Positions 1-64,000 of a DNA stretch of 64,000 nucleotides are shown piece after piece. Position 1 is the first letter of the stretch, and each line of letters opens with the position of its first letter. Source of the stretch: Lingula anatina (taxonomy: Eukaryota > Animalia > Brachiopoda); contig CM120644.1 in NCBI GenBank assembly GCA_051362555.1, positions 6,208,954 to 6,272,953 of the forward strand, in the 5' to 3' direction. The position numbers and the translations under genes were made by a program. Under the pieces are notes generated by a model. The model had not been told where the DNA came from. It saw only the letters and a program-made list of their open reading frames with translations, and did no database searches.

Positions 1-192
1 ACTATGAGTACATGTTTTATTATACACAAGGGGAATAGTTTTCAGTAACATAAATCTCATTTTCAGATTATTTTTTTAATGACTCTTATAGTCATGGCAA
101 TGTCTGATTAAATGTTTGTAATTTAAAAGCTGTTCTACAGGAACCCACAAGTTCAAAGATACAATGTTTTAACCATCTATTTGACATTACAG

Positions 193-276
193 AAGCAAAT
201 AGGCTGGAGAAACCCTTCCAGAAAGCTGCTGATCTTGAGCTCTGATTCTGGGGTTCATTTGGCAGGGGATGGCTAT
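193..276 (+). CDS. Integrin beta alternative exon A ([28 protein letters not shown])
   Basis: ttacag|...|gtatgt, 84 nt, phase 0/0, homologous to exon 839-922. Confidence 0.85.
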
Positions 277-2529
277 GTATGTGCAGCATAGATATCATAT
301 ATAAGTGTCCTTAGGCTGTGGGATATGAATGGGGTATAGGGTATAACTCTTAGATATAGAACACTGGAATAATTAAAACACTGACAAAGGAAGGTGAAAG
401 AAACTGATGAAGTTTGTGTCCAAAGATGTTCTATGGCCAGAGAGGTTCTGGCAGAAAGCCAGACCATTGTCTACACAAAAGGAAAAACTAGGAAAGACGC
501 ACATTCAGGAAGTAGGCAACTGTACAGACAGATTGATAGACAGAACTGACAAAGGGACAAAAAACTGTTTGACAGACAGACAGATAGACAAGATGGTTCT
601 GCTGTTAAGCAGACAGACATTAAGGCAGTCTCCTTCACAGAAGAAGTGGTTAAGAAGCCAGTGACAACACAAACAATACGTTTGACGTAAATTTGTTGAC
701 ACAATACAGACAGATTGACAAGAAGGAATGGACTTACGACTGCTCAGTAACCATGATAATCAGCCCCTGTGGTGGAGGCCAATGTCTCTTTATGATTATA
801 TTAGTCAGTGCACATAACTCTGTATGCTATATTTACAGGAAACCGTTGGGTGGCGGAGTCCGTCTCGTAGACTTCTGATCATGTCCACAGACTCTCCTTT
901 TCACTCTGCGGGTGACGGCAAGGTTAATACACTCACCAATAACTGACACAAAAGGTGTCTTCTTACCACAGTGTGTTCTCTCAGCAGTTTTTGTCTTAGA
1001 AAATGGGGAGGAAAAGGGGATTTTTTTTTTTTTTTTTAAATTATAAAATGAATAAAAAAGTGGTGGACTTGTTAAAAGTGGATGATGATACCCTCATTTT
1101 GCCATGTGCTGTAACATAGTTTTTGTTCAGTGCATTTATTTTATGTGTTTATTAAAATTGGCTAATGGTATTTCTTCAATTTAATGAAAACTACAAGATG
1201 GAGAATACATTTGAACTGCAGAGAGCACACAGTGCATTTATAATTTGATGTGATTTGCACGTGTTTCATTTCAAATATCTGTTGTTACCCCTCCCACCCC
1301 CCCTCTGACCCCCTCCCCCCCCCCACCCCCCACACTTCTTTACTAGTAATAAGTTCTCTATACTCAGTTTGCCATAGTCATAGATTTTGAGTTTTAATAG
1401 TCTTTGATCTTTATAAAAACAAGCAACATAACCTTTAATGTTCTACATGTAAAAGTACTTTTCAATTCAATTTGGGTCTGCCTAACCTAATGCACAAAGT
1501 CTTAACTGACCGTTTGATTACAAGTCCTAAACATAGTAATCCAAACTGACTGCAGGCAGCTTGCCTCAGTTACACTGGGGATAGCTGGGGCAACTGTGAA
1601 ACCAGATTGGTCATCTGTGGTGAGCTAACCATAATCAGTGCAGACATAAGTAAAGATTACCCAAGTTGGCGGGAAAAGCACCTTAAATGTGGTTCTTAAC
1701 TTAACAATTTACACCAACACTTTAACCTAGTGTAACTTAGTTAATACTAACATTGTATTTTAGTTGTGAACAATATTTTAAGTTTATTTTAAGTTCTTAA
1801 TACTTTTATGTTTTGTTTTGTTGTGTATTTAAGTTAATTTTTTGTTTAGATTACCAACCTTTTTATTTGACACATAAAAGTTTTGAGTGTGCTTTTCCAT
1901 TAATAATTCTTTTAAAGATTTCTAAATTCTCTCTTTCTTATATGAATGTTTGTGTTTTAGTAAAAGATATGAACATTATTTGGTGTTTAATTTGATTGAT
2001 TCAAAGGATGGTTTTTAAAGTAAATTCACAAAATATTGATTTTATCTTAAGTAATGATATCATTGCTGTTTTATTAAAAAGGAAAACATATACACTCATT
2101 CTGATTTTGATTTAAAAGTAATTCAAAAGTTAAGAAAAGGTAATGTGACCATTACTGTGGAAGCATGCATGTGAAAAGTATCTTTTGTCTGCATGATATT
2201 TAAGTAACCAAATGCTATAGGCAATAAATAATAATATATATGAGCCCTGATGATTTATACTCATCATTCAATACCTCTTCTTACAGTTGGCAGGCATAGT
2301 GAGGCCTAATGACTTAAACTGCCATATGGACGCTGATAACTATTACACAGAATCTCTGAACCAGGTGAGTTGTCTGGCACTGTGGCTTTATCTGAACTTT
2401 TACACAAGCACCCCTAGATGCAAGTGTGCACACGCTTCTAATATTACTGTGAGAGACTCTCACAATCACATACATATTGCTCAAATTTCACTCTCACTCT
2501 CTCTCACACACACACACACACACTGCCAA

Positions 2530-2585
<56 letters not shown>

Positions 2586-2641
2586 TCACACACACACACA
2601 CACACACACACACTGCCAATTTCTCTCTCTCTTTCTCTCAT

Positions 2642-2680
<39 letters not shown>

Positions 2681-2693
2681 CAATTTCTCTCTT

Positions 2694-2751
<58 letters not shown>

Positions 2752-2995
2752 TATCCACTGCTAATATTTCTCCATCTCTCTCTGTAGGACTATCCCTCCA
2801 TCAGCCAGGTCCGTGAAGTTCTCCAGAACAAGGATGTGGTGTTGATATTTGCTGTGACACAGAACCAGTTTAATGTGTACAAAGAGCTCAGTGACTTCTT
2901 CCCCAACTCTCTGACTGGAGAACTAAAGAATGACTCCAGCAATGTGGTACAGCTCATCAAGGAAGTTTACCAGGTGAAAAGAACTGTATTAATGT

Positions 2996-3026
<31 letters not shown>

Positions 3027-5575
3027 TATGATGATTATGAAGATGATGATGAAAGCTTATTTCTAAAAACTATGCAAGACAGACATTTTGTCTCTTTTAA
3101 CAAAAATTAATATAATCAATATAGCACACAAATATCTTCAGGTCGGCCAAAGCTGGGTTTAAATGACCAGTCACTTAGCACTAAATTGCATGTGAAATGA
3201 GAAATGGTAATTATATCTGTAATGGGGTAAATTAAGTGTAAATCTGTATCTTATTTTAGAACATTTCATCTCAAGTGGAGCTGAAAACAAATAGTACAGA
3301 AGGCATAAGTTTTAAATTCAGATCAGAATGCTTAGGGTGAGTCTTTGTTATATAAAAAAGTTTTTTTTTATCTTTTATACTCATGCACTTGGCTAAGTTG
3401 AAATAACACAATAACTTTGCTTTGCAGTTACGATCTGTAAATTATTAAATGGTAAATTTGCTTTTGTAACAGTTATTTTCATTTCAAGCAAGGCATTTAA
3501 TATAAAGTTACATAACACATGTTCATAGCACATTATTTTTTCAGGACCAAAAAGATGAACACAAACAAATGTTTAGGACTGAAAACTGGACAGAGTGTAA
3601 GAATTTTGATCTGTTGGTGAAATAACGGTCAACCTTATCATTTATAACAGCTGTAATACAATAATATTATAAAATCTTGGTTTGAATTAGAATACTCTTG
3701 TTTGTAATGACCAGTTCCTTAGATTACAGGGAAAAATTAAATGAGTATTTCTACTAAATAAGATGTTACAGTACCTAAAGCCTTTTCATATGATTACGCT
3801 CCATAGTTTTCACATGTGACTTTACTTGGACAGTGTTTAATTGTGATACAAAGTGCATATATAAAGTGCACATTTTTTTTTTTTTCAAGCTGAAGTAATA
3901 TCATGATTCAAACTGAGGTAATGTTATGATTGAGTTATTAATGATTAAACCCATCAGTTGACATGCTATATAATTCTCCACCAGGTGACCTTTGATGTGG
4001 AGATGACAGTAACACAGTGTCCAAAGGATCCCACACAGAAGAGCCGCGTGGTGGAAATCTCCCCTGGTGGTGGTTTGGGAGAGAAACTTGTCCTGAACTT
4101 GGAGTTCATGTGCGAGTGTGACTGCGAGCTCCCTGCCAATGAGGTATGTTCATGTTCATTTTTGCATTGAACATACCTTGCTTTTAACTTCAAGACAAAC
4201 TTACTTACTTTTTGGGGCCTTGAAATAAATAAGATGATTATGTTAGTCATTTGCAGTGATTTTCTGTGCATTACGGTCACTTCACAACAAGAGAAGCAGA
4301 TGAGCAATCAACTGAATAATGACATCACATAGTGTTTAACTGAGATCTCCTCTAATTGTAATTTGCATATTACATCAGAGAGGTCACTGGTGTTTAGCAG
4401 GCTCTGTTCTCTTTTAGGAACATCTAAATTAAATGCAGTTTTGGTCCTGGTTACACAATGACATAAAACACACAGGACACGCTCATTTTATATAATTTAA
4501 ATACATTATATATATATATTCCAGGTGCCATTAAGTCCCCTGTGTGAGGGTCAGGGTACATACCAGTGTGGTATATGTCAGTGTGACGGGGGGTTTGCAG
4601 GAAGACGCTGTGAGTGTGAGACAGACAAGGAGTCCACAGAGGCTCTGGATGCACAGTGTAGAAGGTAACAGGCACCTTGGTTACAATCTATATATCTGTC
4701 TGTCTGCTTGCCTGTACATAAGTACATCCATCCTTTTATTTAAGAGCACACTGGTGCAAAGTAGTAACTAAATGAGATTTAGTTTTGATTGTGGACTTGT
4801 GAAACTTTCTTCTAAACTTATTTCCAGGCGCACAGGCCCAATTCATACAGACAGTATTTTCTGCTCCAACAAAAGTCAGTGCATATATATGTGTGTGTGT
4901 GTGTTAACTTAGTTGTTATCACTTTTCCAGACCTAATTCTACAGACCTCACCATCTGCTCTAACAAAGGCCAGTGTATATGTGGGGCGTGTACTTGTTTA
5001 CCAGATTACCGCGGACCCTTGTGTGAGTGCAATGACTTCAGCTGTGATAATTTTGAGGATCAGTTGTGTGGTGGTGAGTATTTTGGGATCTTTTTTTGGT
5101 CAGATTACCGATTTTTATCCAAATATTTGATCAATTTAAAAATTGCTTACAGATTGACCAAAGCATCATTGGGAAAGTATATTATGTATGAATGCAAAGC
5201 ACCAATGCTTACTTTTCATTTGAAAATTTATGGTTAAATCAATGTGAATATCTTTTGATTTCCATGTAAAATGTGATGAATGCCTTCATATGAAAACACC
5301 AGCTATCACTACTGTAACTGTAACATGACATAATTATGTTGCCTAAGACAAAAATGTATGCATAAATTTATCATAGATCTGTATCGAGAATATGAATTAT
5401 TATGATTATGCTGAAACTTATCTTCATACCTGTATAATATGAATATTTCTGTATTCAGGACCTACCAGAGGCACCTGTGTATGTGGCAAGTGTGTGTGTA
5501 ATGAAGGTTACAGTGGCAATGCCTGTAGCTGTCCAGAAAGTAAAGAGAACTGTATAGCCTCTAGTGGGGTAAGTG

Positions 5576-5613
<38 letters not shown>

Positions 5614-7169
5614 AAGGTGTGTAATGAAAGTTATCTGTGTGATACTGCCATATTATAACCCTGTGTGATGGTGACATTTTGTCCTCTCTGTTCCAGGAGT
5701 GTAATGGCTATGAGGTGTGAGTGTGTGCGGAGTCTGTTTAAAATCCAGTACAGCTAAGATGTCATATATGAAATATATTATAACCCTGTGTGATGCTGAT
5801 ATTGTTTTCTCTCTATATTCCAGGAAGAGTGTAATGGCTATGGACAGTGTGTATGTGTGTGTGGAGTCTAGTTATATACCAGTACAGCTAAGATGTTATA
5901 TATGATTTCCCTGTGTGATGCTGATATTTTCTTCTCTCTCTTCCAGGAAGAGTGTAATGGCTATGGACAGTGTGTGTGTGGTGTATGTCAGTGTAGACTG
6001 GAGTCAGGACACTCTGGTCCCACATGTGAGGACTGCCCTGTGAGTATTATTATTAGTAGTAGTAGTAGTAGTAGTCATAGTAGTAGCAGTAGTAGTAGTT
6101 GTGGTGGTATCTCTGCTACATATTAAATTTTTTCAGTGATAGATAATAAGATGGATGCTACACTTAATGTATGATTAAATGTTGTCTTAAAAGTTGTCAT
6201 TTGCAGTCGTCATTCCTTAGGGATGCCTGCTGTACACTGTGTGTCCAAAATATAGCATTCAGTTTCAGAGACTTTATAACTTAAATGTAGAACACTACTT
6301 TAGACATATCGAGGATTATGTGAGGAATGTATATAATATAATATAATATATAACCATCATGTATTGCACTTCTGTAATATTTCAGACACGTCCAGTACTA
6401 TGTGAAGAAACCAAACTATGTGTCCATTGTACAGCATTTCGTTCTGGAGACAATATTTAACATTGTATGACATAAAACTATCATCTATAACTCTACTGGA
6501 CCTTTATATTTCAGACATGTCCAGGGTTATGTGAGGAAATCAAGCTGTACATTCAATGTGCAGCATTCAATTCTGGAGACTATGTAATAACATATAACAT
6601 ATAACTATCATCTGTAACACTTCTATAATATTTCAGACATGTCCAGGACTATGTGAAGAAACCAAGCTGTGTGTCCAGTGTACAGCATTCAATTCTGGAG
6701 AATACTCCCCAGAGTACTGCAAGGCTAACTGTACCAACATAGAGATGGTCCCAGATGTGCAGAGTGAGTGGCTAAGTTGTGATGATTTATTTTCTAACTA
6801 AGGGAGATAACACTGCAGCCAATTGTGAAATAGACTGTGGCCTAGTTTTTTTTATCCGTATAGAGACATTTTGTATCATAGTGATGGTTTCACTTAAATC
6901 AGTGTTAAACTTACTGAACTGTGCAGATAATTATTTTACAACTAGAGAAAAGACAACACTTACAGAAATGAACCACATGTTACATACCCCAAATATTACT
7001 AAGAAATGGAGATTGAAGATAAATGTTTTTTCTCCCCGTATATCTTATTATGAGTATCATGCACATTCACTGAGCTTTATCACCCAGTGGCACACTGCAG
7101 GTGGATAGAGTCCTGTATTGTACAATCAGATGTGGAATAACCAAGTTTTTTTGAGGCATTGGGTGTTTT

Positions 7170-7208
<39 letters not shown>

Positions 7209-8886
7209 TTTTAAAGAGGAATCATATGTAGGTTTGTTTTCTTTCTTCAGAGTACAGTGATGAGAAGATAAAATTCTGCCAGTTCAAAGATGATGATGAC
7301 TGTGAATTTTACTACAACTATGAGTATGTCGGCAACAAGAAGAATATCTACATCAAAGTACAACAAACGAAAGGTTGGTTTTAAAATGGATCTTTGAATT
7401 GGTAGTTGTGAATTATTTTGATGCATGCAGTATTTAAAAGTGACATAGAAAAATAATTTTATTACCTTCAGAATAAATTGATGAAATAAAAAAGCAGAAG
7501 AAAAAATATTTTAAGAAAATAAAAGTATAATGAAAATTTTAAAAAGCAAACAAAATACTTAGAAAAAAATGAGTCATGACTATGTATGATAATTATGTGT
7601 GTGTGTGTGTGTGTGGTAGGATGCCAGTTTATCAAACATAAAGCACACTTTTAAGGTAAATTCTTATTTATAGTCTAACTTCACAACAGACTATCTACTA
7701 TCTTCATTCAATTTTATTTTCAATTTTATTATTAAAAAAAACTCCACCATTGCTCTCACATGAATCTATTTCTATTGGTATTCTATTCTATTAGTAATAG
7801 CAGAATTTGTAAAGACTGCTGTTAAAATACATAGTTCACCTGAGATCTAGTATATCACAGCCACTTATTGTCAACAATGCTGTGAATAGCTTAATTAATT
7901 AATATTATAGCATAATTTGCATTAACACATGTATAATTTAACATACTACATATGTAAACATATATAATTGTATATCCATATACATATTGTGTAAATATTG
8001 TAGTCTAGAGAGCCTACAAATGTATTCACATCATTTAGTGCTCAATAAACTTATTATTATTATTATTTCCAGCCTGCCCTGCCCAGGCCAATGTATTAGC
8101 CATAGTACTGGGAGTGATAGCAGGGATTGTAGCCATAGGGCTGGCTATACTGCTGATCTGGAAGATACTTACCACCATTAACTTCACATTAATCTATTTC
8201 CAGCCTGTCCTGCCCAGGCCAATGTATTAGCCATAGTACTGGGGGTGATAGCAGGGATTGTAGCCATAGGACTGGCTATACTGCTGATCTGGAAGATACT
8301 CACCACCATTAATGACAGGAGAGAGTTCGCCAAGTTTGAGAAGGAGAGAGAGCAGGCGAAATGGGATACTGTAAGTTGAAGAAAATGCTCTTAAAGTAGA
8401 AGAAAACTGAACTGTTTTTCTCCAAAGTTGAATTAAATTTATGGTTTATTTAACAACTGCTAAGCTCAGAGTTATTTTCAGCGTGTTATTTTTGTTATTC
8501 TAGTATTTGAATGCATAACACAGCTGATAAAATTGTTTACTTCAGTTTACAGTGCACAGCTTTTAGTAAGAGATGTTTCACTTGTGATGTATTGAATATT
8601 TATATAATTTTGTAATTTTCAGCAACTTTTTTTTACAGTTTTTGGTTTAATTGGTTCCAATCATGGTGATATAATACATTGAATCAGCTCTGTTAAATAA
8701 ATGACATATATTTAAATATTTCCCTAAATTCAGTTGAATGGTGAATTATGATAATCATTTTATTTTTAGTATTATAATCAGTGGCTTAATTTTTGTAATT
8801 TTTTCCTCTTTTAGGCTGAAAATCCCATCTTCAAACAAGCCACTTCCACATTCAAGAACCCCACATATGAGGGACAGAAAAGCTGA
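193..8886 (+). CDS. Integrin beta subunit (beta-1/betaPS-like), 3' part; 5' exons lie upstream of the window
   Basis: Phase-consistent GT-AG exons: (193-276 or 839-922), 2287-2364, 2788-2973, 3260-3336, 3545-3596, 3985-4143, 4525-4664, 4931-5073, 5459-5568, 5947-6039, 6637-6763, 7251-7373, 8204-8370, 8815-8886. They encode I-like domain motifs ([31 protein letters not shown]; DYPSISQV), Cys-rich I-EGF repeats, a TM helix ([24 protein letters not shown]) and the tail [39 protein letters not shown]. Confidence 0.97.
839..922 (+). CDS. Integrin beta alternative exon B ([28 protein letters not shown])
   Basis: ttacag|...|gttaat, 84 nt, phase 0/0, canonical integrin TD..FH.AGDGK motif. Confidence 0.92.
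2490..2750. repeat. Compound (CT)n/(CA)n microsatellite with a repeated CTGCCAATTT spacer
   Basis: Directly visible; three cycles of (CA)n-ctgccaattt-(CT)n. Confidence 0.95.
5650..5990 (+). repeat. ~125-bp tandem duplication spanning an integrin splice acceptor (copies at 5697, 5824, functional 5947)
   Basis: Repeated 'ccctgtgtgatg(g/c)tga...ttccagg(aag)agtgtaatggctatg'. Confidence 0.9.
6290..6700 (+). repeat. Tandem duplication spanning an integrin splice acceptor (copies at 6304, 6386, 6515, functional 6637)
   Basis: Repeated 'tttcagaca(t/c)gtccag...tatgtga(a/g)gaaa'; the copies at 6386 and 6515 end in stop codons. Confidence 0.9.
8073..8203 (+). other. Upstream duplicate of the integrin transmembrane exon with its own acceptor
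   Basis: tttccag|cctgccctgcccaggcc..., 131 nt upstream of the main copy at 8204; same amino acid sequence up to ILTTIN. Confidence 0.9.
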
Positions 8887-11800
8887 GCTAAGAGACCAAG
8901 ATAAAAAAATTACCAGAGACGCAAAGTAAATTGTAGTAATTCCAGGAGAAAGTGCCATGTGTCGAGGAAAGGGAGTGATATTTATTGACATTGTTGCACT
9001 ATCCTGTAGAAAATGCACTTGTTGGTATTGTGGTAGGATAAAACAAGAGCCTTTTTTTTTTTTTTTGCAAAATGTTAAAATTTAGTCATTTTGGCTGCTC
9101 AGAAAGTGAAGATGTCTCAGTTTTGCTACAGTTCATCATTGATTGGGTGTAATATTAGTTATTTTGGTTAAAAATACTACGTACGTACTAAGCATGACTT
9201 AGGTGCTGTATGGCTGTGTTGTGCATATTATACATATATCATGTATATGCGTTATGTGCATTGATTCACATGTGCATATAATGCTGAATTTCTTGATGGT
9301 GACACAGTTCTGGGACAAATAAGCAGCAGTCCTGAATACCTTTTTAGTGCATTTATTTATTTATATATTTATTTATTTATTTATTTATTTATTTATTCAA
9401 AAATTAAATGATAGTAATGTATCGTGTGTCTGAGAAAAAAGAAATTTAGAAAATGGATGGATACAAAATTCAGATCACAGTCAACATTGAAAAAGTTTCA
9501 AGAAGTTTCAAGTGACCAGTTGCCAAAGATTTGTGACACTGAGGTTCTGTGACTCTGGCAGTGAATAGGGGAGATTATTTTCTGGCATTTTTATTTGAAT
9601 TTTTGTTGCATTTAGATTATTTTCAAGTCCGTGAACTTAGCAATGAATTGAATTTTTAAGTGGCCAGTCACAAGTATAAGGTAAAGAAAAAAATCAGAAA
9701 GGTCAGGATTAGTGAACTTCATTATGTACCCTATTCTTATTTAGATTGTTATCATTATACTGGAAACCATGGGTTCAGTTGATGATTTTATCAGTTGTAT
9801 GGGATTTTATTTGTAAATGCTGCTGAATTATATATTATTATCTCACTGTTGAAACTGCCTTTTAGGATACAAACTATATAATTGTAACATATGCCAAAAA
9901 GTGGGTCTGTGTAAATAGAACAGTCTCAGTGCTTTTTAGTTACTTGTAATTAATATGTTTGTATTACCTGTGTATCTTATTGATCAAAGTGAAAAATCAT
10001 AGCCTAGATAATCATTTAGATGAAGTCATATGAGTAACATGTAATATGTAGAGAATGAGATTCTACATGTATGTCCTAAGTTTCTTTTCTCTGTGTAGAT
10101 TTTGTAGTCACAGTTGAGTTAATATCAGATGAAATGACATGATATTATAACAGACATTGCTGAAAAAGGCATTAAATTAGGCCTTGTATTAGATTTATTT
10201 ACAATGTACTGTGACCTACACAATGTGCAATTGACACGTTGCTTATCACTATGTATACTGTTGGTAGGTTAAGCTGAATTTTTATAATGCTGAAAGCTTT
10301 AATTGTATCAATAGCTGTGTGGTATCCCATGTATTTATAGCCCAGATTGTGCTTTAAAATGGACAAATGTGAAAAAGAATTCTTATTGTAAGTATCATTT
10401 GACTTGTATTTAAGTAAGGATGAAACTGTTGCTTAAATTTGCTTTCTATCATGTTGTTCAATTTTTGGAATCTTTCAACCAACCACAAATCAAGAGGTTT
10501 AAGTGATGAAAATGGTTAATAGTAGAAGTGTGCATGACATTATGAAACAAATTTTAAAGAAGTTTTGGGTATTTATATCTTGGTGTTTTGCTAACATAAA
10601 ATAGAACACAGCCTAGAATTGTGTTGGCAGCAATTCACCTATAAAACTTTGCATTGAAGACTTTGAGGTCCGTTCTCAGTGTAACTGCCAGTAAGTAACT
10701 TTTACAGTGCATTTAAACTGCCATCTTATTATTTACATTGCTTTGTATTTAAATATTCGTGCTTGCCTCAGGTCCTGAAATAAAGAAATATGAACATTTT
10801 TAGGAAAAGGAAAGTTGCATAGTAAGTATTGCAAGTTAAATTCAAATACCCGAGTTTGGAGAGGTTTAAGAGAGTAAATTAATCCTTCAAAAGAGCAACA
10901 GTCCCGTTCTAATATTTTTGTTATCTTATTATTCAATAAGGAGCAAGAAGAAACCTATAAAAATCTAAGACTTAGAGACCATCCTGTTAAATTTCCTTTA
11001 CTTATTTGTTCAGTTCTTCATACATAAAAATTAAACTTTGAGGTGTACTAACAAAGGTACTTATAGTCTGTTCATGGTCAAGTCTTGGGTCTCTAGTATG
11101 GAGGTGTCTGGTTACTAACTGGATGCAGGCACTTTCTATCACATATAACTGCCTTTTTGCATTTTCCTTATTTTATTAAGAAAATGTATATGATTTAATA
11201 TTGTGCTGCAATTCAAGTGCCCTTTCAACACATTTGTAAGGACTGGATGTTAAATTAAAATTATTCCATTCACTATATGTTTTAGAAACACAGTTTATTA
11301 TGCAGAGAAATGTGCGAGTGAGCAGTTGTAGATGATTTAATTAAGTCCACATTAAAAATGTTGCATTTGCTTTGCTATTTATATACATAGCAAAATGTAG
11401 TGAAGGATATAGACTGGACCTGTAGAGGTTAGATCTGTATTTATGGACCCAAAAAATATGTATTAGAATCTAAATGTTCTGTGTTCTGGTTTACATTATA
11501 TGACCCAACTTTTTATCTATAAAATACTTTTTCTTTTGTGTAAACTAATAACATTTTGCATATTTAAAAACTTCCTGTAGGAATCTTTTTCAACCCATTG
11601 TAATTCCTCATTTTATTTTCCCTTATTTTTCATTCCATATATGTGTAGTGCATATGAATTATTATTTTTTGTACACATACGCAAGCAAGGAATTTGCGAA
11701 ATGCTGTAACAAAATGTATCATGATTTGTAGTTTATCTTTTTTGTTGCATTTGTCCAAAATTTGAATTTATTTTAATTAAAATTTCTCATCTGTGCTCAG

Positions 11801-12006
11801 TATGGCTATTATACTGATTACAGATGCATTGGTAATCCAATTAAAATTTTTTCGGAAAACAAGACTCGGTACTAACAGTGAGTAGTCCTTTTATGGTTTC
11901 ACAGTTATATCATTTTAATTAAGAAATTATAGAAATTGAAAAATCATTTCTCATTATATGCTTTTTTTCATAGGTCACAATTATAATATCATGTAAACTA
12001 ATATTC

Positions 12007-12041
12007 AATAAAACAACTTTTCTTTACAAGCTGGTTTTATT
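12007..12041. terminator. Facing polyadenylation signals: AATAAA (+, 12007-12012) and AATAAA (-, 12036-12041)
   Basis: Canonical hexamers between the convergent integrin and SMARCAL1 stop codons; whether they are used is inferred. Confidence 0.45.
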
Positions 12042-12377
12042 TTGACTTCTGTCCAGTAAATTTGACTTTTTATCTCTCTTTTGTGGATGATTGTTGGAAA
12101 CAAAGTTGTAAAGTAATGAATATCAACACAAGCAGAATGTAGCTAAACAAGTAATAAAGCAGATCCAGATATTTTCTGACAGTTTTCCCAATTATCTTTG
12201 TTTATCCAGCCTCCATTTTGCTGTCAATGTAAACTTAATAACCTAACTTTGATCGTCATATGTTCGCCCCTGTAAAGTTTAACTAAACAATCAAATTTTA
12301 AACATTGTACTCTTCAGTAACATGCCAACAAATTGGAATATGGCACCATGGTTCACATCCTGACACTGGTACCAAGT

Positions 12378-12378
<1 letters not shown>

Positions 12379-12419
<41 letters not shown>
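12379..12419. repeat. 41-nt poly-C run (poly-G on the SMARCAL1 sense strand, 3' UTR)
   Basis: Directly visible homopolymer. Confidence 0.9.
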
Positions 12420-12420
<1 letters not shown>

Positions 12421-12626
12421 AGTTCCAGAGGAGACAAGGAAACCCATTCCATGCCAACGTTTGTGCTCACATCTCTGCCCTCCTTGAATACTCCAAAGGA
12501 CCCTGTTATCTTTCAGTTAACATACAGATATGTCGCCAGCCTCCTTTATTACACTGCATCATTAATGTGATATTTTCAAGACCCATCTGCCCTATTTCCT
12601 GGTTCTGTCCTTTGGCTGCCAGTTGT

Positions 12627-15600
12627 TCACCTTTCGCTGTGGGCTACTTTCACTTTTTTCTCTGCAGGTTCGTCCCATTCTTCGTCAAGTTCGTCCAGCC
12701 AGTCACCCGTTAGCTCTTCATCCACACTCATAACATTGTCTTCATCCTTCAGTCTCTCTGCTGCCAGCTGTTCCCCCTTTACAGTGCTCCCCTTGCTGCC
12801 ATTTGATACAAACTGTAGCATGCTTCTTTGACCTCTAGGATGTTCAGATTTTTGATTGGATGAAGATGCCAGGGTTTGATTGTTGGCGGCACCTTTGTCA
12901 TGAACCTGTGGAATGTCACTTTCCTCCATAAATGATTCTTCAAAATAGGAGAGGATATCTTTCTGTTTCTTGTCCTACAACAGCAAATGATGATGCATTT
13001 ATAATTTTTTTTCTTTATGAAATACTATTACAGTATAAAATAAGCATTGAAGACAGAATCTTCTGGAATAAATGTAAATGAAAGGCTGCTTTTCTTTTAA
13101 TTATCAAATGTCTTCATTGCCTGTGTTTTACAAAAAGTTTCCTTTTCTTACAAAGTTTGTTTGCCTTATATGCAAGCTCATTTCTAAGTTATATGAAAGA
13201 GACCACTGGTGATAACAAAAAAGATTCACTACATGTCAAAGTACGACATATCCAGATTCTAACTCAAAATTATTTTATTTTCATGACTGAATATTTTCTC
13301 ATTTCAAACAATTACTATTTTGGGCTACCTTAAGAACCGTAGTGTCTGCCTCAGAAAAGTCTTCCTTGCTCAGGCCAACCTTGCCCAGCACTGACAGCTT
13401 CTTCTGTACTAAAGGCCTGAAACAGTAGGAGGCTCATTATCCAGGGACAGCCATTTTGTTCTACTAGTTAAATTAAAAATGTTTCTTTTCCTTCCAAAAG
13501 ATTTCAATAACATCAAAACTGACATTTACCAAATATAATTATCTGCCGTCTTCCGTGCCACCAGATAGTGAATGTTGACCGAGTCCTGCTGTCCAATACG
13601 ATGACAGCGATCTTCTGCCTGAACCAGAATCTGAAAAGATTGGCTACATTATTGTGATCAAAAGAAAACACGACTGGTTCTTATATTGTAAATGTGAATG
13701 GTTTCTTTGAGTTGGACAGATAATCTATAATGTTATTAAAGCTTATTAATTGACAAGCCTTTTGGCAATCAGGACCTAAGAGTGGGCTAGTGTTACATAC
13801 TACATATTAACTTAAAAGTAAACTTTTTACTAGCCTGGCGCCTCTCTGGCTAGTGCTTTATATGGTGCTAATTAGTGTTATAAGGAAATACCCTGCTCAC
13901 CAAAACATACGTAATTTGTTACTAAACATACACAAATACAACCAGAGAAACAAATCCAAACCTTTTACGCGGGCACACACACAGAACAGTGAACTAACTA
14001 GTCTTTGGGTCAAGTATGGCCAACCCACTTGAATTCTTCCCCACAGGGTATCTATTCAGTATCTATTAGCAGATTAGACGGCAAGCTTTGTAGTGGGTCG
14101 CCATATTTGACCCTTGGACTACTTAGCCCCCTATTCTGAATGGGGCCATAGACTTACCCCTGGATTCCAGAAGAGTTCAGCAAACACCACCAGGGCAGCG
14201 CTAGTGAGGTTCAGACCAGCGTTGGCAGCAGTGATGGACAATATGGCAACCATGACATCATCACGGGTCTGGAACTTCTGGCAGAAAAAGTTACGCTGCT
14301 CTGGATTAGTCTTCCCATCAATTCTAATGTAGCCATACCTCTGGATACAAAAAATATAATTTAAAAGCATAAAAACAAGTGTGGAAATACTGCTGCAGTG
14401 TATGGCAAACTAAGCTGCAGATGACTTTTGAATAAATTTATGATGGAAGGGGGGGGGGGATATTTCAGTATTATACTTAATGTATTGTGGTACAACTAAA
14501 TTGTTTTTTAAAACATTACACATTTCGTGAACCTATGAAGCAGCACAATATTTTTACATAAAACTGTTCACTTTTTTTACATTAAATTAAAGCTGCACCT
14601 TACGGAGCTTTTAGCCACTCTGTAGCCTTCCAGTGCTACTATGTGTTACTATGAGTGAAACTACTGCTGTTTGGTAAATACCTCTTTCCTCACTGCCTCT
14701 TCTAAGGCATCTAGCACCTCTTTATGGTGGGCAAACACCAGGAACTTGTGGCCGCTTTCCAGTAGGTCTATCACATAATCTCTACAGGTAAATAATAATC
14801 ATAATAAAATATTGTAATAAATAAAATGCAATGGCAATTAACATTACAGTTTTTATTACACAATAATAAAAATTCATTCAGCTAAAACATTAGAAACTGA
14901 TTTCCTTAAACACACCAAAGCTAAAAATATAAAGCAATGAATGAATAAATACAAAGTAAAGGAAATGATAATACAGAATTAAAAATTGTAACCATTGAGG
15001 AAACAAAATAGCAATAAAACTGTGGAAAGAAATAAGTATAAATTCTAACCTCAATTGGTAACTCTGTGGAATGCCATTCACGCAAAAAATGCAGACGTCA
15101 ATTCAACAATCTATCGGCACTATTTAACAGCCAAAGTTCTATATAACTCAATTCAGAGTTTCACCTTAGTATAACTTACTTGCAAATCTATGCAAATTAT
15201 TACTCTACCAAAATTTTTATCTACATAAGTAACCTAATTAACATATCATACTTTAATGTGATGTCTTAACAATTATATTTATTTTACCTGACAGCTTTCA
15301 CTTTTGCCTGTCCTGTGTCATGGAAATACGTCAATAAAAAGCCATGGCGGTCAGACCCCTATAATAAAAAAAAATGCAACAGTTTGCATAAACATCATAA
15401 TAACATTTTTAGTTACCGGGTATGCTATTCGGAATTTTCCATGAAAAAAATGATTTTCTCTTAATATAGTACAGTGACTGTCAATGTAACTCACAAATCA
15501 TTGCTTGATCTGTTCCTGCACTTGGATTCCGTGTTTATACCATTTTAATGAAATGATTTAGTTTTCAAATGCATTTCAGAAGGAAGTATTGACATTTGGT

Positions 15601-18600
15601 ACTTTCACTTGTGGAGGTTTACTAGACTAAGTCATAGTTTAATAAGGTCAAATTGGGAAAGATTAACAGTTCTGAAGGATATGTCGACACAGAAAATTTG
15701 ACTTTGAGACAGTTAAAAAAGAAGAAAGTGAACGTATAATAATAATGTATTTAATACTTAAATATAATAAACATTCAGCATAAGTTTATGGTAATACTAT
15801 GGAACTGTGACATCTTATATTTAATACCTAGCATCAAGTGTATGTGACACATAAAACTTATCTTTCTAGGTCAGTTTGAGGTATTTATGATTAAAGCACA
15901 GCAGTTGAAAGTTTTTCATCACCAATTTATAGGGCACAGTGCATGACATCAGTACATCTTCACAGGTGACACCGGAAACAACAGTATACTCATTATTTCA
16001 TACATGCGGTGAAGGTTTATTCTCTTTAAAACTGAAGGTGGGTTTTTATATTGTTACAGGCATACATTCAATTTGTCTGTTTATAATTTAAACAATTTCC
16101 CCTTAGTCAACAAGTCTAAGTTCTATATTTACCACAAGTAAACTTCTACCGTTTTCATTTCCAATATGAGACAAATACTTGCAACTATGATTTCAATTTC
16201 AGAGTGTGTCTTTAAATAATATGGAAAATACAACCACAAGAAGGCACACATATCTAAACGGGGGAGGGGGAGGGGCATAAATATAACCCAAATTACCCAA
16301 TTTCCAGATAAATCCTGAGGACTTTCTTCTCTTACATACATGCAAGCTTGAAAATAATTCACCTTAATTTTGTTTGAATCCAGCAACTTTGCAGAAGATT
16401 TGAGATTCTTGTCAACCTTCACAAGCTCTGGGTCCAGCACTATCATCTGCCGTCTCTTAGCAGGTAACTGCTGTAACACATCCTTCTTCAGGCGTCTGAA
16501 ATAAAGTAAGTGAAATAAAATTCATATTAAATAAAATAAATGGCATTGTATACAGGTAAATCTAATCTTAAGATTTTAATCACTTAGACTAAGTTGAACA
16601 AGGAAATAAATATCTGGTACTAGGCCACCGTGGTGTTAATATTGGGAATGACACTTAAACAGGCAAATGCTTTCCCCAGAGAGCCAGCCAACCATCATTT
16701 GGATGACCATTGGCCTCAAAAGACAGCCTCTATTTCCAAAGACAGCTTACTAACAAAAAATTAAGTTGTTTGGTTGGTTTGGCTTACTGGGGTTGGACTC
16801 CCTGTAAATTGATGACCATTACAGATTTACATACATGTACTTGTATGTAACTTTGAATCTGTAAGTTTTTTATATGGTAATCAGAGGATTTCAAGCAACT
16901 GTTCATTTTTTGGCAAAAGCATCACAAGGGCTCTAAAATGTATTCAGTTTCCTTTCACATTTTGCTGATACTTCTGTTATATATATATATAATAAATGAT
17001 TTCTTAACATTTAATTAATTATAATATGTCAAGAAGATTTACAAAGGATTGGATCCACTCCTTAGGTCTGTAGCCAAGCAGACGTATGATGACATGGTTG
17101 AACCTGTGGTTTCTGGTTCAAACTTAGAGCGTTTGGTATATCTTTTTTTTTTTTTCAAACATATGAGCACACAACATACTGCAGTTAGTTTATTTTCCCT
17201 AAAGGGTTTCCCACAGACAATCAGAATGGCTAGAATGGAGGATATCCTTCAGAAAAAAACAAGTCCTATAAATGATTTCTTAACACATAAACTGGAAATT
17301 TTCACCCGGCCATGTGACCTAGATCTGTTGCTTCATATTAATTTTGAATATTGAGGTCGGGTGTTTAAAAAACACACTCCTTTTCTCCTAATAACCTGTT
17401 TTATAGCGTTAATAGAGTGGTAAACCTATTTTAACATTGCTAAGTAAACAGACTGATTCTCTACACATTGTTTCCCTAAACTTCAAAAACTGAATTTTTT
17501 TCTGTCCATTTTCCTTTAAGGAAATATATATTCCCTTCCAAATATTAATAATTTGAAAGCTCTTTCATTCTATAACCCTGGCTGTACCTCTGTGAGTTAA
17601 TAGTGTTAGTTGATAGAAAGGTGTAAATTTTGCTTTACTTCAGAAGATATCATGGAACCTCTATGGAAACAGGCCATCCAGAAAAATTACAAGCTTCTGG
17701 TAGATGTCATGAATGCAGATGAACTCTTGCCATACCTGTACCAAAACAATGTCATCAACCACAACCAAATGGAAAAAATCAAGGCTAAAAACAGCCGACC
17801 CGACCAATGTGAGTGTTTGATTGGATATATCCGTAGAACGGACCCAGATTTTGAACCCTATGGGCATTTTGTCAGTGCACTCAGGGAAATAAAACAGAAT
17901 CATTTAGCCAACAGTCTAGAAAGTACATATCAATCATTACAACAGGACTCAAGTGAAGTCACCAACACTGTTCCAACACAAGATGTGACAGACACACTTA
18001 GCTCTGCTCAGTGTAGAACAGATCTGCCATTACAGCAGAACACAGATGACACAATTTTTACCAACAATAACTCTTCCCTTGATAAAGAGCCCCCCTTTAA
18101 TTATGTCACGAAGGTTTACAAAGGATTGGATTCACTCCTTAGGTCCATCACCAAGCAGACGTATGATGACATGGTTGAACCTGTGCTTTCTGGTTCAAAC
18201 TTAGAGCGTTTGGTATATCTTTTTCACTTTGTAGGATACAACATAGCTTGGATCAACATTCTTTTTGTAATGATGCCAGAAGTAATATTCACCATTTTTT
18301 TCACTACAATAGTGCTATGTTGTATTCTAGGTAATTCAACTAAAAACAGCAAAATAATGCCTGTATATGAAGCATTCAAAGACATTGTTTCTCCTTTACA
18401 AAAGGTTTGGGGGACATTATTTGTATCATGTTCATTTGTGGTCAGATATTTTATGTTACCAGCTTTAAAAAATACAGAATTAATCTTTGTTTTTGTACTT
18501 ACAATGCTGCTGATTGTGATACTACTAAGCGTAGAATATGACGTGATGCCCTCAGCTGACATGACAAGATCACCTTTAATTATAATAAATGCACTTGACA

Positions 18601-21600
18601 ATGTATGTTCTCTGATTTTTTTCATTTTCAATACACCTTCGTTTCTTTTAAGCTATCCATTGCTGCACATTGTTTTATGTTCCATTTTGGTATCAGATAT
18701 TAAGACATTTACGTATTCTGGTCAAATGTGATTCTAACAGCATATCCCTAAAAATAATACTGCTACACATTCTTTTAGTATGTGCATTATATATTCACTA
18801 TGTTTTCAAATGATCTTATACTATTACTTTACAGAAATTAGTAAGGTATAGATATAATTTTAATATTTACTTATTTTAATCATTTTGATATCTTTGTTAG
18901 AATACTGATTAATTATCTAGACTATAATGATGACCATGTATATTAATCTTTTAAGATTTCTTGGTTACAGCAATCTGAAGATCAGATGATATAATATAAT
19001 ATTATCCTCTGGTTTAAGTTGGTAGGGCTTTGAAACTTAAAAGTGTGCTCCTGATGAGCCATCTGCAACACAGAACTTGGTCATTTAATTTTTTTTTATA
19101 ATTAAACACCTGGTTAAAGATAATTATTCTATTTTATTAGTCAGCTCCTTATGATGAGTTGAGCATTGTTCAGCATGAATAAGACCATCATTTATAATAT
19201 TGTGGTATATAACATTTAAGTGTCAGTAATAAAATTGGTTGGAATTTTAATGTCAAAGTTCTCTGGTTGTTTTGTTTTCAAACAACTTTAAATAAATATT
19301 ATGCATAATGCACTGAATGTGAACTTCAAGAAGCTGCATTAATTAATTCCTGGACTTGAGTCATTAACAAAAACATTCATTATTTATATATTTATTTATT
19401 TTTCAACATTGTCTGAACAGCATATAAATGTTTATCATCATGAACCAATGAGAGAGAGAGAATAAATGAAGTGGTATATAAGGGTAAAGGCAGACTTATA
19501 AAATGACTTTAGCAACTATGAAACAGAAATATGCCAATCAGTCTTACCTGCAGCAACTAATCAATTTAAAAAATATACTGCAAAACACTGGAATTTTTGT
19601 AGCTTTAATTCCCTTATTTGATATTTTTAATTTCTTGGAAATGTTTAAAAAATGGATTCTTTTATACTTTGTTCTAAAGAATACCCTTCCATATGTCATA
19701 AATCTTTCTTCTCATTAATCACAAATAAAAGTGCAAGAAATGCTAGAACATTATGTTCAATTATTGAAATTATATTACATGTACAAACAAAGAATAAAGA
19801 TACTTCTAAAAGCAGAACTTCCATGTTCAGCATAATGTAGAGTTTGAAACAAAAGTTGTTTGTAGGCAATGCATGCAAAAACACACACACACAAAAAAAA
19901 TAAATAATTCACACGGATGAAAAATTTTTTTTTAATATCACCCCCTATACTCCTGTCCCAGTTAAAATCAATACAATCTGCACCATTGTAATAAATGTTA
20001 CTTCCATTCTCTCCACTAGAGGGCAGCTGGGTGATGATGTCATATTTGTGTAAACATTCTCTAAGGGGGCATTCCCATAGATTTTAGCTTGATCAATCCC
20101 TGTGGGGAATCTCACTAGATTACTGTCAGATAATCCGGCTTAAAAGTCTGTCCCGCCTACTAAAAACTCTAAGGGTGTAATTAACTTCCGTGCGCAGTCG
20201 GCTGACTGCAATTTTACGTGAACCCCCAGGGAGTAAGGTTGATCTAGTAAGATCGATCTAAATCTCTGGGAATGCCCTCTAAGGCTGGTATGAAAATGTG
20301 TGCAGAGCTACAGTAACAAACAGTCACAGAAATTTACTGTGAATATCTAGTGAAAAAATGCTGTGATCCAAGTAGAGGGCAGCACTCCAAACCCAGTGCA
20401 AAACTAACGATAATAAAATTTATCAAATATCCTTACTTTGTCCCCAAAAACTACTGCAACACACACAGCCCTGCATAATTATATGGAGCCCTGGTCAAAT
20501 CTCAATTTCAGTAAATGGGAAATTTCTGTATCCATGTTTTGCGTTACCATAACAGATCAAAGCTTTTTAGGTAAACAATACCCCACAGTACAAAACATTT
20601 CAACATCTGGGTCAAGGCAGTGCCATTATTTACCTGAACTACTGAGTACAAAACTAACAGCAATATAATCTAAACAAAGCCTCTGTTACAAGGTGGCTGA
20701 TATTTTTAGCTAAAAATATACACAAAAAATTCCCAATAAGAAAGATAAGAAAGCTGTTAGCTTTAACTTGGTTGTCTCAGATCAAGCTATCAGAGCTCAG
20801 ATAGACAGCTTGCTGCATTATATGGTAAGTGATTTCTCTGATAATTCAAAGATAAAAAGGGTCCACAGCCAAAATCAACAAAGGCATGCGTAAGGGTACT
20901 TAAGATAGAGTGACACATTTCCTCCTTATTTACTGCCTTACATACATTCTTTTGATAACAGATAAATCTTTGGTGTAATTAACATTTACACACATTTTAA
21001 ATCAGCACAAAGATAGATGCATTATGAAATAATTAGTTTGACCTGGTTTTGTCTGTTTATAACAGGTGTATGATTTTACAGTGGTCAAACTGGTAGATAG
21101 ACAGTAGGATATTAGCAAAGTGACAGTTCTGCTGTTGGGAAAACTGGTGCATGGCTTCACAGTAATGTGCGTGTTGAGGAGATGAAATATATAGTAAAAA
21201 TTTGAGAGCTGCCACACCACAGCTGGTTTGGCAACTGGTCCTTTTTTCCCCACCTTTTGAGGCCTTTGCTTTCATGAGTTAGCTAGCACCACCAGTACAT
21301 ATCAGAATTGTCAACAGGAGTGTTAACGCATGAATTTTTGTGCTAATTCTGGTGGTGATTATTGTATAATTAGTCTTCATATCTTCAGTTTCATCAATGA
21401 CTGTTTAAATTTGATAATAATAATAATAATAATAAAAATAATAATAATAATAATAAATAAATAAATTTCCTTGGCAGGCAATTTAAAATTACTTTTGAAT
21501 CAGGCTCCCACACAATTAACATTATCAACATACCCTAGTATTATTGCTGCTTACACACAATTTTTATGGTTCTTTACCCCAAGTCTTAAAATCATGCAAA

Positions 21601-24600
21601 ATCATCTTAAGTCTCTACTGTATCACTTCTGTTTTCAGGCACATGAAATTTAAAAATAATCAAATAACCAAACTAACACAAATAGTACAAGATAGACAAA
21701 TAAACTACATCTTTTAGGTATTAGTGTTGCGATAACACAATATGGTTGTCAAATTCGAAAACATTACATTTTGGCGAGAAATAAATTCTACTAGCTTATA
21801 TGATTCATACAAAACTTGACGCTTTTAGTTCATTAAAAAATATCTTAAATGTTTTGAATGTTTATTAAGTGTGTACTGACTGAGACAAATTCTCCACCTT
21901 ATTTGTATTATATCAGCTAGATGAGGCAAAGAAAGATATCTAAGTGACTTGTATCATGGCAACAGCAAAAACACACACCGACTCCGACCAGGAGAACTTT
22001 TTCCGCATGAGCATTTTAATTGTAGATTATGCCCTCAAGGTCGTGCAAAATGTTCTCCAGAAAGAGCTAAGAAAAAAGTATCCCAATTTATCTGACACCA
22101 ACACGGGTTTTCTGAATAAGGTGCTTAGTGATAAAACGGTCTGGACCTTACTGCTTGGATTATCACCAAAAATCTTTAATCACCACCAGCGAAACCAACT
22201 GTATCCTGCTGGTAATCCCTCCACATCAGTAACTGTTGGTGATTTAGACCTCACACTGACTGTGCTTTTGCTGAGGAATGTCACTTCGTTGAACCCTCAT
22301 CCTCGGTTGAACGCATGGGACAACCCCTCTGACACAGACCCATCAACAGAGGCCACTATAGGACGAATTAAAAGATATCGAAATACCGTGTATGGCCATG
22401 CAAACAAGGCAGCGATCAGCAATTAAGGACCCTCAGAACTGTTACAAAGACTTTTGTCCAATGGGGACTCAAAATTGTTATGTGTAAACGTATTCACTAA
22501 CTATTTTCAAGAAATTACTTGATTTAATATTTAAATCATCACCAAACAAGGCAAGACACCCAGAAGCCCCCAGGCATTCTCCCCCAATATTGCATATGCA
22601 AAACACTAAAATATTCTGGTTCTTGTAGTGATCACACATGTACAGTATGTAACTTTGAATCTGTGAGTCTTCTGTATGGCCATCAGAGGGTTTCATGCAA
22701 CTGTTCATTTGTTATCAAATTTTTTCAGTCATTTCTGTTTTCAATATTTACCCAAAAATATGAGCACATGAACGAGGCACATGTTCCATATACACTGTAC
22801 CTGTTCAAGGAAGAAATCTACATTCACTCCCTTCCATATATTAAGGCTACTCTTTCACTCCATAGTCCTGCAAGCATATGACCATGTGATTGAACCTCTG
22901 GTTTCAGGCCCCAAAGATTGCAGTTGGACTGCAGTCATTCAACTTAAAAAAGACCCCCCTTAAAAAAATGTTTGATAATTATGAAGTAAAAGAAAGAAAC
23001 CATAACTTGGGAAGCAGCAATTCATTTCACACAAGAATGATAAGATTCTAAATTAACACTAATTTTCAAAATTTGTCTTTTTTTCTCTCCTATTATTAAC
23101 ATATATTGGGTTTCAGAAAAAAAGTAATAAAGGGAATGGATACATATATGGACAGCAATAAATGACAAGCCATGGAATCATGAGAAGTGTTAGTTAGTGA
23201 TGTTCTAAAATTTTGCTTTCCTTCAGAAATCATCATGGCATGTGATCCGTGGAAGCTGGCCATCCAAAAAAACTATCAGCTGCTGGTAGAAAACATGAAT
23301 GTAGATGAACTCTTGCCTTACCTGTACCAGCACCATGTCATCAATGACCATCAACAAGAAAAAATCAGAGTAGAAAAATTCCGTCAAGACCAATGTCATC
23401 TTTTAATTGATTACATTCGTAGAAGTAACCCACAGTGTCACCCCTATAGATATTTTGTCAGTGCACTAAGGAATACAGAACAGAATCATTTAGCTGACAG
23501 TCTGGAAAGAACTTTTGAGTCATTACAACAGGGCTCAAATGAAGCCACCAACACTGTTCTGACACAAGATGTGACAGATGAACCCAGCTCTGCTCATTTT
23601 AAAACAGAACAGCCATTACAACAGAACTCAGTTGCAGAAACCATCAATATTCCTATTCTCCAAACTGATGAAGAAAGGACAGACAGACCTTGCTCTTGTC
23701 AGTATGAGTCAATGCCCAGTCGTGGTTACCATCGCCTGACATGTCACAACTGTTTATCTCTCTATAGCATAGTTCTGTTCATACTGTCCCCAGTCAGATG
23801 TATCTGGCTGAAGTTGAAGAGCATTTATCAAGTACTGAGACCAATCACGCACAATATGTTTATCTATATCAAATATCTTTTTGTTCTGATCCTTTTCAAT
23901 TGTATCAGACCTCCCCTTCACTTCATAGTCCTGAAGGCATATGATCATGTGATTGAACCTCTGGTTTCTGGCTCTAACTCAGAGCGTTTAGTTTATCTCC
24001 TTCATTTGGTAGGGTACAACTTAGCTTACATTTATGTTCTCTTTGTAATGATGCCACCAGCAGCATTTATCATATGGTTCATTACTTTGCTTATAAGTAC
24101 TCTCAGAACATTAAGAAGTACCCATGTACAAATTCCAGTAACATCTGAGACATATATTTTTTTATCAGAAATGTTTGTTGTACGAGTACTTACACTTTTT
24201 TTTTCTGTGGTCACTATCCCTATGCCAAAAAAAAATTACAAGGCATTGGACACTTTCACATTTTCAACATTTCTCATGAATACGCTATTTACATGTACCA
24301 TATGCTTGGCTTTGACCTACCTACCAATATTTTCTTTATCCATAATGAACATATGTTCTCTGGTAAGTTTGGGTGTTGAATATGGGTACTTCTTTAATAA
24401 ATCATTGTTTCTTTCAAGCTATCCACTGCTGCACATTCTGTTATGTTCCATTTTAGTGTCAGGTATTGTAGGCTCACGGCATATTTATGTCTCATTAAGA
24501 CATTTACATTCTATGTTCACATGTGATAACCATAATTTTCACTCACAAAAACTTTTCTTTATCTCTGCAATTTTAATGTTATATATATTAATACTAACAT

Positions 24601-25103
24601 GGGTAAAACTAAGTGATCCTGATAAACTAGAGCCCCTCTTTTATCATTAACCTAAATATAATGATCTTTATACCCACTTGTTTTAATCAGTTTAGTATTC
24701 TTATTATATCACATGCTTTCTTTTCAAGGTAAAGCATGGTAATGCACTTATATAAAGTTAGAACTGGTATGAAACATGTGCAATGCCTTTCTTGTAATAA
24801 AACAAATGCATTTCATTTAACTGGCCTACCACTGATCAATCTTGGAGCAAAGAACTTAAGACTAAAATGTTGATTTAAAAACCAACTTTTAGGCCAAAGT
24901 GTTACGTATGTGTCTGAACCTCTGAGAAATAACGTCCACACCAGTCAATGCATTTCTTGGAACTAACTTTATTATTCACTTTACAAGTCCAGATTAATGC
25001 GCAGTGAGTCGCACCACACAAATAAGTCCTATACATAACATTCCTCCCAACTGAAACGTGAGGTACCACAAATTATGACTGTTACCAACAAAAATATATA
25101 TAA

Positions 25104-25175
<72 letters not shown>

Positions 25176-28100
25176 AATAAATTAATGATCATATCATCAC
25201 ATTGAGTGTACATCATGTTGTCTTCATTACAATGGGGCCTCGTTTAATTGGGCCATTTGAATCTTAAAGTCATAATAACCCTTCGTTTTGGCCAAAAATT
25301 GGATTTTCCTGGCATAAACGGCAATTTTCCCCTACTTACCAATGGTCAACGACCCCATTCCTGCATTCAAAGTTAGTCCAGGTTTTTTTCCGAAACGCTT
25401 GGTTTTTTGTTAAAATTTCTTAAGAAATAGCCTATCGAGCGGGGTTTTCTGATGACCTACTTAAAACCGCGGGAAAAGCAGACAACAACAACACTTTATT
25501 ACAATAAGATAAGATTCATACGATATAATCGTCTTATTGCTCAGAATACATTTATATCCACAACGTGTGCAGTTCTGGGCTATTCGTTATCCGACACACT
25601 GTACAAAAACTCGCAACTTACGTCTGAGGATTGTGCTATATCCTATCCCACCACATGATATTTTGGTCTCGAATGCACGCGAGAAGATTTAAGAAGATTT
25701 AAGAAGATTTAATATAAATTCAACTGACAATCATTTAAAATCACATATCTCTACCAGTACTTAAAACTGAACATAATCATTTAACCATTTAGGTGAGCCT
25801 GCATTACGTCTGGGGTTTCTACGTGTTATCCCCTCGCTTTCTCTATCATTGGTTTGATCAGTACTAGACTGCATAACTACCTGTTCACCTTTAGTTTGTG
25901 AAGACTGATTATCTTGGAAACACAATTCACGATTCTGACCCCCTGAATAACTATTCTTCCTCACCGACTGGGGCACATTTTGAGAGTGTTTCCTTATTTT
26001 GTCCCACGGAATCATGTATTTGATCAACATGCCTGCGCCAAGTACCATTTTCTACCTGTACTCAATATGACACTGGTCCGGTTTTCTCAGTAATAACCCC
26101 AGAACCCACTTTGCATTAGCGCTCGCATGGTAATTGCGAATATCCACATGTCGCCTGGGCTCAAAGTCATGCAGCACACTCGATCTGGGACTTGCCACAT
26201 CCACCTGTTTGTTTCAAATGCGTTGGTCAATGCTAGGTCTAAACGAGACTGTAATTTCCGACCTAAAAACAGGTGTGCGGGAGTTTCACTTGTTGTGGCA
26301 TGGGGTGCATTTCTGTATGCCAGTAACACCTTAGCCAAACTTTTTCTCATCAATTCATTTTCCTTCCAACTAGCCTTCATAGTGGCCTTAAAAGACTGCA
26401 CAAAGCGCTCACCTAACCCATTCGAGCTTGGGTGATACGGTGCACTCTTTACATGTTTAATGCCGTTCACCTTCATAAAATTGGCAAACTCCATGAGGAG
26501 AACTGCGGCCCATAGTCACTGACCAACACATTGGGTACTCCGTGAAAATATCTCGCGCATGACCTCGATTGTCTTTCTGGCTGTGGTCTTTCGCAATGGT
26601 ACCACTTCAGGCCATTTCGAATGCACATCTACATGTACCACAATCAGAAACATTGAGTTCAAAAATGGGCCTGCAAAATCCACGTGTATGTGCTCCCATG
26701 GTCTACAAGGCCATTCCCGAGGGTGAATTGGGGCTGCTGCTGGGGAACGTTTGTGCTCAGGACACCCTTCACACGACTTCGTGATTTTCTCTATATCAGA
26801 ATCAATGTTAGGCCACCACACCAGGCTTCTTGCCAGAGCCTTCATTTTTACAACTCCCACATGCCCAGTATGTAACTCCCTGAGAATATACCCTCTCAGT
26901 TTTGCTGGGATAACGACACGTATACCCTAGAACAGACAACAGCTGTTCATCGACAGCTCTTATCTACGAGTGTAAAATGGATACATTTCTCTGTCTTCTG
27001 GTTTTATGCACGCTTTCCATCTGTGCATTGTGTTTTCACATACAAGTTGCCATTATAGGGTCACGCCCGGTTTCCATCACTAGTAACCGGCAGATTTTCA
27101 ACCTGATGCACGTACAGCAAATCTGTGCTATCATCGTCTGTCTCCAACTTACCACCAGACATTGGTAGCTGAGACAAACAATCAGCGTTCCCATGACTAT
27201 TTGTGTTTCTGTACATAATGTCATAATCATAACCAAACAAAAACAATGCATATCGCTGCATTCTTGCTGCCGTTGTGACTGACACACCTCTTTCTGGATG
27301 AAAAATTGACACCAAAGGTCGATGATCCATCAACAACATGAAATGCCTGCCATAGCGGTACGAATGAAATTTCTTCACACCCCATACTATAGCAAGAGCC
27401 TCACGATCAATTTGAAAATACTTTCTCTTTGTCTGTGTCAAAGACCGTGACACATACGCGATTGGCTTCTTGGAGCCATCGTCCATTACATGAGACAAAA
27501 CGCACCCTAATACGTAGGGTGAAGCATCACAAGCAATCCGAATTGTCTTTTCTCGATCATAATGTGCAAGCACCTCCTCGGAGGTCATCATGTGTTTAAC
27601 CCTTTCAAAAGCATCATTGCATTTGGAGGTCCAACTCCACTCAACTCCCTTTCCAAGCAACTGATGTCACAGGTACAGCACCGCTGACAAATCTGGTAAA
27701 AATCTCACATAGTAATGCACCATGCCTAGAAACAAGCGCAACTGGTATGTTCTAGTAACCCGAAGGGTTTTCAACCTGATGCAAGTACAGCAAATCGGTG
27801 CTGTCACAAAGTTAGGCAGGTGTTTTTTAATTACCAGTTTCTCAAACTCAGCCAACCTCAAAATGGCTAAATTGAAAAAAAAATCAGTAATAAAATTTAA
27901 CCCAATAATATTTTTAACATTTTAAACAATTAGTTTCTGAATCAGTGGTGTACCATGTTAGTAAATTATGTACCACCTGTAACAGAAGACATGCATGTGC
28001 ATCCACCTAGAGTTTTAGTTTTCTGGAAACCAGCCTATTTTATGTTTCAACTTAACTTGCTCATCACATCTGAATATTGTTCTGTAGAATGTTTTATTTT

Positions 28101-31100
28101 TTATCTATTTATCTTTTTTTTGTCTTCTCTTATGTTATGAAGGTAAATTAAAATGCTAAGGTAAATCACTTGTAAATCAAAGAGATTGTATGCTTTTACT
28201 ATGGGTAAATTATCAGATAATTTTGTCCATTTTTTTCACTGGTAAGGCATTACATTTTGATCCTTATGGGCCACACAACACTGTGTCAGCCAAATGATCA
28301 AGGCCCTTTGATTTTATGTATTTAAGTAATCCAAGACCCCATTTCCAGAGATTAGATCGATCTACTTTAGATCGACCCAACTCCCTGGGGGTTCACGCTA
28401 AATAGCTGTCAGCCAAGCGGACACGAAAGTTAATTACCCCCTTACAGCTTGTAGTAGGACATTTAAGCCAGATTATCTGACAGTAATCTAGTGAGACTTC
28501 CCACGGGGATAGATCGATCTAAAAGCTCTGGGAATGTAGCCCAAGAGCAAAATATGTGGTACGCAAAGTTTACTGACCTGATCATTATGGTCTTTTCCAA
28601 AAGAAGTTGGAGCTCAGGCAAATTAGAGGATCCACTGTAGTCCCAGCCAAAATTATTCTGAAAATAAGTACAAAAATTACTCACCAGATCTGAACAAAAC
28701 TGATCAAATACATTTTCCAGGACAATATTAGTATTGTGTTTGGTGAAATATATATTTAACTGGGTCTTGTGTAGGGGTGGCAAAAATGAATGTGTACATT
28801 GAAGTGTTTTTTTTTTTTTTTTTTTTTCATGAGTACGCCATGAGCAAACTCATATAACAGACATTGAACAAGTAAAAGTGGAAAAAAAACTTTTTATAAA
28901 ACTTGTTACATGAGAAATTTGAATCATGGGAGATGTTACCAAATGCCAATAGTAAATGTAATTAGAAGTGTTGTCAATGTAAATATCTGTTTTACAATGC
29001 TTTTTAATTTGTGTGATAAAATTGTTCCGTTTACAACTTTTGCCCTTTTACAATGCTTTTTAATTTGTGTGATAAAGTTGTTCTGTTTACAATTTATGCC
29101 ATTTCACAATGCTCTTTTCATTTGTGTGACAATTTTGTTTTATAATCATGTGTAATTACTAGTATTATACAATTACTATAATTATCAAATATTTATTAAG
29201 GATTTTATATCCTATTCTGGTTCTGAATATATACTATAGACAGGCCCGTAGCCAGCAATTTCAAAAGGGGGGTTCTTTTTCTGAAAAAGTGGACCTTTTT
29301 CCATAAAAACTTTACGTACCTAGATCAAATTTTACCTAGAGTGGACCTTTTCCAAGCAAAAGGGGCAGTTCTTTCGAACCCACCGAACCCCCCCCCCTGG
29401 CTACGGGCCTGATAGAAAATACTACCTAATGTGTCTGCAACCGTTGCACGACAACAAATGTATTGTCCTTTTAAAAGTCTTTATTCCGCTTGATTTTACA
29501 TAAAATAAAGTACTTTCTTCATGTCCGATCACTAGACTAAGTGTATCTCTCTGTGTGCACACTGTACACATGTATCTCCTTGTGTATTTCTCACAAATTA
29601 CGCGCCAAATGTTTATTATAGAATAGGGCCACATGACTCATATAACACAAAAAGGGCGCAACCCCAACTATACATATACATTACATCTCTTTACATACTA
29701 TATTATTTATACTAATATAAGGTACAATGTGATATATTTCATGTTATTATTAATATATAATGGTACATGTAAGATAAGTAAATAATATTCAAGATATCTG
29801 ATTTTTAGTAACCAAAAAGTGTGAAAACAAAAGTTTGTGTACAATGAACAATGAGTGCTGTTTGTATATAGTATTTTCTGTTTCCATGAAATAGTATTTT
29901 ATTCATGTCTAACTATGATCATTATAAGTTACTGTATCCAATAAAGAATGTATTAGCCAAAGTATCACATAAACTTTGCTGTGAACTGTAAACTCTCCAT
30001 GTGAATAAATTTTCAAACTTGAAAATGTTGATTTCAGTGTTTCTATATTCACCATTCAAAAAGGGAAAAGGAGACATCGTCTTCTATAATTATGTTAGTT
30101 CAATGACATGCGTTGGGGAATACTTCAAAATAAGATCATCTTTTTCTTACCATACGTTCCAATATTTACTCACTTGATCACCAGTGCCCAAATTAATCAA
30201 TAGATTTATAATTTTTCATCAGCCATAGACCAAAATTAGGCCATTTGATGGTAGATGTAGAGAATGGAATCTCTGGCATGGGTGATATGATGTTTCAAAT
30301 TGAAAGTTTTATGAACTTTTGTTTCACATCATTCTTATCAGTAATGCATATGATGGAGATAATTTCTAAACAAGCTCTGCTAGATACTGATGATACAAAG
30401 TAAAACTCTTTTCTCTCCACTCCTCAAGTTAGACAAAGAACGAATTTATTTAGTAAACTGAATTGGTATATAATCTGATATAACAAATAACATAACTAAA
30501 AAGCACTAGCATTCTTGAATAGCCAGTACCATGAATATTTCATCAAAATTTCAGACCTTCATAAAAATCTTGTCCTTTAAAAAAGAGACAAACTATCATT
30601 AATAAAAATATATCCTTCTTCTTTGGCAGAAGTGCTTTAATTTGGATATGCAATATAATACAGTCAGACACTTTAACCTACCTGTTTACCATCACAATAT
30701 CGCAGACCAAAGAGGTGGAAGTTGGGGAAGAGTTGAGGTTTGACCAGCCTCAGCTGGGTGTACAGCTCTGCGGGGCGAGATAACGCAGGTGTCCCAGAGA
30801 GGAGAATCACACGTTTGGATACCTGAATAGTGATGAAAAGAGTTTTTATAAGAACATGAGGCAAAGATATACTAACTGTAGTAGATGGTTTAGCAAGATA
30901 CAAAAGTAGCATTCAAATATGCAAGCACATATACACAAATACCTGCACTCATTAATACTAAATATCATATAATATTAGCAACATAAAATCATACAAAAAC
31001 AAATATCTGTATAAATAACATAACATATTACTTAATTGGTAGAAAGGGCATTATAGAAATGATCATTACATTAATTCTACATAAGACTTTTCTAGAGAGC

Positions 31101-34100
31101 AAAAAATAGTGAAAAATAAATAAACCACAAAAATGGGTTCACATTTTATTGTCATTTTTCCCACAGTTTTCGATAGGATTGTCCTTGGCGATAAAGGGAA
31201 TATTTATGAAAAACTGCCCTAGGAGTTTTTACTTTCTCATACCTCATAAAAAATATAATTAACTTGGTTTAATGTGTATACTGTGTCTTAACTGTTTTGT
31301 TCATTTTAAAAATTACCTTCAAAATCAGTTGTGCTGCTTGGCACCTGGCTGTGCGGAAATTTTTCAAAAAGTGACTTTCGTCCTGAAACATATTACAATG
31401 TATAATGGAAATTTCATTAAAGACAAATACCATAATGCCATAAAGTGTTCATCTGGTACATCTATAAATATTTACTACTTGACTAACATCCAACATTTTT
31501 GCAATCAGGGTGCCTTTCCTAATTTTAAAAACATGAACGTGCATTTTTTTAGCTTTAAGACCAGCGTCTCTTTGCAACTGAGTGTTCTACAATTAGTTTT
31601 GAGCCAGATTCTCTATCCTGTAGATTTGGGAAAATGCCCCCAACTTTTATCCACTTTACTTTTATGACATTCTTATTTAATTGTTCATTGGCAAAATTTG
31701 GCCAATAACATAATCAAATAATCATTTTTCTCATCAATCACCCACCAAAATGGCCACCTTGAATCCTACATGCTGTAGATCATTCTTCTTTTTGGTCATC
31801 ATGTCATAGCTGACAATGACAACTTTCCCAGCTGTGACGTCATCTTTACCAGTCACCACCACATTAATGTCATCTGGGTTGAGATCAGGGATCCATCTTT
31901 GTAGTTGCTGCAAAAAATGTAATGATCTACATAACAATATGCAGGGGCGGATCCAAGGATACTCTCTGACAATCTCCCATATTATCTTTGTTGATCCATC
32001 CTCCATTTTTCGACCATCTTCCGACAGAAATAAATAGATACCCGTCAATGTAAACCTGAAAATCTGACTGTCTTTTGGAAGGCCCAGGAGATGGACTAAA
32101 GCTGCCCTGATATGGTTAGAAAAAACTACTAAATTGTTTCTAAAAAGAGTTAACATGCCTTAATATATGGCCCTTTAGTCCTGAGCCCTCTAGTCACATG
32201 ACCTGACTTTTTTATCTAAATGCAAGAGGACAGTGAAATACATGTTTTTACTGTGTTAAAGAAATTACTTGAAAATACAATGCAGTTATGTATGTATACC
32301 AATATGTCTTGTTCACAAAAGGTTTAAAATCAATTCCATACTTTCTGGTATCATTATTTGTCTCTTATCAGACTGTAATATAACACAAGTAATTATGTAT
32401 GTGGCCAACTCCTACAGTATTCTTTAAAAGGCACTCCTATTAAAGTTTTACCTCGGACCACGCAAATCTGACTGAAGATGGCACCACAACCAAAAGGGGC
32501 CACTCCTTCCTGTAGTAACAAGCCACACATATGGATTGTATTGTTTTCCCAAGACCCATGTCATCTGCTATTATAACACGTCCTTCCCGTGAGATGGCAA
32601 AACTGAAATTAAAATCATTCAAAGTATTTTAAATAACTCACTAGACATGTAGTTGGAACACTTAATAAATAAATACAAATGCAGGAAATTATTGATATTA
32701 TTCTGTACAAGCATATCTAAATAATAATTGATAATATTCTAATAATAAATATCAAATATATACATATCATCAACGTACAGTCATATAATTGTTAAACCAT
32801 AAGGTATTCCCAAGACACAGTCAGCAAATGACTGCAAAATTAATGATCAGATTAAGAATTTCCATCTCATTCACTTGTAGGCCCCATCAAATGAAGTTAT
32901 CCTAAAAACAGAACTGAAATTCCTAAAAATCCTCACTTCACTCCATCTCTCTGGAAAGGCATGAGAGAGCCAGTCAGTGTGTCAGGCACGCGTGTCAAGT
33001 CAGCGTTTGGCACGTGGTTGTCTGTGATCTTCCCTTGGCAGGCAGGTTTAAAAGCCTGGAGAAGAGGTTGGGGCAGACCCTCCAGTTCTATTACTCCTTG
33101 CTGCATCAGAACTCTGGCCCTTCGCACTATAGGGAAAGAAATCAGATTGATAACAGGGGCGGATCCAGGGCTATTTACTGACTGTCTTCCAAATTATCTT
33201 TGTTGATTCATCCTCTAATTTTGACCGTCTTCCAACAGTAAAAATTAGATAACCGTCAATGTAAACTTGAAAATCTGACCATCTTCCGGAAGACCCAGAA
33301 GACGGCCTAAATCCGCCCCTGGATAATCTATCTAAGATATACAATATTCATTACCTTTGCCAGCGAAGCTATGATCAGTGTTTATTAGTTTATGTCTTGA
33401 TTTTAGAGGAAATACAGTATATCAAAATATCCTTTAACAAACTTTGATAAAATGTGCAGGCATGTGCAGTCATTCAGTTGGGAAAAATTATAACTACAAT
33501 TTCAAACAAGGCAGCAAAGTTGTCAAATGTACAGACAACAAGGCAGCAAAGCTGTCAAATGTACAGACAAAAAGCAGACAATAACAATGCACAAAACAGG
33601 CTACTGTCAATTCTGATGCAAAAGTACATTATGCTTAACTGCAAATTCAACATCAAATTTTAATTATGCTCAACAGGTAATACCAATGTAAGTGAAATGT
33701 GTAACAAGCGTAAGGATTCAGGCACATGGGAGTTTAAGTTCACACTTTGAAAAAGCCAGAATGAGAAAAATGAAAATTTCACATAAAACTGCCTAAATTC
33801 AATAATAAATGATAACCCATTTGAGCTGGCTTTCTAATTTGAACTGCATGCCAATCCTACAAATCGTACTTGTAAGTTGAAAATAATAATAAGTAACATA
33901 GTTTTCTTTTCATAATGTTTGTAGTAGCAGTGCAAAAAGATTTTTGTCAATTTTGATGTAACATTACATAATAAATTACAGAATAATTATCACCAATTTT
34001 TGATTATTGACTACAAATAGCATGGACATGTAGAAAATTTGATTACCATTTGGCTTCATGTCCATGGGAGCTTCGAGTCCCACAATGAATATGCCAACAT

Positions 34101-37100
34101 GATAAAAATGAATATTTCACTAAAATGTATAACTTCCAGAAAAAGAAGCCAATTAGACTGCTTTTCCAACTCAGGCTGCATTTTAGTCCTTTGTTTCTTT
34201 TTTGAAAGTTTGACAATCATAAGTAACATGGTTTTCCCATAATGGTCATCATGGCAGCAGCACCCAAAATTGTGTTTTCTTCTATTTTAATGCAATATTA
34301 CATAATGCTTAACAGCATAATGACCATCAGTTTTTAATAATAAAAGATCCGTATCGTGGATTTTCAGAAAATGTGATTAGCATGGGTCTTCAAGCTCGTG
34401 GAGGTTCTAAGTCACACCTTGAAAATGCCAATATGTGAAAAATTAAATTTTCACAAAAGACAGATTAACTGCCAAAAAAATTTACCAAATAGTCTGCATT
34501 GCCCACTGAAGCTTTATTTAAGTCCCATGTTTCTTCCTGTAAGTTTGAGAACAGTAAGTGACATGGTTTTCCTTAAATGGTCATCATGGGAGCAGTGTCC
34601 AAAATAGGGGTGTCTTCAAATTTTGATGCAATATTACATAATGTTTAACAGGATAATTACCATCAATTTTTAATAATAAAATATCAGTATCATGGATATT
34701 CAGAAAATGTTCCTAGCAAAGGTCTTTAGGCCAAAGGAACTTCAAAGTCACACCTTGAAAATGCCAAAATGTAGACAAGACAGCACTGTCCTGAAATGTG
34801 TTTTTATCCATTTTTAACAATTTTTTAACATATAACAAAATTAACAATTTACTGCCATTTATATATGATCAACTAAGAAAATTGATGAGATGGGAAAAAT
34901 ATCAATAGAACAGTGTTTAATGTCCAATTTCCTCCATTCTGAGTTTCTGAACATAGTGAATGAATGAATCTGACAAACTGCAATGATATGAGTTTATTTC
35001 CATTTTTGAAACACTATTATACAATACATGATAACAAGTTTACCATCATTTTTACATAATCAACTAACAATGTTGTAAAGATGCAGGAAATGTCAAACAA
35101 ACACTTTTACGAATCTTATTAGTTAAATAATGAGACTGTTAACATGCCTAAGAATTGAATCTGAGGAAATGTGAAAAAACAGCATAACTTATAAAATAAT
35201 GCCCCGATTATGCTGATTTTCGAACTTGACCTACGTTTTAGTAAGATTGATTACTCCTGTGAGTTTCATGACAACAGGTCTATCGGTTTTTTCTTGAAAT
35301 GTGTTAACAGTGTTGCACATATGCTGAAAAGTGAAAAAAACAGCATAACTACTAAAATAGTGGCCCGATCATGCCGATTTTCGAACTTGACCTGCGTTTT
35401 AGTAAGATTGATTACCCCTATGAGTTTCATGACAACAGGCCTATCGGTTTTTATTGAAATGTGTTAACGATGTTGCATATATGCTGAAAAGTGAAAAAAA
35501 AAAGCATAACTTCTACAATAATGGCCCGATCATGCTTATTTTCGAACTTGACCTGCGTTTTATGAATACTCATCAGCTCTGTAAATATAAAGCCAAAAAG
35601 TAAAACTGTCTTCCACTTATGGTGTTAATGCTGAAAGTGCACGGCAACAGTGACGGCGACATGATCAACGATGGCGACGACAGGCGCAGGTGATGGCAAT
35701 ATGTACATACATATCTGTGTCTGTACATAATAAAATATATGTATCATGGATTTTCAGAAAATGTGACTAGCATGGGTCTTCAAGCCCGTGGAGGTTCTAA
35801 GTCACACCTTGAAAATGCCAATATGTGAAAAATTAAATTTTCACAAAAAACTGATTAACTGCCAAAAAAATTTACCAAATAGTCTGCATTGCCCACTGAA
35901 GCTTTATTTCAGTCCCATGTTTCTTCCTGTAAGTTTGAGAACAGTAAGTGACATGGTTTTCCTTAAATGGTCATCATGGGAGCAGTGTCCAAAATAGGGG
36001 TGTCTTCAAATTTTGATGCACTATTACATAATGTTTAACAGGATAATTACCATCAATTTTTAATAATAAAATATTAGTATCATGGATATTCAGAAAATGT
36101 TCCTAGCAAAGGTCTTCAGGCCAAAGGAACTTCAAAGTCACACCTTGAAAATGCCAAAATGTAGACAAGACAGCACTGTCCTGAAATGTTTTTTTTTCCA
36201 TTTTTAACAATTTTTTAACATATAACAAAATTAACAATTTACTGCCATTTATATATGATCAACTAAGAAAATTGATGAGATGGGAAAAATATCAATAGAA
36301 CAGTGTTTAATGTCCAATTTCCTCCATTCTGAGTTTCTGAACATAGTGAATGAATGAATCTGACAAACTGCAATGATATGAGTTTATTTCCATTTTTGAA
36401 ACTCTATTATACAATACATGATAACAAGTTTACCATCATTCTTACATAATCAACTAACAATGTTGTAAAGATGCAGGAAATGTCAAACAAACACTTTTAC
36501 GAATCTTATTAGTTAAATAATGAGACTGTTAACATGCCTAAGAATTGAATCTGAGGAAATGTGAAAAAACAGCATAACTTATAAAATAATGCCCCGATTA
36601 TGCTGATTTTCGAACTTGACCTGCATTTTAGTAAGATTAATTACTCCTGTGAGTTTCATGACAACAGGTCTATCGGTTTTCCTTGAAATGTGTTAACAGT
36701 GTTGCACATATGCTGAAAAGTGAAAAAAACAGCATAACTACTAAAATAGTGGCCCGATCATGCCGATTTTCGAACTTGATCTGCGTTTTAGTAAGATTAA
36801 TTACTCCTGTGAGTTTCGTGACAACAGGCCTATCGGTTTTCCTTGAAATGTGTTAACAGTGTTGCATATATGCTAAAAAGTGAAAACACAGCATAAATAC
36901 TACAATAATTGCCCAAACATGCTGATTTTCGAACTTGACCTGCGTTTTATGAATATTCATCAGCTCTGTAAATATAAAGCCAAAAAGTAAAACTGTCTTC
37001 CACTTATCGTGTTAACGATGAAAGTGCACGGCGACGGCGACGGCGACAGGGACGGCGACGGCGACGACAGACGCAGGTGATGGCAATATGTACAGACACA

Positions 37101-40100
37101 TCTGTGTCTGTACATAAAAAGCAGGAAATAACAAAACAGGCTACTGTCAATTCTGATGCAAAAGTACATTATGCTTAACTGCAAATTCAACATCAAATTT
37201 TAATTATGCTCAACAGGTATTACCAATGTAAGTGAAATGTGTAACAAGTGTAAGGCTTCAGGCCCATGGGAGTTTAAGTTCACACTTTGAAAATGCCAGA
37301 ATGAGAAAAATGAAAATTTCACATAAAACTACTTAAATTCAATAATAAATGATAACCCATTTGAGCTGGCTTCCTTATTTGAACTGCATGCCAATCCTAC
37401 AAATCATATTTGTAAGTTAAAAATAATAATAAGTTTTCTTTTCATAATGTTTGTAGTAGCAGTGCAAAAAGATTTTTGTCAATTTTGATGTAACATTACA
37501 TAATAAATTACAGAATAATTATCACCAATTTTTGATTATTGACTATAAATAGCATGGACATGTAGAAAATTTGATTACCATTTGGCTTCATGTCCATGGG
37601 AACTTCGAGTCCCACAATGAATATGCCAACATGATAAAAATGAATATTTCACTAAAATGTATAACTTCCAGAAAAAGAAGCCAATTAGACTGCTTTTCTA
37701 ACTCAGGCTGCATTTTAGTCCTGTTTCTTTTTTGAAAGATTGACAATCATAAGTAACATGGTTCTCCCATAATGGTCATCATGGCAGCAGCACCCAAAAT
37801 TGTGTTTTCTTCTATTTTAATGCAATATTACATAATGCTTACGTAACAGCATAATGACCATCAGTTTTTATTAATAAAAGATCCGTATCATGGATTTTCA
37901 GAAATGTGACTAGCATGGGTCTTCAAGCCGGTGGAGATTCTTAAGTCACACCTTGAAAATGCCAATATGTGAAAAATTAAATTTTCACAAAAAACTGATT
38001 AACTGCCAAAAAAATTTACCAAATAGACTGCATTGCCCACTGAAGCTTTATTTAAATCCCATGTTTCTTCCTGTAAGTTTGAGAACAGTAAGTGACATGG
38101 TTTTCCTTAAATGGTCATCATGGGAGCAGTGTCCAAAATAGGGGTGTCTTCAAATTTTGATGCAATATTACATAATGTTTAACAGGATAATTACCATCAA
38201 TTTTTAATAATAAAATATTAGTATCATGGATATTCAGAAAATGTACCTAGCAAAGGTCTTCAGGCCCAAGGAACTTCAAAGTCACACCTTGAAAATGCCA
38301 AAATGTAGACAAGACAGCACTGTCCTGAAATGTGTTTTTTTTTCATTTTTAACAATTTTTTAACATATAACAAAATTAACAATTTACTGCCATTTAAATA
38401 TGATCAACTAAGAAAATTGATGAGATGGGAAAAATATCAATAGAACAGTGTTTAATGTCCAATTTCCTCCATTCTGAGTTTCTGAACATAGTGAATGAAT
38501 GAATCTGACAAACTGCAATGAGTTTATTTCCATTTTGAAACTCTATTATACAATACATGATAACAAGTTTACCATAATTTTTACATAATCAACTAACAAT
38601 GTTGTAAAGATGCAGGAAATGTCAAACAAACACTTTTACTAATCTTATTAGTTAAATAATGAGACTGTTAACATGCCGAAGAATTGAATCTGAGGAAATG
38701 TGAAAAAACAGCATAACTTATAAAATAATGGCCCGATTATGCTGATTTTCGAACTTGACCTGCATTTTAGTAAGATTGATTACTCCTGTGAGTTTCATGA
38801 CAACATGTCTATCGGTTTTCCTTGAAATGTGTTAACAGTGTTGCACATATGCTGAAAAGTGAAAAAAACAGCATAACTACTAAAATAGTGGCCCGATCAT
38901 GCCGATTTTCGAACTTGATCTGCATTTTAGTAAGATTGATAACTCCTGTGAGTTTCATGACAACAGGCCTATCGGTTTTCCTTGAAATGTGTTAACAGTG
39001 TTGCATATATGCTAAAAAGTGAAAAAACAGGATAAATTCTACAATAATGGCCCGATCATGCTGATTTTCGAACTTGACCTGCGTTTTATGAATATTAGTC
39101 AGCTCTGTAAATATAAAGCCAAAAAGTAAAACTGTCTTTCACTTATGGTGTTAACGCTGAAAGTGCACGGCGACGGCGACGGCGACATGATCGGCGACGG
39201 CGACGACAGACGCAGGTGATGGCAATATGTACAGACACATCTGTGTCTGTACATAAAAATATTTTAGATAATCCTTTGGTAACCTTGTTTCTGGGGTGTT
39301 GAGGTGCTGTCTTGTTTCATGATCATGCATTTAAACAACAATATTACATGGTTCAATGTACCAGTGCCTAGTACATGTACAATGTATCCTGTTTAAAATC
39401 TCTTTCCATAGACAAAAGGGGAAAACTATCTGCAGGACTGGACTGTTATTAAATATACTTACTTAATTCTTCATATTCTTCTAATTTGAAGTCCCATCTT
39501 TTGGTTATGGAATCTGAAATGAGGAAATAATATTTTCGCACAAATACTCTACTTAACTTTTCTGAAAATAACAGCTCTTCTTAAAAATACTTTAAAAATC
39601 TAAAACAAAAAAGTAATAAGTAATGATTAACATAATTACTTCAGTCTCATCTTCACCATAACTGGATATTAGATACTGGTTCACTTTCTTCTTAAGATTG
39701 CATTCAGAACAGCTGAGTAACAGATCCATAGATCAATATGGCCGACCCACTTGAATGCTTGCTGATCCATGGATCTGTTAGTCTGCTGTTCTTAGGCTTT
39801 GTTTATATGGAAAATCTATTTTTCTAAAATTCTAAAAATCTATTTTCGATATCTTGTGATCACGGTCTGTGCCCTGGATACCCCGCGGCGTAATTGCTGG
39901 CAGCGCAGAGAATTAATTACAGCTTTGGAAGTAATTGGCTCCCACTGCCTGTAATTACGCCATGGGGTATTCAAGGTACAGACCGTGATCACAAGATACC
40001 ACTATTAGATTTTTAGATTTTTAGAAAATAGATATTCCATGTGAACGGAGCCTTAATGTGTTCTTAGTAGAATCTCTCTTCAATCTCCTCCACCAGGAGC

Positions 40101-41234
40101 ATAAAAATCTCTACCCTGAGTTTCAGAGGCTACTGGAAGTTTCCTGCAGCACCCTTTGAAACCATTTTGAAAAAGAAATTGAAACCCTAACCCTGCAGTA
40201 TACTGGTACAATGTAAACTACTTGCCATATTGTCTTGTCTTCATAGTTTTACATATCTCCACTAGGGGGCTGCAATACCCAATACTCAAGACAAACCTGT
40301 CCCTTGATATCAACACAGTAGACCCCTTCACTGCAGCAGTCTTCTTCTTACTGAAGAAAGAATTGTCTGATGTAACTGCTGCTGCTAGATCAGATTGCGG
40401 GATATTCTTCACTCCTTTGTCAGTATTGGGTGCAACACCTGTTTCATTTTGAAATTTATTGTGCTGAGCTTGGTTTTGTGACGCAGAACTCTTGTAGAAA
40501 CTGCTTTGGGAAATGTTCCTGTTCACATTACTACTGCTGGAAGGGAAGCCTGGGGTGGAAGTTGGCTGATGCTGTGCTGGAAGAACAGGGCTAGGGGTGG
40601 TTTTACAGGCTGCTGTTGCTCCAGAGTTCCCAGTGATGCAAGTCCTGAAACTGTTTGAATTAGACACATTCCCACTCAAAGAAGAGTTTCCCGCTTTCAA
40701 AATAACTGAACTATTTGTATTTTTGTTTTGAGAAGTAATACCCCCACTTAGAGTGTTACTTTTATGGCTGCTGGTGTTGGAACCTTGATGAATCTGTTGT
40801 GCACTGGAAGCATTTATCATTCTGGTCAGAGAAGAACTTGAGTTTTTGTTTTTGTAGTTGCCTTGGAATCCACTACCTCCCAACACAGTCCTTGGTTGTG
40901 TTAGAGGAGAATTTAAACTTTGACCTCCAGCCTTAAATTCTGTTTGGTGAGAATTTAAACTCTGACTTTTGGCTTGTCCTAAATTTGACCCTGAACCTTG
41001 GCCTTTCCCTGAATTAAGTAAAGAATTTGAACTCTGACCTCTTCCAACTCCATTCCAATTTGTAGAAGCTTGATTGGATGGCGCAACGTGTGTGGAAGGT
41101 TTCATCGATTGTGCTTGTTGTGCTCCAGATAGAGGACATTTTTGCTGCTGTGCAACCTTTACAGCACGTTTAGCCAAAGCCCGCTTCTTGTTTTCTTCAA
41201 TCCTTTTCTTCTGTTCTTCTGTAAGTCCAGACAT
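12627..41234 (-). CDS. SMARCAL1: SMARCAL1 (HARP) SNF2-family annealing helicase
   Basis: Phase-consistent exons 41234-40226, 39513-39463, 33126-32937, 32602-32452, 31907-31746, 31382-31317, 30822-30682, 28657-28578, 16495-16363, 15358-15288, 14781-14682, 14340-14158, 13630-13530, 13416-13329, 12974-12627. N-terminal RPA-binding motif [20 protein letters not shown]; one HARP-like domain ([15 protein letters not shown]); [49 protein letters not shown]. Confidence 0.97.
17020..17150 (+). pseudogene. Partial duplicate of the internal part of CARD-TM gene 1
   Basis: [32 protein letters not shown] versus gene 1 [32 protein letters not shown] (about 18100-18225). Confidence 0.85.
17652..18731 (+). 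CDS. CARD (death-fold) + multi-pass transmembrane protein, paralog 1 (359 aa), nested antisense in a SMARCAL1 intron
   Basis: Acceptor cttcag at 17643, then atcATGG at 17652. N-terminal CARD pattern ([48 protein letters not shown]...[21 protein letters not shown]), a polar linker, then several hydrophobic segments. The C-terminus appears frameshifted relative to paralog 2. Confidence 0.82.
   Translation: MEPLWKQAIQKNYKLLVDVMNADELLPYLYQNNVINHNQMEKIKAKNSRPDQCECLIGYIRRTDPDFEPYGHFVSALREIKQNHLANSLESTYQSLQQDSSEVTNTVPTQDVTDTLSSAQCRTDLPLQQNTDDTIFTNNNSSLDKEPPFNYVTKVYKGLDSLLRSITKQTYDDMVEPVLSGSNLERLVYLFHFVGYNIAWINILFVMMPEVIFTIFFTTIVLCCILGNSTKNSKIMPVYEAFKDIVSPLQKVWGTLFVSCSFVVRYFMLPALKNTELIFVFVLTMLLIVILLSVEYDVMPSADMTRSPLIIINALDNVCSLIFFIFNTPSFLLSYPLLHIVLCSILVSDIKTFTYSGQM
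20065..20279. mobile_element. PIF/Harbinger-type MITE
   Basis: TIRs gggggcattccc...gggaatgccctc, TAA TSD; related inverted copy at 28335-28541. Confidence 0.8.
21956..22426 (+). CDS. DZIP3-like HEPN domain protein (156 aa; probably C-terminally truncated)
   Basis: atcATGG at 21956 shortly after a candidate acceptor. Motifs [48 protein letters not shown] (HEPN R-X4-6-H). The stop comes a few residues after the motif. Confidence 0.75.
   Translation: MATAKTHTDSDQENFFRMSILIVDYALKVVQNVLQKELRKKYPNLSDTNTGFLNKVLSDKTVWTLLLGLSPKIFNHHQRNQLYPAGNPSTSVTVGDLDLTLTVLLLRNVTSLNPHPRLNAWDNPSDTDPSTEATIGRIKRYRNTVYGHANKAAISN
22800..22910 (+). pseudogene. Partial duplicate of the internal part of CARD-TM gene 2
   Basis: [19 protein letters not shown] versus gene 2 [20 protein letters not shown] (about 23915-23975). 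Confidence 0.8.
23235..24650 (+). CDS. CARD (death-fold) + multi-pass transmembrane protein, paralog 2 (471 aa), nested antisense in a SMARCAL1 intron
   Basis: Acceptor cttcag at 23226, atcATGG at 23235. CARD pattern ([37 protein letters not shown]...[21 protein letters not shown]), a Cys/His insert ([12 protein letters not shown]), then many hydrophobic segments. Long uninterrupted ORF in AT-rich DNA. Confidence 0.86.
   Translation: MACDPWKLAIQKNYQLLVENMNVDELLPYLYQHHVINDHQQEKIRVEKFRQDQCHLLIDYIRRSNPQCHPYRYFVSALRNTEQNHLADSLERTFESLQQGSNEATNTVLTQDVTDEPSSAHFKTEQPLQQNSVAETINIPILQTDEERTDRPCSCQYESMPSRGYHRLTCHNCLSLYSIVLFILSPVRCIWLKLKSIYQVLRPITHNMFIYIKYLFVLILFNCIRPPLHFIVLKAYDHVIEPLVSGSNSERLVYLLHLVGYNLAYIYVLFVMMPPAAFIIWFITLLISTLRTLRSTHVQIPVTSETYIFLSEMFVVRVLTLFFSVVTIPMPKKNYKALDTFTFSTFLMNTLFTCTICLALTYLPIFSLSIMNICSLVSLGVEYGYFFNKSLFLSSYPLLHILLCSILVSGIVGSRHIYVSLRHLHSMFTCDNHNFHSQKLFFISAILMLYILILTWVKLSDPDKLEPLFYH
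25268..25685. mobile_element. Truncated Kolobok-like non-autonomous DNA transposon
   Basis: TTAA|agtcataataacccttcg...; inverted match to about 47425-47850; ends where the Gypsy remnant begins. Confidence 0.75.
25700..27810 (-). mobile_element. Degenerate Ty3/Gypsy LTR retrotransposon pol remnant (RT end, RNase H, integrase)
   Basis: Fragmented ORFs: [13 protein letters not shown]; [34 protein letters not shown] (RNase H); [18 protein letters not shown] (integrase Zn finger); [21 protein letters not shown] (integrase core). Frameshifts and stops; no LTRs recognised. Confidence 0.93.
28335..28541. mobile_element. PIF/Harbinger-type MITE (second copy, inverted)
   Basis: Reverse-complement similarity to 20065-20279; CAA flanks on both sides. 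Confidence 0.7.
29241..29411. mobile_element. hAT-like MITE with 5-bp TSD
   Basis: Perfect TIR caggcccgtagccag/ctggctacgggcctg; ATAGA duplicated on both sides. Confidence 0.85.
31942..32109. mobile_element. hAT-like MITE (caggggcggat family) with 5-bp TSD
   Basis: Starts caggggcggatcc, ends gctgccctg; ATATG TSD; similar to 33154-33321. Confidence 0.8.
33154..33321. mobile_element. hAT-like MITE (caggggcggat family) with 5-bp TSD
   Basis: TIR caggggcggat/atccgcccctg; GATAA TSD. Confidence 0.85.
33591..39257 (-). mobile_element. Head-to-tail trimer of a Helentron/HINE (DINE-1)-like non-autonomous element with ~160-bp internal repeats
   Basis: Units about 33591-35729, 35730-37118 (shorter) and 37131-39257. 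Each ends in the palindrome tatgtacagacacatctgtgtctgtacata (imperfect in the first unit) next to a (GACGGC)n microsatellite and three ~160-bp repeats. The repeat structure is certain; the Helentron class is inferred. Confidence 0.7.
39795..40052. mobile_element. PIF/Harbinger-type foldback MITE
   Basis: TTA|ggctttgtttatatgg...ccatgtgaacggagcc|TTA; nearly palindromic throughout. Confidence 0.8.
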
Positions 41235-41239
41235 CTTCT

Positions 41240-42400
41240 AAACACGTGATAAAAAAGAACAGGAAAAAGGCATTAAGCTTAATAGAAACATAAATCATTG
41301 CCATTCCATAGATAAATTATTGTCTTCATAATATGATAATTATAATAATTATTATTTGGTATTTTATAAATACTTCAAAAGGTAAACACACATATTACTA
41401 ACTTCAAATAATGTAGTTAAAGTCTGTAATAATAATAATGGTGTTAGCAAATAAATAAGAAATACATACCAGTAAATAGGAGTTCTAGAAAATGACAATT
41501 TAGATTACACATTAAATCCGAAAGTGGATTGTTACATATATGAATGATAATTATCTAAATTAGGGTTGCATTAACAGGAAGTTGTGAAAATTTCGCTTAC
41601 ATCAAAAATGGGCTTAGTTATACTGTGTTCTGGCACGGTGTACAATGTACCAGCTCATAACTGAATGTATTAGGGATTGGCGACATCTGATACAATGTGA
41701 AAACCTAGTCTGATTAAACCCAATAACACATAGTGAACGAAAAGAGAAGGGCTACTCGAGGTTGACTTTTTTCTTGCTATTTGGACAAGGAGTGAAGACA
41801 CACTTAGCGTTTTGAAATAATCGAGCGCGCAGACACCGAGTCCAACCCCTTGAAACTGAATCAAGTATGCGCGAGCCTTCATATTGCAGTAGATACATAA
41901 AGTTAATTTGACACGAATGAATACAATCGTGCTCTATGAAATGAATTCATTGTTCAGTAGTCATTGAAATGCAGCCTACCCTTTGACGATGTTGTCCGCT
42001 AATTTCTGTAGCATCGCTGTTGATTTGCTATCAATGCATTAATTTCCTATCTTTAACAACAAAAGAGCTGCAAATAGAGGGAAATAAGATTTATCTGTGA
42101 TCAGCAAAAGTGGGGTTTGAGGAATATATATAGAAAGGGAACATATGAAACTCTGCATTGTTTTCTCAATGTTAAGTAAAATCCCATATTTTTTATCAGG
42201 GAAGAAGATACAAGCAACATTTTCTGTATTTTTGGGAAACGGCAGAGGAGACATTTACAAGGACTGTCAAGGCTACACTGTAGTGTAGTGCCACAGTCAG
42301 ACATAAAATTCAACCTTCCAAGGATAGAAACTAAACAGAACAATTAATTTTTTCTTTGAGTGAAATATTTTGAGACAACGAGTTCGGAAAACGTTGGGAA
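41240..42400. promoter_or_regulatory. Putative bidirectional promoter / 5' UTR region of SMARCAL1 and HOP2
   Basis: Divergent start codons about 1.17 kb apart; local CpG enrichment near 41680-42020; acceptor just upstream of the SMARCAL1 ATG implies a non-coding first exon in this interval. Confidence 0.6.
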
Positions 42401-42401
42401 A

Positions 42402-43746
42402 ATGAGCAAAAATAAAGATGAAAAGGGTAAGGGGAACAGGAAAGAGTGAATTTTCTGCTTTTCTGCATGCAGTTCTGTTAACCATAATCAATGATACTGT
42501 ACAGATAAGAAATAGTGAAATAATAGAGCATTTGGTAATAAAGAGTGATTAGAATTTTGTTTTATGCATGATGAACATGCAAGTGAAAGGTTCTACCGGG
42601 TAAGTCAACTGTTTTTGTTTGCTTGTGCATACTAAGTGCATCTTTGAATCTCAGTCTGTTAACCTTGAATTTACTGGTTTGTCATATTTGTGCTGACAAA
42701 AAGTGCAACATAAATCTATGTAGGAGTGCTAACACATGAAACTTTGTGCTGATTAGGGCCTGTTTAGTAGGGGGGGGGGGGGAGTTGCATCTGTCTCTCA
42801 GTATTACCACACAGTCAATCATTTTCCATGTGTGTACTATGATAATTAGTATGCCAATATTTATAAAGTCATGATATTATTATTATTTATTATCATCAGC
42901 CAAGGGGGCAGTACTAGAGTATCTCACCCAGCAAAACAGACCTTACAGTGCGATAGATGTCTTCAATAATCTACACAAAGAGTATGGGAAAACAGTAAGT
43001 GAATTATTCATCTACACAAAGAGTATAGGAAAACAGTAAGTCAAATAATAACTTACACAAAGAGTACGGGAAAACAGTAAGTGAATTAATAATCTGCACA
43101 AAGAGTATGGGAAAACAGTAAGTGAATTAATAATCTACACAAAGAGTATGGGAAAACAGTAAGTGAAATAATAACCTACACAAAGAGTATGAGAAAACAG
43201 TAAGCAATATGATAACTAGCTTAGGATGAAATTAACCCTGTATCTGAGATATTGTTATTGTTGCAGCACTTACCAAGTAAACTTCAAGACCATAAGATTT
43301 TTTTTCACAGCAGTCGTACATGTAGTCATTAGACATTATTTCACATATTTTATTATTATTATTTCAGGCAGTGGTGAAAGTTTTAGAAACATTGGCACAG
43401 GAAGGGAAGATTAAAGAGAAAACCTATGGAAAACAAAAAGTTTACTTACCTGATCAGGTACAGCATGTTCTCAGTATATGAATTATTGTAACAACGATGT
43501 GCTTGTTATGTCAGCAGCGTATGGATTTCTGCTTTGTGAAAATGTCATTTATAAAACCATGTTTTGTATTTTGATGTGTAAATGGAAGGAGGGTTTTCCT
43601 GGACTTTAGTGGTATCTTCACTTTCATGGGGATTACTCAGTTTTAAAATGTTATTCAAACAAGTATCTTCTGCAGAAGCCCTAAGTCTCCCTGACATGGT
43701 GTTACAAGTAAGATTAATAACGTAATCCTTTTTCCTAATGGCTTAA

Positions 43747-43799
<53 letters not shown>

Positions 43800-44462
43800 T
43801 AGAGTCAATATCCCACATGTGATGAGACAGAACTGAAAGCAATGGACCTGAAGATAGCACAGATGACAGAAGAACTGAAGGTTCTCCAGGAGGAAACCAG
43901 GAAAATGGAGAATGGTGAGATGAGACACAATGTCACAACCAGTTTATCACACCTGACGCAACCCATATCCACACCTTGCCTGGTTTGTCTCACCTGATAC
44001 AATCCATACTCACACCTTGAATTTCACACCAATTTTCATTAATGGGAACACTAATAAAATGTTATTTAGTATGATTTAATTTTATATATAATTTCTTCAA
44101 TAAATTGTATTAATTCATATAACTTGTTGAGAGTTGCTTTTATTTGCAGGTAATTATTCAAATAACATAATTTATCACACCAGACACTCCATTGACAAAC
44201 CTTGAAGAATTATGTTCGAATAGTTTTTGCTGGGTTGCATAAAGCCTGTTAAATATCATATACTTCTGCAGTCACTTCTATAGTTAATGGACTCTAAAAA
44301 CCAAACCCCTTTGTTTTATTTATTGTATTGTCATTGCTGCATGCATTGTTTTCAGAATTGAGAGGACTGAATAGTTCTCTGAGCACAGATGAGGCCAAGA
44401 AACAGTTGACAGTGCTTCGTGGAGAGGTATCTCTATGCCCCCCTCCCCCCCCCCCTCCGTCT

Positions 44463-44510
<48 letters not shown>

Positions 44511-47500
44511 CGCATGCAAGCGTGTGCACACACACTCACGCACACACACTGTAGATACAGTAGGTAGACTTCAGCATTGCATTATTTACAAATTTGACAG
44601 TGATTGCTTTGATAATGGATTAAGTAATATGATATTTCCACTTTTTGGCAGAGTCGTAATCATGAGTTCCTCTCCTGTTTGTGTTTTATATATACGACTT
44701 GCATTATTCGTAAGGTGCGATGTGCGCATGACCGGAATTGTGCACTGCAGGGGTCAAAATAGTACCGGAAGCGTTGTTGACAGCGATAGGAACACATGAT
44801 GGAAGCATAAGACATGCCAGGGCGATATTAAACTGGCCATTTGAGGCGACAACGGTGCCGGAGTTGAAAAGTTGGTTAAAATGTAGGAATGCCCGCACAT
44901 CAGGCAAAAAAGAAGAGCCATTAAAAAGGTAAACCAAATACAAAACCCTAGTGTGGTCATTATGTAATTATGTTCACCTAAGTCATTTATTGGGGAGATA
45001 AATTTGTCACCTGGTTCAAGCAGTTATCTGATACAATCTCTGAGGTGGGCTAGTGCACTGTACAGGTAGGCCTAATTAGTACAAGCTCACTGTCAATATC
45101 AGTGCATCTATCATTTGTTTCTTCTTCATTATCTTTCTGTTGTGTATCCAGGTAGATTTCGGTTACAAAAATAAGACTAGTCATGTCAATTTTCTGTTTT
45201 GTCATCAGTCTAATATGTATGTATGTAAATAAATCACTGTTATAGATGTGTTGATGATGACTTTAATAATTATTTTCATGACTATTAAATGTTTTACTTG
45301 TTTTATAGGTGAAAACTGTACAGTGAGGCTAGAGAGAGAAACAAAATATTGGATCCAGACGGCAGAGAAAATTAGAAGTAGACCTACCAGATTGAAGTTT
45401 GAATCAAGACCGTGGAGAATGGACCAAGTCCTTGAAAGGAATGCCCAAACCGTTTTTTTTTTTTTTTAATATTTGCCTATTAATAAATACAATTCAATAT
45501 TTCGTTTCACATTTTTATTTTGCATAATAAAACCAATGATGTTGCCTTGGAAATATCTTTCCAAGGTACCTTACGATATTTCTGATTCATGTTTTAAAAT
45601 GCAATGTTTTAAACATTTTCTAGATATGTTCAAGTGCATTGTGATAATAAAAATGAGATATTTGGTAAAAGTGTTCTCTTTTTTGTTATTTGCATAAGTA
45701 ATATACCATTCAATACTCCTTCACAGTCAGGTTTAAACCTGGTTTTAGTTTTACTCAGGTCTAAGTAATGTCGATAACAATACTCTAAAACCAAAGTAAA
45801 ACTAAAACCAGCTTTAACCTTGCTGTGAAATCAAACCAAAGTTTCACATGACAGTTTTCATGCCATTTTTTTATACTGAGGTAATGTCAGGGTATAAAAA
45901 GTCATGAAAATTTTTAATTTCTCGTAGGTTTCAAGACCGATGTAAAATTAAACTATTTCAGGTTTGTTGTGCATAGACTTTATGCTGAAAGTGTGTTTGT
46001 CAACTTCCTCATGTGCTTTGGACAGTTGTTCCAGCATTTTATGTACTTTTTCTCTGTCACACTATTTCTTTATGCATCTTTTTTTTTTTTTTTGCTCGTT
46101 GTAATTCCACTCTTGTTTCCGAAAGTTCAATTTCTAAAGATCAGATTTTCTGTTCCATACTGAAAATAATATGTTGTTTTTCCTTAACTGTCGTTAAAAG
46201 CGCATCTGAGCCTGCATCTGATAGAATGCTGTAGGCATCGTGGTCTGTATTTGAGAAGCCATTTTCGTCCTCGCTGTTCAACTTCTCACTTGCCGCCAGG
46301 TTCACTAAAATTTGTCTCAGAGTTTTCAACAGTTAAATGTCTAATAATTTTTTTCGGGGCTTTCAAATCTTCGATTTCTTGAGTGAAAATATAGTTGGTC
46401 TCCCACCCAAATACGATTTATTCCCTCCTTCAAAATGAGCACTACACACACGGTGATGCTTGGCGGGCTCGAACTTACTAAATTTGCCTTCATTTCCCGC
46501 TCGTCCAATATTGTCAATCCATATACCTCTCTTTTTTGGGTCCTTGGGGAAAGCATTAAATGAAAAATTTCGATCTCGCTCCGTATTGTTGAAACAAACA
46601 GGCACAAAACACATAGAACCGCCGAGAGGCATTTTATTTCTGTGTACAGAAATGGCGGCAACGCAAGATGGGTCCCACTTTACCCACAATGCATTGCGCT
46701 CAATATCGAAAACGAGACGAATAATGCAAGTCCTATATACAACCTGTTATGTGCATTGTCTTACAGTGTGTGATAATTTTTTCACTTTACCTCTGTAAGG
46801 TGGAAATCTATAAGAAGAAGCTAGAACAGCTTAAAGAAGGTGGGAAGGCTATCAGCCCAGAAGAAAGAGAAGTTGTGAGTTTTTTATTTATTGATTGGTG
46901 ACATTTCACAGACAAAGAAAGCTTTATATTGTGATCATATTTAATCAAGGAAAAAAATTATAAAAATGCTTGAGATATTTGCACTGAATTTTCAATCTGG
47001 TGCTAAAGAAAATCAAATCAAATTACTAATAAATATTTCTTATTTGCATTATCAGTAACACAAAGACAACTGTACAGCCATTTATACCCTTGGTTAAATA
47101 AGGAAATATGGTGAAATTATTATAATTAATTCAATTGAAAATACACTTAAGAGATTGATATAAAGGTGAAAACAGACGAGACTTGATCAACAGTAATCAT
47201 GAAACTGATTCCATTTAAAGCAATAATAACTCTTCCTTTGAGATTCAAAAATCCGCATGAAATACATTGTAAAAAATGCATGGAAATATATTCTATTGTA
47301 TTTTACCACTAAAACGGCCGTTATTGTAGGAAAACTAAAATCTGTGCTTGTCAATAGGGCTTACGATGCCTTTTTTCTGGTCGACAAGTGCATTCGTTGC
47401 TAATGACATAATGGTGTCACGCGGATTCTCGCGTTCATTCGACACCAAAATAACATGGCGCCAAACGCATTAGTGCAGACGCAGACGTAAGTTGCGAGTT

Positions 47501-48995
47501 TTTGTACAGTGCGTCGGATAACGAAAAGCCCAGAATGGCACACATTGTGGATATAAATGCATTTTTAACAAAAAGACGAATATATCTCATGAATCTTATA
47601 TAGTGTTGTTGTTGTTGTCTGCTTTTCCCGCGGTTTTAAGTAGGTCACCAGTGACTTTGCAATGTCAGAGAGAGCTCCGTCAGTTAAAATCTCTTAAGAG
47701 ATTTTAACAAAAAAACGTACGTTTAGGAAAAAAACCCTGGATTAACTTTGAATGCAGGAATGGGGTCGTTGGCCATTGGTAAGTACGGGAAAATTGCCGT
47801 TTTTTCCAGGAAAATCCAATTTTTGGCCAAAACGAAGAGTTATTATGACTTTAAGTGATCTTGGGCTTGAGTTTCTTTGCCTTGTAAATTGACATTTCTG
47901 GCTGTTGGCCTTTTCTTTATAAATTTTAATAAATTTGATATATTTTATTCAAATTCATAATTGTATTAGGCTTTGGGCCTAGGTCTCATAATCTTAAATA
48001 CAGAATTATATTTTATTTGGATTTTTCCAGATTATTAAAAATAGAGTTAAACTTGTGAAAGAGTGGAGAAAGAGGAAGAGAACAGTAAGTATGGGCATCC
48101 TAGTGCTAAAATTAAAATGTAGAAATGTAAAGTTTTCAAGTGAGAAAAGTTTACTTTGCATTAAGTGTTTGGGAAGAAAAAAAAAAGAAAGCAGAATCCA
48201 CAGTTTTTTGTGCCCAATTTTGTGGTGCATTTTGGTTGATATGTATTTCAGTGTGAGTATGGGATAGATATGTGTGGGTTTGGGATGGATATGTGTAGGA
48301 ATGTTGGTGGATGTGTAAGACTGGATACAAGACAATGGTTAGGCAGGTGGATTTGGGTCTGGGTTTTGCTAGATATGGGTCTGAATTTGGCTGGATATGG
48401 GTCTGGGTTTGGCTGGATACGGGTGTGGGTTTGGGTATCAGTGGGTATGGTTGCATAGGTCTAATGTTGTTGATGAATATATTAGGGTTGTGGCTGGATA
48501 TGTTTGCATGTAAGGGTATGATTTCAATTGTGCCTTTTTTATTTTGAGGAACAGCAATGTACTTTGGGGGTTTTGAAATTCTTTAAAACCTTCTCATCAT
48601 GTATTTCAGAGCACTGACATTCTGAATGCCATATTAGAGGGCTACCCAAAAACAAAGAAGCAGCTATATGTAAGTCCTCTGATTATGACTAATGTTTCCT
48701 TGATGTAATGAAAAAAGCACTTATATCTCTTTTTTATAGTTCCCAAGATTGTAGAGATCATCTTCCAGATCCCCCCCCCCCCAAAGAAAAAAAAAAAAAG
48801 AAAAAGAAAAGAAAAGAAAGAGCGCACTTTTATATGTAACAGCATTAAGTTGTTAAAACATAAAATTTGTGGATAAGAAGGTTACTGTTCTGCCTAAATT
48901 TTATTGGTTATCTTGTTTATATTGTTTTAACAATTCAGGAAGATGTTGGGATAGAGACAGATGAAGAGTACAAAGTTACGCCACCTGAAATTTGA
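42402..48995 (+). CDS. PSMC3IP: HOP2 / TBPIP homologous-pairing protein 2
   Basis: Exons 42402-42426, 42900-42994, 43368-43457, 43803-43914, 44356-44426, 46800-46874, 48031-48084, 48610-48669, 48939-48995. Motifs YLTQQNRPYSAIDVFNNL, GKIKEKTYGKQKVY, KEWRKRKR, ILEGYPKTKKQLYEDVGIETDEE. Confidence 0.95.
42965..43205 (+). repeat. Six copies of a 41-bp unit spanning the HOP2 exon 2 splice donor
   Basis: ...acacaaagagtatgggaaaaca|GTAAG with GT at 42995, 43036, 43077, 43118, 43159, 43200. Confidence 0.95.
44738..45400 (+). pseudogene. SAP-domain gene remnant (5' end of a transposon accessory gene)
   Basis: TVPELKSWLKCRNARTSGKKEEPLKR|gt, then after an intron a frameshifted ..KILDPDG; stops follow. 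Confidence 0.65.
45720..45829. repeat. ~110-bp inverted repeat/hairpin (small MITE-like insertion)
   Basis: ttcacag..ggttttagttttact / agtaaaactaaaacc..ctgtgaa. Confidence 0.6.
46363..46632 (-). pseudogene. THAP zinc-finger domain remnant (5' end of a transposase gene)
   Basis: MPLGGSMCFVPVCFN..FPKDPKKRGIWI..RVCSAHF..RPTIF is a C2CH THAP signature; a premature stop follows. Confidence 0.85.
47219..47850. mobile_element. Kolobok-like non-autonomous DNA transposon (632 bp)
   Basis: TTAA|agcaataataactcttc...gaagagttattatgact|TTAA; AG..CT termini. Confidence 0.8.
48255..48500 (+). repeat. Degenerate G/T-rich simple repeat (ggatatgggtctgggtttgg-like)
   Basis: Strand-asymmetric GG/GGG runs in a HOP2 intron. 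Confidence 0.7.
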
Positions 48996-50484
48996 AGCAT
49001 TTGTCAAGCCTCCCACTGGAAACTTGACAGACCTAAAGACAGTCATTGAAGTCATGTTTCCATTGGAATTAGACTGTACTAATTCAGACCCACCTTGCAT
49101 CTGAGTGTCTTCTATTTGGTAAGCTCACCATAGAAAGCTAATCTAGTCTCAGTGTACTTTCCTCAGTTACAAAGACAGGATATAAAATGTCCTTATGGCG
49201 ACTTCATCATACCTTTTAAAAAACTCATGCACAGAGGCAGTGAGACAACACTGGGGTTTGACTATTTATGTGGTTATCTAATCATTTTTTTAGTGTGGGT
49301 CATTTAAAGACCAGATTGACTGTGGAAGATTGGATAAAAGCATACAACTCTCACGTTTCTGTAAATTTCTATATATTGTTTTTCAATATATGTTTCTACA
49401 GATATAGCTCGTAATGATTTTTCAGTTTATTGTGAAAAGAAAAAAAATCATTTCCCAGCTTCAGAATTTTTACTGAGCATTGTCAGTTAGATGAATATTA
49501 TTTAAAGTAGAGTCAAGTCGAGTTTGACGAATGGTATTTTTAGTAAAAGAAAAAATACCCCAAGTTCCATAATATAATGAGTCAAAATTGAAACTGGTGC
49601 ATTACAAGTTGTGCATGCACAGGGAAATGTCATAAACTATCTGCACATCCCTTTATTGTTCTAAAGTTGACTGTTATATTGTTCATCTACAGAATAAATT
49701 GGAAAAATGCTTTTTGTGCAAGTTCCTTTGTTCATTCAAGTACTGTAAGGTACGTGCTGTGGAAATTGAACACCAACCATTTCCCATCCCTGTGCCCTAT
49801 ATGCAATTGTGAAGAAATAGCCTTTGTCTATTTTCATGTTCTGCTTGATGTCTGTACATTTGACAACTTTCCTGTCTAGTTTATCCTTTTGCCCAACATT
49901 CTCCCTAACATCACAGTGCTGGTCCTTGATGAAATGACTGTATGTATGAAAGCCATAAACGGGAGTGAAAAAAAATGCAAGAATTTTCCTGGAAATTATT
50001 TTATTTGTACACTGTTTACCAGCTTCTGGCTGTCTGCGAGAAAACATTTTTCTTTTTATGAATACATTATAAAACATTTTTATTGTTATGTACACGTTTA
50101 TTAAGTTTACTATAGAATAGCTCTTCGCAACTTCATGTAGTCCAGCGCACACGGAGAAGTATCAACTGAGCTATTGATTTCGTGCTGGTGTCGATTTGAG
50201 AAGAGCCGACAGGTTTCTAGACCTAACCTCACGTGGACAAACGACATCTAACATCCCCGTGAAATATTGTCACAGTATATATATGAAAAACTAAGAACAG
50301 TTCTTAATTTCTAAATACCCGCGTGCTTGTGACATAATAAAAGCAAAAAAATTGACTTGGTGTATCAAGCATTATTTGATACTATCCAAACAATGTTTAT
50401 GATATCTGCAGCACCTGTCTATGTATTTACACTGAGTCAAAGTCTGCGTGCCGATAATTTGTAAGTCAGTTTAGCACGGCAGAT

Positions 50485-52827
50485 TTAGAGACCCACTCCA
50501 CACGTGAGTCCAGATGGACGTGAGAATTTGAGGACGCGCTCCGGGCTGTTACTGGTCAGGTCTTCCAAATGGATCTCATTATGATCTATAAAAACAATAT
50601 AATATATGTTAATCAGTTTATGTAGATATATCTAATTTGTTAATACTTTGCTAGATCCTCAATAATGTTATTAATATATAGTGTTTTTATGTTTAGCAAA
50701 CATAAACTACGCACTTACATGCAAATCTGAGCTCATCAAGAAGCTATCAAATAAAAACTACTTTGAAAATGATATTAAATAGAATTTTATTATAGAGAAC
50801 ACATCAATGCATTACCACAAATCTCCGTCTCTAGGTCCTCTAAACGAATTCCGTCTTCTTCTTCAAGTGTAAACTGTACAATGTCAGTGAACGTTACCAC
50901 CTCAGATTCTACAAAAACAAATATAAAGACAATGTCAAATAGAATGGACCTTAAAGAAAATGCCTGGGAAAAATCCGAACTCGAAAAGAATAAGAAAGAT
51001 AATTTTATGTACCGTGGCACCCGCACGAAAATGCAGTAGTATCGAAGTAGTAAAGAAGCATTAACGCAGTAGTGGTGTGGAGCATATTTGCAGTAGAAAT
51101 GCAGTAGAGTCTACTTCAATTCTACTTCAAAAATTACATAGGGTTGTACAGAGGAGGAGCATTAATGCAGTAGATTATCAGCATGATAGAAGCATGTTTC
51201 AAATATGCTAATTAGCTCCCACATCGAAGCAGATTTGAAGCATGTTTGCAGTATGATTGCAGTAGTCTACTGCGCTGGAGTATCTACTTCGTTTTCGTGC
51301 GGGCAGGCATACAAAACTAGGCGTATGCTGTAGGCTGAACTATCTGCCAGGGTACAAAATATAAAATATTGAAACAAACAAATAAATAGGTTTAGAATAT
51401 GCTTATTTCCACTCTGGCAAAAAAGAAATAAAAAAGCGATGATGCGCGCTTGTTTCACAATGCAAGTTCGACTCCAGTTAAGCCTAGATTACATTTGAAA
51501 TGCAATGCCCGTACGGTGCACGTATACTGCCCGTAATACTCTTTTCGCACGGCGTCTGAGAAGAGGTAGACGGTGGCCGTGTGAAATCGCACGGAATCGT
51601 ATGGATTTGAGGCCATGTAATGTAGACATACTCGGCGTAGCCTGTGGCTCCTTATGATTTAAAAAAAAAATCGTACAGACAATTTCATCGCACGGTGCCG
51701 TGTAAATGTAATCTAGACTTTAGTGATTTGTGTACCTTCCCGTGGCAGTGGTGTCAATACTGGTGCCAATGTAGGTGTCGATGGTGCTGGAGCTGTATCT
51801 ACCCTGTACTTGGACCGTCTTCTCTTCAGCGAGAACATCCGAGTCACCCCCTTTTTGAATCTTTTCCAACGCGACACCCTTGCTACAGGACTAGTATCGT
51901 ATGATGCTAGAAGTGATGTTAAATAAAACTGTATCGTTAACTTTTTTTTGTTTGCAGTAGGCCCTATTTCCATATAGCCTACATCTAAAAAAGGTGTGTC
52001 AAGCCAACGAAAGTCAAATTGACAAACGTAAGAGTTATATACACTGACAACTGATTTCCTCGAAATTAGTTTAAAAAGAAAAAGCCACAAATTGGACAAA
52101 CGAAACAGTTGCAAATGTTTCCATACCATTGTTTTGATTGTTGGTGGCAGCATGCACAGGGCGATCCACATCATTTGGCACACTGGCGTTCGTTTGTGTG
52201 TTGGATGAATCTCTTTGCCTGCTGACCTCAGCGTTTCCTGGAATTTTCAATGAAATCAATGTATAAAGGATGTTAAAATTAACAGTAGGTTACATTGGCC
52301 GTATAGTAATGAAACATATCGCGGCAACTCTTCTTTACATTTTCACATTGATTCTTATTTTGATTACAAGTCTACCAAATATAACGTAATTTTTACCAGA
52401 ATAATGGTATTGTTTGTCAAGAAAACTATTAGAAAAAAACTTCCATACCATGTTGTTCTTCCACCTGGACGCTGTCTTCACCTCTACAGAGCAGCCAGGT
52501 AACATGAATGGCGTTGACCCACGCCCACCACCGACTTAACACAGGCCGGTTCATGTCCCTCCAGGGAGGTACACGACCCTGTATTTAGAAAAAAAAATAG
52601 GGGGAATTCACATTAACCCGATTCATCCCCATTAATTGTATAAATAACTTAGAGTATGTAAGAATGATTTTCTGATGAACGACACCAATTTACAACTCTT
52701 CCTTATCCAGAACCGTTTCGTACAAACTGTAAATGACACAGAATTTGATCAAACATTTTGAGATACCCTGTTAAAATATTATACTTGAAAACTTGCTTAC
52801 ATTTGCATTGCGCGAGCGTCTTGGCAT
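50485..52827 (-). CDS. Unrecognised 6-exon gene, 210 aa
   Basis: GT-AG exons 52827-52801, 52578-52449, 52237-52127, 51906-51736, 50908-50816, 50585-50485 join in frame (phases 0,1,1,1,1): MPRRSRNANGRVPPWRDMNRPVLSRWWAWVNAIHVTWLLCRGEDSVQ...SRWKRFKKGVTRMFSLKRRRSKY...GIRLEDLETEICDHNEIHLEDLTSNSPERVLKFSRPSGLTCGVGL*. Confidence 0.75.
51020..51303. mobile_element. MITE with CCC termini (EnSpm/CACTA-like)
   Basis: TIR cccgcacgaaaa/ttttcgtgcggg, CA 2-bp TSD, internal gcagtag repeats. Confidence 0.7.
51481..51719. mobile_element. PIF/Harbinger-type MITE
   Basis: TTA|agcctagattacatt...aatgtaatctagact|TTA. Confidence 0.78.
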
Positions 52828-52939
52828 TGTTCTTTCTTCGAATGTAAATAATGATCGTACGAAAAACAATTATCAGAAATAAGTTTCAATCTATGCGACT
52901 GTCGTGTCTAATCGACCGAATTACTACGTTGTAGTGCGG

Positions 52940-53015
52940 TCTTTGCTGATTGGACAGTTTTATCTGTGACGTTTAACGTAAGCGTGACGTAAATTCAATA
53001 TCGTGACGCTATAAT
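52940..53015. promoter_or_regulatory. Putative promoter elements: CCAAT box and clustered CRE-like TGACG sites
   Basis: gattgg at about 52948 and three GTGACG within about 45 bp, 120-190 bp upstream of the ATG at 52827. Confidence 0.5.
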
Positions 53016-54119
53016 TCACTTGTTCTTTGTTGTCTACAAAGTGCCGCAAATTTAGTATCGCATCTCCAGAAGCACGCCAAAATTTTATTACATACATGTA
53101 AATAACACGCAGTTTTCAAGACGGGCATTTACTTTATTAATTTATGATTTGAACCGAAGTTATGCGCTGTCGAATTCCAAGAAGACCAATAACAGAAACT
53201 ATATACAATATAATGGTTTATGATAAAATCTATATCATTACCAGACGTATTATATTTCAGTCTAAAAGATTAACAGTTTACATTAAGTATGGTGATACAT
53301 GTAAATCAAGATCGCAATAACAAAAAGTAATTGGCATTATATTATTAAGATGAACATAACATCACATTTGATCAATTTTAGCTAAAAGATTCGACGTGTG
53401 AAATAAATAAAGACTAAGATGACGAAGTTGGACTTTATTAAATGCCCTGCATTCATGTAATCGATTACGTCGCACGCCGCTTGTGATTTCACATCTGTAA
53501 AGGTCAATATATAGTATATATGTGGTATTACATACGTGGTTGGGTCAGTACCTACCCTGGGCATTATCTGCCTTATCTGACCTAAATATATCATGATACT
53601 TTAAACTGTAAAGTTGAGAATATTCACAGACTGTTACATTGGTGTACATGTACTTCAACAGAAGATATATTGAGATCACTTTGGGCATGCAATATATTTC
53701 AATACAGTCGGCTACAAATGTTACGTCTGTCAAAATCAAAAGAACCTACTGATCAATTGTATTGGCGGCACGATCTTAATACTTAATTTCTAGCTTATAT
53801 TAAATACCTGTGATGCACAGCAGATTGGTATGTTACATCATATTCGTGTGCGTTCTTTGTATATGTATATGTACAGGAACGTATAGGCCTATATATAGGC
53901 CCTACGGCCGTGGAGCTAGATAAGAGATACATGCACACGGGCGTGTACAAATATAAACGGACGCCGCTGCTGTGTTGACGAAGGAGTAAAAAGCCAACAT
54001 GTCATCACTGGGGGACATGCACGAGGACGTTAAGGTGGGGAGATAATGTGTATAGTAGTTGTTTAGAAAAATAGTTCCAACTGTTTTGCTTGATCGTCGT
54101 TTTGTTTACATGACATCAT

Positions 54120-54410
54120 ATGCAAATACATACGGTAAGCCACATGCTGTGACTATATGTATCATGTGTAAATGAGTTATTATTTTTTTGTGGTCTTGTG
54201 TCATTTTATTGTATAGATATATAGCTGTCCAGCTATGCATTGTCACTATATGTGGCTCTTGTTAATGAAGTTTCCTTGTAGTTGTGATAGTTATTAATGA
54301 TGTACCCGGTAGTTGTCGGTGACATTTTAAATTGAGTGATTGTGTGATTTGGTGATTTGTCGGGGGTAGAAGTGTATTTGTACACACTGGTTCTTAGGTT
54401 TTAAATAGAT

Positions 54411-54454
<44 letters not shown>

Positions 54455-54874
54455 GGGAAAGCGGGTTTAATTTTAGTTTACTCTTCCTGCGCATCCTCTT
54501 GTCACAATAACCTTAACCCTGAAATCGACATATTAAGGACGTCACTTTCAGGGACACAGCCGCAGCTATCTGACCACTACACTGTATATATATATAGGTC
54601 AGTCACGTCCCGGTTGTGATTAAAGTGAATATCAAATATTCTACTCCCCTCTTGATGATGGATCAGCATGGATGAGGCAATTGCAATGACAGGTACTTGT
54701 CGTGTAAGTTGGAAGGGAATTGGTACGAAGTATTACATGTATACCCACACTCCCGAGAGCCCTTGTACACACACACACACACTCACGCATACACACTTGA
54801 TTGAATGTGGGATAAAAAAAAAAGTTCACAAATTAGATATGACACTTAAACACGTGTTGTATAACACACACACT

Positions 54875-54920
<46 letters not shown>

Positions 54921-56045
54921 GTGTTATAAATGTGAATGTATATATGTATATCTCTCCGCATGTGCATTTCCGTACAAGCGAGTGTACTGATAGACGTACG
55001 TCTATGAAAGCTGCGTTCACATATGGATTTCTTAACCCGAAAATCAGTCCAAATTGCAACAAGGGATGACTCTAGATCAGTCCTGCGTTGAACTAGTTAA
55101 AATGCTAGGTTAAAGTGTAGCGCACCGGATTTGATGGTCTAAGATATTCAGTTCTAGACAGACTTTGTAAAATGTACGTTAGAAAAACAAGATTAAATTC
55201 CTCTTTGATGTTAAAAAAAAAAAAAAAAGAAAAAAAAGAATGCGGTTTTAAAATTTGTAGTTTAGCTCGAAAGAAAACTCCAAAGGACAAGAAAACTGTT
55301 CCCAATTTTTGAACTGTAAAAATGCTTGTGTTAAAATCATGGAATTGAGACCGATGTGGTAGAGTTATACATTAACGCAACTTCATAATTAGTTTCAGCG
55401 TCACATTAGTATAAAAATTGTGATGTTTTTTCAGAAGCGACTGACGGGGTTGTGTGCAGCCGTCTTTACACCTTTTACACCTGATGGGTGAGTAGAGTTC
55501 ACATATGTCCTAGGCCTGTTGTGTGACAGGCCGATGATAGGCTACAAGACAAGTATTATATGTATCGGATCGTATTGTATCGTATCGTAACGTATCCTAA
55601 CTATGTTAAAAATATATATATATCTGTACTAAAATATTTGGTCAGAGTCGGTTTAAAATGCACTTGTAAAAATGTATTATAATATTTATTATTATAATCA
55701 TTATTTCTCTTATTGCAGCGAAGTAAATTATGACATGATCCCGAAGTACGTGGATCACCTGGTTGGTCAGCAAGTAGAGAATGTTTTTAGTGAGTAGTCA
55801 GTGTTCTTATCCACTCAACCCCAAATTTATAATTTTATGACCATCTTTTAATGTTCACTCTGACGCGTGATTTTTTTTTTCACTTTTTTCAAGATCTTCT
55901 GAGAATGCTAACTATCATGAAATAATAAAGTTAAATGAAACAGTTAACTGGAAAGTTAACAAGATATAATAAGAAGAGAAATGATAATGATTCCCATAAA
56001 GTTAGGACATTGAAGTGCGCATAACTGCGTTTTTAGCTCTCACTA

Positions 56046-56093
<48 letters not shown>

Positions 56094-56954
56094 GTTAATG
56101 GAACGACCGGTGAATCAACTCTTTTAACCGTAGAGGAAAGAAAGCTTATAGCGGAGGCGTGGATTGATTCTGGACGGGGAAGGTGTGTTAAGAGTACCTT
56201 GGTTATTTTTTGGTTATTTTAGAGGCAGCTGGGATAGGGTAGGGTAGGGTGGTGGTATAGGTTTAGGACCAAGAAAATCAACAGAATAAAAAATTGAAAT
56301 GCGTAAAAAGAAAAAAAGAAATAACCTAAAAATAAACCGTAGACTACAGACAAATGTGGATTTATTGCTTCACTCATATTTTAATTTGACAAAAGGAATA
56401 GCAAAAAGTTTATTATTATTTAATACATATTTCTGTTTGTCCAGCTTAATTCTACCTCACTGACCTCTCCAGGTTAAAGAATATATTGATCCACGTGGGC
56501 ACAGACAACCTGAAGGACACTAAGGACCTCGCTGACCACGCCGAGAGTATTAAAGCAGACGCCATCTCTATAATGCCGCCTGTGTATTTTAAACCTCGTA
56601 ATATCAGTGAGTGACACCATCTGTCTCACAGCCATTTCTGAAAACGAAAGTGAAACATGTATATGGTTCAGTGATACTTTTTATTTGTCATTCTATGTTA
56701 CACTTCAGAACAATTAGCATGGTTAAATACCATCTAGAATAATTAGAGATACAAACGATCAAATATTTTTAGTTTTGAAATTAAGATTTTATTTGCATTT
56801 TTTCTACACTTAAAACGATTAAACGCGGTTATGAATTCAATTCAGAAGAATTAAAATAGTCTCTATGTTCAAGTCGACTTATATAGCCGGTACGACCACA
56901 TAAGATGTATTTACAACCAATCTTGGTAAGTAATTCAAAGAAGAGTAAACAATA

Positions 56955-56988
<34 letters not shown>

Positions 56989-57096
56989 AACAACTTGTCT
57001 ATTTCTGCAAGGAGGTGGCGTCAGCAGCTCCCTCGTTACCGTTCTTCTACTACCATATACCTGGAATGACTGGAGTTGAACGTAAGCCACCCAAAC

Positions 57097-57146
<50 letters not shown>

Positions 57147-58341
57147 GACACACGCACACGCACACGCGTGCGCTCGCGATCGTGGGCACGCACAGATAGT
57201 TCTGTAATGGGTCCACGCTGTCCAACATGCCCTGGATGCTAATGTGAAATTGCTTTCGGGACACAGATTGTTTTTTCACTAGATATTTTCACAGATACAC
57301 ATTTCTGTTCGAGAGTTTTTGCATGACTGATGTCAGGTCAAAGAGTAGGTCTAAGTGGCATCGTCTGCCTTTAAAAAAATGTCTTTTTTACTAGTAAACA
57401 TGGAAGACTTTCTGCAGGCCGCTGGCCCGGAGATCCCCACCCTGTGTGGCATAAAGTACTCAGGTAAAAACATGATGGACGCCACCCAGTGTCTCCTCAT
57501 GGACGGCAAAAAATATAAGATTCTCTTTGGCGCAGACGAGGTAGGAGTTACTGGAGCGGAAAAGGCACTTCCAAAGTAAAAAAGAGACAAGGGAATAATT
57601 ATAATAACTAAAATCAGCACAAAAATAAATTAAAAAACGAGTGAAATAAAAATGAATAAACAAACACTAAAATATGTAAAAAGATCTAAAGAAATTAAAA
57701 ATAAAGAAAATGGTTAGTAACAAATATTTTTCCTCCTCTTTCGACAACTCCAATTCATTATGATGGTAATAATATTATCAGGTTTAAAATGTTTAACTGA
57801 ATCAACATACATGTAGGCATATTCTATGTAGTGAAAAGAAAAAAGGAAATCTATAAGGAATTAAGTAAATTAATTAATATACATAATCATATTTCAGCAA
57901 TTACTGTCTGCCCTGGCAGTGGGTATGGACTCAGCCATAGGAACTACCTACAATTTCATGCCTCGGCCGTTCCAGAGGATGATTGCCGCTCTAGAGCACT
58001 GTGATCTGGACACTGCCAGGAAGGAACAGTATAGGGCACAGGCACTCATCAATACTGCACTGCGCTATGGGAAAGAAGGTATTATCCATTACTTTTGTTT
58101 TCTAAATCTATTCCTTTATTTATTTGTTCTTTAGAATGTCTTAAGAAAAATAATAAGTCTATTTTAATTTGAAACGTTTTACTTTACAGCGGGAAATGTC
58201 AGCGTGTTTAAGGAAATCATGTTAATGATTGGCTTGGACATGGGACCGCCACGTGCACCTATGATCCGCCTGGACGCCGCTACCAGGAAGACGTTACAGT
58301 GGGAGGTGGAACAGACAGGCTTCTTCCAGTGGATACATTAA
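54120..58341 (+). CDS. NPL: N-acetylneuraminate lyase (DHDPS/NAL family)
   Basis: Exons 54120-54134 (tentative, MQIHT), 55435-55487, 55719-55789, 56095-56182, 56473-56606, 56989-57081, 57395-57540, 57898-58078, 58190-58341. Motifs [24 protein letters not shown], Schiff-base GIKYS, FGADE, IGTTYN. Confidence 0.93.
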
Positions 58342-58740
58342 TAACATAAATACATGAATAATATACACTGAGATCTTTCTAAAAACAGAGCCCAAACGTC
58401 CCATAGGTACAGCCTCAAGCCTCGACCGTACCACCAGCGGACGATCTTCCCTCTAAATAACTGTGATTTAAACACCACCATTACTTAATTAATTGATGAA
58501 TTAATTAATTAATTTGTCATTTTCTTGATTGTTTGTTTTCATTAATTTATTGATGTGACCTGTAATATGGGTATAGGAAATCATGCAATATTTCAATTCT
58601 TAACAGAATACTTAAGAAAAGACATGATTTAAACTTGGAAACTGTGATTAAGCATTACCAAAATATTAGGACAGAGACAAATTTATTTCCTGGCATAATT
58701 CTACCTTTACTTGCTGTCCGTTCGCAACAAAACACAATCT

Positions 58741-60760
58741 TTTTATGTACAGACATAGATGTGTCTGTACATATAGCCATCACCTGCGTCTGTCGTCGTC
58801 GCCGTGCACTTTGACCACCGATAATACGATAAGTGAAAAACCGTTTTACCTTTTGGCTTGAAACTTACGGAACTAATGAATATTCATGATACGCAGGTCA
58901 CGTTCGAAAATCAGCATGATCGGGCCATTTTCATGGAAGTTATGCAGTTTTTTTTTTTTTACTTTTTTCATCATTTTTATAACACCGATAACACGATTAG
59001 TGAAAAACCGTTTTACCTTTTAGCTTGAAACTTACAGAACTAATGAAAATTCATAATACACAGGTCAAGTTCGAAAATCAGCATGATCGGGCCATTTTTA
59101 TGTAAGTTATGCTATTTTTTCATTTTTTTAAAGCATATATGCAACACTGATAACACGATAAGTGAAAAACCGTTTTACCTTTTGGCTTGAAACTTACAGA
59201 ACTGATGAATATTCATATTGCACAGGTCAAGTTTGAAAATCTGCATGATCGGACCAATTTTATGGAAGTTATGCTGTTTTTTTTTTCACTTTTTTTCAGC
59301 ATGTATGCAATACCGATAACACATTTCAAGGAAAATCAATTGGCCAATTGTCTTGAAATTACAGGGGTGATCAGTCTTACTGAAATACAGATGGGGTTCG
59401 AAAATAAGCTTGACTGGTTCAGTATTGATGAGGTTATGCCTTTTTTGTATATAAGTGTTTTTTTCCTTTGTTTAATTCTTAGGCATGTTAACAATCTCAT
59501 CTGTGAACTAATTAAATATGTAAAGGTGTTCTTTTGACATTTTCTGCATCTTAACAATATTGTTATTATATAAAAAAGATGGTAAACCTGTATTTGTGTA
59601 TTATGTAATAAAGTGTCAAAAAATGGAAATAATAATCAACTCATATCTTTACAGTTTGTCAGATTCAATCATTCACCATGTTCAGAATCTCAGAATGGAG
59701 CAAACTGGACATTTAAAATTGTTCTATTTATATTTTTCTATGTCAACAACTTTCTTAGTTGTTCATTTAAAAATGACAGTAAATTGATTATTTTGTTATA
59801 TGAAAAAAAAGGTGAAAATGAAAAGAAATGAAAATGAAAATGAAAATCAATTCAATACAGTTATGTTTACATTTTGGCATTTTGAAAGTGTGACTCTGAA
59901 CTTCCATGGTCTTGAAGACCTTTCCATGTCACATTTTCTGTATATCCATGATACTTTTATTTTATTATTAAAAATTGATGGTCATTATGTTATATTGCAT
60001 AAAAGTTGAAGAAAACCCTATTTTGGAAATGGCTGCCGGAATGACCATTAAGGAAAAACCATGTTACTTATGATACTCAAACTTACTGAAAAGTTTCGTA
60101 AGACTGACGTGCAGTTTGTGTTGGAAAATCAGTGTGATTGTTTTCTGTTTTGGAAGCAATGCAGCTCTATAGAGTGCTATATGGGGCTACTGTTTATGGA
60201 TGGTGGTAATTGTCTCTTGGGGTAGTCACAAGCTAAATTCAGAGCTATAAAATCATTTGCCTAATTAATTTCCCAGTGCCCATTAAATAAGATTACATAA
60301 AACACACATTGAGACTTCCCAGTAAAGTCACATAGGTTTAGCTCTCTTAACTGTGTCACATAATTAGGAATCAGTGATAATTATGCAGGTAAATGTTGTT
60401 TAATATTGCAAATAAGTTAACAAAAGAAAAAAAATAGATGAATAACAGGGGCTTATTATCCTCAAACATGTTATCATGTAATCATGTTATTTCAGCAAGA
60501 TTAAAAGTTTGAATAGCAGCTTTAATGGGATATTTTTGTTGTGTTTTCTTTTTAATTTATTTTTCAAACGCTAGCATTTTCAGCTCCCATCCACCTGAAG
60601 CTCTTCACATTTTCTGTATTTCCACATAAGCAGTTGCATTGGTTTTTATGTCTTTAAACATTATGTAATATTATTTTATGCACTGTCATCATTATTCAAA
60701 TATTGGGATTTTCATTATGTGAATTTGAACTCTCATGGTCCTGAAACTGTAATCTTATTG
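58741..60760 (+). mobile_element. Diverged Helentron/HINE-like element of the same family as 33591-39257, opposite orientation
   Basis: Starts ttttatgtacagacatagatgtgtctgtacata, then a (CGT/GCC) microsatellite and ~170-bp repeats; clear reverse-complement similarity to about 60090, patchy to about 60750. Confidence 0.72.
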
Positions 60761-63700
60761 CAGGGGCGGATTGAGGCCTATGGAAGCGTATAAGTGCCAC
60801 AACACACAACAAAATCACTCAACACACAACACAATTTCAACACGACACATTTAACTTCCCGACACAACACCAAAGAAAATCGCAACACAACACATTAACT
60901 TCTCGACACAACGGAAATAGATGGCGCTTTCGGCGCGGACGTCTTGGAAAAGCCGCGAAAACCCACAGAACGATTCTGTAATTGTTTCCTTATTTTCTCA
61001 AGGCATTTATAATAATGTGTCACTTTGGGGTTTTAATATCAGATAATCTGTTGTGAATGTTGCATATTCTATGCTGTGTGTGTGTGTGTGTGTGTGTGTG
61101 TACTGGGGGGGGGGGGGGGGGGGAAGGGTATTATTGATGTTGAGAGTATTGAAACCGGGGGATATATTAGCTGGGGACAATCGGTGCGGATTTGACGGAA
61201 AATATTAGTGGATAATTATGAAATTTTAGAAAATTTTCTACACTTATAAACAGTAACAGGTTCATTCAAATTATCAGCTGACCTGAAAAATAGTATACCG
61301 TGAATCTAAAACAAAATAATAAACCCAAAATTACAGAAAATAAGAATAATTAATTAAAATTAAAAATAATAAAAATAATCTTAAAACTATAGCTAGTGTT
61401 CTAATTGTACTCAGACCGACCAATATCATATGTGACAATTTATACATTCAGTGCACATCTGTACTTCATTAACTAGCATTTCATAAAAAATAGTAACACC
61501 GAACTTGTAATTTGACACAGAGCGCTGAAGTTAGTGTCTAGTTTCTAGTTTCCAGTTTCATTTTTCAAAAACAAACCTGGCCACCAGAAACTAGTGTCAT
61601 TTTTCAAAAACGAACCTGGCAACCAGAAACTAGTTTCGTTTTTCAAAAACGATGCTGAGAAGCCAGAATAATTTTTGCATAGAGAAACAGGGGTGAGCAG
61701 AGGGAGAGGCAACCAGCGGTGTGCGTGTACCGCGACTAGGTAACTCTCACTGTGAAAGCCGGACAGGGTGTTACGGTCTCTCCTCGCCGTGCGCTGAGAC
61801 CAAGACGGTCGCCGATCATTGCCTACGGCGCACAAGCAGCTTTCACCGCCGATGCCGGGCAGGGTATTCAGGGAGTTTTGTTTTTTTTTCTCGCCGTGCA
61901 CTGAAGACTAGATGACCGCCTCTACGAGGCACAGGCCGCCTTTACAGCGAAAACCGTGAAGGGTGTTTTGGTGGGGTAGGGTTGGCGGAAGAGAGAGAGG
62001 AGGGGGAAGGGCCCCCAGGGTTCTTCCTTTGTAGTTTAAGGGATCATTTTTAATTTTATTGAAAAAGAAAGATTCTGGCTTTTCAGAATCGTTTTTTAAA
62101 AAAAGACACATTTCATTGACCGCTACCGTCTCGGTCTCAGCGCACGGCGAGAAGAGATCGTATAACACCCTTTCCAACTTCCGCAGAGAAGGTTACCTGG
62201 TCACGGTAGACTTTAATCGCGCGTTGCCTCTACTCTGTCCACTCCTGTTTCTCCCCGTAAAAAACTATTCTGGCTTCTTAGAATCGTTTTTGAAGAACGA
62301 AACTAGTTTCTGGTTGCCAGAATCGTTTTTTTAAAAAACGACACTGGTTTCTCGGCATCTAACCCAACCTAACCCTCAACCCCGCCTTCTCCCAAAAACC
62401 TAAACACCCTGCAAGGCTTCCGCAGTGAAGGCTACTTGTGCACTGTAGACGCTTATCAGAGGGCGTCTCCGTCTCACCACACGGCGCTGAGAGTTCGTAA
62501 CACATTGCCCGGCTTCCGAGATGAGAGTTACCTGGTTGCGGTAGCATGCCGGTTGCCTTTCCCTCTGTCCACCCCTTACCTGTTTTTCTTTGCAAAAACA
62601 ATTCTGGCTTCTCTCAGAATCGTTTTTGAAAAGCGACACTACTTTCTAGTTGCCGGAATCGTTTTTCGAAAAACGACACTGGTCTCTGGGCATCAGAATC
62701 GTTTTTGAAAAATTCAATAAAATTAAAAATTATACTTCACTAGGTTCAAACTACCTAGTGAGATCCCGGGGAGTGGTGGGGCTTTCCCCCCTCATCCCCC
62801 CCCCCCCCTCTAACCCCACCTAAACAATAGTTCAGCGGTGATTGCTACCTGTACGCCGTAGGAGATAACCGACTACCGTCTCGGTCTCAGCGCACGGTGA
62901 GGAGAGGCTTCCACGGTGAGGGTTTAACTGGTCGCGGTAGAAAATAATATTCACAGGTTGCCTCTCACTTCCTCCGCCCCTGTTTCTCTTTGCAAGAACG
63001 ATTTTGGCTTCTCAGAATCTTTTTTGAAAAACGACACTAGTTTCTGGCTGCCAGAATAGTTTTTCGAAAAACGACTTTTTGAAAAACGAAACTTCAGCGC
63101 TCTATTTGACACTGCATACACTATTTGACATTTCCAAATTAAACTGAATAAAACAAAACTTGTTCCTGTGCTCACATGAATTGAAATTCCAATATTGTAA
63201 CAGCCAGATAGACAACATGTTATTTTTAACAGTATGTGATGTTTTTATGCTATTATTAATATATTAATTATATAGAACAGCCCTTGAGATTACATGCTTA
63301 CAAGCATAAAGAGCAAAATTGCAAGTGTTAGAATACATTTACTGTACTAAATAATTTAGATAAGATACATCGTATTGATTATCAAATGTTTATGTTGCAT
63401 TTACAATATTAGAATTTCAATTTATGTGAGCACAGGAACAAGTAACGATATATCCCCAGGCTTCAATACTCTCAACATCAATACCCTCCCCCCCCCCCCT
63501 CTCAATACACACACACACACACACAGCATAGAATATGCAACATTCACAACAGATTATCTGATATTAAAACTTTTCTGTAATACAATGTTTTCAAAAGTGC
63601 GCTTTTCCTGGACCCAAAAGTGACACATTATTATAAATGCCTTGAGAAAATAAGGAAACAATCACATAATCGTTCTGTGGGTTTTCGCGGCTTTTCCAAG

Positions 63701-64000
63701 ACGTCCGCGCCGAAAGCGCCATCTATTTCCGTTGTGTCGAGAAGTTAATGTGTTGTGTTGCGATTTTCTTTGGTGTTGTGTCGAAAAGTTAAATGTGTCG
63801 TGTTGAAATTGTGTTGTGTGTTGAGTGATTTTGTTGTGTGTTGTGGCACTTATACGCTTCCATAGAGGCCGTCTTCTGGGTCTTTCAGATTTTAAAGTTC
63901 ACATTGATGGGTATCTGTTTTTTCTGTTGGAAGACCATCAAAAATGTAGGATGGATCAACAAAGATAATTTGGAATACTGTCAGAAAATATCTCTGGATC
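60761..64000. mobile_element. hAT-like MITE (caggggcggat family) split by a later insertion
   Basis: 60761-60778 plus 63871-64000 rejoin to match the reverse complement of 33154-33321. Confidence 0.8.
60779..63864. mobile_element. 3.1-kb non-autonomous foldback DNA transposon, IS3EU-like
   Basis: Termini TATGGAAGCG...CGCTTCCATA, near-perfect TIR of about 250 bp (imperfectly to about 390 bp), GAGGCC 6-bp TSD; interior made of inverted and tandem subrepeats; no transposase ORF. Confidence 0.85.

Follow-up and report, generated by a model that had tools for sequence, protein, structure and literature searches.

Three open reading frames with immune-type domains lie in an intron of a likely SMARCAL1 gene of Lingula anatina, on the strand opposite to their host, which raises the question of whether they form one working module or the partly dismantled remains of another gene. 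The initial annotation of the window (the whole 64,000-nt stretch of DNA analysed) had read them as three intact genes of one module, two CARD-multipass-membrane genes flanking a HEPN RNase. Strand and coordinates of all three frames held, whereas their joint intactness did not: the HEPN lacks helix 4, CARD-TM1 is frameshifted and the HEPN frame looks more like a broken first exon of CARD-TM2. We interpret the locus as a real, lineage-specific and haplotype-variable one of immune type, most likely made of a HEPN-CARD-membrane gene and a duplicate, partly broken here.

Host intron and its contents

The features within the window are as follows.

16496..28577, minus strand: host intron of a SMARCAL1-like SNF2 helicase gene, from splice sites, flanking exons (one reading ...KTIMI) and domain matches
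16830..17147, plus strand: CARD-TM paralogue relic, with a CNFES motif followed by a stretch that shares 93% identity with 18102-18224
17652..18731, plus strand: CARD-TM1 (CT1), ORF of 359 aa with CARD (aa 7-91), acidic linker and some 5 hydrophobic segments, preceded by an acceptor at 17642-43
20744..20826, plus strand: piece resembling an exon, closed by a GTAAGT donor and sharing 57% identity with aa 642-678 of the L. anatina gene model XP_013415833 (P0001)
21956..22426, plus strand: DZIP3-type HEPN exon, ORF of 156 aa, 3'-truncated, with profile match and R-x5-H; acceptor at 21919-20
22633..22909, plus strand: second CARD-TM paralogue relic, with a CTVCNFES...H...CNC motif; its part at 22854-22909 shares 91% identity with 23917-23972
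23235..24650, plus strand: CARD-TM2 (CT2), ORF of 471 aa with a CARD (aa 9-92) and, after a linker, a Cys/His motif (aa 153-173) and about 8 hydrophobic segments

The host intron has the 12,082 nt and the GT-AG borders first ascribed to it (donor GT at 28577, acceptor AG ending at 16496), and the host gene passes the Pfam profile for Helicase_C (E 2e-7), marking it as a SNF2 helicase. Its HARP half-domain scores under the Pfam cut-off (E 0.0017) because the exon is cut, with SMARCAL1 chain 4O66 as best PDB match (E 0.16); an SNF2 helicase with a HARP start is therefore likely SMARCAL1, though on partial exons, and no full-length homologue was found among 7,982 candidates scored. Minus-strand RNA is present in host exon bins in both stranded runs (X12 and X15). 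As had been noted, each frame opens at atcATGG just after an acceptor, with the AG 8 nt before the ATG in CT1 and CT2 and 35 nt before it in HEPN.

The same intron holds a decayed LTR-retrotransposon pol (26090-27666) and an inverted pair (20070-20274 / 28340-28536); delivery of the array by a transposon via this pair was unsupported and dropped, since the pair is a very high-copy repeat. No functional meaning was found for the array sitting inside SMARCAL1, which limits the weight of the locus, as does the partly broken window copy, and we think that the intron most likely just tolerates the array, which grows and erodes there. The pol, the two relics, the HEPN truncation and the frameshift near the end of CT1 all came in addition to what the initial annotation listed.

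CARD-TM frames and the orphan membrane region

Both N-termini proved to be the death-fold domains they had been taken for, with CT1 and CT2 passing the Pfam CARD profile (PF00619; E 8.6e-13 and 3.7e-14, 48.6 and 52.9 bits against a cut-off of 23.9) and the AlphaFold model of CT2 aa 1-100, the only one folded, showing a six-helix death fold (pLDDT 72-90) that matches the Apaf-1 CARD (Foldseek TM(target) 0.88, rmsd 1.6). The closest relatives of all three ORFs are L. anatina proteins, and CT1 is 90% identical to one (P0002) annotated as a stand-alone CARD-TM. At local composition the chance of a stop-free frame of such length is 2e-11 for CT1 and 1e-13 for CT2, and the two are duplicated frames. 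Their comparison gave dN/dS values of 0.37 for the CARD (bootstrap 0.19-0.69) and 0.43 for the membrane core and tail (bootstrap 0.21-0.81), indicating purifying selection on both, a between-paralogue figure that reflects past and not present constraint; the values for the linker (0.85) and for the middle segment of the membrane region (0.68) were set aside, as alignment there is poor or constraint weak. CT2 has a phase-1 acceptor (23225-26), an AATAAA (24796) and an ORF intact in the present haplotype. The relic at 16830-17147 shows a dN/dS of 1.0 on 41 codons, and the exon-like piece at 20744-20826 is possibly a leader or internal exon. Each relic membrane-region fragment lies ahead of one CARD ORF.

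The earlier statement that no described equivalent was known agrees with sequence and structure searches, in which the membrane region had no match outside Lingula: among 1.84 billion proteins it matched just two, both from Lingula, with no match in Pfam, NCBIfam or PADLOC and no usable one in the Atlas. A structural search returned only matches with TM below 0.4, from a model with pLDDT below 50, and what Foldseek found in PDB and among viral models was either a CARD or a match of low confidence and no meaning. The CT2 prediction drew on a 4-row alignment and left aa 103-442 below pLDDT 50, so topology follows from hydropathy alone, with the hydrophobic segments counted by Kyte-Doolittle scan; the helices would anchor the protein in a membrane and leave the N-terminal CARD cytosolic. 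The paralogues have in common a core motif, EP.VSGSN.ERLVYL.H.VGYN.A.I..LFVMMP. Chance hydrophobic ORFs from T-rich DNA were ruled out by the stop-free probabilities of the membrane parts (9e-9 and 4e-7) and by the dN/dS of 0.43.

Individuals differ across these frames. Contigs from a second individual (X1) are identical to the window over 22690-24037 (1,348 nt) and 24402-24978 (577 nt), covering parts of CT2, and carry 29 nt after 18698 that CT1 lacks in the window; this absence shifts the frame and puts the last hydrophobic helix in another one, so CT1 here is a frameshifted allele. In a third individual (X4) CT2 carries indels of -240, +6 and +33, all frame-keeping, the 240-nt deletion removing the CARD and keeping the membrane region. 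Every haplotype seen bears damage, with the HEPN truncation and 29-nt frameshift in the window, CARD deletion in X4 and P0001, and an early end in P0002. The region is fast-evolving and immune-like, as first proposed.

The HEPN exon, its relatives and RNA

Assignment of the HEPN as DZIP3-type was upheld, with the HEPN_DZIP3 profile (PF18738) passed at E 4e-31 and 108 bits (cut-off 27), covering only profile positions 4-102 of 144, and the motif R142-N-T-V-Y-G-H148 (R-x5-H; R-x4-6-H in the family) present here and retained by 8 of the 10 Lingula relatives. The ORF stops at aa 156, 8 residues past that motif and without core helix 4, before which the motif is placed in a passage of PMC3710099. 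The closest relative, P0001 (96% identical, sister to the window copy at support 100/95), has no stop at this break and runs on for about 96 residues, codons that the window exon lacks along with a splice donor; its model has a helix at 156-173, beyond the window ORF end, at pLDDT above 90, and the structural matches that rank best, Csm6 and AbiF with a modest Z of 6.5, reach as far as aa 176-189. As found in the window, the HEPN is probably non-functional. The deletion has been observed in one individual only and might reflect misassembly. In X4, the alignment of one contig begins no earlier than 22425, after 222 letters that are different, and the next X4 contig continues into the CT2 exon.

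In P0001 the full HEPN exon (aa 1-252) leads in frame into E-I-I-M-A-C-D-P-W, the CT2 start, and the window CT2 acceptor (AG|AA ATC ATC ATG) has the same phase as that junction, so that the adjacency of HEPN and CARD-TM asked of other loci recurs in an L. anatina model. P0001 is automatic and also appends a further CARD gene, hence may be a chimera. In a second relative (P0003) the HEPN part held in common breaks off at this very position (..QTTK-E), and the protein runs on into CARD-NACHT. Surveying 903 candidates gave 13 longer HEPN relatives, 10 of them from Lingula, in which HEPN is N-terminal to CARD-NACHT (2), a RIG-I-like helicase (1), an IIGP GTPase of IRG type (1), a DEAD helicase (1), the present membrane region (1) or short tails (4). 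NACHT had no match in the three window ORFs or P0001, and the NACHT proteins P0003 and P0004 match the window via HEPN only. P0001 sits on a 268,607-nt contig and P0002 on one of 62,080 nt.

Plus-strand reads are very few in the stranded runs (X12: depth 0.09-0.23 on CT2 and none on HEPN; X15: 0.51 and 0.18 on HEPN, with both CT1 and CT2 empty). The reads that X12 places on CT1 come from the SMARCAL1 strand, and unstranded reads are partly paralogue-derived. Run X16 yielded 0 reads over 21480-25050, which says nothing for or against expression. PolyA reads (X19) lie on the CT2 exon at low depth, with none in 22800-23159; reads on the CT2 CARD differ from the window at 8 or more positions and so originate in a diverged allele or paralogue. 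Among the matches listed, no read or contig spans a HEPN-to-CT2 junction. In nine plus six RNA reads the match ends at the HEPN acceptor, and the piece upstream of it, which contains a stop, could not be placed in the window even with 3 mismatches allowed over 21 letters; these reads are therefore probably from paralogues.

Readings of the locus and known systems

We consider it likely that the HEPN ORF is a broken first coding exon of the CT2 gene, more so than a separate RNase gene, and somewhat more probable than its contrary that a tandem CARD-TM/HEPN array once had this exon spliced onto CT2, giving one HEPN-CARD-membrane protein, a predicted membrane-anchored effector of innate-immune signalling and RNA cleavage. 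CARD-CARD contacts with CARD-bearing sensors or caspases that act upstream would cluster such a protein, with MAVS-like logic; with HEPN intact and spliced on, clustering would gather the HEPN domains and switch on RNA cleavage, as in IRE1/RNase L. In the present haplotype only CT2 looks intact, and its own ATG could give a HEPN-less adaptor or decoy. That the frames are three separate single-coding-exon genes with non-coding leaders of their own, with a free HEPN RNase that joins a membrane CARD platform in trans, has perhaps half the standing of this. It would account for atcATGG close behind an acceptor in every ORF, for lone annotations (P0002, and HEPN alone in 4 of the 10 Lingula proteins), for the lack of a HEPN exon upstream of CT1 in the window, and for the reads breaking at the HEPN acceptor, which look like a spliced leader exon. 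Yet their upstream piece is absent from the window, a free HEPN has no CARD with which to join a platform, helix 4 is missing, and the closest relative, stop-free here, is modelled in frame onto CT2.

Damage in every haplotype seen, the two relics (dN/dS 1.0), the intron's LTR remnant and high-copy repeat, and very low RNA would also suit a decaying cluster of once-functional paralogues, mostly pseudogenes drifting among transposon debris; we hold this improbable, given that CT2 is stop-free over 471 codons and identical over 1,348 and 577 nt in another individual's contigs, that X4 indels keep the frame, and that selection between paralogues was purifying, though measuring past constraint. 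Less probable still, the multipass region would itself be the effector, a pore or channel opened by CARD or HEPN oligomerisation to permeabilise membranes and kill the cell: 5-8 hydrophobic segments far exceed anchor needs, the core motif is conserved across paralogues and the region persists in the CARD-less haplotype, while against this the searches gave no similarity to pore or channel families, the membrane model is low-confidence and helix number varies between paralogues. A speculative extension of the HEPN-CARD-membrane reading, to which we give little credence, is a new membrane-bound HEPN-CARD-multipass death or RNase effector, built on the orphan membrane domain, costly at full length and kept as a balanced polymorphism of an RNase-less window allele and a CARD-less X4/P0001 allele, which could co-assemble in heterozygotes via their shared membrane domain.

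MAVS pairs a CARD with a single C-terminal transmembrane anchor. CARD-TM likewise has an N-terminal CARD, a low-complexity linker and a C-terminal hydrophobic region, but where MAVS has one tail anchor, CT1 and CT2 have about 5 and 8 hydrophobic segments. The likeness is one of architecture and fold; the MAVS CARD is among the CT2 fold matches (rank 19), and those of Apaf-1 and caspase-9 are structurally closer. IRE1 and RNase L, whose KEN-type HEPN is activated by oligomerisation, belong to another HEPN family; unlike them the present protein has no kinase, a CARD would be its clustering module, and its HEPN-CARD fusion stands in an automatic gene model only. Passages of PMC3710099 describe membrane-tied HEPN RNases (IRE1/RNase L and C6orf70-type proteins). 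Fusion of HEPN to CARD, NACHT and further immune domains is documented for invertebrates in a table of PMC3710099 and in PMC9646362. Compared with DZIP3/hRUL138-like invertebrate HEPN proteins (PF18738), including HEPN-NACHT NLR-like ones, the partner here is an orphan multipass region in place of NACHT or LRR; the window copy also has no helix 4 and sits inside an intron of a housekeeping gene. Swapping of N-terminal domains by exon gain and loss is described for lophotrochozoan RLRs, including L. anatina, in passages of PMC8998645, and brachiopod fusions of HEPN, RLR and death-fold domains in passages of PMC8195603; the word HEPN does not occur in the former, and no CARD-multipass protein is described in these passages on domain-grafted RLRs and death domains. 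Searches of main-text literature yielded no description of the Lingula locus or architecture, and the 2018 paper on the Lingula immune system (Gerdol et al.) may cover it.

The locus would count as a variant of known invertebrate domain shuffling whose novelty is the orphan membrane domain, namely an innate-immune architecture in which a multipass region under purifying selection carries a CARD and, probably, a HEPN RNase. Both the assembly and the dismantling of such proteins are likely visible at this one locus, through exons of matching phase, unequal exchange and deletions of whole domains, different from one individual to the next, and the membrane region offers a tractable target for a new membrane effector fold.

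The intronic array and its orphan membrane region

The locus is real and lineage-specific, and is best read as a further product of invertebrate immune exon shuffling that is partly broken in the window haplotype. Its chief interest lies in an orphan membrane domain and in reciprocal CARD and HEPN losses known from two haplotypes. The intron and three plus-strand ORFs of the initial annotation (CT1, 359 aa; HEPN, 156 aa; CT2, 471 aa) were recovered at matching positions, with sequence comparison revealing two relic fragments besides:

28577 (GT) to 16496 (AG), minus strand: host intron, 12,082 nt, GT-AG ends
16830-17147, plus strand: relic fragment ahead of CT1
17652-18731, plus strand: CT1, CARD and membrane region
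21956-22426, plus strand: HEPN ORF
22633-22909, plus strand: relic fragment ahead of CT2
23235-24650, plus strand: CT2, CARD and membrane region

The host is likely SMARCAL1, because its partial exons (a Helicase_C exon plus the beginning of a HARP domain, rather than a full-length protein) include a HARP part whose top PDB match is SMARCAL1; a homologue search for the full-length host protein gave no match among 7,982 candidates scored. Stop-free frames as long as these ORFs are not explained by chance. The proposed death folds were borne out, as both CT1 and CT2 N-termini scored above the Pfam CARD threshold and the CT2 CARD model was confident, matching the CARDs of Apaf-1 and caspase-9. 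A search with CT2 returned two matching proteins among 5,470 candidates, both from the brachiopod Lingula anatina (a database relative, P0002, is 90% identical to CT1), and the membrane region alone matched only the same two among 1.84 billion representatives, while Pfam, NCBIfam, PADLOC and Atlas offered no usable hit. Within reach of these searches, the membrane region is a Lingula orphan. A Cys/His motif (C-x1-2-C-x-[YF]-E-S...H...C-x1-2-C), possibly zinc-binding, lies between CARD and membrane region (window 23691-23753) and recurs in the relics (16830 and 22633) and at the C-terminus of the database protein P0001 (XP_013415833); CT1 is without it, and this distribution points to a third paralogue type.

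The HEPN exon and its relatives

The DZIP3-type HEPN match stands, though it covers only profile positions 4-102 of 144, whereas the N-terminal HEPN of P0001, 96% identical to it, spans positions 4-144. In the structure predicted for P0001 residues 1-252, positions 156-173 form a helix with high confidence; Csm6 and AbiF, both HEPN proteins, are the model's closest structural neighbours, at a modest Z of 6.5. The HEPN R-x4-6-H motif marks the end of helix 3, ahead of helix 4 (PMC3710099); the window ORF retains it (R142-NTVYG-H148) and, because it ends at residue 156, just past the motif, lacks helix 4. A contig from another individual (X4) begins aligning to the window at 22425, preceded by 222 differing letters, a break expected if the window has a deletion there; such a deletion, if real, was seen in the window individual alone.

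Longer HEPN relatives numbered 13 among 903 candidates (10 Lingula, 3 coral). The ten from Lingula carry the domain at the N-terminal side, ahead of CARD-NACHT (2), a RIG-I-like helicase (1), an IIGP GTPase (1), a DEAD helicase (1), a CT-type membrane region (1) or a short tail (4); judged on these sequences, HEPN is a shuffled module in Lingula. The gene models joining it to the RIG-I-like helicase, interferon-inducible (IIGP) GTPase and DEAD helicase are P0005, P0007 and P0010, and a study of lophotrochozoan RLR domains does not mention HEPN (PMC8998645). In P0004 and P0006 a short hydrophobic N-terminal stretch precedes HEPN, suggesting a second possible route to membrane-anchored HEPN in Lingula.

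P0001 and P0003 (a HEPN-CARD-NACHT protein) are similar up to ..TK-E and divergent beyond, where P0001 reads E-I-I-M-A-C-D-P-W, as the CT2 acceptor does in phase 1 (AG|AA ATC ATC ATG). With the junction in this phase, an intact haplotype would most simply yield a HEPN-CARD-TM protein; the basis for this is P0001, an automatic prediction that also has a further CARD gene appended.

Variation between individuals and transcription

Window CT1 is a frameshifted allele, since a contig of another individual (X1) has 29 extra bases after 18698 and the frame past that point encodes 11 residues (not shown) ...ILLHILLV, resembling the CT2 and P0001 tails. In X4, a 240-nt in-frame deletion takes out the CT2 CARD, with further changes of +6 and +33 nt. 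P0001 is without the same CARD, and its membrane region reads as a mosaic, with aa 268-387 resembling CT2 and aa 468-587 resembling CT1. The CT2 allele is real, because X1 contigs equal the window over 22690-24037 and 24402-24978 yet differ at many sites elsewhere.

RNA was sampled from six of nine listed runs (6-30% of each). Weak transcription was found for the gene family and is unproven for the exact locus in the window. In stranded run X12, SMARCAL1 exon bins had depths of 2.8-8.3, with 0.09-0.23 on the opposite strand over CT2, none over HEPN and only SMARCAL1-strand reads over CT1; X15 gave opposite-strand depths of 0.51 and 0.18 over HEPN and none over CT1 and CT2. Unstranded X18 had 0.8-2.1 over CT2 and 0-0.3 over CT1, with some non-coding bins as high as 1.2-1.6. 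X19 covered most of the CT2 exon and had nothing at 22800-23159, ahead of it, its reads over the CARD representing a diverged copy because they carry at least eight differences. HEPN reads were mostly paralogous. X20 was lower in depth, and X16, with 0 reads over 21480-25050, is uninformative on expression.

Proposed action, precedents and surroundings

MAVS clusters through CARD-bearing sensors, and IRE1 and RNase L are switched on by oligomerisation. CARD-bearing sensors or caspases could likewise cluster a CARD that faces the cytosol and is joined to a membrane-embedded region; where the HEPN exon is spliced on, this would bring HEPN domains together in pairs and turn on RNA cleavage in IRE1/RNase L fashion; in the window haplotype, CT2 alone looks intact and would act without the RNase. 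Taken whole, we consider this reading slightly better than an even bet. That the ORFs are three separate genes is a less probable account, still deserving real weight. No HEPN-to-CT2 junction reads occur among the RNA reads listed, which counts against the joined form. Decaying pseudogenes seem improbable; in their favour stand the CT1 frameshift, the shortened HEPN and a relic dN/dS of 1.0. When CT1 is compared with CT2, dN/dS is 0.37 across the 89 codons of the CARD and 0.43 across the 85 alignable codons of membrane core plus tail, each below 1 in more than 99% of 1,000 bootstraps; the linker gives 0.85 and the poorly aligned middle membrane segment 0.68. Less probable still is that the membrane region forms a pore; hydropathy gives it about five hydrophobic segments in CT1 and about eight in CT2, and in both it follows a CARD.

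Related systems have been described. HEPN domains tied to membranes are known (PMC3710099), as are lineage-specifically expanded fusions to CARD, NACHT and DEATH (PMC3710099) and HEPN-NLRs (PMC8662601); pearl oyster HEPN and NACHT arrays vary by haplotype (PMC9646362), domain grafting is described for RLRs of lophotrochozoans and for death-domain proteins of brachiopods (PMC8998645, PMC8195603), membrane-bound NLRs for cnidarians (PMC3879445), and dispensable death-domain genes for lancelets (PMC12373286). HEPN fusions are already described; of a CARD-multipass family, or of genes nested in SMARCAL1, the literature covered, which does not include the 2018 Lingula immune study, gave no account.

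The array's intron also holds a decayed, frameshifted LTR-retrotransposon pol (25700-27900, minus strand; RT-RNase H, integrase zinc finger, integrase core) and an inverted pair (20070-20283 and 28340-28536, 81%) of a short element present in very high copy number, missing at 20065-20285 from one X1 contig. Large direct repeats (units ~1.4-2.1 kb, 88-99% identical) lie within a SMARCAL1 intron at 33590-39260, with related inverted copies near 58800-60150. Convergent with SMARCAL1 are integrin beta-like exons (~4900-8330, plus strand; EGF repeat match), among which the exon for the transmembrane segment and tail has a duplicate at 8064-8312. A THAP domain ORF (Pfam E 1e-12) occupies 46366-46746 on the minus strand, and a 254-nt inverted repeat at 60778-63865 (98% complementary, arms 2,580 nt apart) is likely a non-autonomous DNA transposon.

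What the first reader, a model, noticed from the sequence alone, without database searches (positions are those of the whole stretch)
23235..24650. Unusual architecture: N-terminal CARD fused to a polytopic membrane domain
Seen: after the CARD and a polar linker, the protein is mostly hydrophobic segments (roughly 8 by eye in paralog 2, fewer in paralog 1). The paralogs share blocks YD..VEP..SGSN.ERLVYL.H.VGYN.A.I..LFVMMP and [16 protein letters not shown], with conserved polar His/Asn/Glu residues in or near helices. Sequence between the blocks is highly diverged. Paralog 2 has an extra Cys/His-rich insert. Established: MAVS has a CARD with a single C-terminal TM anchor; I do not recognise a polytopic CARD family. 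Inference: a CARD-gated pore/channel effector or a membrane sensor that nucleates CARD filaments.
Basis: partly seen in the sequence, partly recalled or inferred. Interest (0 to 1): 0.75.

Follow-up and report, generated by a model that had tools for sequence, protein, structure and literature searches.

The report
Lamp-shell CARD on orphan membrane bundle
Two neighbouring genes inside an intron of a helicase gene, most likely from the lamp shell Lingula, each join a cell-death signalling module (CARD) to a predicted multi-pass membrane region that my searches found in no other organism, and they likely work as membrane-anchored immune alarm platforms.

Summary
23235-24650 is one 471-codon frame: CARD (Pfam E 4e-14), linker, Cys/His motif, then 7 hydrophobic segments; the paralog at 17652-18731 has 4-5. 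The membrane part behaves as coding DNA: no stops where about 20 are expected, T enriched at codon position 2, dN/dS 0.3-0.4 in the shared blocks, exon-like RNA cover in one study (mostly other alleles or paralogs). A profile search of 1.84 billion proteins found only two Lingula anatina models; no family or fold was matched. Corrections: the Cys/His segment is a family trait lost by paralog 1, and the 'diverged middle' is peculiar to paralog 2. Best reading: a Lingula-restricted, birth-and-death family of membrane-anchored CARD scaffolds, likely immune (0.45). Rivals: membrane-tethered HEPN RNase switched on by CARD clustering (0.2), decoy (0.13), pore (0.12), near-neutral tail (0.1). Mechanism is wholly inferred.

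The parts
23235..24650 (+). Paralog 2 (the finding): single-exon coding frame, 471 aa, CARD - linker - Cys/His motif - hydrophobic domain
23225..23226 (+). Splice-acceptor AG after a pyrimidine tract, 8 bases before the ATG; same layout before paralog 1; the 8 bases are open in phase 1
   Evidence: sequence; RNA depth in run X8 0.16 in the bin before 23228, 14 in the bin after; tblastn of P0004 253-272
23259..23510 (+). CARD, residues 9-92
   Evidence: Pfam PF00619 E 3.7e-14; dN/dS 0.38, CI 0.20-0.71
23691..23753 (+). Cys/His motif CxC...HxxxCHxC, residues 153-173; possible metal or lipidation site (inference)
   Evidence: motif scan; 96 of 129 identical to P0004 over linker plus this region
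23940..24056 (+). Shared block 1, residues 236-274: long helix with E250, Y254, H257, Y261 on one face, ending at a proline before a strongly hydrophobic helix
   Evidence: dN/dS 0.30, CI 0.10-0.88
24093..24398 (+). Paralog-2-specific middle, residues 287-388: open and hydrophobic, not alignable above chance to the other copies
   Evidence: RNA depth at most 0.26 in bin 24104-24249 in 4 of 4 runs
24399..24467 (+). Shared block 2, residues 389-411, hydrophobic helix with a conserved His
   Evidence: dN/dS 0.38, CI 0.10-1.5
24796..24801 (+). AATAAA, candidate poly(A) signal of paralog 2
   Evidence: RNA depth 3.6 in bin 24688-24833 of run X8
17652..18731 (+). Paralog 1: 359 aa, CARD - linker - 4 to 5 hydrophobic segments, no Cys/His motif; counterpart of L. 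anatina LOC106161290
21956..22426 (+). DZIP3-type HEPN frame, 156 aa, Rx5H motif (R142, H148) present, ends at profile position 102 of 144; 149 of 156 identical to the start of P0004, which runs on
16830..17153 (+). Decayed copy 1: Cys motif and block 1 in different frames, with stops; 93% alike to paralog 1 over 123 bases
22633..22909 (+). Decayed copy 2: Cys motif and start of block 1 in different frames; 91% alike to paralog 2 over 56 bases
20744..20839 (+). Stretch matching P0004 642-673, the piece that the database model places before its second CARD; has AG and GTAAGT edges, no clear RNA cover
16496..28577 (-). Host intron (12,082 bases) of a SMARCAL1-like SNF2 helicase gene; holds the whole cluster antisense
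   Evidence: flanking exons join in frame over GT..AG; SNF2, Helicase_C and weak HARP hits; the name SMARCAL1 rests on these plus recall

Best explanation
This is one member of a small tandem gene family, so far seen only in Lingula, that joins a CARD to a predicted multi-pass membrane domain and likely works as a membrane-anchored immune or cell-death signalling platform. Shown: the frame, the CARD, the hydrophobic segments, purifying selection on the first block, the tandem birth-and-death layout and low-level transcription of the family. Inferred: with no signal peptide the CARD faces the cytosol; the helical bundle holds it in an internal membrane and clusters, either when an upstream CARD sensor (Lingula has RLRs) templates it, as with MAVS, or when the bundle itself meets a pathogen protein or membrane damage; the clustered CARDs then recruit a CARD partner, the best candidates being the six caspase-Y paralogs reported for Lingula, which is reported to lack APAF-1. 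The conserved polar-faced helix would be the packing core, the swappable middle the part that sets specificity or location. In the fuller form an upstream exon likely adds a HEPN RNase; in this haplotype that exon is cut short, leaving CARD plus membrane domain with its own ATG.
For: CARD by Pfam and by model (pLDDT about 80-93 over residues 1-100 of paralog 1, Foldseek TM-score 0.87-0.90 to the Apaf-1 CARD). Stop-free and codon-position tests (T at positions 1/2/3 0.32/0.47/0.36, chi2 p 0.0097; paralog 1 p 0.00015; paralog-2 middle p 0.01). dN/dS 0.39 (CI 0.15-0.93) over residues 236-286, as low as the CARD's 0.38, while the linker is 0.96. Between paralog 1 and its database counterpart the membrane part differs at 10 of 186 residues and the CARD at 13 of 95 (Fisher p 0.02): a kept anchor with a faster-changing interaction domain. 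Immune context: HEPN_DZIP3 frame next door, a family fused to CARD, NACHT and DEATH in animal expansions (PMC3710099) and copy-variable between oyster haplotypes (PMC9646362). Two intact and two decayed copies in 8 kb. Precedent for membrane CARD scaffolds: MAVS, CARD19 (PMC8997538). Caspase-Y expansion and APAF-1 absence in Lingula (PMC11463336).
Against: No function was tested. Models of the membrane part are poor (mean pLDDT 44 and under 50), so topology rests on hydropathy alone. Only four sequences exist, two of them near-identical. The blocks were chosen for being alike, which biases dN/dS down; block 2 and the middle have intervals that include 1. RNA: trace cover or none in runs X1, X2, X4, X5 (4 of the 7 runs laid); cover in X7-X9 comes from one unstranded study and mostly from reads with many differences, so transcription of this exact allele and its strand are not shown. 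No CARD partner was identified; the Foldseek CARD rows are all above E 0.001 and do not pick a class. Decayed copies and a broken form in each of two assemblies show that members are often lost.
Confidence: 0.45

Rival explanations
1. The working gene is HEPN-CARD-membrane domain: a membrane-tethered RNase whose CARD-driven clustering would dimerise and switch on the HEPN domain, in the manner of IRE1 or RNase L; the copy in this window has lost its effector and is a relic or helper.
For: L. anatina model P0004 runs HEPN, then the same E-I-I-M-A-C-D-P junction, then the membrane domain. Both paralogs keep a phase-1 acceptor with an open 8-base leader. The Rx5H motif is present. HEPN-related reads start at the exon edge near 21914 with depth 18-41 in X7-X9. 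HEPN plus TM proteins are predicted ER RNases (PMC3710099 passages).
Against: Neither copy seen is whole: the window's HEPN stops at residue 156, and P0004 lacks about 80 residues of that CARD. No HEPN-to-CARD joint is listed in 7 runs laid. P0004 is an automatic model that also strings on a second CARD unit. Paralog 1 has no HEPN upstream in the window.
Confidence: 0.2
2. A membrane-tethered CARD decoy: it binds and caps CARD assemblies or soaks up pathogen antagonists, like CARD-only inhibitors (recalled), and the hydrophobic part is only an anchor.
For: No enzyme domain in either frame. CARD changes faster than the membrane part. Segment number and the middle vary freely. Low expression.
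Against: An anchor needs one helix; 200-300 residues with a kept polar stripe and a Cys/His motif suggest more than tethering.
Confidence: 0.13
3. A CARD-gated pore or channel: recruitment to a CARD filament would oligomerise the membrane domain into a lytic or ion-conducting pore.
For: Several hydrophobic helices plus a long helix with E, Y, H, Y on one face in all copies with small exceptions; multi-TM domains are proposed pore effectors in bacterial conflict systems (PMC8195603 passage).
Against: Copies differ in segment number and one has a non-alignable middle of about 100 residues. No sequence match to a known pore or channel family.
Confidence: 0.12
4. The hydrophobic part is a young, near-neutral tail gained from T-rich non-coding DNA, or a soluble helical domain, and the cluster is decaying.
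For: Found in no other organism; no intron in the frame; de novo membrane domains from T-rich DNA are reported (PMC7005711, search listing only); decayed copies flank it; block 2 and tail statistics are not significant alone.
Against: Open in four sequences despite synonymous divergence of 0.3-0.6; codon-position bias; a 24-base, frame-keeping duplication in block 1 in 4 reads of X8; 176 of 186 identity in the membrane part against 82 of 95 in the CARD. A de novo origin long ago stays possible and does not conflict with the best reading.
Confidence: 0.1

Closest known systems
MAVS and CARD19 (BinCARD2), integral membrane CARD proteins
   Same: N-terminal CARD, polar linker, membrane anchor; PMC8997538 (passages) names these two as the only CARD proteins known as integral mitochondrial membrane proteins
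   Different: One membrane span against 4-7 predicted here; no sequence likeness outside the CARD; single conserved genes against a tandem birth-and-death cluster
BAP31 and BFAR, polytopic ER proteins with DED-like regions
   Same: Several membrane spans beside a region likened to a death-fold adaptor; BAP31 is in a complex with procaspase-8 (PMC2139787 abstract; PMC10861911 passages)
   Different: Their DED likeness is weak; order differs; BFAR has RING and SAM; no Pfam match here; here the domain is a clear CARD
DZIP3/hRUL138-like HEPN fusion proteins of marine invertebrates
   Same: HEPN_DZIP3 with Rx4-6H next to a CARD, tandem and haplotype-variable (PMC3710099, PMC9646362, PMC8260672 passages)
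   Different: Listed partners are TPR, RING, ankyrin, CARD, NACHT, DEATH, LRR; no multi-pass membrane domain in the passages read; no NACHT or NB-ARC here
L. anatina LOC106177554 (P0004) and LOC106161290 (P0005), uncharacterised models
   Same: The only database carriers of the membrane domain; P0005 is the counterpart of paralog 1
   Different: P0004 has a whole HEPN, lacks most of the first CARD, has a paralog-1-like middle and a second CARD; P0005 ends before block 2; no paper in the library names either id

Membership tests
CARD (PF00619) | Profile score above the curated cut-off | tested here: met
   52.9 and 48.6 bits against 23.9
CARD (PF00619) | Six-helix death fold | tested here: met
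   Paralog 1 model, six helices in residues 4-102 at pLDDT 80-93; TM-score 0.87-0.90 to Apaf-1 CARD
MAVS / CARD19 | A single membrane span | tested here: not met
   7 and 4-5 hydrophobic segments by hydropathy; prediction only
MAVS / CARD19 | Outer mitochondrial membrane location and signalling from CARD assemblies | not testable with these tools
   needs cells
BAP31 / BFAR | Family profile match; RING and SAM for BFAR | tested here: not met
   no such Pfam hit at E up to 1 or 10
DZIP3-type HEPN fusion proteins | HEPN_DZIP3 domain with Rx4-6H | tested here: met
   108 bits, R142-H148, in the neighbouring frame 21956-22426, which is truncated
DZIP3-type HEPN fusion proteins | HEPN in the same polypeptide as the CARD and membrane domain | tested here: inconclusive
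   joined in database model P0004; stop codon in this haplotype; no joint listed in reads
NLR / STAND receptors | NACHT or NB-ARC NTPase | tested here: not met
   none in P0001-P0003 nor in the precomputed domains of P0004, P0005
Known pores and channels (gasdermin, NINJ, MLKL, TRP, bacterial TM effectors) | Sequence profile match | tested here: not met
   Pfam, PDB sequences, PADLOC, NCBIfam gave nothing under E 0.3
Known pores and channels (gasdermin, NINJ, MLKL, TRP, bacterial TM effectors) | Shared fold | tested here: inconclusive
   low-confidence model; only generic helical-bundle rows

The most novel reading that the evidence does not exclude
A brachiopod-born class of death-fold receptor: an orphan multi-pass membrane bundle with a swappable middle acts as the sensor in place of a NACHT-LRR module, and its clustering drives CARD assembly and, through an alternatively joined exon, a HEPN RNase, giving an APAF-1-less animal a membrane-resident switch for caspase-Y and RNA destruction.
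Probability: 0.2. Interest if true: 0.8.

Novelty: new variant of a known kind. Interest (0 to 1): 0.5.

Why it matters
Integral-membrane CARD proteins described so far are single-span. A CARD on a multi-pass domain with no detectable relative would add a new way to start death-fold signalling at membranes, and it is a concrete candidate for how CARD caspases are switched on in Lingula, where APAF-1 is reported absent. The cluster also shows an orphan membrane domain being kept, swapped and lost beside a HEPN RNase inside a housekeeping intron. Its weight is limited by being seen in one genus, in four sequences, with no functional data.

Tried and rejected
Whole genome: none is held for this window, so other family members in this assembly could not be counted. 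Sequencing-run search: no RNA holder listed; nine same-species raw-read runs were offered, of which 7 were laid. ESM Atlas: no usable hit for either membrane region; a blank there shows neither novelty nor absence. Metagenome and viral contigs: 0 of 112 and 0 of 230 pattern matches confirmed. Homolog search with residues 1-175 returned only P0004 among 174 candidates of 259-825 aa; longer and shorter proteins were not searched by that tool. Fold searches of the membrane model: Foldseek best E 4.9; VIA-align best Z 10.0, rmsd 2.7, 81 residues, to a designed helical filament, within the range of generic bundles. Complex prediction of four copies of the membrane domain: no answer, score 0.00, alignment not used. 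Frameshift in the paralog-2 middle: rejected, the other two frames hold 8 and 4 stops and score no better. Antisense shadow of a coding exon: rejected, the minus strand of 23600-24800 has 27-32 stops per frame and the host exons lie outside 16496-28577. Read-through of a CARD exon into intron: rejected by the stop-free and codon-position tests. Weak family rows not accepted: MSC_0624_12TM E 0.33, Mmc1_C E 1.3, ORF6 E 0.64.

Full report
What is there. The window is AT-rich animal DNA. The frame 23235-24650 gives 471 residues and a second frame at 17652-18731 gives 359. Both begin with a CARD (52.9 and 48.6 bits, cut-off 23.9). The model of paralog 1 folds this part as six helices at pLDDT 80-93 and it overlays the Apaf-1 CARD with TM-score 0.87-0.90, though no Foldseek row reaches E 0.001. 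After the CARD come a polar linker, in paralog 2 a Cys/His segment, and then 7 hydrophobic segments in paralog 2 and 4-5 in paralog 1 by a Kyte-Doolittle window. No topology predictor was on hand.

Is the hydrophobic part real coding sequence? Three tests say yes. Stop-free: 0 of 20000 first-order simulations were open for either paralog, with 20.5 and 15.5 stops expected. Codon position: T is 0.32/0.47/0.36 at positions 1/2/3 in paralog 2 (p 0.0097) and 0.29/0.47/0.36 in paralog 1 (p 0.00015); 7 segments were reached by 3 of 3000 stop-free frames of the same base content, 4 segments by 150 of 3000 for paralog 1, so the paralog-1 test is marginal. Selection: Nei-Gojobori dN/dS between the paralogs is 0.38 for the CARD (CI 0.20-0.71), 0.39 for residues 236-286 (0.15-0.93), 0.38 for block 2 (0.10-1.5), 0.96 for the linker and 0.57 (0.28-1.15) for the poorly aligned middle. 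The blocks were chosen by likeness, which biases these values down.

Relatives. Searches with the membrane part returned one protein each: L. anatina LOC106177554 (P0004; 1 of 2616 candidates) and LOC106161290 (P0005; 1 of 392). A profile of all four sequences against 1.84 billion representatives returned the same two and nothing else at E up to 0.001. Pfam, PDB sequences, PADLOC and NCBIfam gave no credible match. The window's HEPN frame is 149 of 156 identical to P0004, so the organism is L. anatina or a close Lingula (inference). Paralog 1 and P0005 differ at 13 of 95 CARD residues but 10 of 186 membrane-domain residues (p 0.02). The copies are mosaics: P0004 is like paralog 2 in linker and Cys segment (96 of 129) but like paralog 1 in the middle (71 of 106, against 27 of 86 for paralog 2). 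The middle of paralog 2 is open and hydrophobic but scores no better than shuffles against either copy (129 and 77 of 500), and the other frames are closed, so it was replaced or evolved fast. The Cys motif occurs in paralog 2, twice in P0004 and in both decayed copies: paralog 1 lost it. In block 1, E250, Y254, H257 and Y261 lie within 60 degrees of one helix face.

Surroundings. Minus-strand exons with SNF2, Helicase_C and a weak HARP match make a SMARCAL1-like gene (name partly recalled). Exons ending at 28578 and starting at 16495 join in frame over GT..AG, so one 12,082-base intron holds the whole cluster, antisense: decayed copy 1 (16830-17153), paralog 1, a HEPN_DZIP3 frame (21956-22426; 108 bits; Rx5H present; cut at profile position 102 of 144), decayed copy 2 (22633-22909), paralog 2 and a broken LTR-retrotransposon. 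Each intact frame is preceded by a pyrimidine tract, AG and 8 bases before the ATG. P0004 uses this acceptor to put a whole HEPN in frame before the exon, but lacks about 80 residues of that CARD. So two assemblies each show a differently broken HEPN-CARD-membrane unit; an intact ancestor is inferred, not seen.

Expression. Seven of nine offered same-species RNA runs were laid. X1, X2, X4 (90% likeness) and X5 gave trace cover or none on paralog 2 (at most 0.23); paralog 1 had depth 1-2 in single bins, in both directions in the stranded runs. X7, X8, X9, one study, gave low cover (85% likeness). In X8 depth is 0 and 0.16 in the two bins before 23228, 9-14 over the CARD and linker, 2-8 over most of the membrane part, 0.26 over bin 24104-24249 and 3.6 past the stop, while intron bins 21476-21913 and 22498-22643 are empty. 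That is exon-like. But the listed reads carry 4-12 other differences, so they come mainly from other alleles or paralogs, the library is unstranded, and no HEPN-CARD joint is listed. Four X8 reads show a 24-base, frame-keeping duplication in block 1.

How it likely works. Shown: a selected, low-level transcribed family fusing CARD to a predicted multi-pass domain in an immune-type birth-and-death cluster. Inferred: cytosolic CARD, membrane bundle as anchor and clustering unit, CARD-CARD recruitment of a partner. Lingula is reported to lack APAF-1 and caspase-2 and to have six caspase-Y paralogs and a CRADD (PMC11463336, passages), and has CARD-bearing RLRs (PMC8998645, passages); these are the candidate partners downstream and upstream. 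I give this scaffold reading 0.45, the membrane-tethered HEPN RNase 0.2, decoy 0.13, pore 0.12, near-neutral tail 0.1. The structure models of the membrane part are too weak to weigh (mean pLDDT 43.8; under 50).

Comparison. It likely works like MAVS or CARD19 (PMC8997538, passages) but is not a member: the single-span feature is not met and no likeness exists outside the CARD. BAP31 (PMC2139787, abstract and outline) and BFAR (PMC10861911, passages) are polytopic with only weak DED likeness and are unrelated in sequence. DZIP3-HEPN fusions with CARD, NACHT and DEATH are known and expand by lineage (PMC3710099, PMC9646362, PMC8260672, passages); the passages read list no multi-pass partner. 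Kaur et al. (PMC8195603, passages) describe variable death-fold architectures in marine invertebrates including Lingula, none of this form in the 12 of 16 places shown. Six searches listed no paper on a polytopic CARD family or on the two gene ids; I judged most of these from listings only. The Lingula immune survey of Gerdol et al. 2018 was seen only as a reference, and supplements of the papers above were not read; either may list these genes. PMC7005711 on de novo membrane proteins was seen as a search listing only.

Verdict. A real and apparently undescribed architecture, limited so far to one genus and four sequences, with an inferred mechanism. New variant of a known kind (membrane-anchored CARD adaptors, lineage-specific death-fold fusions). 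Interest 0.5.

Noticed in passing
window 12627-41234, minus strand: Multi-exon SMARCAL1-like SNF2 helicase gene (long first coding exon 40218-41234, SNF2 and Helicase_C exons); its 12-kb intron holds the cluster.
   Followed up: partly
window 26087-27921, minus strand: Broken LTR-retrotransposon (RNase H and integrase zinc-finger Pfam hits, several stops and frame breaks) in the same intron, 1.4 kb past paralog 2.
   Followed up: partly
window 20070-20274 and 28340-28536: Inverted pair, 81% alike over 207 bases, flanking the HEPN frame, paralog 2 and the retrotransposon; heavily covered by repeat-derived RNA reads, so likely a dispersed element.
   Followed up: no
window 33300-39400, minus-strand frames: Several near-identical stretches recur in stop-to-stop translations, suggesting a tandem duplication of 1-3 kb units inside another intron of the helicase gene.
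   Followed up: no
window 22644-22789: RNA reads in X7-X9 lie on decayed copy 2, and 4 reads in X8 carry an extra 37 bases resembling decayed copy 1, pointing to a further expressed family member elsewhere in the genome.
   Followed up: partly
window 21914-22420: HEPN reads carry many shared differences and small insertions near 21967-21971, so other HEPN_DZIP3 paralogs are expressed in the same samples.
   Followed up: no
window 25263-25685 and 47426-47855: Inverted dispersed repeat, 81% alike over 442 bases.
   Followed up: no
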